Source of the DNA: Candidatus Heimdallarchaeum aukensis
Lineage (GTDB): Archaea > Asgardarchaeota > Heimdallarchaeia > Heimdallarchaeales > Heimdallarchaeaceae
Reading direction: 5' to 3'
Assembly: GCA_021513695.1 (NCBI GenBank)
Contig: CP084166.1
Location: 160,001 to 224,000 of the forward strand
DNA length: 64,000 nt
Both the position numbers and the translations under genes were made by a program. This document shows, in pieces, positions 1 to 64,000 of the stretch. The first letter of the stretch is position 1, and the number at the start of each line of letters is the position of its first letter. The notes beneath the pieces are model-generated. The model ran no database searches and was not told where the DNA came from. It saw only the letters and a list, made by a program, of their open reading frames with translations.

Positions 1-193
1 TATACCAAGAATAAATTCTTCAGGAATTTTTTCTAGGAGTTGAAGGAGAAGTGATTTGATAGATATTTGATTTTGTAAATAAAATGACAATTTGTTATGG
101 AATTCATTATTTTGAACTATTTGTCTTAGCAACTGTGTGGCAATTGTATCTTCTTTCACGTTTATTAAGTTCATTTAACCTTAATTAACTTTT

Positions 194-1183
194 TTAATAA
201 CCCATGTCCAAATTTACTTTATTAAGTGGTTCTTCTCCTCTCACGAACCTATTGATATTTTCAACTAGTTTAATTACACGATCGTGCCATTTTTTATCAG
301 TTTGCCAAGCGCGATGAGCAGACATAATTATGTTATCTAATTCCTGAAATGGATACTTAGAAGGGTAACAAGGAACAGGTTCTTGTTTCTCTCCTCTCCT
401 TTTTGGATAATTATACCAGACATCTATTGCTGCGCCTTTGATTTTTTTATTTTTAAGGCTGAGATATAGTTCTTCTTCATCTATTGTTTTTCCTCTTCCT
501 ACATTTACAATAATAGCTTCTTTTTTCATAGCGTTAAACTCTTCTTTTCCTAAGAAGTTTCTTGTTTCTTCAGTAAGTGGAAGTGAATTAATGATAAAAT
601 CAGCTTGTTTGATCGCTTCAATTCTCTTTTCTGGAGTATAAACTGTTACATTTTGCATTTCTGCGTTCTTTCTTCTTTTTATCGCGATAAATTTCATGTC
701 AAACGGTTTACAATACTCCATTACTTTTTTGCCTATATGTCCAAAGCCTAAAAATAATATTGTTTTATTTGTTAAACTTACAGAAGGATATTGGGTGTAA
801 TCCCATAGTCCTTTTTCTCTTAATAATTTGTCATTTGCTAACAACTCTTTAGAAGCTGCTAAAAGTAAAGAAAAAGCATATTCTGCAATTGTGTCTGAAT
901 GTTCATGACTATTACAGAGAATAATATTTTTTTCTTTGTAAATTTTTAAGTTGTGTCTATCTACACCAGTTCCAAATGTTTGATGAAACTTCAATTTATT
1001 TGTACTTTCTAGCTCTTCTTTTGATAATCTTCCACCTAAAACAATATCTACTTCTTGTAAGATTTTTTTTCTTTCATCTTCTGTAAGTTCATCTCTAAAA
1101 AATACTTCTACTCTCTCGTCTATTCTTTCTCTAATTTCTTCTTTTTCTTGTTCATTAGCGTTAATTAAAAAGAGTGCTTTCAT
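194..1183 (-). CDS. D-isomer-specific 2-hydroxyacid dehydrogenase family (NAD-binding)
   Basis: Rossmann GxGxxG 'LFLGFGHIGKKV'; catalytic-domain pattern 'GAAIDVWYNYP'; 329 aa is typical of the family. Confidence 0.7.
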   Translation of the reverse strand: MKALFLINANEQEKEEIRERIDERVEVFFRDELTEDERKKILQEVDIVLGGRLSKEELESTNKLKFHQTFGTGVDRHNLKIYKEKNIILCNSHEHSDTIAEYAFSLLLAASKELLANDKLLREKGLWDYTQYPSVSLTNKTILFLGFGHIGKKVMEYCKPFDMKFIAIKRRKNAEMQNVTVYTPEKRIEAIKQADFIINSLPLTEETRNFLGKEEFNAMKKEAIIVNVGRGKTIDEEELYLSLKNKKIKGAAIDVWYNYPKRRGEKQEPVPCYPSKYPFQELDNIIMSAHRAWQTDKKWHDRVIKLVENINRFVRGEEPLNKVNLDMGY

Positions 1184-1292
1184 AAGTTAAAGTAGATTTT
1201 CTCGTTAAAAATATTTTCAAAATACAAATATCAATTTCTAAATTTTTCAATTAAGGTTAACTATAAATAGTTTTATTACACTTTAAAATTAG

Positions 1293-2951
1293 ATGACTGA
1301 AAATTCGTCCAAAGATGAGAAAACTGCACTGATAAAACAACTTCGCTTAAGTTCTCTCCCCGTACAAAGGGAAAAGGCTGCAATATTACTAGCTAACTTT
1401 CCTGATTCTGAAGTGCTAGATGCTCTTCTAAATGCACAAATTCGTGATCCCAACCCAAAAGTTCGTGATGCAGCAGCTGCTTCTTTAGCGAGACTAATTT
1501 CATATTCAGAGGACGATGATTCAGAAATTTTGCCTGAAGATAAAAAAAAGCGATATAATCAAATTTTCAATCTAACAAAAGAAATAGAAATAATAAGACA
1601 AGGTACAACACGATTCAGATTTAACAAAAAAGATACACTTGAGATCACGCAACTTTTTAATCAGATAAAATCTGATAGATACCTCCCCAAACAGACTAAC
1701 GTTAGAAGTTTGATTAATTCTATTTTATTACTTCCAATAGATAATATTGATTTGGGAAGAGATGTAGCAATAACATTAACTGAAATACTAAAACGTAGTT
1801 TCGACGAAGAAGAAAGGTTGATAGCAATAGGTAGTTTAAGTAATATTGTAACAACAATTGAATCGTATAATCCCCTATTTGGAATTGCAGAAGCGTTTTT
1901 AATGATTTATAAGACATCAGACGATTCAGAGATGAGAATGATATCTTTTAGATGTCTCGAATTATTAATCTCAAAAACAAAATCAATGAATAAACTCAAT
2001 TACCATGTAGATAATCTTGCAAAACTTCTAACCTTCTCTTATGATAAGCGAATTCGAGAAATAGCTATATCTGCATATCCAGAGTTAGTATTTCTTTACA
2101 ACGAAAAATCTACTTTTTTAGTTGATCACATAATCAAGATTGTAAGAGCAACTTATGAAGATAGACTAAGAGAATTAGGTCTTAAAGCTCTAGAAGCACT
2201 GATTTTAAGAAAAAGGGTAACAGAAGAGAATTTTGAAAGCATTATTAAGATGCTAAAATCTCATCATTCTAAAAATATTCGAATTAGAGCAATTGAGTTA
2301 TTTCTGTCTATAATTTTACAAGCTCACGAAGATATGATAGATGATGCTTTAGCAAGTTTGTTTATTATTATGCAGAAAACAAAAGATGAAGATATATGTT
2401 ATACTGCAATACAGAATATTGAGCATTATTCATTGATAGATGTTCCTAAAGAAAATGTTCAAAATGTTTTTAGATTAATTGAAATAATTGCCACAACCTC
2501 TCCTCATCCACTAATCGCTCTAAGAGCATACAATCTTGTTTCGAAGATCATTTCAAATAAACCTAATCTCATAACAACAGACTTCATAGTCGAAATAGCT
2601 CATAATATGTTGTCTAGTAAAGATCTAGGTGTAACTGAACAGATTCTAGTATCTTTCTGTGAGTTAATCTACAATAGAGAGCTAAATCCTCTAGATATTA
2701 CACAAAATATTAGTAACATATTATTTTTATCTGATGATTCAGATATTTTAGAGGGATTAGTAACCATATTTCAGGAATTACTTGTTTCTGATAAAAGTAT
2801 TAATCCTAAAGATGTACTTGATAAATTGATAGTTATTATTTCAGAATCTAATGGAAAGCATGATGTGTTTAGAAGATTAGCTAATTTAGATGTAGATATT
2901 TTCAAAAAAAGTTCTAATAAAGAAAAATCAGAGAAGAAAAAGACCGAATAG
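1293..2951 (+). CDS. HEAT / PBS-lyase-like repeat protein
   Basis: N-terminal 'PNPKVRDAAAASLARL' HEAT-type repeat signature; all-helical repeat composition. Confidence 0.45.
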   Translation: MTENSSKDEKTALIKQLRLSSLPVQREKAAILLANFPDSEVLDALLNAQIRDPNPKVRDAAAASLARLISYSEDDDSEILPEDKKKRYNQIFNLTKEIEIIRQGTTRFRFNKKDTLEITQLFNQIKSDRYLPKQTNVRSLINSILLLPIDNIDLGRDVAITLTEILKRSFDEEERLIAIGSLSNIVTTIESYNPLFGIAEAFLMIYKTSDDSEMRMISFRCLELLISKTKSMNKLNYHVDNLAKLLTFSYDKRIREIAISAYPELVFLYNEKSTFLVDHIIKIVRATYEDRLRELGLKALEALILRKRVTEENFESIIKMLKSHHSKNIRIRAIELFLSIILQAHEDMIDDALASLFIIMQKTKDEDICYTAIQNIEHYSLIDVPKENVQNVFRLIEIIATTSPHPLIALRAYNLVSKIISNKPNLITTDFIVEIAHNMLSSKDLGVTEQILVSFCELIYNRELNPLDITQNISNILFLSDDSDILEGLVTIFQELLVSDKSINPKDVLDKLIVIISESNGKHDVFRRLANLDVDIFKKSSNKEKSEKKKTE

Positions 2952-3719
2952 TAATTGAGAAAAAATAAACATTGATATTATTATAGCAAGTGTATAATTC
3001 TCAAATTTGAATTCTTTAATTACCTCTTTAAACATCAAGGGAGAAAAAATAGAAAAAAGCAAAAAGAATGTCCCAGGATAATATAGATAGATTAAGAAAT
3101 CATTGTAAGATAAGGGAATGAAGAAAGCTACAAAAATAAAAAATGTAGCAAATAATAAATCTATAACTATATATGCTATAAGGGGTTTTCTGAAATTCTT
3201 ACATTTGTCTTGTTGGAAAGAAATAATTGTTAAAGGAAGAATAAAGAAGAATATATCTGTCATAAAGTCTGTTGTTTGAAGTATTTTTAGGGATAGATCT
3301 GAAAGCTGAAGTTCTGTAACTAAAGGCCAACCAACAAAAGTTAAGCTAAAAGGCCAAAAAACAGCCACTTTTACTAAATAAAACATGTCTAAAATGACAT
3401 GTGTAATCATCCCCACTCCAATTCCAATACTTATACTCCTAAAATCTATTTTACTTATTTTTTTATCAGGAATATACTTTTTTGTAATAAATCCTAGAAG
3501 GTAAATGAGTAAAGAAAGTACAGTAATAAAAAACAAGCTATGAGTAAATGTTCTATGTAAAATTGTAGCTTTTTCTCCAATGAAAAGATAAGCTAAAGCT
3601 GCAATAAATATATCAATATCAGGGAATATAGCTCCAAAAGCAGCTGATACTTTGAAACCTTCTTTTTTTCCAAAACTTGCTAAAACTAAACCTGAAAGAA
3701 GATGAACTCCTCCTTGCAT
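2928..3719 (-). CDS. polytopic membrane protein, membrane-bound metal-dependent hydrolase-like (YdjM/DUF457-like)
   Basis: Multiple hydrophobic segments; N-terminal 'HLLSGLV...FGAIFPDIDIFI' resembles the DUF457 His/Asp pattern. Confidence 0.35.
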   Translation of the reverse strand: MQGGVHLLSGLVLASFGKKEGFKVSAAFGAIFPDIDIFIAALAYLFIGEKATILHRTFTHSLFFITVLSLLIYLLGFITKKYIPDKKISKIDFRSISIGIGVGMITHVILDMFYLVKVAVFWPFSLTFVGWPLVTELQLSDLSLKILQTTDFMTDIFFFILPLTIISFQQDKCKNFRKPLIAYIVIDLLFATFFIFVAFFIPLSYNDFLIYLYYPGTFFLLFSIFSPLMFKEVIKEFKFENYTLAIIISMFIFSQLLFGLFLL

Positions 3720-3764
3720 AAGAGTTGGAATAAATGTTCTATTATAAATTTTCTTAATTTCAAA

Positions 3765-4046
3765 TTAAAGAACTTTATTTATTAGAGAAGATATTTTTTC
3801 AACTACTTCTTGTGCTTCCTCTTCTTCTACTCTATAAATTAGGATCTTTCCAGATGGAAATAAAGAAACTTTTTTTCCTTTTTTTGTTTCTAAAATGTAA
3901 ACAACTTTTGTCTCTCTTAGTATCTTGAAATACTCATCTTCAACAAGAATAGATTTTATTTTTTCTAAATTTATTGTTGTTTGCTCATCTGGTAAAGCTT
4001 CAAATCCTGTTTGTTTTTTGCACTTTTGAATGACAGAGTACTTCAT
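3765..4046 (-). CDS. hypothetical small protein (93 aa)
   Basis: Intact ORF with a coding-like composition; no family recognised. Confidence 0.3.
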   Translation of the reverse strand: MKYSVIQKCKKQTGFEALPDEQTTINLEKIKSILVEDEYFKILRETKVVYILETKKGKKVSLFPSGKILIYRVEEEEAQEVVEKISSLINKVL

Positions 4047-4156
4047 TTAGATGTCGTTTTTTACTATATTTTTATGCTTTTCTTTTTTATTTCTTATCTA
4101 CACTTTTGTTTTTGAAGTTTGGTAAAAGTTATTAATTTATAAAAATAAAGATTGTT

Positions 4157-5968
4157 ATGAAACAAGTTTTACTTCGAATTAATCTTTCTGATGGAACACA
4201 CAAAATTGAAACTATTCCCCAAGAGGTAAGTAGGCAGTTTCTCGGAGGAACAGGTTTTATTACTTACTTCCTTTATAAAGAAATCAAACCAAAGATAGAT
4301 CCTTTATCTGAAGAAAATAAGATAGTCATAGCTTCAGGACCTCTACAAGGAACAATTGTTCCTATTACTGGTAGATATAGCATTGGAACTAAATCTCCAC
4401 TAACAGGACTGTTTTTAGATACAAATGTGGGCGGTTTTGTAGGCCCTGAACTAAGGTTTGCAGGATATGATGTCATAATAATAGAAGGAATGGCAGAGAA
4501 ACCCATTTATATTTCAATAATTGATGATGTAATTTCAATTAAAGATGCATCATCATTGTGGGGTAAAACTACTCATCAAACAGAAGATAAACTTCGAGAA
4601 CTTGAAAATGAAGAAAGTATGCGAGTAATATCCATTGGCCCAGCAGGAGAAAATAAAGTTAAGATTGCTTGTGTTACTTCTGATAGGTTTAGAAACGCTG
4701 GAAGAGGAGGTTTAGGCGCAGTTTTTGGAAGTAAAAATTTGAAAGCCATAGGTATCAAAGGGAGTTCTAGACCCACAAATGGCAATAAAGAAGAATTAGA
4801 TAAAATAAGAAGAGGAATAATCAAAAGAGCTAAAACAGCAAAAGAGCATAAGCACCTACTTTATCAACATGGAACCAGCTGGTTAGTTGATATCGCCAAC
4901 CAATATTCTCAGTTTCCTACAAAGAATTTCCAGAGCGGGGTATTTGATAAACATGAGAAAATAAACCATAAAGCACTTGAAAAATATAAAAGAAAAAGAA
5001 GACCATGCTATAAATGTGTGATTTCTTGCTCTGAGGTTCTTGATGCTTCTTCTTTTGATTGGACAGATGAAGAATTTATTGCCAAACCCGAATATGAAAC
5101 TTTAGGATTAATTGGAGGAAATTGTGCAATTGATGATCCAGAAACAATAATCAAAGCAAATTATAGATGTAATGAATATGGTTTAGATACAATTTCAACA
5201 GGAAGCATAATTGCAATGATTATGGAGGGAGTAGAAAAAGGGAGAATTAAGGAAGAAGAATATCAAGATATTAGATTTGGAAATAAAGAAAAACTAATGG
5301 AACTAATTGACAACATTGCTTATCGCCAAGGTATTGGAGATTTTCTCGCTGAGGGACTGGTAGATGCTGCTAAAAAGTTTAATACTGAAGATTTAGCAGT
5401 ACATACAAAGAAGTTACCATATGCAGCTTGGGATCCAAGAGGAAAATTGGGTCTAGGTCTAAGTTATGCCACTGCAGCTGTCGGTGCAAGTCATTTAAGA
5501 GGTTGGCCATCAACAAGCGACATTCCTGACAAAAGTGCAGTATCAGTCATTGATTCGTTAATAGAGCAACAAGATTTGAAGACTTTAAAAGATAGCTTGA
5601 TCATATGCCATTTCACACATAGTATCAGCCCAGCATTAAATATTGATGATTGCCACAAAATGGTTGAAGCAGCGTTTGATGAAAAATTTGAGAGAGAAGA
5701 GATAATTAACATCGCAAAGAGAGTTTGGATACTTAAAAGAATGTTCAACATTAGAGAATTTAAACCAAACAAAGCTAAAGAATTTGATAAATTACCTCCA
5801 AGATTTTGGGAACCAATGCCTGAGGGAAGAGCAAAGGGAATGAAAGCTTTTATCTCTGAAGAAGATTTCAATAAATCTCTATTGGCACTATATGAAAAAC
5901 GAGGTTTAGATGAGTTGGGAGAACCTTTACCATCTACTATTTCCAAATTGGATCTTGATAAGATATAA
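4157..5968 (+). CDS. aor: tungsten-containing aldehyde:ferredoxin oxidoreductase (AOR family)
   Basis: The N-terminus ('LRINLSDGTHKIETIP...FLGGTGF...DPLSEENKIVIASGPLQGT...SPLTG...ELRFAGYD...AGRGGLGAVFGSKNLKAIGI') matches archaeal AOR over its length; 603 aa is equal to the known AOR size. Confidence 0.9.
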   Translation: MKQVLLRINLSDGTHKIETIPQEVSRQFLGGTGFITYFLYKEIKPKIDPLSEENKIVIASGPLQGTIVPITGRYSIGTKSPLTGLFLDTNVGGFVGPELRFAGYDVIIIEGMAEKPIYISIIDDVISIKDASSLWGKTTHQTEDKLRELENEESMRVISIGPAGENKVKIACVTSDRFRNAGRGGLGAVFGSKNLKAIGIKGSSRPTNGNKEELDKIRRGIIKRAKTAKEHKHLLYQHGTSWLVDIANQYSQFPTKNFQSGVFDKHEKINHKALEKYKRKRRPCYKCVISCSEVLDASSFDWTDEEFIAKPEYETLGLIGGNCAIDDPETIIKANYRCNEYGLDTISTGSIIAMIMEGVEKGRIKEEEYQDIRFGNKEKLMELIDNIAYRQGIGDFLAEGLVDAAKKFNTEDLAVHTKKLPYAAWDPRGKLGLGLSYATAAVGASHLRGWPSTSDIPDKSAVSVIDSLIEQQDLKTLKDSLIICHFTHSISPALNIDDCHKMVEAAFDEKFEREEIINIAKRVWILKRMFNIREFKPNKAKEFDKLPPRFWEPMPEGRAKGMKAFISEEDFNKSLLALYEKRGLDELGEPLPSTISKLDLDKI

Positions 5969-5974
5969 TTTGAA

Positions 5975-7738
5975 GTGACAAATATGGAAAGGAAAATAAA
6001 AGAAGAAGTTGAAGAATTTCTGAATTTAGAACCGAAAGAACAAATAAGTATCGTTCAAAATCAATGCGAAGAAGTAATTTCACAAATAAAAGAAAAAAAT
6101 GTTGACTTGGAACATTTCATATACCAAGTAACAAAATTCAAAACTTTTTTTTCTCTTTTAAGTAAAGTAAGAAGGATTTATAGAAAAGAATACTTTGATC
6201 TTGTAGTTAATACATTAGCTAAACTTTGGTATGCTGTCGAAAAGTGCCAATCTCAAAAGTTGCTTTACCCTACTTTATCCGCTTTTACAGAAGTATTTTC
6301 CAAACTCAAAGGGTTAAATCCGTACTTTACTTTAGAAGCTTGTATAAATAAAACAATCTCATACAGTTTACTCCCCTCAATTGTAGAGTTAGAGATTCTT
6401 CTATCAAAAGAAAAGCAACATCTTCAATTTCTTCTTGACTATTTTCAGTTAGAATCAGTTTTAAAGCTAGTAGAAAAAGAAGAAGAAAAAATAACAATAA
6501 TACAATCAGCAACAAATTACATTCAAACACTAATTTTAACCTTATACAATTTCCTTTTTACTATTCCTAATCTGAAAAAAAAGGACTTTATTTCATGGTA
6601 TAAATTATTTGAAGAAGCGTTAAGCAAAGCTATCTCAACACATAAACTACTACTAAAACAAGAACTTTCAGAGATAAATAAATTTAGGACACTTCTATCT
6701 AAATCCTCACTCCATTCTATAAAAGCACAACTATTACTACTTTGGATAAAGTTTCTAAACGAAAAAAATGAAGAGAAGTTAAATCTAGCCTTAATGGAAA
6801 ACACACAGGCCATGCAAACAATCGAACACCTGCTCGATAATTCAATATATAAAGAAAATGTTAAACCCTATTATTTCCAGTATAAAACATTATTTTTGGA
6901 AACACGATTTTATCAGTTACTACATAATTTTGTAAAAAGCCAGTTTAGAAATGATTTACGTGTAGGAGATATAAAAGATGACAAAAAATCTTTATCTCTT
7001 AAAAATCTTAAATTCCAAGTAGATGAAATATTGAATGAAATATGGGAATACATAAGTGAAATACAAACAAAGGGAGACGACAGTATTATTGGAGTTTCCT
7101 CAAATATGATAAACACTTATGCAAAAGTATCTTATGGAGCTTACATTTACGAAATAAGAGAGAATATAGAGCAGATGGAACAAATAATAAAAACAAGAAG
7201 ATTGGATATTAGCGACCCTGAGCTATCTCTCATGTTAGGAAATTATTGGTTGATGAAATGGGGAGAAAATAACGAAAATAATCGAAAATATCTAGAATTA
7301 GCTGAATCTTATTTCACACGAGCAGCAGAAATTTATCAAATATTATTTAACAACAAAAAACTTCCAATATATGCATTTAGCATTTCAGGACTAATTTCGT
7401 TAAGACAAAATAATCCTCCGAAAGCAGAAGTCTTTTTCATGAAAGCAGATGATGTATTTAATGATGCTAAATATGCAGAAATATTAAATGAATCAGAGAT
7501 ACTATACTATACAAAATTTAGAGAGCAAATTGATAGAATATTGAACAATGAAAAAATAAAAAAACCATTAAGATTTAATAAACCTTTTAACCCACTAGAT
7601 TTCAACACATGGACAATAGAAAAAAAAGACTGGAGAAAAAAGTTTTCTTATATTGCAGAACCATTTCCATTTCATTTAACACAATTAAAAATACATGAGT
7701 TTGAATTTATGAGCCCAAGAAAGGAGAACGAAGAATGA
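5975..7738 (+). CDS. hypothetical alpha-helical protein (587 aa)
   Basis: Long uninterrupted ORF, K/E/L-rich; no recognisable motif. Confidence 0.4.
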   Translation: MTNMERKIKEEVEEFLNLEPKEQISIVQNQCEEVISQIKEKNVDLEHFIYQVTKFKTFFSLLSKVRRIYRKEYFDLVVNTLAKLWYAVEKCQSQKLLYPTLSAFTEVFSKLKGLNPYFTLEACINKTISYSLLPSIVELEILLSKEKQHLQFLLDYFQLESVLKLVEKEEEKITIIQSATNYIQTLILTLYNFLFTIPNLKKKDFISWYKLFEEALSKAISTHKLLLKQELSEINKFRTLLSKSSLHSIKAQLLLLWIKFLNEKNEEKLNLALMENTQAMQTIEHLLDNSIYKENVKPYYFQYKTLFLETRFYQLLHNFVKSQFRNDLRVGDIKDDKKSLSLKNLKFQVDEILNEIWEYISEIQTKGDDSIIGVSSNMINTYAKVSYGAYIYEIRENIEQMEQIIKTRRLDISDPELSLMLGNYWLMKWGENNENNRKYLELAESYFTRAAEIYQILFNNKKLPIYAFSISGLISLRQNNPPKAEVFFMKADDVFNDAKYAEILNESEILYYTKFREQIDRILNNEKIKKPLRFNKPFNPLDFNTWTIEKKDWRKKFSYIAEPFPFHLTQLKIHEFEFMSPRKENEE

Positions 7739-7920
7739 ATAAGCAACAAAAGCAAAAAAAATCTATATGGCTAAAAGAAAATTTTTTGCTTTTACTTGTT
7801 TCTCTAATTACTATTTTTTTAGGAATATTTTTATGGTTTAAGTATGATGAAGTTTATTATCTTATCTTTACCTTTGTTACAGTTTCTCTATTTATCTATT
7901 TCTTATACAAAAACCAATAA
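7735..7920 (+). CDS. small 2-TM membrane protein, translationally coupled (ATGA overlap) to the upstream gene
   Basis: Start codon overlaps the stop of the 587-aa gene; two hydrophobic helices. Confidence 0.3.
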   Translation: MNKQQKQKKSIWLKENFLLLLVSLITIFLGIFLWFKYDEVYYLIFTFVTVSLFIYFLYKNQ

Positions 7921-8216
7921 ATTTGACAACAATCATTTTGAGACTATTGAGTAATATATAAAATAAAAGAAGAAAATTGTTTATTCTTGTTTCATTCTTT
8001 TAATTCTTCCAAAGATAAGGAGTTCTAGTCTTGGAAAAAACAGCTTAACACTACCAACTTCAAATTATTCAACCATGAACATTTTTTGTTTTGCAAGAAT
8101 TAGCTCAATAGATCAGAATCTACTTGATTTTTTAGTTAACTCAATTTTTGTTCTAATGGTGGTACTTAAATTCAATTTTGTTCTCAAGAATATAGTGAAA
8201 AATAATAAGTAAATCT

Positions 8217-8732
8217 TTATTCTTTTGACTTTCTTACATTAAATGTCCATATTTCATTGAAAACATAATTGTTAATTACGGAAAGAATAAATGCGATACT
8301 TGTTGCGATAAAATCATTAATGCTTAAGACTGTTGCTAATAGATAGACAATACCTAAATTTACTACTGTTCCTGATGCTCCTACTATGCTAAATTTGATA
8401 AATTGTTTAAGTACATTTACTTCAATTCCTTCTTCTTTTTCTTTGAATGTCCATATTTTGTTTAGAATGAAATTATATATTGTAACAATTATTATTGCAA
8501 TAAATGTTGAAATAATTATTTTTTCTATTCTTATTTTTCCTATTGTGAATAATAGATCTTTTTCTATAATTTGATTAAGTATTTTGAGCATGACGAAAAT
8601 AATAAGTTCATTAATAGCTAAACCACCTATGCTGACTATAGCGAATCTTGTGAATCTTCTTTTAATTTGAGGGCTTAAGCTTTTTTTCTCCTTTTCAGGA
8701 TCGTTTTCCATTTCATTCATTTTGTTAATCAT
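8217..8732 (-). CDS. GtrA-like membrane protein (duplicated GtrA-type module)
   Basis: Two repeats of the GtrA-like signature ('FTRFAIVSIGGLAINELIIFV', 'IKFSIVGASGTVVNLGIVYLL'), each followed by a TM helix. Confidence 0.4.
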   Translation of the reverse strand: MINKMNEMENDPEKEKKSLSPQIKRRFTRFAIVSIGGLAINELIIFVMLKILNQIIEKDLLFTIGKIRIEKIIISTFIAIIIVTIYNFILNKIWTFKEKEEGIEVNVLKQFIKFSIVGASGTVVNLGIVYLLATVLSINDFIATSIAFILSVINNYVFNEIWTFNVRKSKE

Positions 8733-8743
8733 GTTCTAAACAA

Positions 8744-9199
8744 ATGCTTTTTAAATGCTTTTACGGAATTTTTTCTAAACAGTTATTGTTGAGAGGTTTA
8801 CATATGACTATTCACGTACAATATCTATCTCAAGTTATAGTTAGAATGAAGTTTGAAGGCGATTTTGATGACAAATTGATCGATGAATTAGATCGTTGTC
8901 TGGATGAACAGATAGGGAATACCCAAAAACAGTTATTCTACTTAATTGATCTATCAAGTTATGATAAAATTACTGCTAATAATGCTTCAACTGTTATTGC
9001 TGATAAACTAGCAGAGAGGGGAGATATTATAGCTAATGTTGCTTTTCTTGGTCAGAAAAAGATTAAGATCAAGAATAAAGACATTAAAGCTAAGTCTGAA
9101 GTTTTCACTAGTGATTTTAGTGCACAAAACTGGATCAGTGACAAGTCTCGTCATGGTTTCTTGGACCATATTTCTGTGAAATCACTTTTGGATAGGTAA
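8744..9199 (+). CDS. hypothetical protein (151 aa)
   Basis: ORF only. Confidence 0.3.
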   Translation: MLFKCFYGIFSKQLLLRGLHMTIHVQYLSQVIVRMKFEGDFDDKLIDELDRCLDEQIGNTQKQLFYLIDLSSYDKITANNASTVIADKLAERGDIIANVAFLGQKKIKIKNKDIKAKSEVFTSDFSAQNWISDKSRHGFLDHISVKSLLDR

Positions 9200-9208
9200 A
9201 GTAATTAC

Positions 9209-10174
9209 CTATTCTCCCAAATTTTTTCTCCAGTTGTAATCTTCTTTTGCTATCAGTGTAACAGCAGAATCTTCTTTTGAATCGATGATTTTTAATTCTG
9301 TATTTTCTATAATCTTCTTTGAAAATTCTAGTATTTTTGGGTACCTTGGCATTATTTCATAAGGTAACCTTTTTCTTGCGTCTCCAACACTCATAAAACC
9401 TTTTACTTCTAGAAAATGAGCTTCTGATCTTAAAAATAATTCAGCAAAAGCTTCTGGTTCGACTAAATTGTAGTTTTCATCTACTAAAGTTAATCTTATA
9501 ACTTTTCTAGTGTTAAGCGAAGGAAGTAATTCAATTGTTTCCATCACTTTGTTCCATAGATTTGAAAAAGAAGGACGAGCAGTTTTTTTGAAACTTTCTT
9601 CAGTAGGGGCAATTAGAGTAACATAGAGTTGAGTAGGAAGAGGGTCAAGTTTCTTCAACATTTCAGGATTAGTGCCATTAGTTACTAGAAAAGTAGTCAT
9701 ATCACGATTGTGGAACTCTTGAATTAATTCTGGTAACAAAGGATAGAAAGTTGGTTCTCCACTTAAAGAAATTGCAGCATGTTTTGGATTGTAAGCTTCT
9801 TCATATAATCTTGGTTCTACTTTTGGATGATTTTTGAATCCTGCAATTAGTCTTCTTTGATGTTCTATCATTTGATCAATAATATATTCCGGTTTGTCAA
9901 CTTTTCCTCTCATTAATTCTTTGTTGTACCATGATGCACTTCTCCAGCAAAAAACACATTTTAGATTACACCATATTGTTGCAGGAGTACATTGAAGACA
10001 ACGGTGAGAAGCTATTCCGTAAAATTGTTGTTTATAGCAAAAACCTTCTCCTTTTAACGCGTGCTTTAACCAGGTGCAAATTTTTACTGCAGAGTGATTA
10101 CCAGCTATTCTGTACTGTTGTTTTTCTAGTTTGTCTTTCAATTTTGGAGGAATAATGTTTGTATTTAAACTCAT
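9209..10174 (-). CDS. taw1: archaeal tRNA 4-demethylwyosine synthase Taw1 (radical SAM, TYW1 homologue), full-length copy
   Basis: Radical-SAM CxxxCxxC 'CNLKCVFCWR'; upstream auxiliary Cys cluster 'ICTWLK...GFCYKQQFYGIASHRCLQCTP', characteristic of TYW1/Taw1; ~320 aa as in archaeal Taw1. Confidence 0.7.
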   Translation of the reverse strand: MSLNTNIIPPKLKDKLEKQQYRIAGNHSAVKICTWLKHALKGEGFCYKQQFYGIASHRCLQCTPATIWCNLKCVFCWRSASWYNKELMRGKVDKPEYIIDQMIEHQRRLIAGFKNHPKVEPRLYEEAYNPKHAAISLSGEPTFYPLLPELIQEFHNRDMTTFLVTNGTNPEMLKKLDPLPTQLYVTLIAPTEESFKKTARPSFSNLWNKVMETIELLPSLNTRKVIRLTLVDENYNLVEPEAFAELFLRSEAHFLEVKGFMSVGDARKRLPYEIMPRYPKILEFSKKIIENTELKIIDSKEDSAVTLIAKEDYNWRKNLGE

Positions 10175-10301
10175 TAGATTTACTTATTTTTCTTTATTTT
10201 TAGACTTTATCTTTATTGAAATTTTTTTTGATTAAATTTACTATAAAATTAACAAAGGAAAACAATAGATTAAAATATTTAAAAAATTAAAATATACTGA
10301 T

Positions 10302-11417
10302 ATGGTTAGTATTAAAAAAGTTCTCAAGCAACTAGAAGATTCTGATCCTATAGTTCGAAGAGATGCAATACTTACTCTTGGAGAACTAAAAGACGAAAAA
10401 GGGGTTGATCCTTTAATTAAGTGTGTTCAACAAGAAATAAAAGAAAATAGAATCACCGCTATTGTTGCACTTTCAGATATTGGAGATCATAGGGCTATTG
10501 AAATATTAATCTACTGTTTAATGGATGATGATGAAGAAATAAGACTTGCTGCTGCTCGAGCTTTAGGACGATTTACTTCTCCTCAAGCTATCACTACTTT
10601 ACTTGTTTCATTAAAAAAAGACCCAAGTGTGAGAGTTAAGAGTCGTGCAGCTCTATCTTTAGGGAGTATTGGTTCAGAACTGCCTGTTGAAGAATTACTT
10701 AAAGAATCTAAATTAGAACACCCAACCACTCTTCTTTATTCTATAAATTCTGCTTTGACAATGATAGCAAAGAAAAATGGTTATAGTTCAGTAGATGAAC
10801 TTGTTCAAAAAATAAGGGCTAAAAAGGCAGAAGTAGATGAGAAAACACCAGAGCATAAACAAATTCAGGAGAAAGAAGAGCTCGAATCTTTTCCTCGTTT
10901 ATATGACTACATTAGAAAATATGTAGCTCGAGAACTAGAAGGGGTACAAACAGTATTAAGTATTAACTCAGATGAAAAGACTGCATCAAAGAAAATAGCT
11001 GATATTTTAGCAGAAAAATTCTGGAAATTTGCTGAATGGATCGGAAAAAGAATGGGACATAAATTAACTGAATATCAATCTGATTTGCTCTGGCAGATGA
11101 TATGGGATACATCAAGGCCAATTAGAAATGAAATTTACCAAATGATAAGAGATCATCGCTCAGAATTAGAGGAATTAAATCGATTCCAGAAATGGCTCAA
11201 CAAAATAGAAGAACAAAAAGAAGAAGAAATCGTTAAAGATATTGAAAGAAGCAGACCTAAACCCATTATTCAAACTTCAAATAATGTGAAAAAAGACGAA
11301 GCAGAGACAATTAGAGCTGCAGATTTGGCAAGAAGTATTTCTTCAAATCTTGAAGAAATAATGGGCAAATATTCTAGTTGGAAAACAAGAGAGTTAAAAG
11401 ATGAAGAAGATTATTAA
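10302..11417 (+). CDS. HEAT (PBS-lyase type) repeat protein, copy 1
   Basis: Repeated 'D..VRR.A...LG' HEAT units in the N-terminal third ('DSDPIVRRDAILTLGEL', 'DEEIRLAAARALGRF', 'DPSVRVKSRAALSLGSIG'). Confidence 0.55.
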   Translation: MVSIKKVLKQLEDSDPIVRRDAILTLGELKDEKGVDPLIKCVQQEIKENRITAIVALSDIGDHRAIEILIYCLMDDDEEIRLAAARALGRFTSPQAITTLLVSLKKDPSVRVKSRAALSLGSIGSELPVEELLKESKLEHPTTLLYSINSALTMIAKKNGYSSVDELVQKIRAKKAEVDEKTPEHKQIQEKEELESFPRLYDYIRKYVARELEGVQTVLSINSDEKTASKKIADILAEKFWKFAEWIGKRMGHKLTEYQSDLLWQMIWDTSRPIRNEIYQMIRDHRSELEELNRFQKWLNKIEEQKEEEIVKDIERSRPKPIIQTSNNVKKDEAETIRAADLARSISSNLEEIMGKYSSWKTRELKDEEDY

Positions 11418-11569
11418 GCTTCTTTAAAATTCTGAAAATTGCCAAAAAAATTTTTCTAAAACAATTTTTTATTATTTATTAATTTTCGTAATACCTTGCT
11501 AATACTAAATCCTTCACGACAAAAACATATTTATTTCTGTTTACAATTGTGATATAGTAGATATCTAAG

Positions 11570-11779
11570 ATGGAATATGGGGTTAATATGAAAAAAAAGC
11601 TGATTACATTTAAAGTAACAGAAGCTATGATGAAATGGATAGCAGAAATGATGGAAAAGGGGAATTATAAAAATAGAACAGAATTAATTGTAGATGCTCT
11701 TAGAGAGTTTCTCATCCAAGAAAGAATGGTTGAAGATCAGGAAGAACTAGAAGCAATTTTTGAAAGAATTGATGAATAG
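11570..11779 (+). CDS. ribbon-helix-helix (CopG/Arc/MetJ-like) small DNA-binding protein, copy 1
   Basis: 69 aa; beta-strand 'KLITFKVTEAM' followed by two helices ending 'NRTELIVDALREFL', the typical RHH pattern. Confidence 0.5.
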   Translation: MEYGVNMKKKLITFKVTEAMMKWIAEMMEKGNYKNRTELIVDALREFLIQERMVEDQEELEAIFERIDE

Positions 11780-11821
11780 TTCTCTTATAACTCCTTCTGT
11801 ATTTCTGTTATTTTAGCCCTA

Positions 11822-12628
11822 TTATTCAAACCAATACATAGATGTTTTTTCGAAACATTCTTTTGTTAAATTTTGTGAAAGCTTAAAATAATTAGTAACT
11901 TTTTTATCTATCCTTTTTCTGAAAATCACTGCTTGATTAAAATCTCTATCTGATTTTATCCAGTTTTTTGTAATTTCTTTCATTGTTACCCAGATATCAG
12001 AGGAAGGAAAAGGGATTGGTATCTCTCTAAAAAGGTTTGAAGTTATGTCTCTTACAATAAAACTTTCTACTATAAATTGAACAAATGAGGAGGAAAGATA
12101 ACCAAACAACCCATAAAGGTCTATTTGTTCATCAGGAATTATGATGTCAAAAATGTCGTTTACGTAATAGCCTTCTAGGTCCAAACCAATAAAATACTTC
12201 TTTCCTCTATTTCTACGGACTATTTTTGGTTTTTCAAATATTTGATGATCTCCTGGTGCTCCTAATACTTTTCTGTCATAAATTATTTTTTCTTTTCCTG
12301 GAAAAACTTCAAAGTTTATGACACCTTCTTTGTAATTATTTGAAAAGATATTGTGTCTTACTATTTCTACAGATTTAATTTCATTTGAATATTTCTTTTT
12401 TTTAATATACTTCTCTTTGTATCTCTTTGTTATCGTTAATCCTCGTCTAATAAAAGAATGTTCTTTTAATTTAGGGTAATTATTCAGGATAGTGCTGATT
12501 TCCTTTTGACTTTCAGAACTAAAATTTGAAAAAAGAAAAAGAGGAGGGAAAATGAAGCTATAGTCTATTTTGTGTTCATGATTATCTTTTCTTTTATGAA
12601 ATTTAATGTAATTACTTTCGTTTTTTAA
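11822..12628 (-). pseudogene. 3' fragment (C-terminal ~269 codons) of the N6-adenine DNA methyltransferase gene, created by the tandem duplication
   Basis: Identical by eye to 15170-15976, the C-terminal part of the 663-aa MTase. It lacks the N-terminal catalytic motifs and any upstream start. The ORF track reports only the last 120 codons, from an internal TTG. Confidence 0.7.
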
Positions 12629-13524
12629 AAATCGATGATTTTTAATTCTGTATTTTCTATAATCTTCTTTGAAAATTCTAGTATTTTTGGGTACCTTGGC
12701 ATTATTTCATAAGGTAACCTTTTTCTTGCGTCTCCAACACTCATAAAACCTTTTACTTCTAGAAAATGAGCTTCTGATCTTAAAAATAATTCAGCAAAAG
12801 CTTCTGGTTCGACTAAATTGTAGTTTTCATCTACTAAAGTTAATCTTATAACTTTTCTAGTGTTAAGCGAAGGAAGTAATTCAATTGTTTCCATCACTTT
12901 GTTCCATAGATTTGAAAAAGAAGGACGAGCAGTTTTTTTGAAACTTTCTTCAGTAGGGGCAATTAGAGTAACATAGAGTTGAGTAGGAAGAGGGTCAAGT
13001 TTCTTCAACATTTCAGGATTAGTGCCATTAGTTACTAGAAAAGTAGTCATATCACGATTGTGGAACTCTTGAATTAATTCTGGTAACAAAGGATAGAAAG
13101 TTGGTTCTCCACTTAAAGAAATTGCAGCATGTTTTGGATTGTAAGCTTCTTCATATAATCTTGGTTCTACTTTTGGATGATTTTTGAATCCTGCAATTAG
13201 TCTTCTTTGATGTTCTATCATTTGATCAATAATATATTCCGGTTTGTCAACTTTTCCTCTCATTAATTCTTTGTTGTACCATGATGCACTTCTCCAGCAA
13301 AAAACACATTTTAGATTACACCATATTGTTGCAGGAGTACATTGAAGACAACGGTGAGAAGCTATTCCGTAAAATTGTTGTTTATAGCAAAAACCTTCTC
13401 CTTTTAACGCGTGCTTTAACCAGGTGCAAATTTTTACTGCAGAGTGATTACCAGCTATTCTGTACTGTTGTTTTTCTAGTTTGTCTTTCAATTTTGGAGG
13501 AATAATGTTTGTATTTAAACTCAT
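12625..13524 (-). CDS. taw1: Taw1 copy 2, 3'-truncated by the duplication junction (C-terminal ~24 aa replaced by 'F' then stop)
   Basis: Identical to 9283-10174 over its length. The protein ends '...LKIIDF' instead of '...LKIIDSKEDSAVTLIAKEDYNWRKNLGE'. Confidence 0.6.
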   Translation of the reverse strand: MSLNTNIIPPKLKDKLEKQQYRIAGNHSAVKICTWLKHALKGEGFCYKQQFYGIASHRCLQCTPATIWCNLKCVFCWRSASWYNKELMRGKVDKPEYIIDQMIEHQRRLIAGFKNHPKVEPRLYEEAYNPKHAAISLSGEPTFYPLLPELIQEFHNRDMTTFLVTNGTNPEMLKKLDPLPTQLYVTLIAPTEESFKKTARPSFSNLWNKVMETIELLPSLNTRKVIRLTLVDENYNLVEPEAFAELFLRSEAHFLEVKGFMSVGDARKRLPYEIMPRYPKILEFSKKIIENTELKIIDF

Positions 13525-13649
13525 TAGATTTACTTATTTTCTTTATTTTTAGACTTTATCTTTATTGAAATTTTTTTGATTAAATTTACTATAAAATTAA
13601 CAAAGGAAAACAATAGATTAAAATATTTAAAAAATTAAAATATACTGAT

Positions 13650-14765
13650 ATGGTTAGTATTAAAAAAGTTCTCAAGCAACTAGAAGATTCTGATCCTATA
13701 GTTCGAAGAGATGCAATACTTACTCTTGGAGAACTAAAAGACGAAAAAGGGGTTGATCCTTTAATTAAGTGTGTTCAACAAGAAATAAAAGAAAATAGAA
13801 TCACCGCTATTGTTGCACTTTCAGATATTGGAGATCATAGGGCTATTGAAATATTAATCTACTGTTTAATGGATGATGATGAAGAAATAAGACTTGCTGC
13901 TGCTCGAGCTTTAGGACGATTTACTTCTCCTCAAGCTATCACTACTTTACTTGTTTCATTAAAAAAAGACCCAAGTGTGAGAGTTAAGAGTCGTGCAGCT
14001 CTATCTTTAGGGAGTATTGGTTCAGAACTGCCTGTTGAAGAATTACTTAAAGAATCTAAATTAGAACACCCAACCACTCTTCTTTATTCTATAAATTCTG
14101 CTTTGACAATGATAGCAAAGAAAAATGGTTATAGTTCAGTAGATGAACTTGTTCAAAAAATAAGGGCTAAAAAGGCAGAAGTAGATGAGAAAACACCAGA
14201 GCATAAACAAATTCAGGAGAAAGAAGAGCTCGAATCTTTTCCTCGTTTATATGACTACATTAGAAAATATGTAGCTCGAGAACTAGAAGGGGTACAAACA
14301 GTATTAAGTATTAACTCAGATGAAAAGACTGCATCAAAGAAAATAGCTGATATTTTAGCAGAAAAATTCTGGAAATTTGCTGAATGGATCGGAAAAAGAA
14401 TGGGACATAAATTAACTGAATATCAATCTGATTTGCTCTGGCAGATGATATGGGATACATCAAGGCCAATTAGAAATGAAATTTACCAAATGATAAGAGA
14501 TCATCGCTCAGAATTAGAGGAATTAAATCGATTCCAGAAATGGCTCAACAAAATAGAAGAACAAAAAGAAGAAGAAATCGTTAAAGATATTGAAAGAAGC
14601 AGACCTAAACCCATTATTCAAACTTCAAATAATGTGAAAAAAGACGAAGCAGAGACAATTAGAGCTGCAGATTTGGCAAGAAGTATTTCTTCAAATCTTG
14701 AAGAAATAATGGGCAAATATTCTAGTTGGAAAACAAGAGAGTTAAAAGATGAAGAAGATTATTAA
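13650..14765 (+). CDS. HEAT repeat protein, copy 2 (identical to 10302-11417)
   Basis: The 371-aa translation is identical to copy 1. Confidence 0.55.
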   Translation: MVSIKKVLKQLEDSDPIVRRDAILTLGELKDEKGVDPLIKCVQQEIKENRITAIVALSDIGDHRAIEILIYCLMDDDEEIRLAAARALGRFTSPQAITTLLVSLKKDPSVRVKSRAALSLGSIGSELPVEELLKESKLEHPTTLLYSINSALTMIAKKNGYSSVDELVQKIRAKKAEVDEKTPEHKQIQEKEELESFPRLYDYIRKYVARELEGVQTVLSINSDEKTASKKIADILAEKFWKFAEWIGKRMGHKLTEYQSDLLWQMIWDTSRPIRNEIYQMIRDHRSELEELNRFQKWLNKIEEQKEEEIVKDIERSRPKPIIQTSNNVKKDEAETIRAADLARSISSNLEEIMGKYSSWKTRELKDEEDY

Positions 14766-14917
14766 GCTTCTTTAAAATTCTGAAAATTGCCAAAAAAATT
14801 TTTCTAAAACAATTTTTTATTATTTATTAATTTTCGTAATACCTTGCTAATACTAAATCCTTCACGACAAAAACATATTTATTTCTGTTTACAATTGTGA
14901 TATAGTAGATATCTAAG

Positions 14918-15127
14918 ATGGAATATGGGGTTAATATGAAAAAAAAGCTGATTACATTTAAAGTAACAGAAGCTATGATGAAATGGATAGCAGAAATGAT
15001 GGAAAAGGGGAATTATAAAAATAGAACAGAATTAATTGTAGATGCTCTTAGAGAGTTTCTCATCCAAGAAAGAATGGTTGAAGATCAGGAAGAACTAGAA
15101 GCAATTTTTGAAAGAATTGATGAATAG
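14918..15127 (+). CDS. RHH small DNA-binding protein, copy 2
   Basis: Identical to 11570-11779; convergent with, and 42 bp from, the 3' end of the MTase gene. Confidence 0.5.
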   Translation: MEYGVNMKKKLITFKVTEAMMKWIAEMMEKGNYKNRTELIVDALREFLIQERMVEDQEELEAIFERIDE

Positions 15128-15169
15128 TTCTCTTATAACTCCTTCTGTATTTCTGTTATTTTAGCCCTA

Positions 15170-17161
15170 TTATTCAAACCAATACATAGATGTTTTTTCG
15201 AAACATTCTTTTGTTAAATTTTGTGAAAGCTTAAAATAATTAGTAACTTTTTTATCTATCCTTTTTCTGAAAATCACTGCTTGATTAAAATCTCTATCTG
15301 ATTTTATCCAGTTTTTTGTAATTTCTTTCATTGTTACCCAGATATCAGAGGAAGGAAAAGGGATTGGTATCTCTCTAAAAAGGTTTGAAGTTATGTCTCT
15401 TACAATAAAACTTTCTACTATAAATTGAACAAATGAGGAGGAAAGATAACCAAACAACCCATAAAGGTCTATTTGTTCATCAGGAATTATGATGTCAAAA
15501 ATGTCGTTTACGTAATAGCCTTCTAGGTCCAAACCAATAAAATACTTCTTTCCTCTATTTCTACGGACTATTTTTGGTTTTTCAAATATTTGATGATCTC
15601 CTGGTGCTCCTAATACTTTTCTGTCATAAATTATTTTTTCTTTTCCTGGAAAAACTTCAAAGTTTATGACACCTTCTTTGTAATTATTTGAAAAGATATT
15701 GTGTCTTACTATTTCTACAGATTTAATTTCATTTGAATATTTCTTTTTTTTAATATACTTCTCTTTGTATCTCTTTGTTATCGTTAATCCTCGTCTAATA
15801 AAAGAATGTTCTTTTAATTTAGGGTAATTATTCAGGATAGTGCTGATTTCCTTTTGACTTTCAGAACTAAAATTTGAAAAAAGAAAAAGAGGAGGGAAAA
15901 TGAAGCTATAGTCTATTTTGTGTTCATGATTATCTTTTCTTTTATGAAATTTAATGTAATTACTTTCGTTTTTTAAATCCATTGATAACAAAAAGAATTC
16001 ATTGGAAACGTCTTTAAAGGAATAATCTAAATCTGTGTAAATTTCTACATCATATCTATTATCTTTGAGGTGTTTTCTCCATTTCTTGCCATAAGTATCA
16101 GTTATGATACCTGAAGGTAATATTAATCCTACTTTCTCTTTGGATAAACTTTCTGCAATGATCAAAAAAGGTAGAGCAAAATTATATTTTCCAAAGATTC
16201 TATTTTTATAAGGTTCTCTCTTTAAGAATTCTTTATATCTATTATTTATTTTTTTATATTCTATCCACGGTGGATTTCCAATAACAAAATCAAAAAATTT
16301 TTTCTGAAGACTTAAACTTTCATCAAAAAATATTTCAGGCAAATCAACAAAAAAGCTAAATTTGGATAGAGAAGGATATTTCTTCGATATTTCATCTCTT
16401 TTTGTTAAACATTCTTTTATATCTTGAAAAGAAATTTCTTTTTTACCAAATATCACTTCTCTTCTTTTTTCACGAAGTATCGCTAAAAGTTTCAAAAAAG
16501 TTGTATTTTTTCTTTCTGACATTTGCTTTATTATTCTTTCATCATAACCAAGAATGCTATCTCCGTATTTTGAGATTAAAGGAAGTAATTTTCTTTTTCT
16601 ATTATCTTGTAACATGAAAAAGAGTTTGAAAACTTGAAATTCATAAATAAATGGATCAACTTCAACTGAATATGGCATAATCTCTTGTTTTTCAAAAGCT
16701 GGGTAGAGAAAATCTCCTATTCCTGAAGAAATATCGATAACTGTTTTAGTTTTTTTAGAATTGTTACTCAAAATATCTAATAAATCATATACCTTTTTAA
16801 CAAGAATCCTATTAGTAAAATATTGACCTGTTAATCTCGTTTTATCTTGAATAAGTGATAAAATATTAACTTCATTTATTGTCTTGATTATATTTTTGAT
16901 TTGTTCAAAAACCCAAACTGGTAACTTTTTTTCTAGAACTCTGAGTTTTTCTAACGATAGAAGTATTTGCTTATCATCTTGATTTAGATTAACCAGATTT
17001 ATTAACGAAGTTTTTTGTTGATTTTGTTCAGATGAAAAGGATGAAGAATTGTAAATAAAGTAAAACTTTACTATCATCGATTTTAATTCATTAACTGAAA
17101 CTTTGTACCTACTAGCCTTTTTCTGAATTCTACTATGTAGATTTTCCTCTTTTATTTCCAT
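15170..17161 (-). CDS. gamma-class N6-adenine DNA methyltransferase with a large C-terminal target-recognition region (no nuclease domain seen)
   Basis: Motif X 'GQYFTNRILV'; motif I 'VIDISSGIGDFL'; motif IV 'FVIGNPPWIEY' (NPPW). The order X-I-IV indicates gamma class; ~360 aa follow motif IV. Confidence 0.75.
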   Translation of the reverse strand: MEIKEENLHSRIQKKASRYKVSVNELKSMIVKFYFIYNSSSFSSEQNQQKTSLINLVNLNQDDKQILLSLEKLRVLEKKLPVWVFEQIKNIIKTINEVNILSLIQDKTRLTGQYFTNRILVKKVYDLLDILSNNSKKTKTVIDISSGIGDFLYPAFEKQEIMPYSVEVDPFIYEFQVFKLFFMLQDNRKRKLLPLISKYGDSILGYDERIIKQMSERKNTTFLKLLAILREKRREVIFGKKEISFQDIKECLTKRDEISKKYPSLSKFSFFVDLPEIFFDESLSLQKKFFDFVIGNPPWIEYKKINNRYKEFLKREPYKNRIFGKYNFALPFLIIAESLSKEKVGLILPSGIITDTYGKKWRKHLKDNRYDVEIYTDLDYSFKDVSNEFFLLSMDLKNESNYIKFHKRKDNHEHKIDYSFIFPPLFLFSNFSSESQKEISTILNNYPKLKEHSFIRRGLTITKRYKEKYIKKKKYSNEIKSVEIVRHNIFSNNYKEGVINFEVFPGKEKIIYDRKVLGAPGDHQIFEKPKIVRRNRGKKYFIGLDLEGYYVNDIFDIIIPDEQIDLYGLFGYLSSSFVQFIVESFIVRDITSNLFREIPIPFPSSDIWVTMKEITKNWIKSDRDFNQAVIFRKRIDKKVTNYFKLSQNLTKECFEKTSMYWFE

Positions 17162-17243
17162 TATTTCCCATTTTAATTTATAAGATAAAAAAATTCTCTT
17201 AAATACTTAAAGCTACAGATATCTTTTTATTTTTTAGCTACGT

Positions 17244-19307
17244 ATGTCTCATATATTGAAGCAAAATGTAAAGATACCCAAAGAAATACTCCCATTCTAT
17301 AAATTATTTAATGATTATGAGAAAGAACAATTTCAAAAATTGTCATCTTTAAACCAAATGTCTAATTTAAATGAAATAGGTACATTATTGTTAGATATCT
17401 TTAATAAAGAAATTGAACACACTTCATATTTTATGCTTGCTCTTGGCAGAATATTATATCATACTTCAGATATGTTAAATCTTGAAAATATCTATAAAGA
17501 AACCGATTCTGCTGAAATAGGGTTATGGTACGCTTTCTTGAGAATTATTAGTTCAGACGATGTACGAAAGGAAGAAATTCTATTAGATCAACTGAAAGAA
17601 AAACTAAATTATTCCTTATTGCACCTTCTTTGGACTATTGTTGAGCTTAATTTTTATGTATATTCAGGAAATCAATTTAATTTTAGAGAAACTAAAGATA
17701 TTATAATTAATCGTTTTTTAGTTGAAGATATCGAAAATAGAGAAAAACATAAAGTGATTTTCAAGCTTTTTTATTCATATATTTTAATTATAGAAATAAA
17801 TTTGAATTTTCTACAGAATCACATTTCATATGCTAAAGACCTACTTATCCATGCTTCTGATATTATAGTTACTTTAGAAGATAGGATTTTAGAGTCGATG
17901 CAACTTAGATTATCTGCATTAATTGAGTTAAGAAAAAACAACTTTTCAACAGCTCAACATCTATTTTTACGTTCTCTTGCTCTCGCAGATATGTTAAAAG
18001 AAATAAGATTTGCAATACAAGTTAATTCAGAAATTGGAGACCTATATCTACAGATGGGCCATGTTAAAGATGCAAAATTGTTTTACGATAAATCACTAGA
18101 GCTTTTAAAAAAGCATGTACCTTATGATTCTTCATTGCAAGGCATTCTACTTTCTAAGATTGCTGATTACTATTTTGTGAATGAAAAGTTTCAAAAGTCT
18201 CTAGATTTGCTTGATGAAGCTCTTTCATTCTTTAAAGTAGATAATAATTTTTCATTTCAGATCAAACTCAAATACATTGAATATCTTTTAAATTTGAAAA
18301 AAGTTAATAAAGCAGAATCTTTGTTGGTTTCAAGTTTTCAAAAGAAAGACAATTATCTTTATTTGCAGAATCAGAGTTTTTGCCTGTATTTAAGAGGATT
18401 TATTGAATTTCTTAAGAAGAATTTTGGTAAAGCCCAGTCTTTCCTCTATGAGGCAATAGGGATTGCAGATAGAACAGGAGATGAATGGACCAGTTCAAAA
18501 TCTTTAGTTCTTCTTTTAATTTTGCTTCTTCTAAAGTATAACTTAGCTTCAAAAGTAGACGATATAGTAGAAGCAGACAAGTGTGTAGATGATATAATTA
18601 CATTTTTAGAAGAAAAAGCGAAGTTTAAAGAACTTGCTCAGATATATCTAATTCGAGCTAAGATAAGAAAAATACTTCTCGACTTTGAGACTTCACTTTT
18701 TTTACTGAAAACAGGAGAAAATATAGCTAGACAGTATTATCCTGAACTTATTACTAAATATGAAGAAAATATTGATGAGATTTCTAGACTCTTAAATTTT
18801 GAAAACATTGCAGAGACAGAAACACCCTCCATAGATTTCAAGGAAGATATTGACACAATTTTTCAAATTCTTATCAGACAGACTAAAAAACTTGGTTCTC
18901 CAATAGAAAGTATTACAATAGCCGTACTTATTTTTCATTCAAGCGGTATACCAGTTCGGACTTATCGTTCTGAAGAGCTCTATATTAGTGATGATATGAT
19001 CTTTGGTGGTTTTGTGTCAGCAATAAGACATCTGCTTGATGAATTGTTCTATTCCCAAGAATCAAAGTCTTTAAGTGTTGATCATGGACAGTACAAGCTT
19101 CTAATTGAGTTTTACAAGAATTTATTTTCTATTGTTATTCTTACTGTTCGAGATAGCTTCTTGTTACGCAGAAAGATGCATCAATTAGTTAGTTTTGTAG
19201 CTTCAAAGGATCTGTTCAAAGAGAAATATTTTGGTAAAATTGATGAACTTGCTTTGAGAGACATTGATTCATTTGTTGAGAAGTTGTTTAAAGTCAAAAA
19301 GAATTAG
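17244..19307 (+). CDS. TPR-like helical repeat protein with a C-terminal Roadblock/LC7-like domain (paralogue A)
   Basis: N-terminal amphipathic helical repeats. The C-terminal ~130 aa share motifs with the next gene: 'SGIPVRTY', 'MIFGGFVSAIRHLLDELF', 'FSIVILTVRDSFLLRRKMHQLV'. Confidence 0.45.
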   Translation: MSHILKQNVKIPKEILPFYKLFNDYEKEQFQKLSSLNQMSNLNEIGTLLLDIFNKEIEHTSYFMLALGRILYHTSDMLNLENIYKETDSAEIGLWYAFLRIISSDDVRKEEILLDQLKEKLNYSLLHLLWTIVELNFYVYSGNQFNFRETKDIIINRFLVEDIENREKHKVIFKLFYSYILIIEINLNFLQNHISYAKDLLIHASDIIVTLEDRILESMQLRLSALIELRKNNFSTAQHLFLRSLALADMLKEIRFAIQVNSEIGDLYLQMGHVKDAKLFYDKSLELLKKHVPYDSSLQGILLSKIADYYFVNEKFQKSLDLLDEALSFFKVDNNFSFQIKLKYIEYLLNLKKVNKAESLLVSSFQKKDNYLYLQNQSFCLYLRGFIEFLKKNFGKAQSFLYEAIGIADRTGDEWTSSKSLVLLLILLLLKYNLASKVDDIVEADKCVDDIITFLEEKAKFKELAQIYLIRAKIRKILLDFETSLFLLKTGENIARQYYPELITKYEENIDEISRLLNFENIAETETPSIDFKEDIDTIFQILIRQTKKLGSPIESITIAVLIFHSSGIPVRTYRSEELYISDDMIFGGFVSAIRHLLDELFYSQESKSLSVDHGQYKLLIEFYKNLFSIVILTVRDSFLLRRKMHQLVSFVASKDLFKEKYFGKIDELALRDIDSFVEKLFKVKKN

Positions 19308-19389
19308 TTATTTATGCTCATAAAAAGTTTTTTCTTTTAGACGTAACAAGATAATATTTTTAAGAATAGTAAATATAATGTAAATAAGA

Positions 19390-21474
19390 ATGTCAGTAGT
19401 ATACAGTTTCCCTAGGGAATATAGTCATTATATCCCTCTTTTCACTAGAGAAGAACAAGATTTGATTAACAACTTTTCATCAAAAGTTAATAAAGATACT
19501 TCAATGGGAATCTTGAAAGATATCCTTTTAGATATTTTAGATAATCTTTCTTCCCCTTCTCTCTATTTCTTATACTCACTAGGTAAAGTTTTATTCATTT
19601 CTAGTAATTATAATCTACTTGAAGAACTCAATAAGAAATATAAAAGTGAGAGTTTAGAGCTGTGGTGGGGAAATGCTCTAATAAGGCGAACTGAGAATGA
19701 TAAAGTAATTAATCTCGCTTTGAAAATACTCAACAAGAATCCTGAAGAAAAAATAATTAGATTACATTGTTATGCCCTTTTAGCTAATGCATATGCAAAT
19801 ATGGAAAGTGAAAATCAATATAGACATTATATGCAAGAACTCTATCATGAGTCAATTATCTTTCATAGAGATTTAGATAAAGAAAAAATTGTAATAAATG
19901 ATATCCTTCTTTTTGCACATGCTATTGACATTTGGAAAGAGAGAATATCTGCACCTCTTTTAAAACTTGAAAACAAAATTGATGTAGCTTTTCAAATTGC
20001 AAAAGAACTAGGAGATCGTTATCACCTTGGAAGGTTGTACAACATAAGAGGAGTAATTTACAGATATGTAGGAAGAATCTCTGATTCATTTGAATTTATA
20101 AATAAGGCTATAAATTATTATAAAGCAGTTGGAGCTAGGAGAGGAGTAGCAGCAGCAAAAGCAAATCTTGCAACAATTTATACAATTAAAAATGAACTAG
20201 ATAAAGCCGAGAAATTACTAAAAGAGTCTCTCTCAATTTTTTTGGAAGTAGGTGATTACAAAAATCAATCCTTAATTCACTCTTCTTTAGGTGAAATTGC
20301 TATTGCTAAAGGAGATTATCACTCTGCTTTAGAATTGTATGAAGAATCTGTAAGTATATTGGAGCAAATAAACGCACACGAACTACAAGTTTATTGCTCT
20401 TTAGGCGAATTATATTATTTCTTAGGAAATAAAGAAAAAATGAAAATAATAATGAAATTCCTGCAAGAGACAGACAAAAAGAAAGAAGGATTCGTCTATG
20501 GATATTATAATTTGTTTAAAGCTCTTTTAGAAATTGATAACATGAATTATGGTAAAGCAAATGAATACTTGGAAAAAGCTTTGTCTATAAGTGATACAAG
20601 AGGAACAGGATTTTTCTCTGCAAAAATACTTCTTCAACTGTCATTGATCAACATAAAGCAATATGATTCTTTTCAAGAAAAGGAGTATTTAGAAAAAGCA
20701 AAACAGTACATAAATGATTTAGAACCATTTTATGAAGAGTTGAATAAAACAATTGAACATGTAATAATTCTATTGGTTCTTTCAAAAATATATGCAGTAA
20801 TGGAAGAATATACGAAGTCTTTTAACATTTTACAAAAAGCAAAAGATCGTCTTAATTTGTCAAAGAAAGAAAGAAAAAAGGATAAATATTACCACTTAAT
20901 AGAAAATAGAATTAAAGAACTTGAAGAAATCTTTTCAAAAGCCAAAACCGAAACATCATTCCAAAATGAAACTTTTCAATATGAAATTAAAGAAATGGAA
21001 AGTATAAGCATTAGACAAATATCAGAATATGAAAAAGAATTAAGAACTTCAATATTGGCACTTTTAATAGTACATCCTTCAGGAATACCTTTAATGAATT
21101 ATACGCTCAAGAGGTCTAGTCAATTTAGAGATGAACTAATGTTTGGAGGTTTTATTGTAGCTGTAAAAGACATGATAGAAGAGTTATTCTCTAATCCAAT
21201 GCAGAGTAAAGTAATGGTCATTAGCTATGGTAATAATAAGATAATAATGGAGCACAGTCCAAAGAGAAATTTTAGTGTAATTATTTTATCATCAAAGGAT
21301 AGTTTTATTCTACGAAGAAAAATTCATCGATTAACTCAAAATCTACAAGATATAGAGCTCCCGCAACAGTATATTGGAGAATTGACCCCTAAAACAGCTT
21401 CAAGAATAAATGAAGAAGTAAAAAATGTTTTTGGAGAAAACTTAATGCTATATGAAGGTGCTGTTCATATTTAG
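19390..21474 (+). CDS. TPR repeat protein with a C-terminal Roadblock/LC7-like domain (paralogue B)
   Basis: TPR-like units ('YHLGRLYNIRGVIY', 'AAAKANLATIYTIKNELDKAEKLLKESLSIF', 'SLIHSSLGEIAIAKGDYHSALELYEESV'). C-terminus: 'SGIPLMNY', 'LMFGGFIVAVKDMIEELF', 'FSVIILSSKDSFILRRKIHRLT'. Confidence 0.5.
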   Translation: MSVVYSFPREYSHYIPLFTREEQDLINNFSSKVNKDTSMGILKDILLDILDNLSSPSLYFLYSLGKVLFISSNYNLLEELNKKYKSESLELWWGNALIRRTENDKVINLALKILNKNPEEKIIRLHCYALLANAYANMESENQYRHYMQELYHESIIFHRDLDKEKIVINDILLFAHAIDIWKERISAPLLKLENKIDVAFQIAKELGDRYHLGRLYNIRGVIYRYVGRISDSFEFINKAINYYKAVGARRGVAAAKANLATIYTIKNELDKAEKLLKESLSIFLEVGDYKNQSLIHSSLGEIAIAKGDYHSALELYEESVSILEQINAHELQVYCSLGELYYFLGNKEKMKIIMKFLQETDKKKEGFVYGYYNLFKALLEIDNMNYGKANEYLEKALSISDTRGTGFFSAKILLQLSLINIKQYDSFQEKEYLEKAKQYINDLEPFYEELNKTIEHVIILLVLSKIYAVMEEYTKSFNILQKAKDRLNLSKKERKKDKYYHLIENRIKELEEIFSKAKTETSFQNETFQYEIKEMESISIRQISEYEKELRTSILALLIVHPSGIPLMNYTLKRSSQFRDELMFGGFIVAVKDMIEELFSNPMQSKVMVISYGNNKIIMEHSPKRNFSVIILSSKDSFILRRKIHRLTQNLQDIELPQQYIGELTPKTASRINEEVKNVFGENLMLYEGAVHI

Positions 21475-21613
21475 AAATCAAATTACAATGAATAAATCTT
21501 AATAGTGAAGTTTCTAACAGGGTAAAGAAAATACTTTTTTTGATAAAGTAAATTGAAGTGAAATTTATTTTTTCCTAGAAAAATTAAAAAACAAGCAAAA
21601 ATCAAAGCATTAT

Positions 21614-22720
21614 ATGAGTAAATTATTTACTCCCTTTAAAATAGGAAAAATTGAACTAAAAAATAGATTGATAAGATCAGCAACTACCTCATATTGGTCA
21701 ACGAATGATGGATTACTTACAGAACCTATCTTTGATTATTACGAGAAACTTGCTAAAGGGGGAGTAGGTCTTATTATAAAAGGTCATTCGTATATAAATG
21801 ATAAAGCAAGAGCACATCAAAGACAATCAGGATTATGCAACAAAGAACATGTAAAAAAAATGAAAGAATTAACGGAAATTGTTCATAAATATGAAACTCC
21901 TATTATTGCTCAATTAAACCATGGGGGATATTATTGTAGAGATGACAGAATTAGTGCTTCCAAGTACCGTTCTAAAAAATGGCAATCTAGACAAGCATCT
22001 ATTGAAGAAATAAAAAAAATAATTAATGATTTTGCTAATTCAGCTGAACTTGCTATAGAAGCAGGGTTTGATGGAGTACAGATTCATGCAGCACATGGTT
22101 ATCTTATAAGTCAATTTTTATCTGATATTGTTAATAAGAGAAAAGATGAATATGGAGGGTCTTTAGAAAATAGAGCTCGTCTGCTTTTAGATGTTTATTC
22201 TGCAATCAGAGACAGAATCGGAAAAAGAGAAGTAGTAGGAGTAAAAATCAACTGTGATGATTTCGCTAATGAAGGTGGATTTACAATAGAGCAATCTATA
22301 CAAGTAATGAAATGGTTATCAAAAAATTCCATTGACTTTATTGAAATATCTGGAGGAGGTCCTGAACAAAATAGAGAAATTAGAAAAAAGAGAGCTAGAT
22401 ACATAGATTCAAGTAATGGAAAGTCTCCTTTAGAACAACCAACATTTGGTGGATATGCAATTAAAATAAAAAAAGAGATTAAAAACACTCCTCTCTCTTT
22501 AGTTGATGGAATACGAACAAAAGAAACAATGGATGCTTTGCTCGATAATAATATTGTTGACTTGGTTTCGATGAGTAAGCCATTTATTATTGAACCTGAT
22601 TTTCCAGCAAAAATGAAAAACGGACAAAGTCGTTCAGCTTGTATTGACTGTTTAAGATGCTTACAGCCTAACAATTTTGGTAAAAAAATGTTAAGATGTT
22701 TCTATCTAAACGAGATCTAA
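21614..22720 (+). CDS. NADH:flavin oxidoreductase (Old Yellow Enzyme family)
   Basis: 'FTPFKIGKIELKNRLIRSATT' N-terminus; 'HAAHGYLISQFLS...RKDEYGGSLENRARLLLDV', the OYE active-site region. Confidence 0.8.
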   Translation: MSKLFTPFKIGKIELKNRLIRSATTSYWSTNDGLLTEPIFDYYEKLAKGGVGLIIKGHSYINDKARAHQRQSGLCNKEHVKKMKELTEIVHKYETPIIAQLNHGGYYCRDDRISASKYRSKKWQSRQASIEEIKKIINDFANSAELAIEAGFDGVQIHAAHGYLISQFLSDIVNKRKDEYGGSLENRARLLLDVYSAIRDRIGKREVVGVKINCDDFANEGGFTIEQSIQVMKWLSKNSIDFIEISGGGPEQNREIRKKRARYIDSSNGKSPLEQPTFGGYAIKIKKEIKNTPLSLVDGIRTKETMDALLDNNIVDLVSMSKPFIIEPDFPAKMKNGQSRSACIDCLRCLQPNNFGKKMLRCFYLNEI

Positions 22721-22797
22721 AAAGAAAATTTTCTTTTTTATCTCTAATCACTAAACTAAAAGATTTAATATTTATTTTTATGTTATTGTTCTGAACA

Positions 22798-23625
22798 ATG
22801 ACATCTAATTTTGAGTATTTTAAAATATTAAAGCCTGTCTTAGTCACTGGAGGAATGATATTAAACCTCATGAGAGGAAAAGTAACTAATCAACCAAAAG
22901 AAAGTGATCTCCCTCCAGAATTGGTTAAAGAAAGCTCTACTGCTCACACAGAAATTGACGACTTTGTACAAGATATAGCCCTCGAAATTCTCCATTCTTC
23001 TTTACCAGATATTGGAATAAATGCAGAAGAAGTTACAGATAGAGTAAAATGGTTTAAACAAGACAAAACAGGACTCTGTTTTCATCTAGATCCCTTAGAT
23101 GGGACGCTGGCATATACAAAAAATAGAGAAGATTTTGCTATTGGTGCAGCTTTATCTGACAAATTAAAATTTATAGCCAGTGGGATATACTTTCCTGCAG
23201 TTGATAGACTTTTTTACGCAGAAAAAGGAAAAGGTGTTCTAGTTATTAATAGTTTAGGAGAAAAGATTTCATTCACTAGACCTTCCTCACCAGAAAAAAA
23301 ATATGCGCAAAAAAGATGTGATGAGTATGTTCCCATTCTAGAAAAATTAGCTTTTACAAAGCTAGATTCAATGAGTGCTCATCATAGTATGATTTCTATC
23401 CTAGAAGGAAAAGCTGCAATTCAGATGTATCATATGGCAAGCCCTCATGATTTTGGAATTCCTCAACTAATTCTTGAAGAAGCAGGAGGAATATGTACTG
23501 ATCTTGAAGGGAAACCAATAAAATATGACCCAGACTTTAATAGAGTGCCCTACTTCCTCGCTTTCTTTGATACTAAAATCAAGGACTTATTTTTCAAAGA
23601 AATAGAGAGAAGTAAAACATTGTAG
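22798..23625 (+). CDS. inositol monophosphatase / fructose-1,6-bisphosphatase family protein
   Basis: 'HLDPLDGTLAY' metal-binding motif (DPxDGT); 275 aa. Confidence 0.65.
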   Translation: MTSNFEYFKILKPVLVTGGMILNLMRGKVTNQPKESDLPPELVKESSTAHTEIDDFVQDIALEILHSSLPDIGINAEEVTDRVKWFKQDKTGLCFHLDPLDGTLAYTKNREDFAIGAALSDKLKFIASGIYFPAVDRLFYAEKGKGVLVINSLGEKISFTRPSSPEKKYAQKRCDEYVPILEKLAFTKLDSMSAHHSMISILEGKAAIQMYHMASPHDFGIPQLILEEAGGICTDLEGKPIKYDPDFNRVPYFLAFFDTKIKDLFFKEIERSKTL

Positions 23626-23809
23626 ATGACTTATTTTTTTACGTAAGTTTGTAAAAATTGAGGGAGAATTGAATGTAAAAAAAGAAAAAGGAAAGGAGGA
23701 AGGGAGTGGAAAGGAAAATGATGGCTTTTTATAGGGAAAAAAAGTATAAGTAAGTAAGAAGAGAAGAAGAAAACCAAAGAAAGAGAAAATAGAAGGAGAA
23801 AAGAAAGAG

Positions 23810-25255
23810 ATGGAGGCCGTCGTCAAAACCTTGAAAGTGAGAATAAAGAATGAGGTATTGACGACAAGGAAGAAGGAAAGGTTAAGGAGAATAACAGGAA
23901 GAGATACGAGAATAATAGAAAAGTATGTGAGAATAATACACCAAAATAGAAAAAAAATATGTATAAGAACTAAAAAAGGGAAAATAAGAGTACATAGAGG
24001 AAAATTAGACGATTTAACATTAACTACTTCAAGAGTAAAAGAAGAAGAGAGGAGAAAGACTTTTCCTCACGACCTTAAGAAAATGTTCCCCTATTGTTCT
24101 CACAATGAGTTTCAAGAGTGTAGAGATATAGCTGTACAACTATATAAACAATGGTATAGACCTAACACCACTCGTCCTCCAATAAAGAGAGCGAGAAGAC
24201 AACTAATTAATGGAAAGAGGTTCATCCTCATCCATCTACCAAAAGAAAAGAATAACACTCTCACTCGTTGGTGGGTAGGAATAAGAGACTCGTTAGACAC
24301 TTGGAAAAGAAATACCCCCTATCATCAGAAGTTGTGGTTACCTTTAGAGATGAGCGATTTCCACCAGAAAGAGTTAAAAAAAGGACAGATAAAAGGTCTA
24401 GAACTGCGATACAAACGTTCTACAAGTGAGTGGTGGGTATATTTTCAACTAAAAGTTCTTCCTCCTTCTTCTTTTCTAAGCGATAATTCCTCTTCTTCTC
24501 TTCCTCCAGCTGTGCTGGGAATAGATCTGGGGATAAACATTCCTGCTGCAGGAGTGTTACTAACCCCTAAAAAGAAGTTAACTATTAAACAGATAAAATT
24601 CTAGTATACCAAACAGTGGAATATAATCAATCATAGATATAAACTCAAACTTTCCCGTCTTCAGAGGAAAGCGGCTTTAAACGACCAGTCGGGTAAAAAA
24701 CACCAAGTTTATCGTTTTCTTGGTCTTCTTCGTCGGAGATATAGAAACGTTAAACTGGCGTATATCCACCAATTTGTAAACGATGTTGTGCGGACAATAG
24801 AGACTTATGCACAAGTGTATGACCTTTTCGTCGTCGTAGGTTATCCTAAACATATCCGTGAAGAGAAAGGAAAAGGGAAAGTTTCTCGTCAATTTCGCAG
24901 AAAACTTCATCAGTGGAACTATGCTCTTGTTCTTGGTCTTCTCCGTCGGGCATTAATATTAAGAGGTTTCGAATCTCACCGTATTCTCACTTTAGACGAA
25001 AGAGGAACATCCTCTCACTGTTCTCGTTGTGGAACGAAAGTCTCTCGCCCTGTCAGAGGGTTAATCTCTTGTTCTTCTTGTAATTACACTTTCCACTCTG
25101 ACCTCACAGGAGCAATGAATATCGCTCGAAGGTTCCTTGGTCATCTTTTCCGTCCTCGTGCAACAACTATTACTGACCACCTTACTGGCTATAAATTCAG
25201 TCTCACCCATTTCACTGTTTGCCAAGGGCTCAGCCATTGGTTGCAGTCCCAGTAG
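23810..25255 (+). pseudogene. tnpB: tnpB-like (OrfB) RNA-guided-nuclease-family gene; single reading frame interrupted only by one in-frame TAG at 24602-24604
   Basis: N-terminal 'KTLKVRIKNEVLTTRKKERLRRITG' (TnpB helix-turn-helix-like start); RuvC-I 'LGIDLGINIPAAGV'; 'LDERGTSSHCSRCG...CSSCNYTFHSDLTGAMNIARR' (Zn finger plus RuvC-III). Starts 23810 and 24788 differ by 978 = 3x326. I translated 24605-24787 and found it open in the same frame. Confidence 0.75.
24602..24604 (+). other. in-frame amber (TAG) codon inside the tnpB-like frame
   Basis: '...ata aaa ttc TAG tat acc aaa cag tgg...'; it is the only stop in 1446 nt. Confidence 0.8.
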
Positions 25256-25527
25256 ACAAAAAAAGAAACTAATTACTCTTATCTTTGAGGATAGTTATCT
25301 TTTTTTGTCTCTCGTGGAGCGAAGAAAAAGTTCCTTTCTTCTTTATGATTCCCACGATTCGTGTATGATGTCTGTCTCAACCCCTTCTTTCATTGTATGC
25401 TCTGGTTGAGTTCGCAAGAGATCAAACTCTCTTCTAGTTTTTTCTCTTGAAAGACTGAGTGCGAAAAACTTACGTAAAAAAGTAAATCATGAAAAAGAGT
25501 TAAAATCTTCTTTGTTTTTTTTTTGAT

Positions 25528-26550
25528 ATGAAATGGATTTATAAATTTCTAATTAGATTTCTTATTTTTACTCTTCTTTTCGGAATATTTATTGCGATTT
25601 CTGTAAAATTTGCATATGTTGAGCCATCAGAATACATATATTCAGATAATGATTGGGATAATTTCTCTTATACTCCAGAATATAATCATTCTCAGTGGAA
25701 TGTTTTGCTTGATGCTCATTCTCACACTTATTATTCGGATGGTTATCTTTCTCCTAGACAGAATATCCTTTGGCATATCGCTATGGGCTTTAATGCTATG
25801 GTTCTTACTGATCATAATACGTTTGATGGTGTTGAAGAGATATTAAAATTAGCAAGAGAAGAGTTTAATGACTCCATTAAAGTTTTTAGAGGTATGGAAT
25901 GGACTACTGATAGAAGTCATCTAAATATTATTCTTCCTCCTGATGTTACTCCTGAAGATTATGAAAAACTGAAAACACATAAGAGTTATTCTTACACTCC
26001 TACAGATGAAGAATTTAAGAGTATAATTGAAGAAACACATTCTATTGGAGGGTTGGTGATTGTTAACCATATTCCTTGGTCAGAAGAGTTTTGTCACGAT
26101 CAGCCAACAAGAGAGCAATTTCTTGAGTGGGGTGTAGATTATATAGAAATAATTAATGAAGAAACTTATGACAAAGTTTCTGAAGATTTTTGCATAGAAA
26201 ATAATCTGGGAATAATTACAGGAACAGATATGCACAAACCAGAACCAGTTTATGCATGGACAACACTAAATGTTTCTGAATTTTCAGAGGAAACAATCTT
26301 TAATGAACTAAAAGCAAAAAGAACAGGATACATTTTTACTGGAGCAGCTTCTCCTTATCCTATTGAACACAGACATAACCCTGCTTATTCTATTTTTTAT
26401 CCTTTTATCAAAATGGGCGAAGTATTCAGAGATGTTTATTCAAGTCCATATTTTGCAGAATACTTGACTCCCATATTTCTCTATCCTTACTTAATCTTCT
26501 TTTCTGTAGAACTAACCAAATTTGTGATTTATAAAAAGAGAAAGAAATAA
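25528..26550 (+). CDS. PHP-domain (polymerase/histidinol-phosphatase-type) metal-dependent phosphoesterase with N- and C-terminal TM anchors
   Basis: 'DAHSHTYYSDGYLSP' and 'VLTDHNTFDG' His-rich PHP motifs; hydrophobic N- and C-termini. Confidence 0.6.
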   Translation: MKWIYKFLIRFLIFTLLFGIFIAISVKFAYVEPSEYIYSDNDWDNFSYTPEYNHSQWNVLLDAHSHTYYSDGYLSPRQNILWHIAMGFNAMVLTDHNTFDGVEEILKLAREEFNDSIKVFRGMEWTTDRSHLNIILPPDVTPEDYEKLKTHKSYSYTPTDEEFKSIIEETHSIGGLVIVNHIPWSEEFCHDQPTREQFLEWGVDYIEIINEETYDKVSEDFCIENNLGIITGTDMHKPEPVYAWTTLNVSEFSEETIFNELKAKRTGYIFTGAASPYPIEHRHNPAYSIFYPFIKMGEVFRDVYSSPYFAEYLTPIFLYPYLIFFSVELTKFVIYKKRKK

Positions 26551-26583
26551 TTCTCTTTTTTCTTTTTTACAACTTAATAGCTG

Positions 26584-27663
26584 TTAGATTGGTCTGTTAT
26601 ATTTCCATCTTTCGATTGTTTCTTTCCAGTTTTCATAGATTTCTTTTTCAACTTCTGGTTCAATTTTGTAATTATCTGGTTTATATTCACGGAGAGTATC
26701 TAAATATGATTGAATATCGGGTTTAACCTTATTAAAATCTCCTAATTGGAGCTGAGAGTAGATTTTTTCTAGATTTTCTATAGGATTTTGACAAAATTCT
26801 TCATATTTAATTTCAATAATGTTTTCTTTGGGAATGGATTCAAGGTCATTGTAGAATTTCTTATACATCTCTTTATACATCTCGAAAATAAACTCTTTAA
26901 TTTCAAAATTAGGTTTTTGCAAATAGAATAGCTTTGTGTTTGTATTGTATAATTTTACTGTTGAAAAGAATACTTTGTAAGGGTCTCTATAAATGTGAAT
27001 GAATTTTGCGTTAGGATACAAATCAAGAATAAGTTTTACTCTAAACGTATCCAAAGGATTTTTGAGCAATAGTTGTTTTCCCTTTCCTCTAATTGTGAGT
27101 TTGTTAATTAAGTATCTGAAAGATTCTTTCCACTTTCTTAATTCTTTTTCAGTTGCATCATCAAAGGAGCAATATTTCAAATATTTTTCTTTATTTCTAG
27201 GGAAGAAAAGAGCTGTAAGGGGAGAAAGTAAGCAATAATTAGTTAACGCAAACTCGTGCTCTTGAGGAGTTTTTGCATTCATTTTCATATTATCCATTGG
27301 ACGTTTCTTTGGAATAAGAGGTGACATTATTGTTTTTGTAAACCAATAACTTGTAAGAAATTGATGAGGGAAGGTTGCTTCAACCATGTTAAGATAATAA
27401 TATCTCTTATCATGTAACATTAGTTCTTGTAGGTAAGTTGTTCCTCCTCTCCAATGTCCAATAATAAATATAGGGTCTTTCTCTAACTTAAGTTTCTTTA
27501 TTCTTTTATTCCATATTAATTGTTCAAATATTACAAAAGGAGAAAAAAGAATTGTTACCAATGTTATTGCAAATACCTTTGGCCAATATTTGATGTGAAT
27601 CCTGAATTTGTTTTCCCATAGTAGTTTTATCCATTTAATAAAACTTGCACCCATAAGAAACAT
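26584..27663 (-). CDS. sulfotransferase-family protein (PAPS-dependent), N-terminal TM anchor
   Basis: 5'-PSB-like loop 'FIIGHWRGGTTYLQELM' ((K/R)xGTTxL); size and layout of membrane-associated sulfotransferases. Confidence 0.55.
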   Translation of the reverse strand: MFLMGASFIKWIKLLWENKFRIHIKYWPKVFAITLVTILFSPFVIFEQLIWNKRIKKLKLEKDPIFIIGHWRGGTTYLQELMLHDKRYYYLNMVEATFPHQFLTSYWFTKTIMSPLIPKKRPMDNMKMNAKTPQEHEFALTNYCLLSPLTALFFPRNKEKYLKYCSFDDATEKELRKWKESFRYLINKLTIRGKGKQLLLKNPLDTFRVKLILDLYPNAKFIHIYRDPYKVFFSTVKLYNTNTKLFYLQKPNFEIKEFIFEMYKEMYKKFYNDLESIPKENIIEIKYEEFCQNPIENLEKIYSQLQLGDFNKVKPDIQSYLDTLREYKPDNYKIEPEVEKEIYENWKETIERWKYNRPI

Positions 27664-27771
27664 TGGTACATCAACAGATTGAACAGAAAGAATAGTAGTT
27701 ATAAAAATTTGCTTGAAACGAGAGAAATATTACAGTACATTTAAAAAAAAACTTCTTTATCTTGAAATAAT

Positions 27772-28707
27772 TTGAAAAATATGCTACATTATCTGAAAGT
27801 TGGAACAATAGTCTTTGGTTGGGCTCTTGCTCCTGTTATTGGAGAGTTTATAATTGATCAAACTAAACAATTTTCTCCTTTTCAACTCTCTTTCCTAAGA
27901 TATTCTTTAGCTGCTATCACTTTAATGATAATTTTTCTCTTTCAAAATCGGGAAAAAAGGCCCTCAAAACAAGAGATGGTAAAAACATTGAAAGATAAAT
28001 GGTTTTTTCTTCTTGTTACTAGTATTTTTGTCTCACTTATGCCAATTTGTCTTTTTTTTGCTGTTAAAAAAACAACTGCTTCTTCTGCATCATTCTTGTT
28101 GAACATAAATGTAGCTTTTATCCCTCTAATTGCATTTTTTCTAGTTAAGGAGAAAATAAAAAAGTTTCAAGCAATAGGTGTTTCTGTTACAATAATAGGC
28201 AGTTTTCTAGTTATTTTTGACAAAAAGATAAAATCACTAGATTTTTCTCTTTCTTCTTTTACTTCTTCTACTGTTGTTGGAAATTTACTCGCACTAGCTT
28301 CAGGTTTAAGCTGGGCGATATATACAGTTTTGCTTAAAAAATTCTATACTGAAGAGGATCCACTATTTATTACTTTTCTAAACTTGTTATTAAGCAGTAT
28401 CTTCTTGTTTCCCATTGCATTCTTTATCTTTCCTTTTTCGATTTCTGTTACCTATTTAGGGATAGTTTTAGTAATATCTCTTGCAATAGTATCAACAGCT
28501 TTAGCTTACACTTTTTGGTTAGATATACTTGCTTATATGAGTACAACAGAAGTAGGAGTTATTCAAGTATTAATTCCTGTGATTTCTGCATTGTTAGCAG
28601 TGTTCTTCCTTGGAGAAACAATTACATTTGTTTTTGCTATTGGTGCTTTTTTAATAATAGTTGGTTTGTTTCTAGTTGAAAAAGAGACTGAGCTAGTTGA
28701 AGAATGA
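27772..28707 (+). CDS. EamA/DMT-superfamily transporter (10 TM)
   Basis: Two internally repeated five-helix halves; 311 aa. Confidence 0.55.
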   Translation: MKNMLHYLKVGTIVFGWALAPVIGEFIIDQTKQFSPFQLSFLRYSLAAITLMIIFLFQNREKRPSKQEMVKTLKDKWFFLLVTSIFVSLMPICLFFAVKKTTASSASFLLNINVAFIPLIAFFLVKEKIKKFQAIGVSVTIIGSFLVIFDKKIKSLDFSLSSFTSSTVVGNLLALASGLSWAIYTVLLKKFYTEEDPLFITFLNLLLSSIFLFPIAFFIFPFSISVTYLGIVLVISLAIVSTALAYTFWLDILAYMSTTEVGVIQVLIPVISALLAVFFLGETITFVFAIGAFLIIVGLFLVEKETELVEE

Positions 28708-28763
28708 ATAAATAAATTAGGAAATCAGAAAAATTTATCTGTTCAAAGAAAAACTATTATGTA

Positions 28764-29552
28764 GTGATAAAGTTGAAAATGATAAATGAAGATATTTGTA
28801 TAAGCAAAGATGAGTTTTTGATTGTTCAGGAAAAAGACATCGAATTTAAGAACCCCATAGTTTTCCTTACATATCCTACTTCAGGGGTTATAGGACCTAT
28901 TATTTCAAATCAGATGATCTCTTCTTTAAAATTAAAAGAAATAGGTTTTTTCAAATCTAAGTTCCTCTCTCCAGTTGTTATCTTTACTGACAACGTACTT
29001 AAACATCCTTACCTAATTTATTCAAATCATGATGGGTCAATTGTGTTAATTTCGATTAATTATCCAGTTCCTCAGAGTTCTTACCTTGCTGTTGCCGAAG
29101 GATTGATTAATTGGGTTGATAGAGAACTAAATGCTAAATATATTGTATGTTTAGATGCTATTCCTGTTCAAGTACGACCCGAGAAAAAAATAGTTATTAC
29201 GGCTGCAGAAAAAGAAATTGCAGATGAAATGAAGAAATATGCAGTCGAATTATATGAAGATGGGGTTGTTTTGGGCTTATCAGGAGCAGTGATGAGTGAA
29301 GCATTACTAAGACAAATTGTAGGAATAGCTTTGCTAACTCCAGCTACAGTTAACTTTCCTGACCCAGAAGCAGCTCTACATTTAGTTGAGGTGATAAATG
29401 ACTTTTTTAAGCTAGGTATAGACATCCAACCTTTAATACAAGAATCTGAAAATATTAAGAAACAACTATCCTTAATGTCTCAAAAACAACAACAAATTGA
29501 AAAAGAAAAAATTCTTCCTCCCAGATCTTCTTTGAGAGAAAGCTTCGTCTAA
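28764..29552 (+). CDS. PAC2-family protein (proteasome-assembly-chaperone-2-like, archaeal PbaA/PbaB type)
   Basis: 'PIVFLTYPTSGVIGPIISNQMISSLKL...IGFFKSKFLSPVVIF' matches the conserved PAC2 N-terminal pattern. Confidence 0.45.
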   Translation: MIKLKMINEDICISKDEFLIVQEKDIEFKNPIVFLTYPTSGVIGPIISNQMISSLKLKEIGFFKSKFLSPVVIFTDNVLKHPYLIYSNHDGSIVLISINYPVPQSSYLAVAEGLINWVDRELNAKYIVCLDAIPVQVRPEKKIVITAAEKEIADEMKKYAVELYEDGVVLGLSGAVMSEALLRQIVGIALLTPATVNFPDPEAALHLVEVINDFFKLGIDIQPLIQESENIKKQLSLMSQKQQQIEKEKILPPRSSLRESFV

Positions 29553-29592
29553 ACACTACTTTTTTATTATTTTTCATTTTTTCTAATCTGAA

Positions 29593-30561
29593 ATGAAAAT
29601 TTTTGTTACTCGTAAAATACCAAGAGAAGGAATAGAACTATTGATAAAAAATGGTTTTGAAGTTGAGGTTTTTGAAAAAAAAGAACCCATTTCGAGAGAA
29701 GAACTTCTAAATGGAGCAAAAGGAGCAGATGGATTAATCTGTTTGTTAACTGATAAAATTGATAAAGAGATCATGGAAAAAACTGGAATTAAAGCTATAG
29801 CAAACTATGCTGTAGGATATGATAATATAGATATTCAAGCAGCTACTGAACTAAAAATTCCTGTAACAAACACTCCTGGAGTTCTTACTGATGCAACAGC
29901 AGATTTGACATGGGCTTTAATTCTTGCAGTAAGCAGAAGAATTGTAGAAGCTGATAAGTTTGTAAGAGAACAAAGATTCAAAGGGTGGGAACCAATGCTT
30001 TTTCTTGGTGGAGATTTCAAAAATAAGACTATTGGTATCATAGGAATGGGAAGAATAGGAGAAGCTGTGGCAAGAAGAGCAGTAGGTTTTGGAATGAATA
30101 TCATTTACTTTAATAGAACAAGAAAAAAGAACTTAGAGGAAGAATTAAATGCTAAATTTGTTCCACTAGACACTTTGTTAAAAGAAAGTGACTACATAAG
30201 CATTCATTGCCCCTATACACCAGAGACGCACCATTTAATTGATTGGGAAGAGTTTGAGTTAATGAAACATTCATGTTACTTGATAAATACAGCTAGGGGA
30301 AAAGTAGTTAATGAAAAAGCATTGATAAAAGTTTTACAAGAAAAAAGAATAATGGGCGCAGGATTAGATGTGTTTTACAATGAACCAGAAGTTCCAAAAG
30401 AATTTTATTCACTTCCTAATGTGGTTCTTCTCCCACACATTGGTTCAGCAAGTATAGAAACAAGAAACAAGATGGCTGTAATGGCTGCAGAGAATATTAT
30501 CGAATGCCTAAAAGGAAATATACCTCCAAATATTATAAATAAAGAGATATATGAAAAATAA
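29593..30561 (+). CDS. glyoxylate/hydroxypyruvate reductase-type D-2-hydroxyacid dehydrogenase
   Basis: 'IGIIGMGRIGEAVARR' GxGxxG; 'GAGLDVFYNEPE'; 'LLPHIGSASIETR'. Confidence 0.8.
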   Translation: MKIFVTRKIPREGIELLIKNGFEVEVFEKKEPISREELLNGAKGADGLICLLTDKIDKEIMEKTGIKAIANYAVGYDNIDIQAATELKIPVTNTPGVLTDATADLTWALILAVSRRIVEADKFVREQRFKGWEPMLFLGGDFKNKTIGIIGMGRIGEAVARRAVGFGMNIIYFNRTRKKNLEEELNAKFVPLDTLLKESDYISIHCPYTPETHHLIDWEEFELMKHSCYLINTARGKVVNEKALIKVLQEKRIMGAGLDVFYNEPEVPKEFYSLPNVVLLPHIGSASIETRNKMAVMAAENIIECLKGNIPPNIINKEIYEK

Positions 30562-30566
30562 AAAAA

Positions 30567-31874
30567 TTAAGGATAAACTCGATTTCGAGTTCTAGGGAAG
30601 GGTAAAGTTTCTTGAATAGAGTCTAAACCACATAACCACCAAGTAATTCTTTCTGCACCAAGACCAAATCCCGAATGTGGAACAGAACCATATTTTCTCA
30701 AATCGATGTACCATTTATAATCCTCTGTACTCCACCCTTCTTCCTTGATTCGTCTGATAAGAGTTTTTAGATCATCTTCTCTTTGTCCACCAGTGATGAT
30801 CTCTCCAAAACCTTCAGGCGCTATTAAATCTGCAGAATAACACCATTTAGGGTCATCTTGATAAATCTTAACGTAAAATGGTTTGTGGTGGGCAGGATAC
30901 ATTGTAATAAAGAATGGTTCTCCAATGATCTTAGATAAAGTTCTTTCTTCTTCAGTTTTTATATCGTCATCCCATTTTAGGTTAAATCCGTTATCATTCA
31001 AAATATCTATTGCTTCTTTGTAAGTTATTCTTTTGAATGGAGTTTTGATTTTTTCTAGTTCTGTTGTATCTCTGTTAAGGGCTTTCAACTCTTTTTTATT
31101 GTTTTCAAGAATATAATGAACTATATATGTTACAAGTTCCTCTTGTATTTTCATATTTCCTTCGAAGTCTACAAAAGCTTCTTCTCCTTCTATATGCCAG
31201 AACTCGTTTACATGTCTTTTTGTTCGCATTTTTTCTGCTCTAAAGCTTGGGGTAACAGAATAAACTTTTTCTAAACCGTATATTAGCGCTTCTAAATATA
31301 ATTGAGCACTTTGACTTAGATAAGCGGTTTTATCAAAGTATTTAAGGCTGAAAAGTGTTGCTCCCCCTTCACAAGCAGAACCAGTTAGTATGGGAGGAGT
31401 CGTTTCATAAAAGCCATTGTTGTAAAACCATTCTCTTGCTGCTCTAAGAACAGAAGCTTTTACTTTCATCACATTAACTGATTTTTGGCTTCTTAAGAAT
31501 AAATGAGCATTATCACGGATGAATTCTTGACTTTGATCCTTCGAGATAGGAAAGACTTCACCTTTATGAATGAATTTAAAGTCAGTTATATGAACCTCAA
31601 CATTATTTATTGCCCGATTATCTTCTACAGGTTTACCTTCTATGATTATTGAATTCTCTATTGCTGCATTTTCTAAATTCTTCCATACTTCTTCTGGTAA
31701 TTCTTCTCTATTTGCAACACATTGAATAAGTCCAGAAGCATCTCTTAAAACAATGAAAATTTTCTTTTTCATTATTCTTATTCTATAAATCCAACCTCTT
31801 AACCTAACAATTGAATCTGTAGGTTCAACTTCATCTGCAAATTTGTAATTTTCGGGCATGATATGGTCTAACAA
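30567..31874 (-). CDS. asnS: asparaginyl-tRNA synthetase (class IIb)
   Basis: 'YFDKTAYLSQSAQLYLEALIYGLEKVYSVTPSFRAEKMRTKRHVNEFWHIEGE' (motif 2 region) and 'YGSVPHSGFGLGAERITWW...PFPRTRNRVYP' (motif 3) closely match archaeal AsnRS; 435 aa. Confidence 0.7.
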   Translation of the reverse strand: MLDHIMPENYKFADEVEPTDSIVRLRGWIYRIRIMKKKIFIVLRDASGLIQCVANREELPEEVWKNLENAAIENSIIIEGKPVEDNRAINNVEVHITDFKFIHKGEVFPISKDQSQEFIRDNAHLFLRSQKSVNVMKVKASVLRAAREWFYNNGFYETTPPILTGSACEGGATLFSLKYFDKTAYLSQSAQLYLEALIYGLEKVYSVTPSFRAEKMRTKRHVNEFWHIEGEEAFVDFEGNMKIQEELVTYIVHYILENNKKELKALNRDTTELEKIKTPFKRITYKEAIDILNDNGFNLKWDDDIKTEEERTLSKIIGEPFFITMYPAHHKPFYVKIYQDDPKWCYSADLIAPEGFGEIITGGQREDDLKTLIRRIKEEGWSTEDYKWYIDLRKYGSVPHSGFGLGAERITWWLCGLDSIQETLPFPRTRNRVYP

Positions 31875-31961
31875 TAGACCAATAAAAAATTTTGGGAAGA
31901 ATAGTATTTAAATAAAAAAACATTTTTGGTTTGTTTAGAAAAAGTGGAGAAAAAGTTTTTG

Positions 31962-32996
31962 CTACTCTTCTTCATTTAACTCAAAAAGATGAGATTTAGG
32001 ATATTTTTTATTGTCAATTATTAAATAATCTACTGGAAAGAAAAAGTGATTATCTTCAAATTTAACAGGGTTAATGGATATATGAGCCATTCCTTGTATT
32101 TTATCTGCAACAATAAGTGAGAGGGGATTTTTAGCATTTGGATTTGTTCCTATTCCAAATTGATCAACATATAGATTGGTTTTTTTCATAAGTTCTTTCA
32201 TCATTTTACCTTTTTTTCCTCCTCCTTCTACTTCTGTAATTAGATTATTTTTTATCCACAAAGTTATTTGCTCTGAAAGATCTTCAGTCCAACCAGGAAA
32301 AATGTTTAATCTCCCATTAACAAGTATATTGTCATTGTTAGGACCTATAATATCTATACCTACTTCTCCAGATGGAATATTCATTATTAACCCTTTTTCT
32401 TCGAAAATTCCTGTGTCACAGTACATACCAACTTGTTTATTTATATTAATTTCAAGAGAACTCCCGGATGGGTCAAATATCCTAAAATTGTTTGTCTTTT
32501 TAATTATATTATATAATTTGGTAGTTAGTTTCTTTAAATAAGGAACATTAACGTCTATTGGCCCGTTTGGCAGAAAATCTTCAATAGAAATTTGTGGAGA
32601 AGAACATTGATTTATTGCTTTTCTTTTGAGTAAATCATTGAAAACTGTCACTCTGGTAAGAGAAAAATGAGTGATTGTGAATACAAAATCTGATTCGCTA
32701 ACTTTCTTGTTTAGTATTGGGTCATCAGGATCAACATAATGCTGATATGTAGGTTTAATAAAATAGATTTTAGTAGGGTTAGGAAAATTTGACTCAATAA
32801 CTTTTTTTATGCTTCTAGCAAGTAAATTTCGTTCAATCATATCTGAAAGTAAAGAAATTTGTTTATCTACAAAATCAGTTGATGTGGGATAATCGCTTAC
32901 AATTAAAATTTTATCACTTTTATCTAATAACCAGTATTCTTCCACTAATTTTTTAACTGTAGGAGTAATTTTTCTCTCAAGTGTTTTTATTGACAT
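31962..32996 (-). CDS. hypothetical protein (344 aa)
   Basis: Long ORF, no family recognised. Confidence 0.35.
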   Translation of the reverse strand: MSIKTLERKITPTVKKLVEEYWLLDKSDKILIVSDYPTSTDFVDKQISLLSDMIERNLLARSIKKVIESNFPNPTKIYFIKPTYQHYVDPDDPILNKKVSESDFVFTITHFSLTRVTVFNDLLKRKAINQCSSPQISIEDFLPNGPIDVNVPYLKKLTTKLYNIIKKTNNFRIFDPSGSSLEININKQVGMYCDTGIFEEKGLIMNIPSGEVGIDIIGPNNDNILVNGRLNIFPGWTEDLSEQITLWIKNNLITEVEGGGKKGKMMKELMKKTNLYVDQFGIGTNPNAKNPLSLIVADKIQGMAHISINPVKFEDNHFFFPVDYLIIDNKKYPKSHLFELNEEE

Positions 32997-33111
32997 TCTT
33001 TATGAAATAATAAATTTAACACTTAAAAATTCATTGATAAGATGTGTTTTGAATAAACAGTAAAATTATAAAAAATAGAAGAAGGTAAGGAACAATTATT
33101 ATCGACTAAAA

Positions 33112-33690
33112 TTATTTACTTGGTAAAAATGATTCAAGAGAATGGTTCTTTATATGTTGAATTATAGAATTCTTTGTATCAAAAGTTTCTTTACAAATTT
33201 TACATACGAAAATCTTCTTTTCTTGAATATAATCCCCAAAATTTATAACTATAAATTCTGATTTGAAACTTGATTCTTTTTCTAGATTATTCACAACATT
33301 ACTACAGATTTCATTTTTTGTATTTAATAGGTCAGGTGGGAAATCTAAAGTATCTTCATTTTCTTTAAGATAATCTTCGACTTTTTTTGAGAAATCTCTG
33401 GGAAAATACCATTTATTACCCTTTCTCTCAACAAATTTTTTTAGAAAGTAGTTTATTCTGTTATATAAATTAACCCATGAAGGATGCTGTGAAGCCCCCA
33501 GAAATGATTCAAATTGGCCATATGCTATATATCGAGCAATCGTAGATGTGTCTATTGCTACTGGTTGCCAATCTGCTTTATTCTCAAAATGCTTGAATGA
33601 TTCCACTGCGTCAACTATAGATTTTAGCAAATTTACCTTATCGATATCAAAATTCGCTTCTGTATGTGATGACCCTTTTTCACTAATCAT
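33112..33690 (-). CDS. C2H2 zinc-finger protein
   Basis: C-terminal 'FVCKICKETFDTKNSIIQHIKNH', a canonical Cx2Cx12Hx3H. Confidence 0.5.
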   Translation of the reverse strand: MISEKGSSHTEANFDIDKVNLLKSIVDAVESFKHFENKADWQPVAIDTSTIARYIAYGQFESFLGASQHPSWVNLYNRINYFLKKFVERKGNKWYFPRDFSKKVEDYLKENEDTLDFPPDLLNTKNEICSNVVNNLEKESSFKSEFIVINFGDYIQEKKIFVCKICKETFDTKNSIIQHIKNHSLESFLPSK

Positions 33691-34374
33691 AATTATAGAA
33701 GCTATAAACCTACTACTTTTAAGTATTATTCTTTTTTCAGAAAGTTGTAAAAAATTGACAAATTTTTATAACTTTTTACTTTTTTAAAATAGTTTGCTAA
33801 ATAATTCCTTATTTAGTGATAAGAAGAGCAATTTCACCAAAATATCTTGGTATTTTAACTAAAAGGTATATTAAGAAAAAAGGTCAATGTTATTGTGAAA
33901 TTATTAGTGATTTTGAGAAATTAATACTTTTTCATATCTTTTTTTAAATAACTAGAAAAAATTATGCTAGAGCAAACACAATCTTTTTATTTTTTAATAC
34001 TATCTATAAATTAAAGAATTCTTGAGTGGTTAAAATGTCAGAAGAAGAAGAAAGAAAAATTGATCCAGACTTGAAGAAAGAATTACTCGAAAAAACTGGG
34101 GAATCAAGTTCCGATGTTGATGAAATAGCAAAAAAATTGGAAGGTAAAATACCAACAAAACCTAAAGAAGAATAATAACTTTTTTTAACATTTTTTTAAA
34201 AAATTATTCTTTCTATTTTGTTTCTATTTTTGTTTAAGTTTTTGATAGAATTTCTTTTCTGGGAGATTCAAGATTTTTAGATTTTAATTAAATTTTGTAA
34301 TTCTTTTTTTATTTAGAATTACTTCTTTATTATTAGAGTTACATAGTGAACTTTAAGAAATAAATATCTTTTTT

Positions 34375-35571
34375 TTGTTTAGCATGCTTAAGAAAGAGAC
34401 TTATAAAGATATGATTACTGCAAATCAAGCTGTTGCATTAGCTGTTGTTCGTGCAAAACCCAAAGTTATTGCTGCTTATCCTATATCTCCTCAAACTACA
34501 ATTGTTGAATATCTCGCTGATTATTGTGCTTCAGGTGATCTTGATGCAGAATATGTTAGAGTAGAGTCTGAGCATAGTGCAATGACTGTTGTAGCTGCTG
34601 CACAAGGAACAGGTGTTAGAACTTTTACAACCACTGCATCTCAAGGTTTAGCTTATATGCATGAAGTAGTGGCTGCTACTGGAGGAATGCGATTACCTGT
34701 TGTAATGTTTGTAGCTAATCGCACACTCATGAGTCCTGGGGGTATTTGGCCTGAATATTCAGATACCATGCCTGAAAGAGACACAGCTTGGCTTCAAGTT
34801 TATGTTGAAGATAATCAAGAAGTTTTTGATATGATTATTCAAGCTTATAAAATAGCTGAACATAAAGATGTGTTATTACCAATAATGGTCTGTGGAGATG
34901 GATATATTCTTACTCATACATCAGACACTGTTGAAATTTTAGGAGAGAAAGAAGTAGATGAATTTCTTCCACAATATAAATCAGAGCATGCATATTTGGA
35001 TATTGAAAGACCTTTGGCACAAGGAATAATTGTTCCACCTGCATACCATATGGAAGCAAAATATCAAATGCATATGGCTATGAGAAAAGCAAAAAAAGTA
35101 ATCCAAGAAGTTAATGAGGAATTTTCAAAGAAATTCGGTCGAGATTACGGGGGGTTAATAGATACTTATAAGCTAGAAGACGCAGAAATAGCATTAACAG
35201 TTGTAGGTTCAACTACAGGAACAGCAAGAACAGTAGTTGACGAATTAAGAAAAAAAGGGGTAAAAATAGGTCTTCTTAAAATTAGATTCTTTAGACCTTT
35301 TCCATTTGAAGAAATAAGAAAAGCTTTGGAAAATATGAAAGCTATAGGTGTTTTTGATAGAAGCTTATCTTATGGTTCTACAGGACAATTTTTTGGTGAA
35401 GTTAGAAACGCGTTATATGGGTTAAATATTCCTATAGTTAATTTTATTGCAGGATTAGGTGGGAGAGACATTAGAGAAGAAGATATTCGAACAATGATTA
35501 ACAAAATCGATGAACTAAAGGACAAAGAACAACCAGAAGATCCTATAATATTCGTTAATACTCGATTTTGA
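34375..35571 (+). CDS. 2-oxoacid (pyruvate/2-ketoisovalerate):ferredoxin oxidoreductase, alpha subunit
   Basis: 'ITANQAVALAVVRAKPKVIAAYPISPQTTIVEYLAD', the typical PorA/VorA N-terminus; ~395 aa. Confidence 0.8.
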   Translation: MFSMLKKETYKDMITANQAVALAVVRAKPKVIAAYPISPQTTIVEYLADYCASGDLDAEYVRVESEHSAMTVVAAAQGTGVRTFTTTASQGLAYMHEVVAATGGMRLPVVMFVANRTLMSPGGIWPEYSDTMPERDTAWLQVYVEDNQEVFDMIIQAYKIAEHKDVLLPIMVCGDGYILTHTSDTVEILGEKEVDEFLPQYKSEHAYLDIERPLAQGIIVPPAYHMEAKYQMHMAMRKAKKVIQEVNEEFSKKFGRDYGGLIDTYKLEDAEIALTVVGSTTGTARTVVDELRKKGVKIGLLKIRFFRPFPFEEIRKALENMKAIGVFDRSLSYGSTGQFFGEVRNALYGLNIPIVNFIAGLGGRDIREEDIRTMINKIDELKDKEQPEDPIIFVNTRF

Positions 35572-35770
35572 GTATACAATTTTTTTATTTCTCTTTTTTT
35601 TAAGAAAACTAGAAAAAGTGAAGCTAAAAACTTTAAGTTTAATTATTTTTTATCTAGAGACGCTATTACCTTCTATATCATTTACAAGCAGTTAGATTAG
35701 CATTTAGATTCACACTGTTTATAGGATTAACTTAGAGGTTTTTTTCCTTGATTTTAGACTAAAGTTTAAA

Positions 35771-35793
35771 TACTAGTTCTTTTATAACTAGTA
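35771..35793. promoter_or_regulatory. 8-bp perfect inverted repeat (TACTAGTT-cttttat-AACTAGTA) enclosing the TATA-like element of the histone-fold gene
   Basis: Seen directly; strong SD 'AGGAGG' at 35806-35811 and ATG at 35820. Confidence 0.4.
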
Positions 35794-35819
35794 CTTGAAC
35801 CTTTTAGGAGGTTAGAACT

Positions 35820-36026
35820 ATGGCGAAAAAGAAGAAAGCTGCACCAAAAGCTGATATCCTTATCGTCAAATCAAAAGTTCGAGAATATGTTAAGAGCCTT
35901 GGAGAATTCCAAATGAGTTCAGACTTTATTGAAGCTCTAAATACTGAAGTAGCTGGATTAATCAAATCAGCTGCTGAGAGAACAAAGGCTAACAACAGAA
36001 AGACACTCTCTGCAAGAGACGTATAA
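35820..36026 (+). CDS. histone-fold DNA-binding protein (archaeal histone-like, 68 aa)
   Basis: '...EALNTEVAGLIKSAAERTKANNRKTLSARDV' resembles the histone-fold alpha2-L2-alpha3 region (RKT..A.D); strong RBS. Confidence 0.5.
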   Translation: MAKKKKAAPKADILIVKSKVREYVKSLGEFQMSSDFIEALNTEVAGLIKSAAERTKANNRKTLSARDV

Positions 36027-36199
36027 AATTCTCGACGTGATTTGATAGGGAAAAAGAAGACTCAACTAGGTTGAATCTTCCTTAAGTATAAAAATAATTA
36101 TATCTTTTTATTTCTTTCTATTTTTTTGTCGGATGAATATTTAACTTTTAGGCTTTTTTACCAAAAAGTTAATAGTTTTTAGATAATTCTTCCTTAATA

Positions 36200-36910
36200 A
36201 TGCAGATAGAAGGAGAATATACATATGCCAAATTTATAGAAAGGCCAAACAGGTTTTTAGCAAAAGTAAAACTTTATTCTACAGAAAAAGTAGAGTATTG
36301 TCATGTTCCAGATCCAGGAAGATTAAAGGAATTACTTTTACCTAACGTTGAAGTTTTTTTAAGAAAAGAAAAGAGTCAAATTAGAAAAACAAAATATTCT
36401 CTAATAGGTGTTAAAGCGGAAAATGGTACTTGGGTCAACATTGACTCACAGATTAGTAATAAGCTCTTTTATTTAGAGATGAAAAAAATTGAAAATTTTA
36501 GTAACTATAAGATCCTAAAGAAAGAATTTAGTTTAGGAAAAAGTAGAATAGACTTCTTGTTAAGAAATGTTGAAAACAGTAAGCAAGCTTTGGTTGAAGT
36601 GAAAAGTGTTACTTTGGTTGAAGAAAACACAGCTTTATTTCCTGATGCTCCGACGAAGAGAGGAGTAAAGCATCTGAAAGAACTTGAAGAAGCGGTTAAA
36701 GAAAACAAATATAATGCTTTTATTGTTTTTATTGTAAAGAGATCTGATGCTAAAAGTTTTAGTCCTAATTGGGAAAGAGATAAAAATTTTGCTAGCGCAC
36801 TAGTTGAAAGTTCTAAAAAAGGAGTTAAAATAATAGCTGTTGTATGCTCTTTTTCTCCTGAAAGAAAGGAATTGAGTATAATAAATAAAATCCCTATATT
36901 TCTGAATTAA
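36200..36910 (+). CDS. sfsA: SfsA-family protein (sugar-fermentation-stimulation / nuclease-like)
   Basis: 'RPNRFLAKV...EYCHVPDPGRL' matches the SfsA N-terminal OB-like domain; 236 aa. Confidence 0.65.
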   Translation: MQIEGEYTYAKFIERPNRFLAKVKLYSTEKVEYCHVPDPGRLKELLLPNVEVFLRKEKSQIRKTKYSLIGVKAENGTWVNIDSQISNKLFYLEMKKIENFSNYKILKKEFSLGKSRIDFLLRNVENSKQALVEVKSVTLVEENTALFPDAPTKRGVKHLKELEEAVKENKYNAFIVFIVKRSDAKSFSPNWERDKNFASALVESSKKGVKIIAVVCSFSPERKELSIINKIPIFLN

Positions 36911-36928
36911 TATCGCGTCATTTGTTCT

Positions 36929-38404
36929 TTAACTTAACGATTTTTTTCTCATTTTCTCTATATATTCTTGACTATAACCAAACAAAATAAACTTTCTAGA
37001 ATTTTCAAAAGTGATTTTCACTGAAATTTCTTGTTCATTATCTAAAAATATTTCAGGTAGTAGCATGTTTGATTTTATATTTTCAATTTTTATTATAGGT
37101 ATAGATTTTAGAACTCTGTCTTTTGTTGTTAATACAAATAAATGTTCATCAACAATTGTCCATTTTGCTACATATTCTTTTTTTACGACCTCATTTATTG
37201 AATTTATATAGATATCATCGAAGAAAACTTGTTCTGTTTTTATTATTGCTTCTATTATGAAACTGGTCAGTAGGTAGAGAACTATAAACCAATAAACATA
37301 ATTTTCATCCCAAAAATGAATAACAAATAAAACCATTGAAACAATTAAGAACGCAAAATTACCCAGAAATTGAAGAAAATATTTGTGTGCCTTTTTTAAT
37401 CCCTCTTTTACCTTCGTTTTCTGTTTATAAGCAGTAAAATGCTTAAAATTTAGATATTTTTCATAATCGTTTTCATAATCTTTAAAGAAAAAAGGTTGAA
37501 AGATTTTTTTCCATTTAACTACTCTTGCAGGAATTTTGTAAAACATTTCTTCTTCATTACCAAATGATATTTTAGATGAAATCCAATTTTTAGGTAGATC
37601 TTCTTTTTCTTTTACTCTTAAGAAAACATTTTTTATTTCTCTTTTCATTTTTACTTTTTCTCTTAATTTTACTATTTTAAAATATGAAAAAATTAGTATA
37701 ATTGAGAAAAAAGTACTAAGTACAGTAAGTGTGAAAGTTGTATAATATGCAGTTTTCAGACTTATATTATTGTTAAAAGCAATATAGAGCGAGGGTAATG
37801 TTAGGGCCAACATAAACAAAATCCCTATTGCTTGAATATTGTTTTCTAATCTAAAATTCTGATTTCTAGTTCTCCTAATAGATTTCTTTAACAAATAAGA
37901 TAGTAATTTAAAGGCTTTGTAGTATGCTAAAAAGAAGAAAGTAGGAAAAAGTACAAACATACATATATACAACCATATTGAAAATATAGAAGGTTGTGTG
38001 TAATCTTCTGTTCTAAGAAATGAGCTGAAAATAAGAAAGCTAAGTAAAGTTGAGAAACCTAAAACAAATATGTTAGGAAAAATAAAAGTCCAAATCGCAA
38101 ATGATTCCATTATTAACTTCCTTGAATCAACGATTTGATTCAAAGGATATAAATCAGAAAGAGGATCTTGAATGCTTTTATCATCTGTTTCATTCTTGAA
38201 ATAGTAGCCCTCAAATATTATTTCTTTCTGATTCTTTGATTTCCAATTAACAAAATCTATTATTAGTTCTCTTTGGTTATTGGAAATATCTTTGGTATGG
38301 ATGTTGTAATCTTCAATTTCTCCTTTTTTTCTAAAATAATCAGTTTTAATCCTGACAGATTTTTTATTTCTTGAAATATATTTTTCTTTATTTGTTACCT
38401 TCAT
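36929..38404 (-). CDS. polytopic membrane protein with a C-terminal PH-like (bPH/YdbT-type) domain
   Basis: ~95-aa soluble N-terminus, then at least six hydrophobic helices, then a C-terminal beta-rich ~80 aa ('LFVLTTKDRVLKSIPIIKIENI...ISVKITFENSRKFILFGYSQEYIEKM'). Starts 4 bp after the helicase stop. Confidence 0.45.
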   Translation of the reverse strand: MKVTNKEKYISRNKKSVRIKTDYFRKKGEIEDYNIHTKDISNNQRELIIDFVNWKSKNQKEIIFEGYYFKNETDDKSIQDPLSDLYPLNQIVDSRKLIMESFAIWTFIFPNIFVLGFSTLLSFLIFSSFLRTEDYTQPSIFSIWLYICMFVLFPTFFFLAYYKAFKLLSYLLKKSIRRTRNQNFRLENNIQAIGILFMLALTLPSLYIAFNNNISLKTAYYTTFTLTVLSTFFSIILIFSYFKIVKLREKVKMKREIKNVFLRVKEKEDLPKNWISSKISFGNEEEMFYKIPARVVKWKKIFQPFFFKDYENDYEKYLNFKHFTAYKQKTKVKEGLKKAHKYFLQFLGNFAFLIVSMVLFVIHFWDENYVYWFIVLYLLTSFIIEAIIKTEQVFFDDIYINSINEVVKKEYVAKWTIVDEHLFVLTTKDRVLKSIPIIKIENIKSNMLLPEIFLDNEQEISVKITFENSRKFILFGYSQEYIEKMRKKSLS

Positions 38405-38408
38405 CTTT

Positions 38409-41393
38409 CTACTTCCATATTATTTTTTTATTGACTTTGAAGATTTTATTCTGTTTTTCTCTTTCCTGAGTTATATTTTCTTTTACAATTTCTCCAAGAG
38501 CAACTATCCTGTTCCAAATAACAACTAATTGACTAATTTCATCTGTTTTTAAAAATGAAAGACCTATAACTATTAATTGTTTTAATGCTTTTTCGTTTAT
38601 TTTTTGATTGTTTTTAATTATTGTTTCATCTTCTTTTAATTCTTTAATCGAGATTCCAATATTAGCATTTTGAAGCATGAGCATGGAATCTAATACCGTT
38701 TCTACTTTTGGATTGATTCTTGGTAACAATAGTCGAAAATAATTACCTATTCTTTGGCTAAATGTAACATATTTTATTTCTTCACTGATTAAGTTCAATG
38801 CGTCATTTTTCTTCTTCAGGGCTATTTTATACTCATTTAATAAAATTAAACTTTGAAATACATCAGATAGTAATTCTGTGAAAAGTTTCTTTTCAAAATC
38901 AATGTATCCCTTACGGAAAAACCTTTTTTCATTATTCTTATATTTTATAACTCCATAACTATCGTTCACTACAGGAATGATAAAAGTTCTATCTTCAAAT
39001 TTTAAGTCATAAGATAATAATTCAACGTTGTCATATTTTTCTCCAATTTTCCACTGCTCATAAGTTTTTTCTCTTTGCAACGCCTTATTTATCATGATTT
39101 GGTTAAATTTACTGATATCTTTTGCTATCTCACTTATATCTTCAGAGATTGAAGGAAAAATATGTCCTATTCCTTTTTCTATTATTCCATCTTCTGACAA
39201 TCCATAAAAGTGTTCATGTTTTCGTTGTATATTAAAAAAGGTGCTAAGACCGAAAGGTAAACTAGGCTCAATTACAGCTATATCCCATATGTTGCTTATT
39301 TTTTTGTCATCTGTTTCATCTACTCTATATGCTCTTCCTTTAGTTTGAATAACAGTTTGATAAGCAGATACTGAAGTTAAATCAATAAGTGTATTTAGTT
39401 TAACAGAGTCCCACCCTTCTCCTAATATGTTTCTTGGCCCAATCAGACATTTAGTTATCCCCTTCTCAAGTAAATAAGTAAAAAGAAGAGTGTATATTCC
39501 TGTTCTCCAATCAAATCCCTCTCCTATAATTTGGACAATTTTCTCGTTTTCTGTTCTTTTTATTGACAATTTAAAATCAAATTTGAAATTCTCTTTCCAT
39601 TTTTCACTTTCTTTTAGTATTTGATTAGCTATGTCTCTATCTGTAAGTATTGATGAAGAAGAAATGGAAACTGGATCTAACTGGTTGGTTTTAGTATTTG
39701 AAATAAGCTTTTCTAAGATACTTAACGACAGATTTTCTGTAGTAAAATCATAAATTATTGCTGAACGTAATTTATCCTTTAAATATGAGAATTCATACTC
39801 TAGAATCTCAACAATAGCATTTATTTTTGATTTACTTGAATTAAGAAAACTAAAAGTTACTTCTCTCTCTTTCATTAAATTATCTACATTCTCTAGTTTC
39901 TCAAAAAATCGACCTAATTCGTTATAATAATTTAAAGCTTTTTTAGAATTGAATTTCTGTTTTCTAAGATAATTCCAATAATAGGCGTGAAGAATAATAA
40001 ATAATTCATTTAATGTAAATTTTTCTTGATCAATTGCTTCTTGATTTTCAAAAATCAGATAAATTTTGTTTACTAAATCATCATTCTTGTATCGTTTTAT
40101 TATGTTTAGATGATTATTTTCATATTCTTCTTTAAGAAATTCAATAGGGTCTTTTAGATTTTTAGATTTTAATGAAGAAAAGAGCTTTCTCAAAGGTTTG
40201 AATTTTTTTTCTATTTCCTTTCTTTCTTCCTCTTGAGGATAGACAAAGTATAACAAATCTTGATAAGGGGCTATGTTTTTTTGTTTTACCGCTGCTGGAG
40301 TAGGTATTTCGATATCAACAGAACCAAAAAGTAATTCGTATATTCCTACTTCTTCATCCTCGACATTCACATCAGTTGGAGGAGTTGCAGTTAAACCCAA
40401 AATGAATGGGATGTTAAATTCTTCAATAAGATAGTTTACAATATATGCCCAAATTGATGTAAGATGATGACACTCATCTAAGATTATTAGACCTATTCCT
40501 TTGTTTTTTAGGGTGTCAATTATCTCTAATGTGTTTTTGTGTAGAATGTCTTTAATCTTTATATCTGAAAAATTAAACTCTCCTTTTATTATCTTATGCC
40601 TTATTTTGTTGATATATTCATTTATTTTTGCTTTATACTCTTCATAATTACTTTTTTTTAAAGATTCAATAAATTCTTTATTTTCATTTTTTTCTTTTAA
40701 CCACATTTTTTCAGCAAAATGCTGTAACATCTCTTCTTCTTGAGAATAAACAGAAAAACGTTGGTAGGTCATTACTGTAATTGGAGCTCTTGATTTAGGG
40801 TCTGTATTTCCAATCATCGTGTTAATGATATTGTTTTCTTTGTCAAGAAACAATTTAATTTTATCTATCCATTGGTCCTGAGTAGAAAAATTTGGTGTTA
40901 GCACTAGAGTATTTTTTGCTATTTGTTTTGCTATTTCAAGACCTACAATAGTTTTTCCTGAACCAGGAGGAGAAACAACATAAAACTTCCTTTCTACTGT
41001 GCTAATTTTTTGTTCAAATTTTTCTAAAATAAGTTTTTGAGATTGCCAAAATTCTCCTCGAAAATACATGTTTGTTAATAAAGAAGGATCAATTTGTCCA
41101 TCTCTGTCTAAATCAAATCTGTATTCACGGAAAGAATTTATTGAAATTTTGATAAAATTATTTATTTTCTCTACTTTTTTACAGTGGGGACAATATTCAT
41201 TTATTTTATACCATTGCTCTAAATGTTCAGAATGAAAAAGACTTCTACAATAAGGGCATAGATAGACTATATCTTCTTTATCAAAAGGTGTAAAGCATAT
41301 CTCACATTTAACAATTTCAGCTCTGCAATTTTCACAGAAATTCCAATCTAACTCAATTTTTGAGTTACAGTTTGTACAACTGTAATGATTCAT
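38409..41393 (-). CDS. SF2 (DEAH/ResIII-like) helicase with an N-terminal double Zn ribbon and a ~300-aa uncharacterised C-terminal extension
   Basis: Four Cys pairs within the first 75 aa ('CTNC..CENC..CEIC..CPYC..CPHC'); motif I 'SPPGSGKT'; motif II 'ILDECHH'; motif III 'LGLTATPP'; motif VI 'QTKGRAYR'. Confidence 0.75.
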   Translation of the reverse strand: MNHYSCTNCNSKIELDWNFCENCRAEIVKCEICFTPFDKEDIVYLCPYCRSLFHSEHLEQWYKINEYCPHCKKVEKINNFIKISINSFREYRFDLDRDGQIDPSLLTNMYFRGEFWQSQKLILEKFEQKISTVERKFYVVSPPGSGKTIVGLEIAKQIAKNTLVLTPNFSTQDQWIDKIKLFLDKENNIINTMIGNTDPKSRAPITVMTYQRFSVYSQEEEMLQHFAEKMWLKEKNENKEFIESLKKSNYEEYKAKINEYINKIRHKIIKGEFNFSDIKIKDILHKNTLEIIDTLKNKGIGLIILDECHHLTSIWAYIVNYLIEEFNIPFILGLTATPPTDVNVEDEEVGIYELLFGSVDIEIPTPAAVKQKNIAPYQDLLYFVYPQEEERKEIEKKFKPLRKLFSSLKSKNLKDPIEFLKEEYENNHLNIIKRYKNDDLVNKIYLIFENQEAIDQEKFTLNELFIILHAYYWNYLRKQKFNSKKALNYYNELGRFFEKLENVDNLMKEREVTFSFLNSSKSKINAIVEILEYEFSYLKDKLRSAIIYDFTTENLSLSILEKLISNTKTNQLDPVSISSSSILTDRDIANQILKESEKWKENFKFDFKLSIKRTENEKIVQIIGEGFDWRTGIYTLLFTYLLEKGITKCLIGPRNILGEGWDSVKLNTLIDLTSVSAYQTVIQTKGRAYRVDETDDKKISNIWDIAVIEPSLPFGLSTFFNIQRKHEHFYGLSEDGIIEKGIGHIFPSISEDISEIAKDISKFNQIMINKALQREKTYEQWKIGEKYDNVELLSYDLKFEDRTFIIPVVNDSYGVIKYKNNEKRFFRKGYIDFEKKLFTELLSDVFQSLILLNEYKIALKKKNDALNLISEEIKYVTFSQRIGNYFRLLLPRINPKVETVLDSMLMLQNANIGISIKELKEDETIIKNNQKINEKALKQLIVIGLSFLKTDEISQLVVIWNRIVALGEIVKENITQEREKQNKIFKVNKKIIWK

Positions 41394-41609
41394 CAGATTC
41401 TATTTCCTAAACATCTATATAATATCTTTCTTTCAAAAAGTGTAAAAATAGAAAGAGTTGAGAATCATAATATGCAATTATCATCATAATTCAGACAGGG
41501 GTAACTTAATCATTTTCTCAACAAAAAAAAGATTTCTTCTTGTTTTTTTAATTTTCCCTTTTGTAAAACTTCTTGAACAGTAAATTTTTGATAAAATATT
41601 GAAAATTTA

Positions 41610-41972
41610 TTATCCGTGCCCTAGCAAGTCATTGGCTACCATGTTAATTACTTCTTGTGCTTCTTTTGATAGTAGGTGTCTTTTAGGAGTAATAGCTGCT
41701 TTATAGATATCATTTAGAATTTTAGCTCTATTCTTATTCACTACATCGAGCAAAGTCATATCATCAATATTATCTGCTTGCTCTTTATATAAAGCAATAA
41801 TGTCGTCTTCAAGTTCTTTTGTTGCTTCTTTTATTGCTTTAATAATTCTTTTTTCTGAAGCTGTAATCTTGCCTGATTTTGAACAGAAGTCAATTACTGA
41901 TTGAACCATATTCTTCAAAATCAATTTAACTTCTTCAATTTCTTTTTCAGTGTCTACTGATTCTGCCAACAA
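41610..41972 (-). CDS. hypothetical helical protein (120 aa) upstream of the helicase
   Basis: ORF only. Confidence 0.3.
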   Translation of the reverse strand: MLAESVDTEKEIEEVKLILKNMVQSVIDFCSKSGKITASEKRIIKAIKEATKELEDDIIALYKEQADNIDDMTLLDVVNKNRAKILNDIYKAAITPKRHLLSKEAQEVINMVANDLLGHG

Positions 41973-42045
41973 TAAGCACCTATATTTTTGTATATAGTCT
42001 CATATTTATTCTTTTCCGATATCATAAAAATTAATAGAAAAAAAC

Positions 42046-42969
42046 CTAATCATTTTTTATGCTTTCGTCTAGGTTGGTAGCTTTTTCTAATCCTCTATAT
42101 ATCTTCCATCTTCTATCGATATATTCTTTAAGTTTTTCAACTTGTTCAGGGGTTATATTTTTGAATCGTCCTTGTTTTGACAAAAATTCTTCTAATCCTG
42201 TAAATTTAGGTTTTCTGTTAATTTTCACTCTTCCATTTTCATATTCAATTAGTAGCCAATAACCTGATTCAACAGCTTCTTTTGCTAATTGGGGACCTAA
42301 ATGAGTTGGTACTTTCCATCCTGGAGTGCAGATAGACAAAACTTCTATATATCTAAATCCCTTCATCTTCTTTGCTTTTTCTATTTTATTGATAAAATCT
42401 TGAATGTAAGCTGTTGAAGCAGTAGCTACATAGGTAGCTTCATGTGCAATAAGTATCCTTGGAATATCTTTTGGAAACCATTCATTTCCTTTCGATTTTC
42501 CTTTAACAGGAGTTGTTGTAGACCACGAACCATAAGGAGTCAATCCTGAAGCTTGAATTCCTGTATTCTCATATGCTTGATTGTTGTAACAAATATACAA
42601 TATATTTTCATCTCTTTGAGCTGCTCCAGATAGAGCTTGTAGACCTATATCTGCCGTACCTCCATCTCCAGCCATCCCCAAGACTACTATATCTTCCTTG
42701 TTTTGAGCTTTTAAAGCTCTTGAGATCCCAGTAACAGTTGAAGCGGTATTCGCAAACTGTAGATGGAAATAAGGAACATCCCAGTTAAGATTAGGAAAAG
42801 TTCCTCCAAAAACACTTAGACAACAAGGGGGAACACTCACAATTGTTTTTTTCCCTAAAATACGCATTACGTTAATAGCGATATTTGACGCCATACAACC
42901 TGCACAAGCACTGTCTCCGCTTACAAACTCTGCTCTATCTGGAAGATCTTTTAATCTCATAGCTTTCAC
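42046..42969 (-). CDS. 2-oxoacid:ferredoxin oxidoreductase, beta (TPP-binding) subunit
   Basis: 'GMAGDGGTADIG' TPP-binding GDGx motif; Cys residues for the proximal [4Fe-4S] ('CAGC','PPCC'); 307 aa. Confidence 0.75.
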   Translation of the reverse strand: MKAMRLKDLPDRAEFVSGDSACAGCMASNIAINVMRILGKKTIVSVPPCCLSVFGGTFPNLNWDVPYFHLQFANTASTVTGISRALKAQNKEDIVVLGMAGDGGTADIGLQALSGAAQRDENILYICYNNQAYENTGIQASGLTPYGSWSTTTPVKGKSKGNEWFPKDIPRILIAHEATYVATASTAYIQDFINKIEKAKKMKGFRYIEVLSICTPGWKVPTHLGPQLAKEAVESGYWLLIEYENGRVKINRKPKFTGLEEFLSKQGRFKNITPEQVEKLKEYIDRRWKIYRGLEKATNLDESIKND

Positions 42970-43201
42970 TCTAATGGTTATTTTCTCAAATTATTGTTTG
43001 ACTTTTAAATGATTAGGTATATTCGCTTTATCGCTGTCTTGTCCTTCTGCTTTCTGAATTAGTTTTCTAGATTTTTAAATGTTGCATTTTAGACTTTAAT
43101 TTTCAAATATTTTATACTGTTTTATCAAATTATTTATAAGTAAGTATTTTTTTGCTCTTCTGAATAGTTACGTTGTTTACGTAGATTATAGGTGATAGTA
43201 A

Positions 43202-44944
43202 ATGAGTGACAATAGAAGTATAGAGAAAAATCTTGAAAAGCTTGTCCCCCCACATGGAGGAAAACTTGTAGACAAACACATAATAAGTGAAGAAGAAAGG
43301 TACAATTATGTTGAAAAAGCAAAAACTTTGCCTGTTTTAGAATTAAATGAAAGAACATTAGCTGATCTTGAATGTATAGCTACTGGAGTTTACTCTCCTC
43401 TAACAGGATTTATGACAGAAGAAGATTACAATAGTGTTGTCGAAACAATGCGATTGAAAAATGGTATAATTTGGCCTATTCCAGTAACTCTTCCAGTTGA
43501 TGATAACTTTGCTGAAAGTTTAAGTAAAGGAGATGAAATTGCATTAAAGTGGAATGGCATATATATGGGTTTAATGACTGTTTCTGATATTTACAAACCT
43601 GATAAAAAGAAAGAAGCTCTTAATGTTTATAAAACAGAAGATAGCGCTCATCCTGGAGTAGCTGCTCTATACCAAACTGGAAGCTATTATTTGGGAGGAG
43701 AAGTTTTATTAATTGATGATCTTCCTCACAAAGATTTTGTAGAATATAGATTTACTCCAAAACAAACAAGAACTGAATTTGCAAAAAGAGGGTGGAAAAC
43801 AGTCGTAGCTTTCCAAACAAGGAACCCAATACACAGAGCACATGAATATTTACAGAAAGTTGCTTTAGAATCTGTTGATGGATTATTCATAAATCCTCTT
43901 GTGGGTTCAACAAAAAGTGATGATGTTCCAGTTCAAACTAGAATGGAAACTTACAAAGTAATATTAAATGCTTACTATCCAAAAGATAGATTCTTCCTAG
44001 GAGTATTCCCTGCAAACATGAGGTATGCTGGCCCTAGAGAAGCAATTATGCATGCAATTGCTAGACAAAATTATGGTTGTTCTCACATTATTATTGGAAG
44101 AGACCATGCTGGAGTTGGAAACTACTATGGAACTTATGAAGCTCAAGAGATTTTTGAACAATTTAGTGATAATGAGTTAAAGATTAAACCTTTCAAATTT
44201 GAGCACGCTTTTTATTGTAAAATTTGTGAGCAAATGGCTACTCAAAAGACTTGTCCTCATGGTAAAGAGAGTCATGTTTATCTCTCTGGAACAAAAGTTA
44301 GGCAGATGTTAAGAGAAGGACAAATGCTTCCTAGAGAGTTTACTCGACCAGAAGTAGCTATGATTTTAACTGATGCTTATAATGGAAAGGCAAAAATAGA
44401 ACAAAAGGGTGTAACTTTACTATTTACTGGTCTTAGCGGATCAGGAAAAACAACAATAACTAAAGCTCTTGCTCAGGAATTAAAGAAAAGAGGATATCAA
44501 GTAGAACGTCTTGATGGAGATGTTGTAAGACAGTATCTAACCAAAGATTTGGGCTTCAGTAAACATGACAGAGATGAAAACATTAGAAGAGTAGGCTTCG
44601 TTGCTCATATGTTAACTCGTAACAATGTTATAGTTTTAATGGCTAATATTGCTCCTTATCAAGCAGTAAGAGACGAAATCAGACAACTAATTGGAGACTT
44701 TATGGAAGTATATGTAAAAGCTCCTCTAGAGGTTTGTGAATCTAGAGATGTAAAAGGATTATATAAGAAAGCAAAAGCAGGTGAAATATTAAATTTCACA
44801 GGAGTCAATGATCCATATGAACCTCCAACTAACCCTGAAATTGTTTGTGAAACTGATAAAGAAACTGTAGAAGAATCAGTCCATAAAGTATTAGCAAAGT
44901 TAGTCGAATATGGATATGTTGATTCTAGTGTTTTAGAGAAATAA
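43202..44944 (+). CDS. bifunctional sulfate adenylyltransferase (ATP sulfurylase) / adenylylsulfate kinase
   Basis: '[13 protein letters not shown]' (QTRN plus HxxH of ATP sulfurylase) and C-terminal '[14 protein letters not shown]...ERLDGDVVR' (APS kinase P-loop and DGD). Confidence 0.85.
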
Positions 44945-45019
44945 CTAACTTCTATTTTCTTCTTTTTTTTAAAAATTCTCCCAAAAACATTATTAAATAT
45001 TGAGAAAATAAAATAAAAT

Positions 45020-45658
45020 ATGGAAAAAAATATTGAATCTGTTCCTTTATGGAAGAAAATCGGAGAGAAACTAACACCATATTTAACGAGAGATGATTTC
45101 ATTTCTATGGATAAAGAACGATATATCAGCCTTATTAAAAGATTGAAAGCAATAAATGAATTATCTGAAAAACAATATACTTACGCAAACATTAATCGAG
45201 ATTTAATTTTAATCCGAATGGGGCTTATTCACAATCTTCCAGAAATAACAGATGATTCATTAGAAACAATATTGAAGCAACTAGCTGTTCACTTAGCAAT
45301 ATTATATTACAATGATAATGATGTTAGTAGTTGGACTGAAGCAGAAAATAAGGTTTTAGAAGTTATTTCTTCTGGATTTGAATCAAGAGTAACTATGGGT
45401 TTAAGTCCTACAGAGCATTTAGAAACTTTAAGCTCGAAAATAAAAGAAATAGGACAGATAAATAAAGAAACAATTGCACAAATTATAAATGAAATTGAAG
45501 AAACAAAAGATAAACTCATGCAGTCAGGTATCTCTGGTGTCACTTTGCATAAATTCACTCAATACGCACAAAAACTTAAAAGAGCTGATGATGAATTACC
45601 AACAAAATATGATATATTAGAAGAAATTGCGAGTTGGCAAGAACTTATCTCAAAATAA
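45020..45658 (+). CDS. hypothetical protein (212 aa)
   Basis: ORF only. Confidence 0.3.
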   Translation: MEKNIESVPLWKKIGEKLTPYLTRDDFISMDKERYISLIKRLKAINELSEKQYTYANINRDLILIRMGLIHNLPEITDDSLETILKQLAVHLAILYYNDNDVSSWTEAENKVLEVISSGFESRVTMGLSPTEHLETLSSKIKEIGQINKETIAQIINEIEETKDKLMQSGISGVTLHKFTQYAQKLKRADDELPTKYDILEEIASWQELISK

Positions 45659-46520
45659 AAAGACTAGGGGAGTAAAATTGAGTAAGAACAAGAAAGAAGA
45701 CAAAAAGAAAAGTGAAGACATAGTCAACAATGTTAAAGAAACAATTCCAGATCTACCAGAAATTTTCAGACACGAAAAGAAAGAAGAAACAGAAGAAATA
45801 GCTAGTATTCCAAAAGTAAAAATTGAGAAAAAAGAAAAAGAGCAAGTTGAAGAAACAAAGTCTAGTAATCTTTTTGGTCAGAAAATTCAAGGTCTAAAAG
45901 AAAAAGTTGAACAAATTGTAAATGTTAACAAATTACGTCCCCGAATTGAAAAAGATATTGAAAATCTACTTAAAGATGGAAACACATTACTTATCGGTAA
46001 AAATGTAGGTGTCTTTGCAGAGAGATTAACAGAAAAAGGAATGAATATAATAGCTCGAGACACATCAATTACCTTTATCAGTCCCAAAACTGAAGTGAAT
46101 AATGTAAAAATATTAGAAAAAATGGAATTAAAACCCTTTTCTCTGGAAAAGATGAATAATCTTAAAGGTCCTTTCATAAATATTATTTTATTTTTTGCTT
46201 TAAAAGGAAGAAAAAAGGAAGAAATTTACTCAATAGTAAATAAGTGTAAACAACTATTGTACTCCTCTGGTCTTCTCTTTATTGTAGAAGAATCTACTTC
46301 AGGGTTAAATATTTTTTTAAATTTCTTTAAGTATTTAACCTATGTAAATAAATTCATTAAAAGTAAGATTAAGAAAGAAGAATATACTTGGCCAGTAGTT
46401 AAAATAAAAAAAGTAATTAAACAACTCGAACTAAGAAAATTCAAGACATTCGTTTATGGGGGAAGAAATGTTCAAACTTATGTTCTAGCAAAAAGACTAA
46501 GTGCCTTTCTTTCTAGATAG
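45627..46520 (+). CDS. hypothetical K-rich protein (297 aa); overlaps the upstream gene by 32 nt
   Basis: ORF; weak Rossmann-like 'LLIGKNVGVFAERLTEKGMNIIARD'. Confidence 0.3.
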   Translation: MRVGKNLSQNKKTRGVKLSKNKKEDKKKSEDIVNNVKETIPDLPEIFRHEKKEETEEIASIPKVKIEKKEKEQVEETKSSNLFGQKIQGLKEKVEQIVNVNKLRPRIEKDIENLLKDGNTLLIGKNVGVFAERLTEKGMNIIARDTSITFISPKTEVNNVKILEKMELKPFSLEKMNNLKGPFINIILFFALKGRKKEEIYSIVNKCKQLLYSSGLLFIVEESTSGLNIFLNFFKYLTYVNKFIKSKIKKEEYTWPVVKIKKVIKQLELRKFKTFVYGGRNVQTYVLAKRLSAFLSR

Positions 46521-46867
46521 CCTTTTTTTTCAAAGAACAATCTGAAAGAAATGAAGAATTAAAGAAGATGTAAGAGTTGCTACAGTTGTTATAAGCGACA
46601 AACTATAGTACAATAGAATATATAAATTAATAATTCTAGTTATGTAAGTTTTAAAAGTAATTTTTGTTCCAGTTTATTTTTAATTTTTAATATAAATTAT
46701 GTAATACTCAAAACTATGTTTTTGTCTTATCTAAATAATATATCAAACACTTTCTAACTACAGATAAAGAATTTGGCCGACATAATTTGTTTAACAGTAA
46801 TATTCACTTTCAATGCACCCTCTCTGTCGCTTTAAATAGTACCATTCGAGAAGTTACATGAAAAGAT

Positions 46868-47833
46868 ATGATAAGAACAGAGCAAGAGAATAAAGCTAGA
46901 ATTGTGTGTTCAGAGTGTGGAGAAAGTAATTTTGTTGAAACTGTTTCAGATGTTGTTTGTAGAAATTGTGGTCTTGTAATTGATCAAAGATACAGTTCAG
47001 ATCATTTTGTTGAAAATGATTCCACAGATTGGAGAAAAAAACGTTTTGGTAGTCCTGAAAGTAGAAGAAGTAAAAATACATATTTTTCATCTTTTGAAGT
47101 TTCTCCAGGAGAAAGCAGAGCACAATTTCAGAGAATGTGGTTTGCTGAAAAAAAGTTGGAATATGATGCAATAGAAGAGAACAAGTCAAGATTATTAAAT
47201 ATTCTAACAAAATTAGGCTTTTCTTCTAATCAAAAAAACCAAATAATGTATGAATTAAGAAAGCGATATGAAGCTGAAAAAAGAGCAGGTAACAAAGTAT
47301 CAAACATTTTCCTATTAGCTTCAGCGTTAGCAATTATTTTTTCAAAAAACCTTAATATTCCAGTGAGTATTCGTACTGTAGTTGATGTTTTTAAAAGCTA
47401 TGGCTGTAAAATTAGCTCAAAAGCAGTTAGAGATTATATCATTTCAAACAATTTGGCTTATACCAATTCATCTACAAGTGTTTGGGTAACAAAACATATG
47501 GCAACCTTGAGGTCTGATTTGTCGATTAGAGAGCAAATAAGGCAAGAATTACAAAATGTTGGAGACTCGTTAGAAATAACTGAACTAGATATAGACAAAA
47601 TCTTGACTTCAATTGAACTATTTGCAGTTAAACTTTCCAAAATTGAAGCCAAAAGCAGACGTCCTAGTGTTCTAAGTGTAGCATGTATATTCCTTGCTTC
47701 AGAGATGATAGCTGAAAAGATTAATATTACATTATTTAACCAAGCTTTTTTGGCAAGAACTTGCAAAGTTAGTCCTGCGACATTACGAAGTCACTTAATC
47801 TATCTGAGAAGTAACATAAAAACAAAGATTTAG
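46868..47833 (+). CDS. tfb: transcription initiation factor TFB (TFIIB homologue)
   Basis: N-terminal Zn ribbon 'CSECGESNF...CRNCGLV'; two cyclin-like repeats; 321 aa. Confidence 0.8.
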   Translation: MIRTEQENKARIVCSECGESNFVETVSDVVCRNCGLVIDQRYSSDHFVENDSTDWRKKRFGSPESRRSKNTYFSSFEVSPGESRAQFQRMWFAEKKLEYDAIEENKSRLLNILTKLGFSSNQKNQIMYELRKRYEAEKRAGNKVSNIFLLASALAIIFSKNLNIPVSIRTVVDVFKSYGCKISSKAVRDYIISNNLAYTNSSTSVWVTKHMATLRSDLSIREQIRQELQNVGDSLEITELDIDKILTSIELFAVKLSKIEAKSRRPSVLSVACIFLASEMIAEKINITLFNQAFLARTCKVSPATLRSHLIYLRSNIKTKI

Positions 47834-47863
47834 TTTTTTTCCATTCTAAAAAGTTTTATAAAT

Positions 47864-48793
47864 ATGTTCACAACTTCAAGAGTTATGGTATTATCTCCCA
47901 CAACATTATTTTTGATTTCTATAATTGCTCTAGTCGTTGGTATTTTAAGTGTGATTGCAGGATTAGGTGGTGGGGTATTTATAGTTCCTATCTTAACTGT
48001 TTTATTTAAATATGAGATGCCTATTGTTGTTGGAACAACTTTAGCTTCAACTACATTTATTTCTCTAGTTGGGGTAATAGGTGCAAGAAAAAGAAAAGAA
48101 ATTGATTTTAAATTTGCTTTCGCATTTTTGATTCCTGCCACGATATCAACTTTTTTTGGAGCTCTAATTACAGATATGATTCCTGAAATTATTTTACTCT
48201 CAATATTGTTTTCTTTAGCTCTGTTATTAAGTATTAGGATGCTACTTGAGTCAAGAAAAAAGAAAAAACTTGGAATAAAGACTTATAGACGAGATAAAAT
48301 ACAAGAATTAAAAAAAGAAAAGAAAGAACAAGAAGAACATAGTCATAAAATAGCTTTTTTCGCAAGGTTTCATTATCCTTGGTTAAGACCTTTTATAACT
48401 ATCAAAAGAGATGAATACGAGTTCAAAATAAGTATACCAGTAATAATTGTATTTGGTTTATTAATTGGTTTTATCACTGGGCTTTTAGGATCATCTGGAG
48501 GATGGCTTATATCTCCGTTAATGATCTTAGGATTTGGTTATACTCCTATTGTAGCTTCTGGTACTTCTCTTTTTATCATTCTAATTAAAGCAATTGTAGG
48601 AGGTACAACTCATGTTATACAAGGTCATTTTGATATGATTCTGTTTTTTGTATTATCTGTATTTTTACCGATTGGGGGTTTTATTGGAGATTTAATAAAA
48701 AGACGTATGAAAAATAGAATAGTTGGTTTAATATTAGGATTTTGTCTGTTGGGTGTTTCTGCTGTAATACTTGTGTTCTATTTCATTCTTTAA
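47864..48793 (+). CDS. TSUP/TauE-SafE family (sulfite/organosulfonate exporter-type) membrane protein
   Basis: Two four-helix repeats separated by a K/E-rich loop; Gly-rich helices ('AGLGGGVFIVP', 'LGSSGGWLISP'). Confidence 0.55.
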   Translation: MFTTSRVMVLSPTTLFLISIIALVVGILSVIAGLGGGVFIVPILTVLFKYEMPIVVGTTLASTTFISLVGVIGARKRKEIDFKFAFAFLIPATISTFFGALITDMIPEIILLSILFSLALLLSIRMLLESRKKKKLGIKTYRRDKIQELKKEKKEQEEHSHKIAFFARFHYPWLRPFITIKRDEYEFKISIPVIIVFGLLIGFITGLLGSSGGWLISPLMILGFGYTPIVASGTSLFIILIKAIVGGTTHVIQGHFDMILFFVLSVFLPIGGFIGDLIKRRMKNRIVGLILGFCLLGVSAVILVFYFIL

Positions 48794-48899
48794 CAAATTT
48801 TTTTAAGTTTAGAAACTTTTATGGTGAAAGCTTTTTTTGAATAATTGAATTTTTTTTTATTAAGATACCTTTATATTTTTCCATATAACTCGGTGCATA

Positions 48900-49634
48900 A
48901 TGAGTGAGAATAGTGCAGAAGATATAATATTAACTAAAGATCTAGTTAAGAACTTTAAACTTGATAGAGATACTATAGTAAAAGTTCTTACTGGAGTAAA
49001 CATGAGAATAAAAAAAGGCGAATTTGTTGCTATAATGGGGCCCAGTGGTTCAGGAAAGAGTACGCTAGTAAATATATTATCAACTTTAGAGACAATTACA
49101 GATGGTGACGTATATATTGTTGGAACTAATTTAAAAGAGTTAACAAACAAAGAATATTTAGAAATTAGGAGAAAAACTTCCTCAATCGTTTTTCAAAATT
49201 TCAGTTTGATCTCTTATCTCACAGCTTTAGAAAATGTAAAACTTCCTATGATTTTAAGAGGAGAAGATGATGAAACAGCTACAAGAAAAGCTATAGCATA
49301 TCTAGAAAATGTAGGTCTTTACGGAAGAATGCATCATTTACCAGAACAACTCTCAGGGGGAGAACAGCAAAGAGTTGCAATAGCACGTGCATTAGCTCAT
49401 GAACCAGATATTATATACTGTGATGAACCTAGTGGCAATTTAGATACTGTTACAGGAAGAGAAATAATAAGTTTGTTTAAACAGTTGAGCAAAGAGAAGA
49501 ATATTACTGTAGTTATGGTTACTCATGATCATGAAGCAGCAAAACAGACAGATCGATTATACATTTTGCGTAATGGAAAACTTGCAGAAGAGCAGATTTC
49601 AATTTTAAACAAGCGTAGAGGTGAAAGAAAATGA
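48900..49634 (+). CDS. ABC transporter ATP-binding protein (MacB/LolD type)
   Basis: Walker A 'GPSGSGKST'; signature 'LSGGEQQRVAIARAL'; Walker B 'IIYCDEPSG'. Confidence 0.85.
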   Translation: MSENSAEDIILTKDLVKNFKLDRDTIVKVLTGVNMRIKKGEFVAIMGPSGSGKSTLVNILSTLETITDGDVYIVGTNLKELTNKEYLEIRRKTSSIVFQNFSLISYLTALENVKLPMILRGEDDETATRKAIAYLENVGLYGRMHHLPEQLSGGEQQRVAIARALAHEPDIIYCDEPSGNLDTVTGREIISLFKQLSKEKNITVVMVTHDHEAAKQTDRLYILRNGKLAEEQISILNKRRGERK

Positions 49635-52444
49635 GTATTTCAGGTAAAATTATTGCAATGATTAATTATATTCAACTTGCATTTAAGTCTATTATCTCAT
49701 ATAAGAGAAGATCTCTATCGATTGTTGCTGGGTTAATTCTAGGAGCAGCAATCTTCTCGAGTATTTTCTTTTATGGTTCTATTGTAAAAACAATAGCTGT
49801 AATGGATATAGTAAATAACATTGAAGCTGAAGTTATCTTTTATCCAAATGATTTAGGATTTAATAACCCATGGGAGCTTTCTAATGAGATAGCAAATGAA
49901 CCAGAAGCGAAAGAGGCAACGATTATTTACACAAAAAGTTATGGTTATATAAGTGGAGAAGATTTTTTTGAGTTTAGTTTTGAACTTACAGAAAATGTAA
50001 GTGATACGAAATATCAACCTGAATATCTGAATCCAATTGTTATCGATGAAGAGGATGTAAATAATGAGTTCGTTAATTCAATAGATTTAGTTGATGGAAA
50101 TCTATCTCTTAACGAGGGCGAATGTATAGTATCTGAAACTTTGTCTCTAATATATGGTTTGGAGATTGGTGATAATTTACCTGTAAATATAACAGCATCC
50201 ACTCTTGTATTTGATGATCTTACTCGAAACTTTACTGTTACTGAATCAGTAAATCTTGTAACTAATCTTACAATTTCAGGATTCTTTAACATTGAACGAG
50301 TAAGAACAGGAATAAGTTTCTTCAGTTCTGAAGATGTTATTTTTTCTTCTTCTAATCTAATAGATGAAATGATTGATTCACTTGTAAAACATGGGTATTA
50401 CATAATTGGAGTGAAATTAGATTATAGTAACTTATCAGTCGACGATATAAATAAAATGAGTGAAGAAATTGACATTTTCATTGATAGAATAATTAGAAGG
50501 CATCCAAATCAACTAGAAGGAATTAACCTTGTTGGTTTAGTGTTGCAAGCAAACTCAATATTAACTTTGATAATGCAAATAATAGATTTTGTTCTTTATA
50601 TTCCTGCGTTAATACTTTCTATAATTTTAATTAACTTTGGTGCTGATCTTGCATTACAAGAAAGGAAATACGAGGTAGGAGTACTAAAAGCTCAAGGAGC
50701 AAGTCCAAAGCAAATAAAAAGGATGATTTTTACAGAAATCATTATTATTGGAATTATAGGTGAAACTATAGGCATCAGTCTTGGAACAATTGGAGCAGCA
50801 GTCGTGGTATCTTCTTATAGCTTTATGAATGTGAATATATCACAGTTCAGTGAAGCTTTTACTTTTTTAAGTATTAAAGCTGGAGGAATTATCACTACAA
50901 TAATTGTTACACTAGGCATTTTACTAATTACAACTAACAAGAAAACAAAAACATTCTTAAAACAAGAAATAGCAGTAGTGAAAACAATAGATAAACCAAA
51001 GATTGGTTTCTTTAAACGTATTTATGCAGATGTCTTCGCTTTTTCATTTGGAATGATAGGCGTATTTCTATCATTTTTAAGAGAAATAAATGAAAATGTT
51101 AAATTCCAAGGTTGGGCAATCTTTCTCCAGATTACTTCACCTATTTTACTATGGTACGCTTCAGGATTGGTTGCTTCTAGAATCGCTCCTAAGATCCCAC
51201 AAGTTTTGGATAAGTATATAGTTAGAGTATTTAAAAGGATTGGACTCTTAATAAAAGGAAGTTTAAGTAGAAGACACCAATATTTCCCAAGAATAACTTT
51301 GCTTCTCTGCTTATCAGTTTCTCTTTCAGTTTTTACTGCCATTCAAGGAGCGACAGGGAACGAATTTCTTATCCAACAAGTAGAGACCAATGTAGGCGGA
51401 GATATGAGAATAGAATTAGTTGGTAATATCAACTCTCTTAGTATATCAAACTTCACAGGATTTGAAGACAAAATAGAGAGTGTAGTCCCTATATATTATA
51501 AATCTGCAGAACTGTTTTGGGGAGGTAAGATATTTATCTTTGGAGTAGACATTGAATTATACTCCGAAGAATGCTTCTGGCATAAAAATGCGATAGAAGA
51601 TTATAAAAATCCAAAAGATGGGTTAGATGTTCTACTTGCAGATCCTCTTAATAACATGGCTGTAGACAAGATGACTGCCAACTATCTTGAAATTGATACA
51701 AATTCCACTATCTCATTAACTGAAGTCAACAAAACAATTACTGCAGAAGCTAAAATTGTTTATGATCATGCTCCAGCATTGTTGGATGTAGAAAATGAAT
51801 GGGGTTTCCATGCTTTGGTCGATAAAAGATTCCTAATTGCTCATTTTCCAGATACGACAAAGATTGTAAGAGCAGTCATAAACTTTAAACTAGGAGTAAA
51901 TGTGGAAAAAGAAAGGTTAGCTTTTGAATTCAAGAAGAATTTTGAGTGGATAAGCGATATTTATACTTATGATGAGGTGCTAGAAGATTTACAAAAAGCT
52001 GAAGGACGAAGCTTTGGAATACCAGGACTTCTTTCGATTAACTATATCGTTGCTATTACTATTTCAATCATCGGAGTATTTATCTTTATGATGTTAATAA
52101 TTAATAAACGAAGAAAAGAATTTGCGATTTTAATTGCTGAAGGTGCTTCGAAAAAGCAACTAATTCTACTAGTAATAAGTGAAATACTTTCTATTGCTAT
52201 ATTTGCGACATTATTTGGTTCAATCATAGGTTATTTATTTGCTTATCAATTCAATATCTTCATCTCGTTCTTTGATTCGGTATTAGGCTTTTCTCAAGTA
52301 ACCTTTAAACGGAATTTATACATACCAATAGTGTCATTATCAATTACAATAGTAATATCTTTTGTGTCGATAATAATAGCTACGTTAATACCTGCAATTA
52401 GCGCATCAGAAGTAAACGTAGTCGAAGAAATGAGAGTAGTTTAG
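49631..52444 (+). CDS. ABC transporter permease with two FtsX-type domains (MacB-like, 937 aa)
   Basis: N-terminal TM, then a large extracytoplasmic domain, then three to four TM. This layout is repeated; the C-terminal helices follow the FtsX pattern. The start overlaps the ATPase stop (ATGA). Confidence 0.7.
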   Translation: MSISGKIIAMINYIQLAFKSIISYKRRSLSIVAGLILGAAIFSSIFFYGSIVKTIAVMDIVNNIEAEVIFYPNDLGFNNPWELSNEIANEPEAKEATIIYTKSYGYISGEDFFEFSFELTENVSDTKYQPEYLNPIVIDEEDVNNEFVNSIDLVDGNLSLNEGECIVSETLSLIYGLEIGDNLPVNITASTLVFDDLTRNFTVTESVNLVTNLTISGFFNIERVRTGISFFSSEDVIFSSSNLIDEMIDSLVKHGYYIIGVKLDYSNLSVDDINKMSEEIDIFIDRIIRRHPNQLEGINLVGLVLQANSILTLIMQIIDFVLYIPALILSIILINFGADLALQERKYEVGVLKAQGASPKQIKRMIFTEIIIIGIIGETIGISLGTIGAAVVVSSYSFMNVNISQFSEAFTFLSIKAGGIITTIIVTLGILLITTNKKTKTFLKQEIAVVKTIDKPKIGFFKRIYADVFAFSFGMIGVFLSFLREINENVKFQGWAIFLQITSPILLWYASGLVASRIAPKIPQVLDKYIVRVFKRIGLLIKGSLSRRHQYFPRITLLLCLSVSLSVFTAIQGATGNEFLIQQVETNVGGDMRIELVGNINSLSISNFTGFEDKIESVVPIYYKSAELFWGGKIFIFGVDIELYSEECFWHKNAIEDYKNPKDGLDVLLADPLNNMAVDKMTANYLEIDTNSTISLTEVNKTITAEAKIVYDHAPALLDVENEWGFHALVDKRFLIAHFPDTTKIVRAVINFKLGVNVEKERLAFEFKKNFEWISDIYTYDEVLEDLQKAEGRSFGIPGLLSINYIVAITISIIGVFIFMMLIINKRRKEFAILIAEGASKKQLILLVISEILSIAIFATLFGSIIGYLFAYQFNIFISFFDSVLGFSQVTFKRNLYIPIVSLSITIVISFVSIIIATLIPAISASEVNVVEEMRVV

Positions 52445-52455
52445 GTGATAAAAAA

Positions 52456-53457
52456 ATGTATACAGGAATAATGAAAAAAGCAGAACTCCCGGAAGATTTA
52501 GCTTTGCAGTGTTTAGACCTTTATCATGTATATGGGACTGAACTAGAAAATAAAGTAGTAGCTCTTAGAGGGGTAAGTTTTGATATTAAAAAAGGAGAAA
52601 TACTTTCAATAATTGGCCCATCTGGAGCAGGAAAATCAACATTGCTTTTGAGTTTAGGTGGAATGTTAAAACCTTCAGCAGGTCAGATAATATTCAGTGA
52701 TGGAACAGATATTACTAAATTACCGGAGAAGTTCCTTTTTGAGTTTAGAAGAAAGAAGGTAGGGTATGTTTTCCAAGAACAGAACCTATTACCTCATTTA
52801 AGTGCAGAAAAGAACATAGAAATGCCCATGAAACTTTTAAATACTCCTTACTTAGAAATGAAAAGAAAATCAAAAGAACTTATGCAAAGATTAGGAATTT
52901 TCCATAGAAGACATCATATTCCCACTAAACTATCAGGTGGAGAAAGGCAAAGAGTAGCTATAGCAAGAGCTTTAGCAAATAATCCTGAAATAATACTCGC
53001 AGATGAACCTACAGGAGCTGTAGATGCTGAAACATCAGTACAAATTTTGGAGTTATTTACAGAACTTTCTGATGAATTTGGAACAAGTTATCTTATATGC
53101 TCTCATGACCCTATTGTTGCAGATTTCTCCAATCGTTCTTTGGAAATTCGAGATGGAATAATCATAGGAGAACATGGAATGGGTTTTGACCTCGAGAATC
53201 TTGATCAAACTCGATTGCTTGTTCCAGATAATCAAGGTAGATTGAGTATTCCAGAAGAAGCTATGCGACAATTAGGAGGAGCTTTTCTTTTCTCTTGGGA
53301 GGTTACAGAACAAGGTCTTTTGTTGAAACCTATCAAATCTCCAGAAAAAAGAGAAGGGCCAAAAATAAAGTTTTGCCCAAGTTGTGGGCTGGAAATACCA
53401 CCTAATACCTATTCTTGTCCTCGCTGTGGAACTAAACTAACAAGAGTAATTCATTAA
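52456..53457 (+). CDS. second ABC ATP-binding protein with a C-terminal AbrB-like (swapped-hairpin) segment and a Zn ribbon
   Basis: Walker A 'GPSGAGKST'; 'LSGGERQRVAIARAL'; C-terminal 'GRLSIPEEAMRQLGG...' then 'CPSCGLEIPPNTYSCPRCG'. Confidence 0.7.
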   Translation: MYTGIMKKAELPEDLALQCLDLYHVYGTELENKVVALRGVSFDIKKGEILSIIGPSGAGKSTLLLSLGGMLKPSAGQIIFSDGTDITKLPEKFLFEFRRKKVGYVFQEQNLLPHLSAEKNIEMPMKLLNTPYLEMKRKSKELMQRLGIFHRRHHIPTKLSGGERQRVAIARALANNPEIILADEPTGAVDAETSVQILELFTELSDEFGTSYLICSHDPIVADFSNRSLEIRDGIIIGEHGMGFDLENLDQTRLLVPDNQGRLSIPEEAMRQLGGAFLFSWEVTEQGLLLKPIKSPEKREGPKIKFCPSCGLEIPPNTYSCPRCGTKLTRVIH

Positions 53458-53531
53458 TTTCTTTTATCTTTTTTAAACTAGTTTTTTAATTAGTAATATT
53501 TTTAACTAATGAATGTTCTATAAGGCTGAAA

Positions 53532-55337
53532 ATGGTTAAACAAGAAATCATTCCTCCAGAAGATAAAATTGACTCATGGGTTTATCGCCGAAAAATAGGT
53601 GAATATTCCAGTTTAAAAGAATTAGCAAGAAGAATTACTCAAGAAGAAAATATTCCTTTATTAGACTTAACACTTTTTCCAGATGTTTCTTATAATGAGA
53701 TAGAAGGAAAGCCAATAAGCGAAAAAAGCATACCTTATTTGTTAAACAAAGTTATGATTCAGAAGCCTACTGATAATCCAAATGATCATTTATTTGTTCT
53801 AGCTATGGATTATGGATATTTAGGAAAGAATATTACAAAAAAAATAGTTTCCATAAATAAAAAATATCCTTCACAAAGTAAACCTAAAGGAAAAGTAATT
53901 TTTTCTCTTTACAACGAAAATAAAATAAAAATTGCAGAAGTACCTTTTTTGCACTCTTCAAGTTTTCAAGGTCATCCTGTCTCTTCAGCTCCTCAAATAT
54001 TCTTGTGTTTCCTACCAAATTTAGAGGAGAATCAGAAATTTTATTATCAGATAATAGGTTATTCTAATGGAAATACAATAATTTGTGGATCTAAATTATT
54101 ATCGTTTAAGAATTATAGAAATAGCTCTTCTGAACCTTTTTTCTTTGTTGCAGCTTCAGATTTACATGCAGGCGCAGGAGCAAGATTCAAAAGAGGAAGA
54201 GTATGGGGGCTCTTTCCTCGAAATAATAAACATTTAATGAAGTTAATGAATAACATCGCAGAAAATGAAAGTACATACAGTTTTGATCATGGATATAATG
54301 CTTTTATGACTTCAGGAGATAATATAGATAATGGTTCTTATCACGAATATTGGGAAGATTTTTTAGACTGTAGTTCAATAGTATTATCTAAAATTCCTAT
54401 TTATCCTACAATAGGGAATCATGATTATTTGTTTGGAGGAATTTTTAGAGGAACATATCTCTCTTCTTGGAAAAAAACCCAAAAAAGTTTTCACGCTCTT
54501 TTCCATGTTCCACGAACTAGTCCTAAAGGTGCATTCTACGCTCATTCAAATGGAAACGTGAAATTCATCCACCTAGACTCAATGGGGTTGAATTGGGGAA
54601 ATGAGTCAATATATTGTGGAAGTAGACAATATGAATGGGTAAAATATCAGCTTAAAGAATGGAGGAGAAATCAGAAAAAGAATGAAGAAGAACCCGATTT
54701 CTGTGTAGTTTTTCTACATTCTGCTATTCTCACAATAGGTTTCTTTGGAAGAACGCAAGGAAAATCATCTGATGCTCTAGCAAATAAAAGCTTAATACCC
54801 TTGTTCAACACCTACGACGTTAATCTAGCAGTTTTTGGACATGATCATATGTACCAAAGATCAGAAGTAGACAAAACTTCATATTGCTGTATAGGATTGT
54901 CAGGGAAGACTCCCATAAATTATTTTGATTTCTTAAGGAATGTAGTAGGATATAAAATTCACAGAGATGAAGAAGGAGAAATAGCAAGGGGTTATGCAGT
55001 AATTTATGTGCCACCAAAAGTAAAAAATCAAACTGAAGAACAAAAAAGAGAGTTTGACAATTTTCTAGAGAGTGTTAGAAAAAAAGCAATGGAAAATATA
55101 GAACTTTATTATTACTTTAGTAAAAAAGAAAAAAGAAAAAACAAAGAACTATTTACTGATAAAGATAAATTAAGTGAGTTTGTTAAGAATAAAATAATAG
55201 CTAAACTAAAAGATCATCTGTGGTGGAGATTCTATAACTTAAAAGGAGAACTAGTGGATAGCTGCTTTATTCAAAAAACAACTGGAAATTATGATGACAT
55301 TGAAAAAATACAATGTCCGGGAGAGCACATAAGATAG
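53532..55337 (+). CDS. calcineurin-like metallophosphoesterase (purple-acid-phosphatase-like)
   Basis: 'GDNIDNG', 'GNHDY', 'GHDHMYQRS' metallophosphatase motifs. Confidence 0.7.
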   Translation: MVKQEIIPPEDKIDSWVYRRKIGEYSSLKELARRITQEENIPLLDLTLFPDVSYNEIEGKPISEKSIPYLLNKVMIQKPTDNPNDHLFVLAMDYGYLGKNITKKIVSINKKYPSQSKPKGKVIFSLYNENKIKIAEVPFLHSSSFQGHPVSSAPQIFLCFLPNLEENQKFYYQIIGYSNGNTIICGSKLLSFKNYRNSSSEPFFFVAASDLHAGAGARFKRGRVWGLFPRNNKHLMKLMNNIAENESTYSFDHGYNAFMTSGDNIDNGSYHEYWEDFLDCSSIVLSKIPIYPTIGNHDYLFGGIFRGTYLSSWKKTQKSFHALFHVPRTSPKGAFYAHSNGNVKFIHLDSMGLNWGNESIYCGSRQYEWVKYQLKEWRRNQKKNEEEPDFCVVFLHSAILTIGFFGRTQGKSSDALANKSLIPLFNTYDVNLAVFGHDHMYQRSEVDKTSYCCIGLSGKTPINYFDFLRNVVGYKIHRDEEGEIARGYAVIYVPPKVKNQTEEQKREFDNFLESVRKKAMENIELYYYFSKKEKRKNKELFTDKDKLSEFVKNKIIAKLKDHLWWRFYNLKGELVDSCFIQKTTGNYDDIEKIQCPGEHIR

Positions 55338-55393
55338 CATTAAGTCTTCTATAAAAAAAGAAAAAAGGAAAAAAGAAAAAGGTTGCTTAGAAA

Positions 55394-56818
55394 TTATTTA
55401 GCAGGTTTTAGTGAAGCACCACATTTTATGCAAAATGAACTGTCTCCTGGGTTCTTAGCCTCACAGAAAGGACAGATAATTTCTTTATCTTTTGCTGGAG
55501 AACTTACAGAAAGAATCTCGTCAAACTCTGATGAACTTTTATTAACCGATAGAGGTTGATGGGTTGGAAAAGTCGCTTTTCTCGTAGAATATTCATGTTT
55601 AACCTTTTTAGCTTGTTCTGATTTTTGTATTCCAGGAATGAAAACAATGTCATTTTTCACATCATAAGCTATATTTGCAAGTCCTAAATTAATTATCTTC
55701 CAGATGTCTTGATGCACAACTTTGTATGGGGAGTTAAGTATTTTTGTTAGATCTCGAATATATATTGCTCCGTAACCTTGAACTATCTGGATAAGTTTTT
55801 CTCTCCTGTTCCTTGAATTATACATTACAATTGCAGTAATGATAGCTAGTATAATTGGCATTGCAAAAATGTTCCAAAAAGTAGCTGTAAAGCAACCAAT
55901 CAAGAAGAAGAATACTGACAGTAATATAAGAACTCTTTCGGTAATATCTGTTTGGTCATATTGATAATGTAATTTATTTATGAATTTGTTTTTGCTAACG
56001 TAAGTTTTTGGTGATTTAGCAACAATAAAGTTCTCAGAGATATTTGCTAATGCAGGTATGTACCTTGTTTTTCTATCAACTGCTTCAGTTATAGTAGATG
56101 GAGTTACTCTTGCTGAAGGCTTTGTTTTGTCGTTTGAACTAGATATATCTTTTTCTGCTCTAGAAACTGGTGCGCTAGAGGGTTTACTAGTCTCTTTTTC
56201 ACTGTGTTTACTGGGCCTTGAATAATAGTAACTTTCTCGTCTAGCACTTCTATCATAGCCCTTTCGTTCATCATATTTCGAAGCTCCTCCTGTAATTGGT
56301 ACTATAAATATATTCTTGATTAGGTATCCAATTGTGTGTAGAAACAACAATAACAAGAAGAAACCATCTATTACCCCGAAAATGAATGCTGAAATAACAA
56401 AAGCTCTTGGTATACTTACCATAATATAATATATAGAAATTGTAAAGTCATTTTCATTGACTAAGTATATTGCAGCATCATTATTATCATTTCCGAATAT
56501 TATTTCGCTATGTTTCTTATTTTTTACAGCATCATATTGATCAATATTTGAATATATGTCTTCAATATAATTCTCTATATGATATGTTGTTACTTTTACA
56601 TCTTCACCTGCATTTACATAATATTGAATGAAGTGGTAATATGAACTGTCTAATTCTAGAATTGTGTAATTGCCAGGATCAAGTGTAATTGTAGTCTCAT
56701 TATAATTTGTGTTTAATCCTCCAATCGTTACTACAATTCCAAGAGGTATTGTAGCGATTGCAATGAATACGATGGATGTTACTGCTAATCCGTTCAAATA
56801 TTTTGCGTGATTACCCAT
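55394..56818 (-). CDS. membrane protein with a C-terminal Zn ribbon
   Basis: N-terminal TM, central TM pair, Ser/Lys-rich linker, C-terminal 'CPFCEAKNPGDSSFCIKCG'. Confidence 0.4.
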   Translation of the reverse strand: MGNHAKYLNGLAVTSIVFIAIATIPLGIVVTIGGLNTNYNETTITLDPGNYTILELDSSYYHFIQYYVNAGEDVKVTTYHIENYIEDIYSNIDQYDAVKNKKHSEIIFGNDNNDAAIYLVNENDFTISIYYIMVSIPRAFVISAFIFGVIDGFFLLLLFLHTIGYLIKNIFIVPITGGASKYDERKGYDRSARRESYYYSRPSKHSEKETSKPSSAPVSRAEKDISSSNDKTKPSARVTPSTITEAVDRKTRYIPALANISENFIVAKSPKTYVSKNKFINKLHYQYDQTDITERVLILLSVFFFLIGCFTATFWNIFAMPIILAIITAIVMYNSRNRREKLIQIVQGYGAIYIRDLTKILNSPYKVVHQDIWKIINLGLANIAYDVKNDIVFIPGIQKSEQAKKVKHEYSTRKATFPTHQPLSVNKSSSEFDEILSVSSPAKDKEIICPFCEAKNPGDSSFCIKCGASLKPAK

Positions 56819-56839
56819 TTTTCATCACTTTCTACTTTT

Positions 56840-56914
56840 TACTACTGTGGTAGTAGTTTCTACCTATTTATAAATGTATCTATTTATTTCTAAATTTTTA
56901 CTACTCAAGTAGTA
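56840..56914. promoter_or_regulatory. two copies of the palindrome TACTAC-N4-GTAGTA (56840-56855 and 56899-56914) in the divergent trmB / membrane-protein intergenic region
   Basis: Seen directly: 'TACTACtgtgGTAGTA' and 'TACTACtcaaGTAGTA', 59 bp apart. Confidence 0.4.
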
Positions 56915-56950
56915 ATATTTATATACAATCAAGTGTGAAAAAACATGTAA

Positions 56951-57895
56951 GTGAGAAAATTGTCAAAGAGAGAGCAGTTGGAAAAGAATATAAGAAGATT
57001 ACAACAACTGGGATTTTCACAATACAGTGCTAAAGCTTACTTAGCTTTGGTTAGATTAGGAAAAGGAACTGCCTCTGAAATTGCTAAGAAGGCAGAGATT
57101 CCTCAAGCAAAAATATATGGTGTACTAGATGATTTATATGAGCGAGGATTTATAAGCAAAATAGAAGATGTTACCCCTGCATCGTTCATAGTAGAAAAAC
57201 CAAAAGAGCAATTCTTAAAGTTCTTAGAGAATTTTACAGAGCTAGCAGACTACCTGAATGAGATATACAACAGCGCTGGAGCAGAAAGTAAGTATGGTTT
57301 TGTGACTAAAGGTAACTTTACAGGAAAGCTACAAGCAACAGACTTTTTTTATATTTTTGATATGAGCGATAATTTATTCAAAAAATTCTTTGAGAGAAAA
57401 ATTCACAATTATTTCAAAGTTGGAGGGCCTTCAAACTCATTGATTGCAATTGGAGAAAAATACACAATTCTGCTAATTGAAAAAGATCATGGAATACAAT
57501 ATATTAAAATTGAAGATCAGATTTTTTCAAGGATGATAGATACATTATTAGCTTTATCGCCGTCTAATAGGCATATTACAGAAGAGATGTACGAAATAAG
57601 TATGGGAGAACCTATCTTATACATTGATTCAGTTTTAACTTCTTCAGGATATGTTTTTGGTCAATATGGCACAATATGGCTCTCTCCTGAAAGATTTTTT
57701 ATAAAAATTCCTGGAAAGGATGTTTACGCTCGTCCTCTCTCTTCTCTAGCAAGCTATGTTCTTACTGAAGATGACTCAATAGAACTTAATGTAGCAAGAT
57801 TAGATGGTGAGAGGGAGTTAAGTGAGATATTTACATTATCAGATCCTACAATTATTTTGAATTTGATAGATTTCATAAAAAATAAAAGAAAATAG
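56951..57895 (+). CDS. TrmB-family transcriptional regulator
   Basis: N-terminal wHTH 'GFSQYSAKAYLALVRLGKGTASEIAKKAEIPQAKIYGVLDDLYERGFI', the TrmB family signature; 314 aa with a C-terminal effector domain. Confidence 0.75.
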   Translation: MRKLSKREQLEKNIRRLQQLGFSQYSAKAYLALVRLGKGTASEIAKKAEIPQAKIYGVLDDLYERGFISKIEDVTPASFIVEKPKEQFLKFLENFTELADYLNEIYNSAGAESKYGFVTKGNFTGKLQATDFFYIFDMSDNLFKKFFERKIHNYFKVGGPSNSLIAIGEKYTILLIEKDHGIQYIKIEDQIFSRMIDTLLALSPSNRHITEEMYEISMGEPILYIDSVLTSSGYVFGQYGTIWLSPERFFIKIPGKDVYARPLSSLASYVLTEDDSIELNVARLDGERELSEIFTLSDPTIILNLIDFIKNKRK

Positions 57896-57930
57896 TTAAA
57901 TTTCGTATTCGAAGCTACTTTATAAAAAAA

Positions 57931-58926
57931 TCACTTTTTTCTTTTTTCTTTATTATTATTAATGTAGTCCCGTTCTGAATCTTTAATCATATCTTCTAAT
58001 GACATCATTGGCTTATATCCAATTTTCATTATCTTTTCATTTGAAAGTGTCCAACATTTACCTATCATCTGTGCATATTCACGATTAAATAGTGGTTCTC
58101 TATGTGGTTTGATTATTCGAGACATAAACTCAAAAATCATTGCACCAAACAACAATAAAGGATATGGTAACATGAATTTAAATCGCTGTTTATTAAAAGC
58201 AATTAATTCTATCTTTTTTATAAGTTCTTCAAATTCAGCGTCATAGCTTGAAACATTATATACTTCTATTTTGTTATTACTATGTTCTGTAATTGTAAGG
58301 ATAGCTCTAGCGACATCATAGGCATGAATAGTACCGATTTTGTGATTTCTTTTCCCCATAATAGGAAAAAGATTTCTTTTTATTAGCTTTCTTGCAAAAA
58401 CATAAAAATGTCTGCTTCCTTTGCCAAGAACCAAAGGTATTCTGATAATAGCTCCTTTAATACCTGCTTCCTCACATAATTGTTGAACATATTTTTCTGC
58501 CTTTACTTTCGATTTAGCATAATAACCAATAGGATTAAGGGGACTGTCTTCTGTAATTGGACATTCTTTAAAAATCCCATAAACTGCCGCACTACTGGAA
58601 AAGAAAAACCTCTTTACTTGATTCCTTTTGGCAGCTTCAATCAGATTAATAGTCCCTTGAACATTTACTTTTTCATAAAGATCTTTGTGTTCATTGTTTA
58701 CAGCGGCAGCAAAATGGTAAATGTCTGTGATTCCCGTCTTTTTAATTAAGACATCTAAACTTTCATAATCTGTTAAATCACATATTAGATATGTAACTCC
58801 TTTGATCAAGTTTTCTATTGGTCTTCTGACTAACCCAAATAACTCGTAGTCTGTATTTTTACTAAGATATTCTAACACTCCTTGGCCTATACATCCGGAA
58901 GCTCCAGTAACTAATACCTTTATCAT
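57931..58926 (-). CDS. NAD-dependent epimerase/dehydratase family protein
   Basis: N-terminal 'KVLVTGASGCIGQGVLEYL' Rossmann; YxxxK region 'YAKSKVKAEKY'. Confidence 0.75.
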   Translation of the reverse strand: MIKVLVTGASGCIGQGVLEYLSKNTDYELFGLVRRPIENLIKGVTYLICDLTDYESLDVLIKKTGITDIYHFAAAVNNEHKDLYEKVNVQGTINLIEAAKRNQVKRFFFSSSAAVYGIFKECPITEDSPLNPIGYYAKSKVKAEKYVQQLCEEAGIKGAIIRIPLVLGKGSRHFYVFARKLIKRNLFPIMGKRNHKIGTIHAYDVARAILTITEHSNNKIEVYNVSSYDAEFEELIKKIELIAFNKQRFKFMLPYPLLLFGAMIFEFMSRIIKPHREPLFNREYAQMIGKCWTLSNEKIMKIGYKPMMSLEDMIKDSERDYINNNKEKRKK

Positions 58927-59158
58927 TCAGTCCTTTCTTTTTTCACCTATTTTTATAACTATTGCTAGTGGAAAATTAACTTTTTTTATATCGCTTTTAA
59001 TTATACTTAAGTAAGGATTCTAAATACTTCCAAAAAACTTCTTTTTCAATTACATTTAGTTAAAATTTTTCATACAAATTTTCATTTCAAATTTAATGGA
59101 ATTCAAAACTAGATGTGTAAAAAACTCGCACTACAAAAGGTAAGGCGAAAGTTTTTAT

Positions 59159-60229
59159 ATGTGTTGTGTCTCACACATTAAAATGAAGACCTATAAATTA
59201 ATGAAAGAAGATTTTCCACAATTTCTAAGTCTTCTGCAAGAAAAAGGGAATCTTTATGGTCCAGTAAAGTCAAAAAATCATTATTCTTTCGAAAAGATTG
59301 ATGATTTGTCTAAGTTGACTTTTGACTACACAAGGACGCTAATGGGATTAAAAAAATTTGTAACTCCTCCCAAGTATAAAGTAAAACATTTTGATAAATC
59401 AGGCTCAGAGGATGTAATTCCTGAAGATGAAACAAATATAGTAATTGGTGCTCATCCTTGTGATATCCATGCGATGAAAATTCTTGATAAGCTATTTCTA
59501 GGACAGATCAAAGACCCATATTATAAAAAAAGGAGAGAAAATTTGGTGATTGTTGGACACTCATGTTTGCCAGATGAGAACTGCCTTTGCACTTCGACAG
59601 GTACAGATATGGTGTCGGATGGATTTGATTTGTTCTTAACGGAACTACAAGATTTCTATTTAGTGTGGGTAGGTTCTAGTAAAGGTTTATTTATTATCAT
59701 GTCTTCAGAAGATTTGTTTAATGATAAAATAGAAATGTGTGACATTGCAGAATATACAAGTTGGCAAGAAAACAGACAAAATTCATTCAAGACGACTATT
59801 CCATTTCATTTAATGCCTGATATAGTCCATCTAATATATGAAGAAGATGAATTATGGGATCAATTTGGAGAAAAATGTTTAAGCTGTGGTACTTGCAGTC
59901 TTGTATGTCCAACATGTAATTGTTTCAATGTTGAAGATAAGATACTTATTCATGCCGATGAAGTAGTTAGAGAAAGAATGCTAGACAGTTGTACCCTACC
60001 CTACTACTCTGTAGTAGCAGGAGATCATGATTTTAGGCCTGACAGAACTAAGAGGTTGAAACTCTATTACACTCATAAATTAAAAGAATATATAGGAAAA
60101 TGGGGTCAACCAGCTTGTGTTGGTTGTGGACGATGTGTCACTTATTGTCCTGTTGGTATAAATGTTAAAACAGTTTCAAATGCTTTTTACGAAGCGATTC
60201 AATGTGTTCGGGAGGTAAAGAAAATATGA
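59159..60229 (+). CDS. hydB: sulfhydrogenase (NADP-reducing NiFe hydrogenase) beta subunit, Fe-S protein
   Basis: 'CLSCGTCSLVCPTCNCF' and 'CVGCGRCVTYCPVG' ferredoxin-type clusters; size and order match hydBGDA. Confidence 0.7.
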   Translation: MCCVSHIKMKTYKLMKEDFPQFLSLLQEKGNLYGPVKSKNHYSFEKIDDLSKLTFDYTRTLMGLKKFVTPPKYKVKHFDKSGSEDVIPEDETNIVIGAHPCDIHAMKILDKLFLGQIKDPYYKKRRENLVIVGHSCLPDENCLCTSTGTDMVSDGFDLFLTELQDFYLVWVGSSKGLFIIMSSEDLFNDKIEMCDIAEYTSWQENRQNSFKTTIPFHLMPDIVHLIYEEDELWDQFGEKCLSCGTCSLVCPTCNCFNVEDKILIHADEVVRERMLDSCTLPYYSVVAGDHDFRPDRTKRLKLYYTHKLKEYIGKWGQPACVGCGRCVTYCPVGINVKTVSNAFYEAIQCVREVKKI

Positions 60230-61086
60230 TATCAGATAGAACTAAATTAGAAAATCCATATGAAGACCATTTGGCTACAATCATTGATTATCGCGATTTA
60301 ACAAGCGATACAAGATATTATAAGTTGAAATTTGTAGAACCAGAAGTACAAGAACACACTGGTGATTACAAACCAGGTCAGTTTGCGATGTTCTCCATTC
60401 CTGGTGTTGGAGAAGCTCCATTCTCTATATCTTCAACTCCGACAAGACCAGCTTTTCTAGAGTTTGGAATTAGAAAAGTGGGTTCATTTACTGATGCTTT
60501 ATTCAAGAAAAAAGAAGGAGATACTGTTTATATCCGTGGTCCTTATGGAAATGGATTTGACATGAAAAGCATGGAGGGAAAAGATATAGTTATAGTAAGT
60601 GGAGGATTAGGTGCAGTTCCATTAAGATCTGTTTTACTTTATCTAGAAGATAAAAGAGAATTATATAATAATGTATTCTTCCTAAATGGAGCTAGAACAC
60701 CTGAAGATATGCTTTTTAAAGAAGACTTCTTAGCTATGCATGCAAGAGAAATAATTGAAACACATTTAACAGTAGATAAAGATCCTACTGGAGAATGGAA
60801 ACACAATGTAGGTGTTGTAACTACACTATTCGAAAAAATTAACGGTCGAGTGGATAAAGATAATGCATATGCCTTAATCTGTGGGCCCCCAGTAATGTAT
60901 AAATTCGTTATAAAAGAATTGCTAAAAATGGAATTTTCAAAGAAAAATATACTAATGACACTAGAAAGAAGAATGAAGTGTGGTCAAGGACACTGTGGAC
61001 ATTGTGCTATTCACGGTGTTTATACTTGCTTAGATGGACCAGTGTTTAACTACTGGGATTATGAACGTATGGTGGAGTTGATTTAA
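60202..61086 (+). CDS. hydG: sulfhydrogenase gamma subunit (FAD/NAD(P)-binding, 2Fe-2S)
   Basis: Ferredoxin-reductase-type fold; 'GGLGAVPLRS'; C-terminal 'CGQGHCGHC'. Confidence 0.7.
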   Translation: MCSGGKENMISDRTKLENPYEDHLATIIDYRDLTSDTRYYKLKFVEPEVQEHTGDYKPGQFAMFSIPGVGEAPFSISSTPTRPAFLEFGIRKVGSFTDALFKKKEGDTVYIRGPYGNGFDMKSMEGKDIVIVSGGLGAVPLRSVLLYLEDKRELYNNVFFLNGARTPEDMLFKEDFLAMHAREIIETHLTVDKDPTGEWKHNVGVVTTLFEKINGRVDKDNAYALICGPPVMYKFVIKELLKMEFSKKNILMTLERRMKCGQGHCGHCAIHGVYTCLDGPVFNYWDYERMVELI

Positions 61087-61087
61087 G

Positions 61088-61879
61088 ATGTGGACAAGTG
61101 AGCATAAACCTATTGTTGGTGTTTTTGGTTTCAGTGGTTGTGCTGGAGATCAGTTGCGATTAATTCATATGGAGGATGAACTTGTTAGTTTATTTACCAC
61201 AGCAGAGATTAAATTCTTTCATATGGCTCAATCTCATCAAGAAGTTGAGCATGTTGACATTGCTCTAGTTGAAGGTAGTATAAATACCAAAAAGCAACTT
61301 GAAGAACTGAAAGAGATACGTGAAAAATCTACTTTTCTAGTTGCATTAGGTACTTGTGCTTGTTTTGGCGGTATTCAATATTTGAACGAGAAAGATGAAG
61401 CTTTTGAAGAGCGATTTAGACATGTATACGGTTCAAATATCAAGAAAAAAGAATTTATAGTCGGAGAAGCTATCCCTCCTCAACCTTTATGCAACTTTGT
61501 AAAAGTCGATGCCATGGTTCCAGGATGTCCAATAGAAAAAGATAATCTTTTACCTATATACACTAAATTGATAAAAGGTATTAGACCTCAAAAATATCCT
61601 GCTCCCGTTTGCGTTGAATGTAAATTGGAAGGTAATGATTGTCTTCTTCTTCACGGTATTCCTTGTATAGGACCTGTGGTCTCTGCAGGTTGTGGAGCTA
61701 TATGCCCTAGTCATAATCTCCCATGTGTAGGTTGTTGGGGTCCTTATGAAGCAGCGAACTATAAATCAATGATTGACAAGCTCGAAGAGATAGGTGTAGA
61801 TAAAGAAACAGCGTTACGCAAGATCAAGTTATTTGGCGGAAGTAAGGCAGAAGAAGAATTGGAAAAGGTGATAAAATGA
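61088..61879 (+). CDS. hydD: sulfhydrogenase delta subunit (NiFe hydrogenase small-subunit homologue)
   Basis: 'GFSGCAGD' proximal-cluster motif; further Cys clusters 'CVECK', 'GCGAICP'. Confidence 0.7.
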   Translation: MWTSEHKPIVGVFGFSGCAGDQLRLIHMEDELVSLFTTAEIKFFHMAQSHQEVEHVDIALVEGSINTKKQLEELKEIREKSTFLVALGTCACFGGIQYLNEKDEAFEERFRHVYGSNIKKKEFIVGEAIPPQPLCNFVKVDAMVPGCPIEKDNLLPIYTKLIKGIRPQKYPAPVCVECKLEGNDCLLLHGIPCIGPVVSAGCGAICPSHNLPCVGCWGPYEAANYKSMIDKLEEIGVDKETALRKIKLFGGSKAEEELEKVIK

Positions 61880-63159
61880 GTAAGGATATTAATGTAAAAG
61901 TTCTCTCTCGTGTTGAGGGCGATGGAGGAATAAAAGTATATGTGAAGAACAATAAAGTGGAACAAGTGCTAGTTGATATTTTTGAAGGACCACGAATGAT
62001 CGAAGCTTTAGTAAGAGGAAAAACTTTTCAGGAAAACGTTTCTCTCGTATCAAGGATTTGTGCAATTTGTACAGTTTCACATCGTTATGCTTCAATCAAA
62101 GCAATAGAGAAAGCTCTGAAGGTTGAAGTTCCTGAGAAGATACAATTGTTAAGAAAACTTCTACATTTAGCTGAATATATAGAATCTCATATTTTACATG
62201 TTTACTTCTTAGCCCTTCCTGATTTCTTTAGGAAACCTAGTGCTATCGCTTTACTTCCTACACATAAAGAAACTGTTGTAGAAGCAATAACATTGAAGAA
62301 GTACGGAACAGAATTAATGAAATTGTTAATGGGGAGAAAGATTCATGGAGAAAATCCACAAGTAGGCGGTTTTGGAAGAATACCAACTAATAAAGAACTA
62401 GATGAATTTGCTGAAAAAGCAAAAGAATATATTCCTCAACTTGCTGCATTTATCGATGTGTTAGCTTCACTTGAAATACCAGATTATTGCGAGAGAGAAA
62501 CAACATTTATGTGTTGTAATCCTCCAAACAATGAATTTGGATTTGAAGGAGACACTATTCTTATTTCTACTGGAGAGGAATATCCTGTTGAAGAATACAA
62601 GAAACTAACAAATGAGCGAGTTGTTCCTCATTCATATGCTAAAAGATCAAGATACAAAGATAAACCATTCACCGTTGGAGCACTAGCAAGACTTATTTTA
62701 ATTGGTGATAGACTAACAGGATTAGCTAAAGAAAAATTTGAGAATTACTATAATGAAAAATGGAAAGTTAATCCATTATACAATAACTTAGCTCAAGCAA
62801 TAGAAGCTCTCTGGTCATTTGAACAGATTCCAGAACTAGTAGAAAAAATAAAGTCTCTTCCTGACTCAGAAATCGTTGAAGTGAAAAACCTTAACGGAAA
62901 AGCAACTGCAGCTGTTGAAGCTCCTAGAGGTATACTCTATCACACCTATGAAATTAAGGATGGAAAGATGGTCAGCGCTGACATTATTACACCAACTGCT
63001 CAATTCCTTGATGATGTTGAAGAGTACATTAGAGTTGCAGCAGAGAAGCTAATTGCCGAGAAAAACGAAGAAACCGAGTTACATTTAGAAATGATTGCTA
63101 GAGCTTATGATCCTTGTATCTCTTGCAGTTGCCACATGGTAAAACTAATTGAAGAATAA
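61876..63159 (+). CDS. hydA: sulfhydrogenase alpha subunit (NiFe hydrogenase large subunit)
   Basis: N-terminal 'RICAICTVSH' (RxCxxC) and C-terminal 'DPCISCSCH' (DPCxxCxxH) Ni-Fe ligands; 427 aa. Confidence 0.85.
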   Translation: MSKDINVKVLSRVEGDGGIKVYVKNNKVEQVLVDIFEGPRMIEALVRGKTFQENVSLVSRICAICTVSHRYASIKAIEKALKVEVPEKIQLLRKLLHLAEYIESHILHVYFLALPDFFRKPSAIALLPTHKETVVEAITLKKYGTELMKLLMGRKIHGENPQVGGFGRIPTNKELDEFAEKAKEYIPQLAAFIDVLASLEIPDYCERETTFMCCNPPNNEFGFEGDTILISTGEEYPVEEYKKLTNERVVPHSYAKRSRYKDKPFTVGALARLILIGDRLTGLAKEKFENYYNEKWKVNPLYNNLAQAIEALWSFEQIPELVEKIKSLPDSEIVEVKNLNGKATAAVEAPRGILYHTYEIKDGKMVSADIITPTAQFLDDVEEYIRVAAEKLIAEKNEETELHLEMIARAYDPCISCSCHMVKLIEE

Positions 63160-63170
63160 AAGTGTGGTAA

Positions 63171-63650
63171 TTGACAGAAGAAAATTCAAACCCTTTTTCT
63201 TTTTCTTGTTTTACAAAACCAGAACACACTGCTTTTCTTTGTTTTGGAAATTTAGATAGAAGTGATGACGCTATAGGTCTTCTTATAGCTCGAGATTTAA
63301 AAAACCTTTTTCCACACGTTTTTAGTGAAGAATTCGACGACCCCATTGGCGAACTACTAATGATTCTTGAAGATGAAAGTATAGAGTGCATAACTGTAAT
63401 TGATGCATGTGATCTAAAAGCTGAAAATGGAAGTGTAATTGTATCTTCTAATATTAAAGTTGCAGAAAGTCGTTTGAGTACACATACTATACCTATAAAG
63501 CAATTGATAGAACTGATCCACAACGAAGGAAAAGAATTTGTTTTTATTGGTGTTCAAGTTTATAATGTAGAATTTATGGGAGAAATGAGTGAAGAAGTAT
63601 TAAAAGCTAAAGAAAAAATCCTTTCTTGGTTTGTTAAAGAAAATCAATGA
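63171..63650 (+). CDS. hydrogenase maturation endopeptidase (HycI/HyaD family)
   Basis: 'CFGNLDRSDDAIGLLIARDL' with the metal-binding Asp; sits immediately after the large subunit. Confidence 0.65.
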   Translation: MTEENSNPFSFSCFTKPEHTAFLCFGNLDRSDDAIGLLIARDLKNLFPHVFSEEFDDPIGELLMILEDESIECITVIDACDLKAENGSVIVSSNIKVAESRLSTHTIPIKQLIELIHNEGKEFVFIGVQVYNVEFMGEMSEEVLKAKEKILSWFVKENQ

Positions 63651-63948
63651 GTTCTCTCATTTTTGAATAAGCATCTATTCCTTTTCTTGTAATTGAATAA
63701 TATTTTTTGTTTTTCCCTTTTATTTTTGAAGAAATCAGATTCTTTTCTTCAAGCTCATTGAGATGTTGGTATATTGATTGAAGCGATTTTCTTTTTCCTA
63801 GAGCTTTCCAGATAGCGTAACCGTGATTTGCTTTCTTTCTGGAAATCAGATCCAATATTTCAAACTTTGTTGTAGATTTTTCAGAAAGACCCCATACTGC
63901 TTTTTTAATTCCTCTTAATTTAGAAGCAAATATGTTTAACGCATTCAA
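63634..63948 (-). CDS. PadR-family transcriptional regulator
   Basis: wHTH 'ILDLISRKKANHGYAIWKAL...IYQHLNELEEKNLI', the PadR pattern; 104 aa. Confidence 0.6.
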   Translation of the reverse strand: MNALNIFASKLRGIKKAVWGLSEKSTTKFEILDLISRKKANHGYAIWKALGKRKSLQSIYQHLNELEEKNLISSKIKGKNKKYYSITRKGIDAYSKMRELIDFL

Positions 63949-64000
63949 GCCTGACCCAGAAAGAAGAGCAACTGTAGAATCGACGTTGATTCCTTCATTT

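Follow-up and report, generated by a model that had tools for sequence, protein, structure and literature searches.

Does the genome of Candidatus Heimdallarchaeum aukensis carry two copies of a 3.35-kb segment side by side, or is the second copy a product of the way in which the genome was put together? The stretch analyzed here, called the window, is 64,000 nucleotides long (GCA_021513695.1, CP084166.1:160001-224000), and positions are counted from its first letter. An initial annotation of this DNA had described a tandem duplication and had named three possible origins, namely a very recent event, an unstable amplification differing between cells, and an assembly artefact. We examine the structure and its junction, the genes involved, the relatives, and finally the raw-read assemblies.

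Structure of the duplication

Gapped self-alignment finds two adjoining head-to-tail copies of about 3.35 kb, the sole long repeat in the 64-kb window, and so bears out the core claim of a tandem taw1-methyltransferase duplication. The unit is made of most of taw1, a HEAT gene, a ribbon-helix-helix (RHH) gene, and the tail of the methyltransferase gene; where the copies meet, the 3' part of taw1 abuts the middle of the methyltransferase gene. Copy A occupies 9280..12629 (3350 nt) and copy B 12630..15977 (3348 nt). The boundaries first proposed, 9281-12628 and 12629-15976, were off by one base, and with them a fixed period of 3348 gives 679 mismatches because the period changes along the unit, the register between the copies stepping from 3350 to 3349 to 3348.

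Those steps also mean that the copies are not perfect, as had been thought. Copy B has 0 substitutions relative to copy A but two 1-T deletions: a T5 at 10187-10191 in copy A is a T4 at 13537-13540 in copy B, and a T8 at 10222-10229 is a T7 at 13571-13577. These 2 deletions, 31 nt apart, are the only differences between the copies, and they sit in the divergent taw1-HEAT intergenic region (13537..13577 in copy B). The T5 and T8 of copy A have the ancestral lengths and are also found in the single-copy relatives L001 and L002.

The novel junction (12616..12643) reads ...TTTCGTTTTTTAAA up to 12629 and AATCGATGATTTTT from 12630, and the sequence that crosses it contains ...CTTTCGTTTTTTAAAAATCGATGATTTTTA... 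The junction 28-mer occurs once in the window and has no match in the JGI metagenome contigs. The right breakpoint lies inside methyltransferase codon 395 and the left breakpoint inside taw1 codon 299. The join is blunt: the base preceding copy A is G versus A for the final base of the unit, and the initial base of the unit is A versus T for the base following copy B, which leaves 0 nt where 1-3 nt of microhomology had been suggested. As a measure of weaker similarity we took the best local score within +/-20 nt of the breakpoints and compared it with random pairs at the same spacing; the best pairing, TCTTCTTTTGAATCGA-TGAT with TCGTTTTTTAAATCCATTGAT, scores 10, which about 10% of the random pairs equal, and is not significant. 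With 0 nt of breakpoint identity and no significant local similarity, we rejected a duplication mediated by homology or microhomology, whether through repeats or IS copies. The unit ends show neither a target-site duplication nor terminal inverted repeats.

Genes in and around the copies

The gene identities given by the initial annotation, Taw1, HEAT, RHH, and an N6A-methyltransferase, all hold under profile matching, which places the first in TYW1/Taw1 and the last among Eco57I-type methylases that have a TaqI_C domain. The full taw1 of copy A (9209..10174, minus strand) encodes a 321-aa radical-SAM 4-demethylwyosine synthase with PF04055 and PF08608, matching TIGR03972 full-length at 1.6e-113 and 378.8 bits against a curated cutoff of 317.95, and it can be aligned to PDB 2YX0 up to residue 313. 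The taw1 of copy B (12625..13524, minus strand) is truncated to 298 native residues followed by F and a stop. It retains its own promoter, and it scores 369.2 bits to TIGR03972 over positions 3-285 only of the 297-position profile, having lost the last 23 residues, among them the conserved terminal segment SAVTLIAKEDY. No fusion protein is formed, because the stop comes one codon past the junction.

The HEAT-repeat protein (371 aa; PF13646, 3.6e-26) is encoded on the plus strand at 10302..11417 in copy A and identically at 13650..14765 in copy B. The CopG-family RHH protein (69 aa; PF01402, 5.4e-05) follows on the same strand at 11570..11779, again with an identical copy at 14918..15127.

The full methyltransferase (15170..17161, minus strand) spans copy B and the right flank. 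It is a 663-aa gamma-class N6-adenine DNA methyltransferase of Eco57I type (PF07669, 3.3e-14; PF12950, 1.6e-08; PADLOC MTase_II), with motif I as DISSGIGDF, motif IV as NPPW at 296, and the TaqI_C domain at 510-593. The enzyme appears to be solitary, PADLOC having returned a generic type II methylase and TPR/HEAT matches only, with no nuclease partner found; on these grounds a defence or restriction-modification context was set aside. At 11822..12629 (minus strand), the 3' fragment in copy A holds residues 396-663. The gene content assigned to each copy thus stands, with the counts corrected from about 269 codons to 268 full codons for this fragment, and from about 24 lost residues to the 23 given above for Taw1.

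The fragment contains the TaqI_C-like specificity domain and no catalytic domain. It has no promoter of its own, and about 230 of its codons pass without an ATG or GTG, the earliest in-frame start candidate being a TTG at 12184. In all likelihood it is a piece of pseudogene that is not expressed. It had been proposed as a substrate for recombination of the target-recognition domain (TRD). We do not retain that proposal, as the fragment lacks a start and promoter and is identical to the 3' end of the resident gene, and therefore recombination between them could do no more than collapse or expand the duplication. Shuffling of target-recognition domains was likewise rejected, the fragment matching the resident gene exactly and the target-recognition region being the best-conserved part of the methyltransferase in the comparison with Ca. 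H. endolithica PR6 (about 90%).

Relatives and age

Single-copy arrangements with the same flanks, whose existence in related genomes had been put forward as a check, are seen in 2 relatives. The JGI contig Ga0366834_1006968 (L001 above) is 98.8-99.4% identical to the window, has one unit, and is continuous across both boundaries; Ca. H. endolithica PR6 is syntenic with one unit at about 85-88% nucleotide identity. The comparison indicates that the single copy is the ancestral state. There are 37 substitutions relative to Ga0366834_1006968, and all 37 are common to both copies; therefore the duplication is far younger than the 1.1% strain split, and the idea of a very recent event is well supported. 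A scan of metagenome contigs with the HEAT protein found only 2 loci, both distant (58-62% identity) and both on contigs too short to be of use for comparing copy number.

Evidence from raw-read assemblies

The published Ca. H. aukensis assembly was made, according to its paper (PMC8813620), with metaSPAdes and then scaffolded twice with LRScaf, the Nanopore reads for which came from MDA-amplified DNA; this route is prone to structural errors. An independent view is provided by Logan, whose k=31 de Bruijn graph assemblies were built straight from the raw runs SRR15988954 and SRR15988958. In SRR15988954, the left-flank contig (21.5 kb) terminates at window position 9309, which is the unit start + 29; contig SRR15988954_11202 is 9280-12629, base for base; and the right-flank contig begins at 15948, the unit end - 29. 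In SRR15988958, the left-flank contig also terminates at 9309, and the unit contig begins at 9280. The unit contigs of both runs have the T5/T8 form only.

Contigs thus break with k-1 overlaps at the exact unit boundaries, and the breaks persisted through tip clipping and bubble popping; therefore each of the two boundary 30-mers is connected to a second neighbour. An edge from unit end to unit start is the only parsimonious candidate for that neighbour, the junction being read here from graph topology. The topology is the same for 2 fixed copies, for a minority of duplicated cells, for a higher amplification, and for a circle of the unit. Because graph contigs break inside both genes, neither exact protein is on record: the truncated Taw1 (299 aa) is in no public assembly, and the full 663-aa methyltransferase is also missing. 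By itself this absence says nothing about the structure.

Over 17 kb, the flanks match SRR15988954 contigs at 100% identity, and the window therefore comes from that read set. We infer that this run, in BioProject PRJNA721962, is the Illumina library, which was prepared from unamplified DNA as far as its paper describes it (PMC8813620). In the window, each flank passes seamlessly into the unit and no k-mer overlap is duplicated there; since there is no second long repeat in the 64 kb, no systematic duplication artefact is at work.

Competing explanations

The raw-read evidence weighs against the idea that scaffolding created the second copy by concatenating contigs that overlap at the unit or by placing one contig twice, no molecule with the junction existing. 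This is the third option of the initial annotation, and we consider it very unlikely, given that the raw-run graph assemblies break at all 4 predicted positions and so have an extra edge at both unit ends, that the 21.5-kb contig stops 30 nt inside where an independent assembly should have run through, and that the window shows seamless transitions and no other such repeat. It is nevertheless a reading to which the near identity of the copies, the blunt junction, and the short Nanopore reads used for scaffolding (PMC8813620, main text) lend something, as does the fact that both differences are homopolymer deletions, a type also present in the Nanopore-like run. An early MDA or PCR chimera, abundant enough to enter the graph, would put the error in the library. 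The Nanopore libraries of this sample relied on MDA, in the account of the paper (PMC8813620), but the Illumina library was unamplified by the same account, and the Illumina-like run breaks at both ends. MDA does yield chimeras, and these are mostly inverted and random, unlike one clean head-to-tail join common to different libraries; an origin in the library thus seems highly improbable. The unit might also be mobile or episomal, for instance a small RHH plasmid or a transposable unit integrated beside the resident copy. The CopG-family RHH gene fits such an origin, the family being common on small plasmids, and a circle of the unit and a tandem duplication would give identical graphs. Yet both ends cut conserved chromosomal genes, and in the single-copy relatives these genes, taw1 and the methyltransferase gene, are uninterrupted and contiguous. 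We found neither a recombinase or transposase nor a terminal inverted repeat or target-site duplication, and the 64-kb window has no tRNA gene. We rejected this reading, to which we give almost no credence.

More serious, although still unlikely, is a junction that is real and confined to a minority. Most cells or chromosomes would then have one unit, a subpopulation would be duplicated, amplified, or carry excised circles, and a single traversal of the loop would have given a two-copy consensus. The graph shows that the edge exists and says nothing of its abundance, and tandem amplifications are typically unstable and heterogeneous in copy number (PMC11721125). That the Logan unit contigs have the T5/T8 form only is also as expected if T4/T7 is not an equally abundant real copy. 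On the other side, the edge outlasted Logan error removal in 2 runs and is not rare noise, the assembly contains 2 distinguishable copies, and a circle of the unit would have no obvious replication function and ends inside genes.

A probable young tandem duplication

We conclude that the locus is probably a genuine, very young chromosomal tandem segmental duplication, formed by one homology-independent join and likely unstable. The host is most probably strain PM71, from an ethane/sulfate enrichment. On the other side stand the error-prone assembly route and the lack of any record of the junction 28-mer in the JGI metagenome contigs or of the truncated Taw1 in public assemblies. A single illegitimate join, by unequal end joining between sister chromosomes or by a replication template switch, would have linked the point in methyltransferase codon 395 to the point in taw1 codon 299, 3350 bp apart, and would have left the order left flank, unit, unit, right flank. 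As the sequence reads, the original genes are all intact, HEAT and RHH are doubled, and no gene function has been lost. In bacterial duplications, large direct repeats recombine, which makes them unstable and variable in copy number. By analogy, two 3.35-kb repeats should recombine, and copy number may differ between cells; the remaining option named at the outset, an unstable amplification differing between cells, may apply. Blunt or microhomology-free join points and instability are documented for bacterial amplifications of 7-13 kb (PMC11721125). It is improbable, in our estimate, that selection favoured the change in copy number, which would then have arisen and reached high frequency in the months-long ethane/sulfate enrichment, with a benefit from the doubled dosage of HEAT and RHH and with the copy-B T-run deletions as real early regulatory divergence. 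If that were true, a homology-independent duplication would have been caught in the act among the archaea most closely related to eukaryotes.

The result is of value mainly for genome curation: the truncated taw1 and the partial methyltransferase gene are by-products of duplication and not independent genes, and HEAT and RHH are counted twice in a reference-quality Asgard genome. The locus adds one small data point, a homology-independent tandem duplication in Heimdallarchaeia at detectable frequency in an enrichment culture. Should read depth show it fixed at 2 copies, and should the copy-specific indels be real, it would give a rare view, in nature, of an Asgard duplication just after its birth, and even a fixed two-copy state would reveal no new mechanism.

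Comparison with known systems

False duplications arise in assemblies when a scaffolder joins overlapping contigs end to end or when haplotypes are left uncollapsed. The present case resembles them in its near-identical adjoining copies, its blunt junction, and its origin in a hybrid assembly of short reads with a scaffolder. It differs in that the flank-unit joins are seamless and the raw-read assemblies break at the unit boundaries, which a false duplication introduced after assembly would not bring about.

Genomes of Ca. Heimdallarchaeum are rich in repeats, with transposase- or integrase-linked non-tandem repeats, CRISPR arrays, and intragenic tandem repeats, as described by Wu et al. 2022 (PMC8813620). 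Those repeats are from the same genus and probably from the same genome, and in the passages compared here this multi-gene tandem duplication is not among them.

The closest likeness is to bacterial gene duplication-amplification, as known from Salmonella, E. coli, Acinetobacter, and Staphylococcus (PMC11721125). The host here is instead an Asgard archaeon, uncultured and present in an enrichment, and there is no evident selective agent or dosage-sensitive gene, the genes doubled intact being HEAT and RHH. What is shared is a head-to-tail repeat of a few kilobases with one homology-free join, original genes that are kept, an extra truncated gene at the junction, near-identical copies, and an expected instability. 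We regard the locus as an ordinary structural variant, and probably an unstable one.

Structure of the repeat and its junction

A gapped self-alignment resolves the duplication into copy A at 9280-12629 (3350 nt) and copy B at 12630-15977 (3348 nt), head-to-tail, with 0 substitutions and 2 single-base gaps between them, and the 64-kb window has no other long repeat. The initial annotation described two identical 3348-nt units; the tandem copies stand, but a fixed 3348 period does not, as it gives 679 mismatches and passes over two indels, and the repeat finder has the period drifting from 3350 through 3349 to 3348. In both gaps one T is missing from copy B, with T5 at 10187-10191 in copy A versus T4 at 13537-13540 in copy B, and T8 at 10222-10229 versus T7 at 13571-13577, and a distance of 31 nt separates the two indels, both within the divergent taw1-HEAT intergenic region.

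The junction reads CGTTTTTTAAA at the end of copy A, followed directly by AATCGATGAT at the start of copy B. A G precedes copy A, yet the last base of the unit is A, and a T follows copy B, yet the first base of the unit is A. Because these flanking bases mismatch the unit ends, base comparison at both ends puts the microhomology at zero, rather than at the 1-3 nt proposed earlier.

Genes in and around the unit

The left breakpoint is in codon 299 of taw1 (TYW1/Taw1, 321 aa, 9209-10174, minus strand; TIGR03972, 1.6e-113), so the Taw1 of copy B has 298 native residues followed by F and a stop. It lacks a conserved C-terminal segment that aligns to P. horikoshii 2YX0 up to residue 313. The unit then encodes a HEAT-repeat protein (371 aa, 10302-11417, plus strand; PF13646) and a CopG-type RHH protein (69 aa, 11570-11779, plus strand; PF01402). 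The right breakpoint is in codon 395 of an Eco57I-type N6-adenine methyltransferase with a TaqI_C specificity domain (663 aa, 15170-17161, minus strand; PF07669, PF12950), which carries motif I (DISSGIGDF) and motif IV (NPPW at 296); hence copy A has residues 396-663 only. That fragment runs in frame for about 230 codons with no ATG or GTG, the earliest candidate start being a TTG at 12184, and judged from its reading frame it is most likely silent. The junction creates no fusion protein, and each of the four original genes is present intact somewhere in the structure. In the sequence the proposed doubling of HEAT and RHH holds, both being intact in each copy; they are the only intact genes with changed dosage, and nothing points to a selective reason for it.

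No nuclease partner of the methyltransferase was found nearby, and the methylase appears solitary. The locus is not a restriction-modification locus that switches specificity. We do not retain the suggestion that the extra fragment feeds recombination of target-recognition domains (TRD): it matches the resident 3' end exactly, and this region is the best conserved, the TRD region being about 90% identical to that of Candidatus Heimdallarchaeum endolithica PR6 and the N-terminal 400 residues 46-76%. Recombination between the copies would collapse or expand the array, with no other outcome. Relative to PR6, no other gene of the locus diverges as fast as the methyltransferase (71% amino acid identity versus 85-94% in its neighbors), and its changes are concentrated in the N-terminal 100 residues and near residues 401-450 rather than in the TaqI_C domain. 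Transcribed divergently from it are the genes of two adjacent paralogous TPR proteins (17244-19307 and 19390-21474, plus strand), 687 and 694 aa long, which share about 27% identity with each other by tblastn against PR6 and are conserved in PR6 at 88-91%.

Ancestral state and age

Exact matching of the 321-aa Taw1 retrieves five JGI metagenome contigs. One of these, the 22-kb Ga0366834_1006968 (L001), matches the window at 98.8-99.4% identity and has one unit; it continues without a break across the TPR genes, methyltransferase, RHH, HEAT, and Taw1 and on into the left flank. PR6 (CP084167.1), the closest genome, is syntenic and also has one unit; its Taw1 is 93% identical, its DNA about 85-88%, and most of its proteins 85-94%, in agreement with the 88% ANI and 90% AAI published for PR6 and Ca. 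H. aukensis PM71 (PMC8813620), so that PM71 is most probably the source of the window. The single-copy arrangement that the initial annotation proposed to look for in related genomes is thus present in both L001 and PR6. A three-way alignment has copies A and B sharing each of the 37 substitutions between L001 and the window, and therefore the duplication is later than the 1.1% strain split. No substitutions have accumulated since, in agreement with the very recent event first proposed.

The differences from L001 are uneven: the HEAT gene (10302-11417, 13650-14765) has 29 nucleotide and 5 amino acid differences in 1116 nt, Taw1 has 7 differences, all synonymous, and RHH and the 3' part of the methyltransferase have 0. 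The HEAT excess looks like recombination import or locally faster evolution and, since its changes are mostly synonymous, not diversifying selection. The contig Ga0366832_1005416 (L002), from another environmental assembly of the 99% strain, ends inside the HEAT gene and not at a unit boundary, which fits a variant-rich gene acting as a break point for short-read assemblers.

Is the junction real?

The PM71 assembly was made by metaSPAdes from one Illumina PE150 library of unamplified DNA, scaffolded in two LRScaf rounds with Nanopore reads of MDA-amplified DNA, and polished by Pilon at 346x (PMC8813620); given this route, an artefact deserves a serious test. Logan contigs, k=31 de Bruijn graph assemblies straight from public runs, provide one. 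Because the window's HEAT protein differs from that of L001 at those 5 residues, an exact HEAT look-up selects the strain of the window, and it returns two contigs. SRR15988954_11202 (3350 nt) is 100% identical to 9280-12629, the unit from first base to last, and SRR15988958_3459 (3254 nt) covers 9280-12533, beginning at the unit start. The 21.5-kb left-flank contig SRR15988954_4408, which matches the window at 100% across 9309 nt, stops at position 9309, 30 nt (k-1) into the unit; the left-flank contig SRR15988958_1194 stops there too, and the right-flank contig SRR15988954_5275 starts at 15948, 30 nt ahead of the unit end. Contigs of a compacted graph end in this way only at a (k-1)-mer with a second neighbor. 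A single-base variant would form a rejoining bubble, but the left contig is unbroken upstream, and clipping would have removed any dead-end error branch. The junction from unit end to unit start is the sole parsimonious second neighbor at both ends, and it matches the window.

We consider it likely that the duplication is real in a substantial share of chromosomes. The assembly artefact suspected earlier is countered by independent raw-read assemblies that break exactly at the unit boundaries, and a junction created by the scaffolder is very improbable, since a join made after assembly could not alter the Logan assemblies. An MDA chimera is unlikely because the Illumina library was not MDA-amplified (PMC8813620) and SRR15988954 is Illumina-like, with zero differences from the window over 20 kb. 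That the junction is genuine and belongs to a minority form, raised to consensus by the assembler, is rather doubtful without being negligible: a de Bruijn graph holds no count of loop traversals, and the same topology arises from two fixed copies, a duplicated subpopulation, higher amplification, or a unit circle beside a single-copy chromosome.

For the two T-run deletions of copy B, we hold sequence error and genuine change to be about even. On the side of error, they are derived and confined to copy B, with T5/T8 in L001 and L002, as in copy A, and in both Logan unit contigs; they cluster within 41 nt, although the unit has 46 runs of at least 5 nt; one shares the T(n)CT context of 3 of the 4 errors of the Nanopore-like contig; and they occupy the one place where short-read polishing is blind, since reads find their best match in the perfect copy A. 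On the side of genuine change, homopolymer slippage is fast, and the taw1-HEAT intergenic length varies between species, PR6 having T6 at the first site.

SRR15988958 itself looks like Nanopore data. Over the 2.7 kb aligned to 6576-9309, its contig SRR15988958_1194 shows no mismatches but 4 homopolymer deletions, which frameshift a GtrA-like gene, whereas SRR15988958_3459 is error-free over 3.25 kb (9280-12533) despite 18 runs of at least 6 nt, a contrast that might reflect a higher depth of the unit.

Chromosomal context, mechanism, and comparison

The wider window is ordinary chromosome, not a mobile island, and a mobile-element reading of the unit was rejected. Proteins encoded in the window include a class II (D/K/N-type) aminoacyl-tRNA synthetase, pyruvate:ferredoxin oxidoreductase, ATP sulfurylase/APS kinase, and a NiFe hydrogenase; no tRNA genes occur in its 64 kb. 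At 38409-41393 (minus strand) is a 994-aa protein with an N-terminal RING finger (zf-RING_2, 4.8e-06, slightly below the Pfam cutoff) and a ResIII/DEAD-type helicase core, an architecture like that of eukaryotic RING-plus-helicase repair proteins and notable for an Asgard archaeon. The 587-aa (5975-7738, plus strand) and 151-aa (8744-9199, plus strand) proteins have no Pfam match at E <= 0.01 and none in NCBIfam, and are conserved in PR6 at 87-91%; the 491-aa (36929-38404, minus strand) and 474-aa (55394-56818, minus strand) proteins have no Pfam match at E <= 1e-5.

The join is blunt, flanking repeats and IS elements are absent, and the breakpoints lie in two unrelated genes, all of which suggests that the duplication arose by an illegitimate, homology-independent event. 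Homology-mediated duplication was rejected on the zero microhomology and on a similarity between breakpoint neighborhoods that is weak and not significant. The passages on repeats in the genome paper cover transposase-linked repeats, CRISPR arrays, and intragenic tandem repeats, and do not describe this multi-gene tandem duplication (PMC8813620). The finding helps curation of an important reference genome; should read depth bear it out, Heimdallarchaeia would offer a modest natural case of a newborn duplication. In bacterial tandem amplifications, join points with no homology or microhomology only, units of several kb, instability, and copy-number heterogeneity are all documented (PMC11721125), and the duplication here is a tandem segmental duplication of the same ordinary kind, in an unusual host.

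Follow-up and report, generated by a model that had tools for sequence, protein, structure and literature searches.

A probable orphan N6-adenine DNA methyltransferase kept at one chromosomal position in Heimdallarchaeaceae

A 64-kb window of the Candidatus Heimdallarchaeum aukensis chromosome (64,000 nucleotides of contig CP084166.1) carries an apparently solitary DNA methyltransferase (MTase) gene. Does this gene represent half of a restriction-modification (R-M) system, or an enzyme that works without a nuclease? Our analysis suggests that it probably encodes a vertically inherited orphan gamma-class DNA m6A methyltransferase of the TaqI/BseCI/CamA type, without a restriction nuclease. This reading draws on the computed domain architecture and fold, the intact motifs, a narrow and vertical distribution, the shared gene order, the lack of any nuclease found linked to the gene, and purifying selection. 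The features of the locus are collected in Table 1.

Table 1. Features of the methyltransferase locus (positions are those of the 64-kb window)
Feature	Position	Strand	Basis or remark
MTase gene, 663 aa, gamma-class N6-adenine; Eco57I-type catalytic domain and TaqI_C target-recognition domain (TRD)	15170..17161	-	motifs, Pfam, model
MTase N-terminal helical extension (aa 1-105), least conserved part	16847..17161	-	no family match; not a nuclease
MTase catalytic domain (aa 106-400), helical insert between motifs III and IV	15962..16846	-	
MTase motif X	16814-16828	-	
MTase motif I	16709-16735	-	
MTase motif IV, NPPW	16265-16276	-	
MTase TRD (aa ~401-605)	15347..15961	-	Pfam, conservation
MTase C-terminal helical tail (aa 606-663) and stop codon	15170..15346	-	model
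Ribbon-helix-helix (RHH) gene, 69 aa, convergent with MTase; conserved syntenic neighbour rather than a demonstrated partner	14918..15127	+	PF01402
A+T-rich divergent intergenic region, 82 bp, between MTase and first TPR gene	17162..17243	.	sequence
Two paralogous TPR proteins, 687 and 694 aa, without nuclease domain	17244..21474	+	Pfam
Duplication copy 1: Taw1 without last ~23 codons, HEAT, RHH, MTase 3' fragment	9280..12629	.	
Duplication copy 2: 3'-truncated Taw1, HEAT, RHH, 3' part of intact MTase	12630..15977	.	
MTase 3' fragment, codons ~396-663 (TRD and tail), open frame	11822..12629	-	ORF list
Junction-truncated Taw1 copy, 299 aa instead of 321	12625..13524	-	ORF, Pfam

The MTase gene is intact and begins with ATG. 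We observed the catalytic motifs where the initial annotation had placed them: GQYFTNRILV at aa 112-121 (motif X itself at aa 112-116), DISSGIGDF at aa 143-151 (motif I) and NPPW at aa 296-299 (motif IV). Together with motif II (E167), motif III (G200-D201), motif VIII around F382-E388 and a TRD after residue ~400, this gives the gamma-class order X-I-II-III-IV-V-VIII followed by a C-terminal TRD. The Pfam search that had been proposed as a check returned both Eco57I (PF07669; 3.3e-14, 53.8 bits, cutoff 25.3, aa 164-370) and TaqI_C (PF12950; 1.6e-8, 35.2 bits, cutoff 26.5, aa 510-593) above their gathering thresholds, and the isolated C-terminus scored 38.9 bits against TaqI_C. The TRD proved shorter than the ~360 aa first estimated, because motifs V-VIII occupy aa 300-400; it spans about 200 aa (aa ~400-605) and is followed by the helical tail, which partly aligns with the C-terminus of M.BseCI in a PDB profile search.

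As the initial annotation had held, Pfam detected no nuclease or helicase domain within the 663-aa protein. Only 105 aa lie ahead of motif X; this region had no Pfam match and is all-helical in the AF2 model, and an N-terminal PD-(D/E)xK nuclease of the Type IIG/IIL kind was not found there. NCBIfam gave no meaningful MTase match. PADLOC matched only its generic MTase_II models (3.6e-14); scores for the IIG and PglX models (E 0.002-0.007; PglX E=0.0074) and for DrmMI were negligible.

We assessed the fold with an AF2 model of moderate confidence (pLDDT 74.7, pTM 0.73; pLDDT 50-58 in aa 460-520). With this model, the top Foldseek matches over both lobes were DNA adenine MTases only, led by CamA (2.5e-16, TM 0.60) and followed by M.BseCI (2.2e-14), BrxX/PglX and M.TaqI (4.7e-10), which is consistent with a class I MTase fold and a TRD lobe like those of solved members. 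A PDB profile search also found CamA (3.4e-11), and in the profile alignment the CamA cage residues Tyr30 and Phe253 correspond to Y114 and F382. A profile was required for this, as single-sequence phmmer against PDB sequences returned nothing useful. We rejected orthology with CamA on the basis of ~15% identity, the empty phmmer search and a profile match of just 3.4e-11.

We infer that the substrate is DNA, the product m6A and the target sequence fixed. The enzyme would act as a monomer. Its N-terminal catalytic lobe, of Rossmann type, would flip out the target adenine, receive it in an aromatic cage formed by Y114, W299 (of NPPW) and F382, and methylate it from SAM; sequence recognition on the DNA would fall to the C-terminal lobe, of TaqI_C type. 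Exaptation for an RNA or protein substrate is very unlikely in our view. The (N/D)PP(Y/F/W) motif is also found in RNA m6A/m2G and protein glutamine MTases, and a tRNA-modification gene (Taw1) lies nearby. However, both lobes of the fold, the TRD among them, match DNA adenine MTases, the TaqI_C match passes its Pfam threshold, and Taw1 is two genes away in an orientation that changes between lineages.

The catalytic residues are conserved throughout the family. Invariant in 18 family sequences were G112/T116 (motif X), D143/G147/G149/F151 (motif I), E167, G200-D201, N296-P-P-W299 and F382/N387/E388, so that both NPPW and the SAM-binding D-x-S/A-x-G-x-G-x-F are intact. The most conserved stretch was aa 450-600 of the TRD, with the invariant residues R456-R457-G458, R533-R-N-R-G537, N552-D-I-F-D556 and R588-D-I-x-S-N593 (RRG, RRNRG, NDIFD and RDIxSN). 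TRD residues ~391-450 varied among relatives, and given this variation the specificity of the enzyme may not be constant.

The MTase is the fastest-evolving gene of the block or among the fastest, with a dN/dS about 2-6 times that of its neighbours. We observed a dN/dS of 0.24 here; other lineage pairs gave 0.16-0.28, and most of the neighbours about 0.04-0.11. The conserved TPR, HEAT and Taw1 genes are under strong purifying selection. The gene is therefore evolving fast yet is still under purifying selection, and dN/dS fell to 0.07-0.15 across TRD residues 450-600. Its dS matched that of the neighbours (0.68), and it is therefore an orthologue rather than a replacement. We rejected the idea that fast evolution is confined to the genus without the longin gene (described below), as the dN/dS excess recurred in other lineage pairs.

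The elevated dN/dS could also be read as the decay of a former R-M or Type IIG system into a relic without current function, of which the N-terminal helical region could be a vestigial Type IIG linker, judging from the nearest relatives. We regard decay as highly improbable: the catalytic motifs are all invariant, dN/dS is well below 1, 13 of 15 representative family clusters have the protein at full length (the remaining two are fragments), and tblastn matches cover most of the protein in most species loci.

The family to which the orphan methylase belongs is small and isolated. Among 1.84 billion sequences, 15 representatives were found at E<=1e-30, and beyond the family the bit score among full-length proteins fell from 528 to 104. 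The clade was found only in Heimdallarchaeota MAGs, which supplied all 25 species-representative loci (one of the 25 is labelled Thorarchaeota). In these 25 genomes and in further metagenome contigs the MTase, at 33-38% identity, occupies the same syntenic slot; these loci were retrieved through the MTase gene itself, and in metagenome loci anchored on the HEAT gene instead and long enough to show the slot, the MTase was present in two of two. Every locus with enough flank had the order TPR, TPR, MTase, (small longin-fold gene), RHH, HEAT, Taw1. The MTase is inherited vertically at one chromosomal position within Heimdallarchaeaceae.

We found no restriction nuclease linked to the MTase in the 64-kb window or, over ~20 kb, in the 25+ syntenic loci of relatives; every locus with flanks has the Dam/CcrM/CamA-like arrangement of a conserved chromosomal position without a cognate nuclease. 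This bears out the earlier statement that the window holds no endonuclease candidate, and it favours the orphan MTase that the initial annotation had offered as one option, with a regulatory role that we infer. Its other option, a nuclease among the uncharacterised neighbours, finds no match in the data, as TPR, HEAT and Taw1 lack a nuclease domain and the tightly linked gene is longin-like.

The MTase could still be the modification half of a Type II R-M system whose nuclease is unlinked or an unrecognised neighbour. Type II nucleases often escape profile searches, and PADLOC places the protein in generic Type II models. Outside the clade, its closest relatives are Type IIG-like proteins of ~1000 aa, and one of these has an HSDR_N nuclease domain. 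At 36200-36910, 19 kb from the MTase, there is also a gene for SfsA, which carries a domain of the restriction-endonuclease type. Against this, SfsA belongs to a widespread family of housekeeping type and does not adjoin the MTase, the conserved neighbours are TPR, HEAT, radical-SAM or longin-like, a nuclease was present in none of 25+ loci, and the slot is kept in 25+ species, whereas R-M systems are typically mobile and patchy (PMC10609329). We consider this reading unlikely. SfsA and a RING-helicase (38409-41393) were rejected as restriction candidates, as they are 19-21 kb away and were not typed as defence.

We also assessed the genes flanking the MTase. The 69-aa RHH protein (PF01402; 5.4e-5, 23.4 bits, cutoff 20.5) is encoded 42 bp from the 3' end of the MTase (convergent gap 15128-15169), as first described. 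The suggestion that it is C-protein-like did not hold. A C-protein is an HTH protein whose gene lies upstream of that for the nuclease. The RHH gene is convergent and evolves like a housekeeping gene, and in relatives the longin-like gene and other genes, up to ~1.9 kb of them, stand between it and the MTase. On the other side, the 82-bp divergent gap had been measured correctly and, read by eye, appears to contain TATA-like stretches. The TPR paralogues are divergent from the MTase in every relative; the 'Roadblock' label given to them had no Pfam support even at E<=10 in sequence-profile searches.

In most relatives a single gene, the longin-like one, is tightly linked to the MTase. It follows the MTase on the same strand, with a gap of ~46-100 bp where the two are directly adjacent. 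Its small product gave weak, consistent fold matches to Npr2/Nprl, FNIP and a Lokiarchaeal longin domain. We rejected it as a lost restriction enzyme on account of this fold and because no conserved PD-(D/E)xK motif was seen by eye. Profile comparison with the TPR protein C-termini showed no similarity. The close spacing and the constant divergence of the TPR genes would fit an MTase that works with these flanking proteins, but several lineages, this genus included, have kept the MTase while their longin gene was lost or has decayed, and such a partnership, like the non-DNA substrate, is very unlikely. At low probability, we also put forward a bolder combination: a constant m6A mark across Heimdallarchaeaceae chromosomes, written by an enzyme whose activity is perhaps tied to the longin-like and TPR proteins, since the MTase and longin genes look like an operon in most species. 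If true, this tie would connect DNA methylation with signalling modules of GTPase type, or would redirect a restriction-type methylase to a new substrate.

The MTase gene also lies at the edge of a 3.35-kb tandem duplication. The two copies have zero substitutions and differ by two single-T indels. The breakpoint falls inside the MTase gene, as had been noted, with the right boundary at 15977/15978 (codon ~395). The last ~23 Taw1 codons lie outside the copy 1 repeat, at 9209-9279. The MTase 3' fragment has no start codon before a TTG at 12184 and is probably not expressed. Exact-protein look-ups found neither the junction-truncated Taw1 in public assemblies nor a match for the MTase.

The duplication is either very recent or an assembly artefact, and we place an assembly or scaffolding artefact at about even chances. 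An independent metagenome contig, ~99% identical, is single-copy, as is the sister species. Only two homopolymer-T lengths separate the copies, and copy 2 is the odd one out (T4/T7, against T5/T8 in copy 1 and in the metagenome contig). To build the genome, SPAdes contigs were scaffolded with Nanopore reads from DNA amplified by MDA, and the result was polished. Conversely, a real duplication collapses in short-read assembly, hence a single-copy contig from another sample is no exclusion, and the junction at 12629/12630 is clean and shows microhomology of a few bases. We therefore flag this 3.35-kb stretch of the published Ca. H. aukensis genome as a probable assembly problem or else a duplication of very recent origin. 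The intact MTase gene is unaffected by either reading; it differs from the gene on the metagenome contig by one residue (H9L).

Overall, our data suggest that an ordinary orphan methylase, not half of a defence system, is the best reading of this gene. It most likely lays a constant chromosomal m6A mark, regulatory or housekeeping, that would not serve as protection against a cognate nuclease. A regulatory role is usual for orphan DNA MTases that have become fixed in a lineage; Dam, CcrM and CamA are examples. Persistent orphan MTases in archaea (Halobacteria and others) are reportedly a subject of Fullmer et al. 2019, a paper cited in the survey PMC10609329. The literature searched described no orphan DNA MTase fixed in Asgard archaea and contained nothing on Heimdallarchaeum methylation or its methylome; the published Nanopore data for the genome derive from amplified DNA. 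With this clade, Heimdallarchaeaceae have a concrete candidate for a chromosomal m6A mark, one that is easily tested by heterologous expression, with sequence available from two closed genomes (the sister genome is CP084167.1). This lineage has been described as phylogenetically closest to eukaryotes. Eukaryotic 6mA enzymes belong to a different family (MT-A70), and the clade has no bearing on them.

Among known systems, the best sequence-profile and fold match is CamA, the orphan DNA adenine MTase of Clostridioides difficile (PDB 7LNI/7LT5; PMC8187626). Both are gamma-class, predicted or known monomers with an N-terminal catalytic domain, a C-terminal TRD, an SxGxG-type motif I and an aromatic adenine cage, without a cognate nuclease, and CamA is conserved across one taxon and rare elsewhere, as the MTase appears to be. 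The taxon is an archaeal family here and a bacterial species for CamA. The MTase departs from CamA in motif IV, which reads NPPW and not NPPY, and in two helical additions, an N-terminal stretch of ~105 aa and an insert that separates motif III from motif IV. M.TaqI and M.BseCI, Type II gamma MTases, share the two-lobe fold and the TaqI_C-type recognition domain, but they adjoin a cognate restriction enzyme, which was not linked to the MTase in 25+ loci. Type IIG/IIL enzymes (Eco57I, MmeI) and BREX PglX/BrxX share an Eco57I-family catalytic domain with a helical insert, and TaqI_C; the MTase lacks an N-terminal nuclease domain and nearby BREX genes (brxA/B/C, pglZ and brxL were absent among ORFs of the window). 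The persistent orphan MTases of archaea (Halobacteria and others; PMC10609329), from a survey in which Asgard archaea are represented by a single Lokiarchaeota genome, are likewise kept across a taxon without a nuclease, and they belong to another protein family and another lineage.

Every testable feature that defines gamma-class N6-adenine DNA methyltransferases of Eco57I and TaqI_C architecture is present in the methyltransferase (MTase). Both Pfam families matched above threshold (Eco57I, aa 164–370, 3.3e-14; TaqI_C, aa 510–593, 1.6e-8), in support of the family proposed in the initial annotation, and all three motifs quoted there were found. We did not find a nuclease or helicase domain in the protein, in agreement with the initial annotation. 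The 105 residues preceding motif X had no family match and were helical in the AlphaFold model. The target-recognition domain is shorter than the ~360 aa first assigned to it, because motifs V–VIII occupy aa 300–400; the recognition lobe spans ~aa 400–605 and is followed by a helical tail.

All catalytic positions were invariant across 18 family sequences, as were many Arg/Asn/Asp-rich positions of the recognition lobe (RRG 456–458, RRNRG 533–537, NDIFD 552–556, RDIxSN 588–593). Profile search of PDB sequences recovered CamA (3.4e-11) and M.BseCI. In the profile alignment, Y114 and F382 of the MTase corresponded to the CamA adenine-cage residues Tyr30 and Phe253, and W299 to the tyrosine of the CamA NPPY. 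CamA was also the best structural match of the AlphaFold model (pLDDT 74.7, pTM 0.73) over both lobes (2.5e-16; TM 0.60 on target), and M.BseCI, BrxX/PglX and M.TaqI likewise matched over both lobes. Every top match was a DNA adenine methyltransferase, which makes DNA the most probable substrate.

The family is small and sharply bounded. Only eight homologue clusters came out of a word-indexed search covering 5.8 billion proteins, and a profile run exhaustively against 1.84 billion representatives gave 15 members at E ≤ 1e-30. Among full-length members the lowest score was 528 bits, whereas the next protein, an unrelated one, dropped to 104 bits; beyond this gap lay ~2,900 further, distant Eco57I/TaqI_C-type proteins. 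Scanning one genome per prokaryotic species yielded 25 MTase loci, all from Heimdallarchaeota MAGs (one labelled Thorarchaeota), with 33–38% identity to the MTase studied here, sister species excepted. The genus Heimdallarchaeum has two closed genomes, both from Wu et al. 2022 (PMC8813620); the counterpart in the other, Ca. H. endolithica PR6 (CP084167.1), was 71% identical. An identical protein is on record from a Heimdallarchaeota contig.

Gene order was constant wherever contigs were long enough. TPR-b and TPR-a share one strand, the MTase is divergent from both, and beyond it lie RHH (ribbon-helix-helix), a HEAT protein, Taw1, a 131–151-aa ORF, GtrA, a ~585-aa ORF and AFOR. The MTase was present in both sufficiently long metagenome loci that were retrieved via the HEAT gene rather than via the MTase. 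The gene is thus inherited vertically at a fixed chromosomal site amid housekeeping genes.

Between the window and H. endolithica, MTase dS (0.68) resembled that of its neighbours (0.43–0.93), and dN/dS was 0.24 compared to 0.04–0.09. The same excess appeared in six other lineage pairs (0.16–0.28, against roughly 0.04–0.16 for most neighbours) and is therefore a property of the MTase family. Variation fell in the N-terminus, aa ~391–450 and the C-terminal tail, and residues 450–600 were 85–92% identical (dN/dS 0.07–0.15). These ratios show that purifying selection acts on the MTase, most strongly in its recognition core, and that the gene evolves faster than most surrounding genes.

The Pfam scan took in most ORFs of at least 90 aa that lie outside the duplicated copies and are not contained in a longer ORF; those left unassigned were compared with PADLOC. 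As the initial annotation had it, these scans detected no nuclease-like protein near the MTase. The only window proteins with restriction-type domains were an SfsA homologue and a RING-helicase; lying 19–21 kb away and not typed as defence genes, they were rejected as restriction partners. By joining a RING finger to a helicase, the latter protein shows a eukaryote-like architecture within an Asgard genome.

The strongest contender for a lost restriction enzyme was a 172–186-aa gene that lies downstream of the MTase, in the same orientation, in most Heimdallarchaeaceae (at least 17 loci besides that of the window; gap ~46–100 bp where directly adjacent; an intervening ORF in two). Its AlphaFold model (pLDDT 76) had a beta-beta-alpha-beta-beta-beta-alpha layout with weak (E 2e-3 to 1e-2) yet consistent PDB matches to longin domains of Npr2/Nprl, FNIP and a Lokiarchaeal Roadblock-Longin protein. 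Because its best matches are longin domains, the gene is longin-like and not a nuclease. Its dN/dS was 0.11–0.22, raised like that of the MTase. It is missing from the window and H. endolithica, and was lost in the genus Heimdallarchaeum; a few other loci with an MTase likewise lack it or have only a degraded copy. With no nuclease near the gene and a longin-like fold for the small gene linked to it in relatives, the suggestion that the MTase is half of a restriction-modification system was not upheld.

Between the end of the RHH gene and the MTase stop codon are 42 bp, as originally described. In other species the longin-like gene and insertions of other genes come between the two, which are then up to ~1.9 kb apart, and RHH does not belong to the HTH controllers, so the "C-protein-like" label is not supported; nothing links RHH specifically to the MTase. 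Between close species RHH was 92–97% identical (dN/dS about 0.05). It is highly conserved family-wide, with ~58% over 48 aa in the most distant comparisons. Its NCBIfam similarities, at E ~3e-5 to 1e-4 and well short of the cutoffs, are weak and point to NikR N-terminal domains, ParD antitoxin and the haloarchaeal cell-division regulator CdrS. On the other side, the first TPR gene is on the opposite strand, with 82 bp between its start and that of the MTase, the divergent spacing already reported. The ~135-aa C-terminal domains of the TPR proteins, earlier called Roadblock, had no Pfam match at a cutoff as loose as E ≤ 10. In relatives, tandem arrays of two or three such paralogues occur.

Coordinates of features (window positions unless an L-numbered locus, retrieved from a relative, is named)
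Feature	Position	Strand	Description
MTase	15170–17161	minus	663 aa, ATG start; intact after duplication
GQYFTNRILV	MTase aa 112–121		motif
DISSGIGDF	MTase aa 143–151		motif
NPPW	MTase aa 296–299		motif
RHH	14918–15127	plus	69 aa; PF01402, 5.4e-5
TPR paralogues	17244–19307; 19390–21474	plus	
Duplicated copies	9280–12629; 12630–15977		3.35 kb, head-to-tail
Taw1	9209–10174		intact after duplication
Partial genes			start-less MTase 3' fragment; Taw1 copy cut to 299 aa
HEAT gene	13650–14765		L034 3758–4873
TnpB remnant candidate	23810–25409	plus	155-aa ORF with Cas12f1-like TNB domain
SfsA homologue	36200–36910	plus	OB and restriction-endonuclease-type domains; adjoins next two
491-aa ORF	36929–38404	minus	follows RING-helicase; no family match
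RING-helicase	38409–41393	minus	994 aa; N-terminal RING finger PF13639 aa 29–72, ResIII/DEAD SF2 helicase
Longin-like gene	L005 12075–12593; L012 12012–12536; L010 3793–4332		examples
TnpB-like or DDE transposase	L001 4594–5517; L006/L007 ~9429–9764; L011 4238–5530; L029 12036–13295		relatives

The duplication breakpoint falls inside the MTase, as the initial annotation placed it: codon ~395 is fused to the Taw1 3' end. Two single-T indels, both in the Taw1-HEAT spacer, are all that distinguishes the copies. The region is single-copy in the sister species and in L034, an independent JGI metagenome contig of ~99% nucleotide identity; at both indel sites copy 1 matches L034 and copy 2 has shorter T runs. 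The published assembly was built from SPAdes contigs, scaffolded by Nanopore reads of MDA-amplified DNA and polished with Pilon. The repeat is about as likely to be a scaffolding artefact as a very recent duplication specific to this strain, and the published Ca. H. aukensis genome should be read with the caution that 9280–15977 may contain an assembly duplication. The intact MTase gene is genuine under either reading; it differs from that of L034 by one residue.

Across its 2 kb, the MTase differs from L034 at 1 nucleotide, RHH at none and the HEAT gene at 29; this patchy divergence suggests recombination between strains. Elsewhere in the window, 23810–25409 looks like a TnpB remnant, in which a 264-aa ORF without family precedes the TNB-domain ORF. 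The syntenic block of relatives carries TnpB-like genes or fragments and a DDE transposase at varied points.

Restriction-modification systems are typically patchy and mobile; the MTase shows the opposite, a fixed site and vertical descent. Within the loci scanned it has neither the nuclease and C-protein of a Type II system nor the partner genes of BREX, and the protein lacks the nuclease domain of Type IIG enzymes. The same locus order throughout Heimdallarchaeota MAGs, with no nuclease beside the gene, supports the orphan status proposed earlier, and the MTase is probably a DNA m6A methylase of this predicted kind. For a lineage-wide m6A mark in Heimdallarchaeaceae it is a candidate enzyme that can be tested. 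It behaves like taxon-persistent orphan methyltransferases, which have already been documented in archaea (PMC10609329). Its closest relative of solved structure, and closest functional analogue, is CamA, which at ~15% identity is not an orthologue.

Follow-up and report, generated by a model that had tools for sequence, protein, structure and literature searches.

Paralogous tandem genes of Candidatus Heimdallarchaeum aukensis encode TPR proteins with a predicted C-terminal longin-type domain

Two consecutive genes of Candidatus Heimdallarchaeum aukensis, referred to here as A and B, encode paralogues that belong to an archaeal TPR-longin family, which in most related genomes includes a third member, C. 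In these proteins, a tetratricopeptide repeat (TPR) superhelix of about 520 residues forms a protein- or peptide-binding arm, and one longin-type domain is rigidly attached to its C-terminal end. The longin/roadblock fold itself is already known, and eukaryotes control small GTPases with it. The TPR-fused, tandem-paired form is conserved, unannotated, and uncharacterized. What might such proteins do? The overall best explanation, which we consider moderately probable, is that A-B(-C) would serve as a longin platform for a small GTPase whose gene lies elsewhere, with the TPR arms binding partners.

The genes lie in a window of 64 kb, the whole stretch of DNA analyzed here. As originally predicted, they are consecutive open reading frames (ORFs) on the plus strand, A (687 amino acids [aa]) at 17244..19307 and B (694 aa) at 19390..21474, and they are paralogous, with 26% identity in a BLASTP alignment of 422 columns (E value of 1e-32, composition adjusted). 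Judged from this alignment, the similarity is far above chance level. Directly behind the stop codon of A, the 82-bp spacer between them (19308..19389, plus strand) has an oligo-T run, and TATA-like stretches rich in A and T precede the B start; such motifs carry little weight because the genome is only 30% GC. The original prediction confined the homology to the C-terminal 130 aa or so, and all three of the motif pairs it quoted are present in the translations. The C-terminal homology is there, but the paralogy is wider, covering about 400 aa, most of the protein: the alignment joins residues 282 to 682 of A with 271 to 681 of B and takes in some 270 aa of the repeat region ahead of the C-terminal domain. 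The N termini, described as divergent, are so in that the first 280 aa or so alone are beyond the reach of BLAST, though a short motif common to the family, P-x-E ... P-L/F-L/F ... E, can still be recognized there in the consensus. No further copies of the domain and no remnant of C were found elsewhere in the 64-kb window.

The larger part of each protein is the TPR solenoid, which spans residues 1 to 518 of A (about 26 helices; 17244..18797, plus strand) and residues 1 to about 525 of B (19390..20964, plus strand), the latter delimited by Pfam TPR matches and colinearity with A. The TPR-like scaffold that had been proposed is borne out in both proteins, with Pfam TPR_12 clearing its gathering cutoff of 30.1 bits in A (34.0 bits) and B (65.1 bits), and with a solenoid of paired helices in the model. 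In B, TPR_12, TPR_2, TPR_10, and TPR_8 all match within residues 215 to 355. The full-length AlphaFold2 (AF2) model of A has a pLDDT of 87.9 and a pTM of 0.87; this model and that of the isolated domain, described below, are predictions from alignments of 42 to 43 sequences. Structurally, the solenoid is closest to the peptide-binding TPR proteins LGN, Rap, NprR, AimR, PlcR, and MalT and to subunits of the anaphase-promoting complex (APC). Unlike A and B, none of the proteins in these groups (LGN/Pins, the RRNPP regulators Rap/NprR/PlcR/AimR, MalT domain III, and the APC/C TPR subunits) has a longin domain, and the structure search found no solved chain covering both halves, with at most 411 of the 687 residues aligned.

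Could the arm be a sensor? In such a scheme, the superhelix would bind a peptide or protein signal, as in LGN or the RRNPP regulators, and the longin domain would be the ligand-binding or output module of a prokaryotic signaling pathway, by analogy with Asgard NPRL2-like longins fused to two-component domains. The structural neighbors of the solenoid speak for this, as do the Asgard fusions of longins to two-component signaling domains reported by Liu et al. (10.1101/2020.10.19.343400). A conserved N-terminal segment, about residues 9 to 23 of A, is modeled without regular helix at a pLDDT above 90, and this extended stretch could be an intramolecular pseudoligand. However, A, B, and the conserved neighbors were found to have no output domain, whether kinase, receiver, DNA-binding, or other, and GAF-type (phytochrome) structures were matched only at low TM score. 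We regard a sensor as quite improbable.

The C-terminal domain was originally predicted to be Roadblock/LC7-like. The superfamily was right, the subtype less so: the fold is that of the roadblock/longin superfamily, but of the longin type rather than roadblock proper. In the longin fold, a five-stranded antiparallel sheet has a central helix against one of its faces, and two more helices end the domain. Roadblock topology is α-β-β-α-β-β-β(-α): a helix opens the domain, and no more than one follows the last strand. The domain of A occupies residues 558 to 682 (18915..19289, plus strand), with the elements β1-β2-α1-β3-β4-β5-α2-α3. It follows a linker helix at residues 533 to 545 (18840..18878, plus strand), seen ahead of β1 in both the domain and the full-length models and matching the roadblock N-terminal helix in sequence position. 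An AlphaFold model, one of the checks initially suggested, was made of residues 510 to 687 (pLDDT of 87.3) and gives the longin/roadblock core, ββαβββ with flanking helices in the order α0-β1-β2-α1-β3-β4-β5-α2-α3. In its own numbering, strands run from 49 to 56, 61 to 66, 100 to 105, 108 to 115, and 119 to 125 and helices from 75 to 92, 130 to 145, and 159 to 173; the full-length model repeats the same order. In sequence order, a helix before β1 is as in roadblock proteins; the order β-β-α-β-β-β-α-α, with two helices after β5, is the longin arrangement.

Structure searches with the domain model tell the same story. Foldseek matched LC7, Fuzzy, TRAPPC1 and TRAPPC4, AP-2 sigma, MglB, the Rag C-terminal domain, and LAMTOR, and nearly all of the top 50 matches were of the longin/roadblock kind, the exceptions being two low-TM bacteriophytochrome chains. 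The domain superposes significantly on solved longin domains, with 112 to 120 residues aligned, versus 94 to 102 with roadblocks. Because it is modeled with two C-terminal helices, because its alignments with longins are longer, and because its relatives match Pfam Fuz_longin_1 and never Robl_LC7, the domain is best assigned, on the predicted structure, to the longin type within the superfamily. Two outcomes named beforehand as counting against the original prediction, a different fold and a lack of homologues beyond the locus, did not occur.

At the sequence level, the domain is well conserved within the family and distant from everything outside it. In A, it bears a conserved SGIP hairpin, a D-x-x-L/I-F-G-G-F-x-x-A helix, and an RDSF-x-x-RRK junction; in B, it covers residues 548 to 685 (21031..21444, plus strand; SGIPLMNY ... 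LMFGGFIVAV ... KDSFILRRK), located by alignment and by the family hidden Markov model (HMM) at an E value of 5.7e-43. Neither A nor B matches the Pfam longin or roadblock models, even at an E value of ≤1, and in Pfam and NCBIfam together their sole matches are to TPR models. A profile comparison had also been suggested, and the family profile does weakly reach dynein LC7b (E value of 0.009), BET5 (0.011), and MON1A (0.67) in the PDB, the matches to LC7a and LC7b being marginal (0.009 to 0.5). A profile of C-type domains returned a spurious match to ribosomal P0 alone. Fuz_longin_1 (PF19036; gathering threshold of 26.1 bits), which A and B do not reach, is passed by paralogue C of one related locus (L001; 29.9 bits) and narrowly missed by that of another (L003; 24.1 bits). 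Among 41 family domains, it matches 4 (best E value of 5.1e-08) and Intu_longin_1 matches 1; Robl_LC7 (PF03259) matches none of these, nor A or B.

Conservation in the domain is strongest in the β1-β2 hairpin and helix α1. The hairpin motif is S-G-[I/L/V]-P, with the Gly 94% conserved. Longin GTPase-activating proteins (GAPs) with a GP motif carry Gly-Pro in the loop before β2, beside an arginine finger (PMC12290439). In the first 45 residues of 157 aligned family domain segments, no GP motif was found, and the Arg two residues past the Pro in A is Met in B of the window and Tyr in C, which rules out membership in the group of FLCN, NPRL2, SMCR8, and C9orf72.

How widespread is the arrangement? 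Orthologues of A (678 to 699 aa) are found in 22 loci and of B (694 to 738 aa) in 21; in 20 loci, as in the window, B comes immediately after A. Paralogue C follows B on the same strand, with short spacers, in 16 of the 21 related Heimdallarchaeota loci where the sequence runs on past B; the window and 4 related loci lack it beside B. C resembles B across about 500 colinear aa (BLASTP E value of 9e-9) and matches the A/B domain profile (hhalign, 92.9%; E value of 3.7e-7). Two loci (L026 and L027) have B and C adjacent without A, and two metagenome-assembled genomes with a different gene after A have B-C on another contig. In all three orthologue sets, conservation peaks in the longin block. 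The wider domain family comprises 214 clusters, many of them TPR-plus-longin proteins of about 600 to 750 aa, and its named members come from Asgard archaea, across which it is spread, apart from multicopy giants in Thermoplasmatota. This extent is visible only by exhaustive HMMER search: in word-indexed searches, the A domain found five Heimdallarchaeota fragments, the B domain none, and the family alignment 12 matches. NCBI labels the members merely “tetratricopeptide repeat protein,” and in the literature searched, asCOG supplementary tables aside, we found no description of the TPR-longin family or of a conserved A-B-C tandem.

Longin/roadblock modules, in all well-studied cases known to us, pair: examples are Mon1-Ccz1, TRAPPC1-C4, LAMTOR2-3, AP sigma-mu, and the MglB dimer. 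Dimers of either kind serve as GTPase platforms, a role conserved from bacteria to eukaryotes. In the mechanism that we propose, A and B, and C where present, would pair through their longin domains; the paired domains would make up a platform for binding and regulating, or for anchoring, a Ras superfamily small GTPase encoded elsewhere in the genome; and the TPR arms would recruit an upstream signal or downstream partners. Regulation could be guanine nucleotide exchange factor (GEF) or GAP activity, and hetero-oligomerization, GTPase binding, and the direction of regulation are all conjectural. A complex is suggested by the tandem A-B(-C) order, by the keeping together of B and C, and by the conservation of the longin block. 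Its stoichiometry is not fixed, since C is absent beside B in the window and four related loci.

The putative GTPase link is drawn by analogy, because no small GTPase was found among the ORFs of at least 150 aa in the 64-kb window (by Pfam) or among the conserved neighbors. GTPase-independent roles of the superfamily do exist, for example, in dynein LC7, the SNARE longins, and the AP sigma subunits, and they count against the link. Modeled on these and on the sigma/mu longins of adaptor complexes, a scaffold or adaptor without any GTPase may be imagined, in which the longins would be a dimerization or docking module that unites the TPR arms, two or three in number, in a multivalent hub for binding proteins. 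The lack of a GTPase gene nearby favors such a hub, and the arms do look like generic protein- or peptide-binding solenoids. However, the conservation peak at the β1-β2 hairpin and helix α1 is on the dimer and GTPase-facing surface of known platforms, and the nearest sequence family, PF19036 (MON1/FUZ/HPS1 LD1), is a GEF module. Moreover, Asgard small GTPases are generally not adjacent to their roadblock/longin genes, unlinked genes being the norm (PMC10933270). We consider a GTPase-free scaffold possible but rather unlikely.

What of the neighboring genes? Divergent from A, as predicted, and 82 bp away is a minus-strand gene (15170..17161) for an Eco57I-type N6-adenine methyltransferase of 663 aa with a TaqI_C domain (Pfam); its tie to A and B is one of position. 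The same methyltransferase is divergent from A in 18 related loci, which might suggest a restriction-modification or antivirus defense locus. TPR proteins are known from some defense systems, and a generic TPR model of PADLOC matches weakly (E values of 2e-4 to 4.5e-4). Against this, PADLOC finds only generic MTase_II matches for the methyltransferase and no nuclease or defense-specific model, the GC content of the locus is not anomalous, and one locus (L025) has the A-B pair without the methyltransferase. The conserved gene order runs from a TYW1-like radical SAM protein, a HEAT protein, and the methyltransferase through A-B-C to a metzincin-like protein and an MFS transporter. Conservation of the whole order, housekeeping genes included, points to inherited synteny rather than a mobile island. 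We have rejected a defense role as very improbable indeed. Another conserved neighbor in related loci, “family 5” (171 to 189 aa), was taken by eye for a small GP-motif longin, a reading that the sequence does not support: it has no Pfam match, no meaningful PDB profile match, and an hhalign probability of 0.1% against the TPR-longin family.

With which known systems should the platform be compared? The closest sequence family is that of the tri-longin RabGEFs, Mon1-Ccz1, BLOC-3 (HPS1-HPS4), and CPLANE (Fuzzy-Inturned), covered by PF19036 and PF19031: paralogue C, like several other members of the family, passes or comes near the threshold of the former, and one member matches the latter, though A and B themselves stay under the thresholds. 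In these eukaryotic RabGEFs, the first longin domains heterodimerize to form the GTPase site. Both systems have paralogous subunits, the archaeal ones being encoded side by side, but a subunit of the Mon1/Ccz1 type has three consecutive longins, whereas A and B each have one after a TPR solenoid of about 520 aa. A Rab-like partner and GEF activity are hypothetical for the archaeal proteins. Roadblock proteins (PF03259: MglB, dynein LC7, LAMTOR2/3, and the solved MK-D1 and Thorarchaeota Asgard roadblocks) include LC7, the best PDB profile match of the superfamily, and likewise have a helix before β1 in sequence order. They differ in the number of helices after β5, the superposition, and the Pfam match given above and in being stand-alone proteins of about 100 to 130 aa rather than fused to a large TPR arm. 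Asgard genomes show large lineage-specific expansions and domain shuffling of the roadblock/longin superfamily (10.1101/2020.10.19.343400), and A and B belong to the same expansion as the Asgard longins already described, which include the Lokiarchaeota Roadblock-Longin protein (PDB 8yqg), FLCN/SMCR8-type GP-motif proteins, and longin-GTPase and longin-TRAPPC3 fusions. A TPR-longin fusion with a conserved A-B-C tandem array was not found among these in the literature searched, and, unlike the FLCN/SMCR8 type, A and B have G-[I/L/V]-P rather than GP in the hairpin and no DENN domain.

TRAPP, Mon1-Ccz1, Ragulator, GATOR1, folliculin, and the adaptor complexes are all built around longin/roadblock dimers, the universal docking platforms of small GTPases. 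That these domains have expanded in Asgard archaea is a main argument that the regulation of eukaryotic membrane traffic had its origin in archaea. A-B(-C) might be an archaea-specific heteromeric longin-platform regulator, a single-longin, TPR-armed counterpart and possibly a relative of Mon1-Ccz1, BLOC-3, and CPLANE, an idea that we advance tentatively and think unlikely as it stands. In the core of adaptors and COPI-F, a longin of the sigma or mu type sits cradled in a large solenoid subunit, and it is more speculative still that A-B(-C), as a fused “solenoid plus longin” module, might echo half of that core. The partners of Asgard longins are hard to guess because the genes are rarely linked to anything informative (PMC10933270). 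This locus offers a ready hypothesis on the members of a complex, in which each subunit brings a large partner-binding arm and a longin domain that escapes current annotation. If the hypothesis is false, there is still a sizeable unannotated class of longins, missed by censuses that use Pfam or NCBI names. If it is true, the locus would provide a defined, clonable archaeal heteromeric longin module for testing GTPase regulation and, in either version, a tractable, operon-like archaeal model of how longin heterodimers may have gained small-GTPase control before eukaryotes.

On the plus strand of the window (G+C, about 30%), two open reading frames follow one another across a gap of 82 bp: A (17244-19307, 687 aa) and B (19390-21474, 694 aa). 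The original prediction, a first reading of the sequence by itself, had placed a tandem pair of TPR-like proteins at exactly these positions, and all three pairs of matching motifs that it cited are found in the two translations. How closely are A and B related? BLASTP aligns A 282-682 with B 271-681 at an E value of 1e-32 (26% identity over 422 columns), and the paralogy is therefore real. It had been thought to lie in a shared C-terminal stretch of ~130 aa; that homology stands, but its restriction to the last 130 residues does not, the likeness extending over the C-terminal two thirds of A and B. The oligo-T run and AT-rich stretches in the spacer mean little, as read from the sequence, at 30% G+C.

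TPR repeats exceed the Pfam threshold in both proteins, the C-terminal ~140 residues of either have no Pfam match, and NCBIfam adds only partial TPR-type matches. In the full-length model of A (43 aligned sequences; pLDDT, 87.9; pTM, 0.87), a solenoid of ~26 helices (residues 16-518) is followed by a linker helix (residues 533-545) and then by the predicted longin domain (residues 558-682). The high pTM suggests that the geometry between arm and longin domain is fixed. An N-terminal motif, P-x-E ... P-L/F-L/F ... E, is common to the family and lies at residues ~10-23 of A (17271-17312) and in the equivalent region of B. Because this segment is modelled as mostly nonhelical yet with a pLDDT above 90, it is probably packed against the solenoid, and it may be an intramolecular pseudo-ligand for the TPR groove.

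What is the C-terminal domain? A model of A residues 510-687, built on a 42-sequence domain alignment of the wider family (pLDDT, 87.3; pTM, 0.71), has the element order helix, b1, b2, long helix a1, b3, b4, b5, helix a2, and helix a3. Foldseek matches to this model are concordant, comprising dynein LC7, Fuzzy, TRAPPC1/C4, AP-2 sigma, MglB, and Rag C-terminal domains, and structural matches also include delta-COP, Sec22b, VAMP7, sedlin, LAMTOR2/3, NPRL3, folliculin, and SRX. The Roadblock/LC7-like fold superfamily proposed at the outset thus agrees with both the predicted model and Foldseek. The evidence from sequence is weaker and points in the same direction. The only PDB match to a profile of the A and B domains is dynein LC7a (E, 0.52), while the wider family profile reaches LC7b (E, 0.009), BET5 (E, 0.011), and MON1A (E, 0.67). 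It also matches the helical protein MtrR, evidently spuriously.

Within the roadblock/longin superfamily, the modelled domain is of the longin type. This assignment rests on the two helices that follow b5, on the longer superposition with longins (112-120 residues, versus 94-102 for roadblocks), and on the fact that the only Pfam models reached by family members are Fuz_longin_1 (PF19036) and Intu_longin_1 (PF19031). Robl_LC7 is never among their Pfam matches, and membership of PF03259 is accordingly ruled out. A helix also precedes b1 in the domain model of A; in sequence order, it occupies the place of the roadblock N-terminal helix. The FLCN/NPRL2/SMCR8/C9orf72 GAP longins are marked by a Gly-Pro motif (PMC12290439), whereas the hairpin of this family reads S-G-[I/L/V]-P, with the Gly 94% conserved; identity with the GP-motif GAP longins was rejected on this difference. 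An identity as a tri-longin GEF was likewise rejected, the model of A having a single longin domain after its TPR solenoid.

The family is sizable. When the A/B domain profile was searched exhaustively with HMMER, 214 clusters (at 50% identity) were returned at an E value of ≤1e-3, 11 of them at ≤1e-30. Among the best 150 of the 214 clusters, 64 are proteins of 560-800 aa with the domain at the C terminus, 42 are short proteins under 230 aa, and several are proteins of 1100-2200 aa with two or three copies. TPR_12 is present in 38 of the 43 full-length members tested, and TPR plus longin is therefore the main architecture of the family. Named members, a minority, come from Heimdallarchaeota or Heimdallarchaeaceae, Hodarchaeales, Lokiarchaeota, Promethearchaeota, and Ca. 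Harpocratesius. In the giant proteins (P0022, 2171 aa; P0023, 1320 aa; P0031; and P0062, 1581 aa), the two or three longin-type copies are ~500 residues apart, like concatenated TPR-longin units. Their named hosts are Methanomassiliicoccales and Proteinoplasmatales (Thermoplasmatota), which shows that the domain family extends beyond Asgard archaea. NCBI and IMG call the members "tetratricopeptide repeat protein" or "hypothetical," leaving the longin domain unannotated.

With each species represented by one genome, and ±8 kb covered in each related genome, a scan found 26 related loci, all in Heimdallarchaeota or unclassified Asgard/archaeal MAGs. Across the locus, the DNA is 85-88% identical to that of Candidatus Heimdallarchaeum endolithica PR6 (complete genome, CP084167.1), which places the window in a congeneric Heimdallarchaeon, an Asgard archaeon. 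Gene order is strongly kept: a TYW1-like radical SAM gene, a 371-aa HEAT-repeat protein gene, a gene for a 171-189-aa protein, a methyltransferase gene on the minus strand, A, B, and a third paralogue, C, on the plus strand with short spacers, a gene for a ~626-aa protein with an HExxHxxGxxH motif, signal sequence, and C-terminal anchor, and an MFS/PhoU-like transporter gene. C (670-681 aa) aligns colinearly with B over ~500 aa (BLASTP E, 9e-9) and matches the A/B domain profile at 92.9% in hhalign. Its longin domain scores 29.9 bits (locus L001) and 24.1 bits (L003) against Fuz_longin_1, whose gathering score is 26.1. C lies 3' of B in 16 of the 21 cases with sequence past B; it is missing there from the window, where no remnant was found, from H. 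endolithica, and from three other loci. In two MAGs, A and B-C are on separate contigs (L009/L026 and L014/L027). These adjacent, co-oriented TPR-longin genes, two here and three elsewhere, are ancient duplicates.

Conservation peaks in the longin block in the A, B, and C orthologue sets alike. Identities in this block and in the solenoid are 0.65-0.67 and about 0.3 for A, 0.54 and about 0.35 for B, and 0.71-0.79 and about 0.5 for C. The domain whose fold is predicted by the models is thus also the one preferentially conserved.

Upstream of A, and divergent from it as originally described, is the gene for an Eco57I-type adenine methyltransferase with a TaqI_C domain (15170-17161, minus strand; Pfam). 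The genes flanking A-B-C have unrelated functions, and in one distant locus, L025, the A-B pair occurs with no methyltransferase gene beside it; inherited synteny is accordingly the best reading of the methyltransferase gene's position next to A. A defense-system reading was rejected, PADLOC giving no defense-system signal. The methyltransferase has no nuclease partner nearby, and its position is kept in 18 Heimdallarchaeota loci, conservation that is unusual for a restriction-modification gene and points to an orphan or housekeeping enzyme. A tandem direct duplication of 3,350 bp (9280-12629 and 12630-15977; 99.94% identity) takes in the TYW1-like gene, the HEAT-repeat gene, and, from the methyltransferase gene, the 3' ~800 bp; a truncated methyltransferase fragment (ORF 11822-12184) remains in its first copy. 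H. endolithica PR6 has only one copy of the region, and the duplication is either a very recent event or an assembly artifact.

Two of the conserved neighbors are absent from the window. The 171-189-aa protein (L003 3772-4284, minus strand; orthologues in 11 other loci) is encoded between the HEAT-repeat and methyltransferase genes. Its invariant segment, ...FSIFDEExGP(L/I)(I/L)LY..., resembles by eye a b1-GP-b2 longin hairpin; the protein gave no Pfam match and no meaningful PDB profile match, and hhalign showed no likeness between it and the TPR-longin domain. The ~626-aa protein (L003 12707-14611, minus strand, convergent with C) has orthologues in 15 other loci. It carries a signal or TM segment at its N terminus, a TM anchor at its C terminus, and a metzincin-like HELGHSLGFPHPH motif, and matches no Pfam family.

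Elsewhere in the window, a ~1.9-kb insertion (23627-25489; G+C, 0.37 versus ~0.30) is found relative to H. endolithica, in which the flanks are contiguous. Its ORFs (23810-24604 and 24788-25255, the second with a CxxC...CxxC zinc ribbon) resemble, by eye, a split IS200/605-type TnpB. A 994-aa ResIII/DEAD helicase (38409-41393, minus strand) carries an N-terminal RING-finger match (residues 28-71; 27.2 bits against zf-RING_2, cut-off 27.3), a eukaryote-like combination. Eukaryote-flavored families are also represented by a 192-aa C2H2 zinc finger protein (33112-33690, minus strand) and a PAC2-family (proteasome assembly chaperone) protein (28764-29552, plus strand). A fused ATP-sulfurylase/APS-kinase (43202-44944, plus strand), a sulfotransferase (26584-27663, minus strand), and a TauE-type exporter (47864-48793, plus strand) hint at PAPS-dependent sulfation.

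It is well documented that the roadblock/longin superfamily has undergone large lineage-specific expansions and domain shuffling in Asgard archaea (10.1101/2020.10.19.343400; also PMC10933270 and PMC12290439), and Liu et al. counted 130 asCOGs, with most multidomain architectures not found in eukaryotes (10.1101/2020.10.19.343400). Because no description of a TPR-longin fusion or an A-B-C array was found in full-text literature searches, asCOG supplementary tables apart, we regard this as an Asgard longin-domain family whose architecture is undescribed and whose paralogue array is conserved. What might such proteins do? No small GTPase gene was found in the 64-kb window (Pfam, ORFs of at least 150 aa) or among the conserved neighbors; since Asgard GTPases are generally unlinked to roadblock/longin genes (PMC10933270), this speaks neither for nor against a GTPase platform. 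By analogy with what is established for the superfamily (Levine 2013, as cited in PMC10933270) and with the structures of Mon1-Ccz1, TRAPP, Ragulator, and MglB, the longin domains would form pairs by way of helix a1 and the sheet edge, and we infer that promising interface candidates are the hairpin Gly and the D-x-x-L-F-G-G-F-x-x-A helix. The paired domains would form a platform for a small GTPase, and the TPR arms would bind partners.

Follow-up and report, generated by a model that had tools for sequence, protein, structure and literature searches.

How a tnpB gene lying between the IMPase and PHP genes of Candidatus Heimdallarchaeum aukensis is delimited, and by what means it could have arrived there, are the questions raised by this locus. 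TnpB and its omegaRNA are usually explained through scar-free single-strand transposition (IS605) or through serine-recombinase transposition (IS607); residence in transposons with terminal inverted repeats (TIRs) is rare for TnpB in prokaryotes and the rule for eukaryotic Fanzor1. The initial annotation of the window (the whole 64-kb stretch of DNA analysed here) had described the gene as bounded by a perfect 16-bp inverted repeat, to be read either as genuine TIRs or as the two halves of a palindromic insertion site. We confirmed that the 16-mers TTTTTTACGTAAGTTT (23635-23650) and AAACTTACGTAAAAAA (25466-25481) are exact reverse complements, placed 10 bp past the IMPase stop codon (TAG 23623-23625) and 46 bp ahead of the PHP start codon (ATG, 25528), and found them to be the only zero-mismatch matches to the 16-mer in the window. 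Sixteen is also the length of the longest perfect inverted repeat between the left (260-nt) and right (305-nt) non-coding segments, and none of 1000 dinucleotide-preserving shuffles of those segments reached it (maximum 14). The repeat grows outward, not inward, to 25 nt with 23 of 25 positions matching (92%; 23626-23650 against 25466-25490). The coordinates of all features are collected in Table 1.

Table 1. Features of the tnpB element and its junctions (coordinates of the window)
Feature	Coordinates	Strand	Basis or remark
Left AT of the CATG-like target	23626..23627	.	junction G-AT-G, straight after the IMPase stop TAG 23623-25
Left TIR (LE), ATGACTTATTTTTTTACGTAAGTTT	23626..23650	+	agrees at 23/25 positions with the reverse-complemented right end; the left 16-mer is its inner part
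TATA-box-like motif CTTTTTATAGGG, putative archaeal tnpB promoter	23725..23736	+	about 75 nt 5' of the ATG
tnpB, 481 codons, RuvC-II-rearranged; pseudogene in the window	23810..25255	+	Pfam, family alignment, AF2, Foldseek
In-frame TAG (Trp265 to stop), TGG to TAG	24602..24604	+	translation
Structured non-coding RNA, predicted omegaRNA scaffold	25251..25490	+	stop codon to right end; alignment A1 and RNAalifold
Right TIR (RE), AAACTTACGTAAAAAAGTAAATCAT	25466..25490	+	the right 16-mer, 25466-25481, is its inner part
Right AT	25489..25490	.	junction C-AT-G
3' flank of the right end, putative omegaRNA guide	25491..25506	+	analogy with TnpB/Fanzor systems

Other copies of the element reveal where it begins and ends. 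Protein comparison gave clusters of 18 and 31 members in H. aukensis and H. endolithica; 13 element loci are present in H. endolithica, a 100% identical protein (P0014) is encoded on the Ca. H. aukensis chromosome, and metagenomes hold further copies. All copies measure about 1.8-1.9 kb and have tnpB as their sole gene. Their homology to the window stops on the right exactly at 25490 and on the left at (C)ATG, and in the 13 H. endolithica copies as well as the metagenome copies it runs 9 bp beyond the 16-mer on either side. Where homology to the window sets in, all H. endolithica copies read (C)ATGnnTnnnTTTTT(T)(A/G)CG, and the last 14 nt of the right end, AAAAAGTAAATCAT, are identical in 13/13 other copies and in the metagenome copies. 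TIRs stand at the ends of every full-length copy found elsewhere. They are 25-31 bp long across copies and follow an imperfect consensus of about 25 bp, ATGAyTTAyTTTTTTACGTAAGTTT, also written as ATGAYTTAYTTTTT(T)RCG; the two ends agree at 23/25 positions in the window copy, at 18/25 in copies of subfamily A and at 19-21/25 in those of subfamily B. The terminus ATGAGTTATTTT recurs in L021, a relative with a TnpB of only 44% identity that likewise has TIRs.

The element spans 23626-25490 (1.87 kb) and runs ATG...CAT. The reading of the ends as genuine TIRs, atypical for a TnpB-only IS, is supported, inverted ends recurring in all copies, but the 16-mers do not bound the mobile unit, being off by 9 bp on each side. 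They form the inner two-thirds of the TIR, and their perfect match in the window copy is partly due to a 1-nt deletion in its right end. The left end of the element directly adjoins the IMPase stop codon. A metagenome scan with the right-end pattern returned 120 rows, among which a similarity screen recognised a single partial tnpB element along with truncated remnants of the right end, five in number if L210 and L252 are taken together; the loci fetched from that scan contained nothing further resembling the element.

The same copies decide on the other reading, in which an IS200/IS605-type element, GTAAGTTT...AAACTTAC, had inserted on the 3' side of TTAC, at the middle of a native palindrome, TTTTTTAC^GTAAAAAA, the outer halves of the 16-mers being host sequence and the empty IMPase-PHP site reading TTTTTTACGTAAAAAA. 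TTAC is the target described in the literature for IS608, and the 8-mer TTACGTAA is indeed repeated at the two ends in direct as well as inverted orientation. Yet the outer halves TTTTTTAC and GTAAAAAA, together with 9 bp more (ATGAyTTAy), are found at copy ends at 13 or more unrelated loci, and because the TTTTTTACGTAA block is equidistant from both ends in these independent copies, it must travel with the element. In the second subfamily (B), the internal TTACGTAA is swapped at both ends for TTGCG / TTTTTGCG(T/A)A, and TTAC is absent altogether. Lying inside the TIRs and altered at both ends together, TTACGTAA is thus not the target, and the authentic empty site described below is CATG instead. 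Insertion into a pre-existing palindrome is refuted by these three lines of evidence, and we give it next to no credence.

An empty IMPase-PHP site in relatives, which the initial annotation had suggested looking for, was not found: exact-protein look-ups with IMPase and PHP returned no contigs other than those breaking off within the element or bearing the same insertion, the closest orthologues of the IMPase, at 74% identity, lack synteny, and the predicted site, with a gap of 0-8 nt, had 0 matches in a metagenome scan. Nor was there a case of both repeats occurring as native intergenic sequence without tnpB, the finding named there as speaking against element ends.

For another copy, L007, an empty site was found on five near-identical contigs (L264-L268), which read GAGC-CATG-AGTT with flanks 98.8-98.9% identical to those of L007 and with precisely AT between the two flank alignments. 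The site thus contains C-AT-G once when empty and reads C|ATG...CAT|G when occupied; an uninterrupted ABC-exporter orthologue (P0128) is 99% identical. Leaving one CATG behind likewise restored long open reading frames (ORFs) in the four cases of an interrupted ORF (L006, L007, L008 and L010). Other models of the empty site, in which nothing, CG or CATATG remains, did not restore the interrupted ORFs. As the true empty site reads CATG, the target is CATG with a net duplication of 2 bp (AT), the single empty site fitting equally a 2-bp target-site duplication (TSD), a 4-bp CATG TSD, a 2-bp recombinase crossover or insertion 3' of CAT with no TSD.

The element hence inserts at the palindromic CATG or near variants of it, with the central AT on both sides. 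Junction variants are one-sided (GATG/CATG in the window, CATG/CATA in L002 and L006, CATG/CATT in L271), so that the outer C and G behave as flank. Duplication of a TA target is characteristic of IS630/Tc1/mariner elements; here every junction shows AT and never TA, and such a duplication is therefore lacking. The left flank is ...CAT in 16/17 copies, and the right end is TCAT. At the base 5' of the left CAT, T occurs in 0/17 copies, against a T-equivalent in 8/16 at the mirrored position on the right. Past the right end, G is the first flank base in 13/20 copies, against a genomic GC content of about 30%. That the left flank is never TCAT is an asymmetry not predicted by a purely symmetric transposase.

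These flanks can also be read in terms of a single-strand element of the Y1/HUH TnpA kind (IS200/IS605, IS1341 group) that would insert 3' of (V)CAT with no TSD, in which case the element would run G...TCAT and the left-flank motif would be the TAM. A left CAT never preceded by T, beside a right TCAT, is the asymmetry expected where the TAM or target motif is unlike the right-end terminus and occupied sites are thereby spared; the net insertion seen for the empty site agrees with Y1 insertion, and TnpB is most often linked to Y1 TnpA (PMC10691335). Such a mechanism is nevertheless improbable here. The ends are inverted over 25-31 bp and are not direct hairpin copies; folding of six ends gave no significant or conserved single-strand DNA hairpin at either end (MFE -3 to -7 kcal/mol, z -1.2 to +0.3); and the G that follows the right end in 13/20 copies implies recognition of the full CATG palindrome, which a 5'-only rule does not predict. 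No Y1 gene was seen beside any copy.

The protein itself is a divergent TnpB. It matched the Pfam family Cas12f1-like_TNB at 2.9e-09, above the cut-off, and reached 82 bits with NCBIfam guided_TnpB, under the cut-off of 100, which places it as a divergent member. Among 29 family members (alignment A2), D239, G344, E397, C404/C407/C421/C424 and D431 are invariant, so that both marks of a TnpB, the RuvC acidic triad (D239, E397, D431) and the CxxC...CxxC zinc finger, are present. G344 forms part of VVVGYP and E397 of DERGTSSHC, 6 residues separating E397 from C404. In RuvC-II-rearranged proteins the canonical Glu is replaced, often by Gly, and an alternative Glu stands about 6 residues before the zinc finger (PMC10691335, PMC13565253); judged by these residues, the TnpB is of the RuvC-II-rearranged (RIIr or 'pro-Fanzor', Fanzor-like) type. 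An AF2 model (pLDDT 80) matched Cas12f, TnpB and Fanzor2 structures in Foldseek (E 1e-14 to 1e-10; Cas12f/TnpB at 1.7e-14 across the whole length), with Cas12f and TnpB ranking above Fanzor2 and no Fanzor1 among the best 50 matches listed. At the sequence level, matches in the PDB were confined to the C-terminal TNB region of Cas12f.

In the window, the gene is a recent pseudogene with a single inactivating mutation: in the 99.0% identical contig L015, position 24603 is G, the codon reads TGG and the 481-aa ORF (P0001) is unbroken. An alternative genetic code in which the in-frame TAG is read through was ruled out, since TGG occupies that codon in the sister strain. Every H. endolithica copy retains the putative promoter motif in the form (G)TTTTTATAGG, and L021 in the form CTTTTTATAGGG.

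The RuvC-II-rearranged layout bears on a further possibility, an IS607-like or other recombinase element whose circle-joined ends, GTAAATC-AT-GATTTAC, would exchange at the AT core with CATG and leave no true duplication. Such an exchange would produce the same sequence outcome as observed, and it follows from the sequences that joining the ends would create a site with dyad symmetry around AT; however, serine recombinases do not usually have a palindromic core dinucleotide, and no serine recombinase gene adjoins any locus inspected. RuvC-II-rearranged TnpBs and Fanzor2 are, according to the literature, frequently linked to IS607, but that family has no TIRs and ends in GG (PMC13565253), whereas here there are TIRs and ends of the form ATG...CAT. 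We therefore consider recombinase-mediated movement quite unlikely.

Downstream of tnpB, the element has a conserved structured RNA. RNAalifold on alignment A1 predicted 68 pairs, with 97.3% of cells paired as compared to 43-55% when partners were slid. Compensatory changes were found at 10 pairs, most of which separate just the two subfamilies and so represent few independent events. One long-range helix (helix 3, 25314-25320 with 25468-25473) involves the ACTTAC segment in the right TIR. Rfam offered no family for this module, returning a chance match to MIR815 alone. The 3' RNA ends at the right boundary and looks like an omegaRNA, for which a guide can also be predicted: from the position that the guide takes in characterised TnpB and Fanzor systems (PMC10691335, PMC13565253), the adjacent right flank would serve as guide, since the RNA module ends at the boundary. 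From 25491 on, the sequence is unrelated between copies.

The flanks also bear on the proposal that the family derives from the Asgard Cas1 (aCas1)-TnpB transposons and is moved by a casposase-like Cas1. Repeat-flanked loci of that type are the single association of TnpB specific to Asgard archaea that has been recorded (PMC10691335). Against a derivation of this kind, which we hold to be very improbable, no Cas1 gene was seen near any copy or relative, and no conserved GTTCACTCA-type motif follows a hypervariable stretch downstream, the flanks showing no relationship from the base directly following CAT(G) onward. The duplication is moreover 2-4 bp (maximum 4), as against 14-15 bp in casposons.

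Taken together, we consider it probable that 23626-25490 represents a single copy of a non-autonomous TIR transposon that is present in multiple copies in Heimdallarchaeum (Asgard archaea), has CATG as its target, carries TnpB and an omegaRNA-like RNA as cargo and is mobilised in trans. The ends, the TIRs, CATG with its empty site, the multi-copy status, the catalytic layout, the RNA structure and the nonsense mutation are directly supported by the data. A transposase provided in trans and acting on double-stranded DNA would treat both ends alike. Most likely it would be a DDE enzyme making 2-bp staggered cuts, comparable to that of IS630, which has TIRs and targets the palindromic 4-bp CTAG with duplication of the central TA. 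The Heimdallarchaeum element resembles IS630 in having TIRs and a palindromic 4-bp target with its central dinucleotide duplicated, and differs from it in duplicating AT and not TA; to our knowledge, no DDE family has an AT duplication. TnpB with its omegaRNA would not be the transposase; as an RNA-guided nuclease, it would aid persistence through homing or retention.

None of the copies examined proved to contain a transposase gene, none of an IS630 type was identified among the copies, and two distant relatives (P0021 and P0035) are likewise solo tnpB genes with no transposase among their neighbours. Searches with the TIRs disclosed no second TIR-bearing element in the window or in the retrieved loci. 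In IMG/VR, two scans with 20-21-mer ends gave 0 matches and a TnpB-profile scan 0 relatives; the matches listed from a 15-mer end scan are presumed to be chance.

TnpB elements with inverted ends are an uncommon but already known kind. TnpBs inside TIR-bounded DDE transposons have been described, along with solo TnpBs that share ends with transposase-bearing elements (PMC10691335). The branches DDE-1 to DDE-6 (IS630, ISL2 and IS1031 types; Altae-Tran et al. 2023, PMC10691335) are alike in their symmetric TIRs and short target duplication, in a tnpB 3' end less than 250 bp from the transposon end, and in solo tnpB copies with transposon ends that are presumed to be trans-mobilised. In contrast to these, our family has no DDE gene found in cis or with the same ends, its dinucleotide is AT within CATG instead of TA or TNA, and its host belongs to Heimdallarchaeia. 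Solo Fanzor1 elements similarly have TIRs and 2-bp TSDs (PMC3627910). SPu-1 of Spizellomyces punctatus (Bao and Jurka 2013, PMC3627910) is also about 2 kb long with one TnpB-family ORF, a 2-bp duplication and more than 10 copies; its RuvC-II Glu is relocated 6 residues ahead of the zinc finger, its 3' guide RNA reaches the TIR, and its TIRs measure 33 bp as compared to 25-31 bp here. The differences lie in the prokaryotic host, a protein of 481 aa as opposed to 633, and an AT as opposed to a TA duplication. With the IS1341 group of IS200/IS605, our element shares its small size, a content of TnpB and 3' omegaRNA only and a fixed position at a specific tetranucleotide, but it has 25-bp TIRs, lacks subterminal hairpins and has a palindromic target recognised on both sides. 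IS607 and Fanzor2 are alike in that RuvC-II-rearranged TnpB is common there and in a 2-bp core common to ends and target, whereas the serine recombinase, the GG ends and the absence of TIRs that distinguish IS607 are not seen in the Heimdallarchaeum element.

For the annotation of the window, the true boundaries of the element are now fixed at 23626-25490. For the family, the result is a well-delimited, multi-copy set of TIR/TnpB elements in Heimdallarchaeum whose empty site is verified, whose target is a defined palindrome and whose catalytic layout resembles that of Fanzor. A more far-reaching idea, which we regard as unlikely, is that the family may be a prokaryotic counterpart of Fanzor1, in which a solo RuvC-II-rearranged TnpB and its guide RNA travel on a cut-and-paste TIR transposon moved by an undescribed CATG/AT transposase (IS630/Tc1-mariner-like or a new DDE type); the left-flank bias could then reflect a TAM rule by which empty sites are cut and occupied ones spared. 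If this were true, the association of TnpB with TIR transposons would fall in the archaeal lineage closest to eukaryotes. The Heimdallarchaeum family provides a concrete system in which to examine how an RNA-guided nuclease serves a double-strand transposon, what its TAM is and which transposase moves it.

The two 16-mers that the initial annotation placed around tnpB are exact reverse complements, and they lie, as it had given, 10 bp from the IMPase stop and 46 bp from the PHP start. No perfect inverted repeat between the non-coding segments on the two sides of tnpB (260 and 305 nt) is longer than these 16 nt, and 1000 dinucleotide-preserving shuffles gave at most 14 nt; a chance origin is unlikely. 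A repeat finder showed that complementarity extends outward, not inward, yielding the arms listed in the table. The true ends were mapped with 13 copies from Ca. H. endolithica (81-85% nucleotide identity to the window). At the right, homology in all full-length copies stops exactly after ...AAAAAGTAAATCAT, beyond which the flanking DNA is unrelated from copy to copy; at the left, all copies begin (C)ATGnnTnnnTTTTT(T)(A/G)CG, a position that in the window abuts the IMPase stop codon TAG. Because homology runs to 23626 and 25490, the 16-mers lie 9 bp inside each end and, contrary to the initial proposal, are not the limits of the mobile unit, which measures 1791-1875 bp across copies. Compared with the consensus ACTTTACG, the window's right end has a 1-nt deletion (ACTT-ACG), to which the perfection of its 16-mer owes something.

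Coordinates of the element, its relatives and neighbouring features
Feature	Locus	Coordinates	Strand	Remarks
Left TIR	window	23626-23650		25 nt, 23/25 vs right arm
Right TIR	window	25466-25490		25 nt, 23/25 vs left arm
16-mers	window	23635-23650; 25466-25481		
tnpB ORF	window	23810-25255	+	TnpB family, between the two repeats
TATA-like CTTTTTATAGGG	window	23725-23736		upstream of tnpB
In-frame TAG	window	24602-24604		within tnpB
Equivalent TGG codon	L015	5793-5795		calculated from alignment offset
Insertion at IMPase stop	window	23623-23628		
TTAAAA motif	window	25501-25506		22-27 nt upstream of PHP ATG
Rfam MIR815 match	window	23545-23620	-	inside IMPase coding end
TPR-repeat ORFs	window	17244-19307; 19390-21474		687 and 694 aa
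Chimeric copy	L004	2838-4696		
Copy with split tnpB	L269	1943-3559		
Target CAT	L269 (= L270)	1938-1941		start codon of minus-strand enolase gene
Remnants	L205	2089-2273; 2869-2952		
Remnant	L210	198-349		= L252 323-474
Remnant	L225	838-982		
Remnant	L193	377-429		

Two origins had been proposed for the repeat, a pre-existing palindromic host target or genuine terminal inverted repeats (TIRs). The first fails, as the TTTTTTACGTAA block at the core of the 16-mers moves with the element and is found with it at unrelated sites. Copies L007-L010, L012 and L013, which make up a second subfamily (B), have TTTTTGCG(T/A)A in its place at both ends, within a longer inverted repeat of ~31 bp. Inverted ends with an identical terminus (ATGAGTTATTTTCCCCAC vs AAGATTGTTTTTCCCCAC) occur too in L021, a relative with just 44% TnpB identity. 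Both ends thus change together across subfamilies and are genuine, co-evolving TIRs. One copy, L004, is chimeric, with the TTTTTTACGTAA left end of the first subfamily, the TTCGCAAAAAG right end of the second and a TIR match at only 12/25 positions, which suggests recombination between subfamilies.

Left junctions read CATG in ten copies, CATA in two and GATG in one; right junctions read CATG in 11 and CATA in two. Each copy was excised in silico leaving nothing, CG, CATG or CATATG. Long ORFs over the junction reappeared with CATG alone, at four loci (L006, L007, L008, L010); with the other three residues the ORFs stayed interrupted. In 3/4 of these ORFs, the CAT of the target is read in frame as His. 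The reconstructed ABC exporter of L007 retrieved an uninterrupted orthologue, P0128 (99% identical), encoded on five contigs with flanks 98.8-98.9% identical to those of L007. In these the empty site reads ...AAAAAAGAGC-CATG-AGTTTCATG..., the left flank ending on C, the right flank beginning on G and exactly AT lying between. The empty site that the initial annotation had sought was therefore found for a sister copy, while orthologue look-ups and a metagenome scan returned no empty IMPase-PHP site for the window's own copy. The site of the sister copy shows that the target is CATG and that insertion adds the element plus 2 bp. A 4-bp duplication with later mutation at the junctions is formally possible. 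Variant junctions, however, are one-sided (window GATG/CATG; L002 and L006 CATG/CATA; L271 CATG/CATT), so that the outer C and G behave as strongly preferred flank, with AT as the portion found on both sides; remnants keeping only the right end have junctions CAT-A and CAT-C. Insertions fall exactly at gene boundaries in the window and in L269.

No transposase gene lies beside any copy or beside two distant relatives in the neighbourhoods inspected, and no other type of element sharing these ends was found in the window, the retrieved loci, IMG/VR or the metagenome right-end matches retrieved. The ends are inverted and not direct, neither has a significant single-strand hairpin, and the target palindrome is recognised on both sides, the base after the right end being G in 13/20 copies in a genome of ~30% GC. 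These features argue for an enzyme that would work on double-stranded DNA and treat both ends by one chemistry, in contrast to the single-strand mechanism of IS200/IS605. IS630 inserts in CTAG and duplicates TA, and is the closest formal parallel for insertion into palindromic CATG with a central AT on both sides. TnpBs have been described within TIR transposons of the IS630, ISL2 and IS1031 types, as have solo copies mobilised in trans (PMC10691335). A recombinase exchanging strands at the AT core is a live rival: it would leave an identical sequence outcome, and the abutted ends would make a perfect palindrome, GTAAATC-AT-GATTTAC. Immediately 5' of CAT at the left junction, T occurs in 0/17 copies (A 6, G 3, C 8; window 23622-23625, L002-L014, L269 and L271), and subfamily B copies have CCAT throughout. 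The right end itself, by contrast, finishes in TCAT, and 8/16 mirrored right-flank positions are T-equivalent, a pattern that does not fit a purely symmetric model. This left-flank bias, noted post hoc in few copies, could reflect a TAM-type filter sparing occupied sites.

The tnpB product is a 100% match to K9W45_00690 of Ca. H. aukensis. It matches Pfam Cas12f1-like_TNB, while NCBIfam guided_TnpB scores 82 bits, under the model cut-off of 100; it belongs to protein clusters of 18 and 31 members in the two closed Heimdallarchaeum genomes. The window gene has one in-frame TAG. A 24.5-kb metagenome contig (L015), 99.0% identical to the window, shares the insertion site, and its 481-aa ORF is intact; the sole change at this codon is G for A at 24603, giving TGG (Trp). 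Hence the window gene is a pseudogene through a single mutation, and the shared site makes the insertion older than the divergence of the strains. Elsewhere, in L269, another copy in decay, tnpB is split into ORFs of 72, 128 and 352 aa, and L014 is 3'-truncated, keeping the left end and ~280 bp. When 29 family members drawn from Heimdall-, Thor- and other Asgard bins were aligned, the invariant residues included D239 (GIDLG), G344 (VVVGYP), E397 (DERGTSSHC; six residues ahead of the zinc finger's first Cys), D431 and four Cys. The catalytic layout is thus RuvC-II-rearranged, with Gly at the canonical Glu position and an alternative Glu elsewhere, as known from RIIr TnpB clades and Fanzors (PMC10691335, PMC13565253). 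An AlphaFold model (pLDDT 80) matches Cas12f, TnpB and Fanzor2 structures over its full length (E 1e-14 to 1e-10). The TATA-like motif upstream is kept even in the 44%-identical relative.

The 235 nt from the stop codon to the right end have a conserved structure with variable loops and 68 pairs; 97% of cells are paired, against 43-55% in slid controls, with compensatory changes at 10 pairs. A long-range helix joins GUGGAGY to ACUU(U)AC inside the right TIR. An Rfam search of this module gave no family match; from its position and architecture it is a predicted omegaRNA scaffold, for which the adjoining flank would serve as guide. Several independent remnants have lost their 5' part and retain just the final 53-190 bp, the 3' omegaRNA part and right TIR. 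L205 holds two ~600 bp apart, and that of L210 has a tRNA-like sequence ~180 bp away; such remnants may have arisen by decay or may be guide-RNA modules that stand alone.

Around the element, the TTAAAA motif is a possible TATA box for leaderless transcription of PHP; if so, the element lies directly upstream of the PHP promoter. Upstream of the OYE-IMPase genes, two adjacent ORFs with TPR-repeat matches resemble a tandemly duplicated pair. The MIR815 match (E = 0.023; 26.7 bits vs gathering 63) was taken as chance.

IS200/IS605 elements are defined by having no TIRs and by subterminal hairpins, and this element departs from both; it likewise lacks the defining features of IS607 and the TA duplication of IS630/Tc1/mariner. 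Its architecture is that of TIR-borne TnpB elements, with a particularly close likeness to the solo Fanzor1 elements of eukaryotes, such as SPu-1 (~2.1 kb, one ORF, 33-bp TIRs, 2-bp duplication; PMC3627910). The genome paper on these organisms counted transposase families and did not analyse ends (PMC8813620), and our literature search found neither this TnpB family described nor any TnpB element with a CATG/AT target. In conclusion, the element is real and well delimited, a new-found family of an already known TIR-borne kind, and is of moderate interest for its Asgard host lineage and Fanzor-like features.
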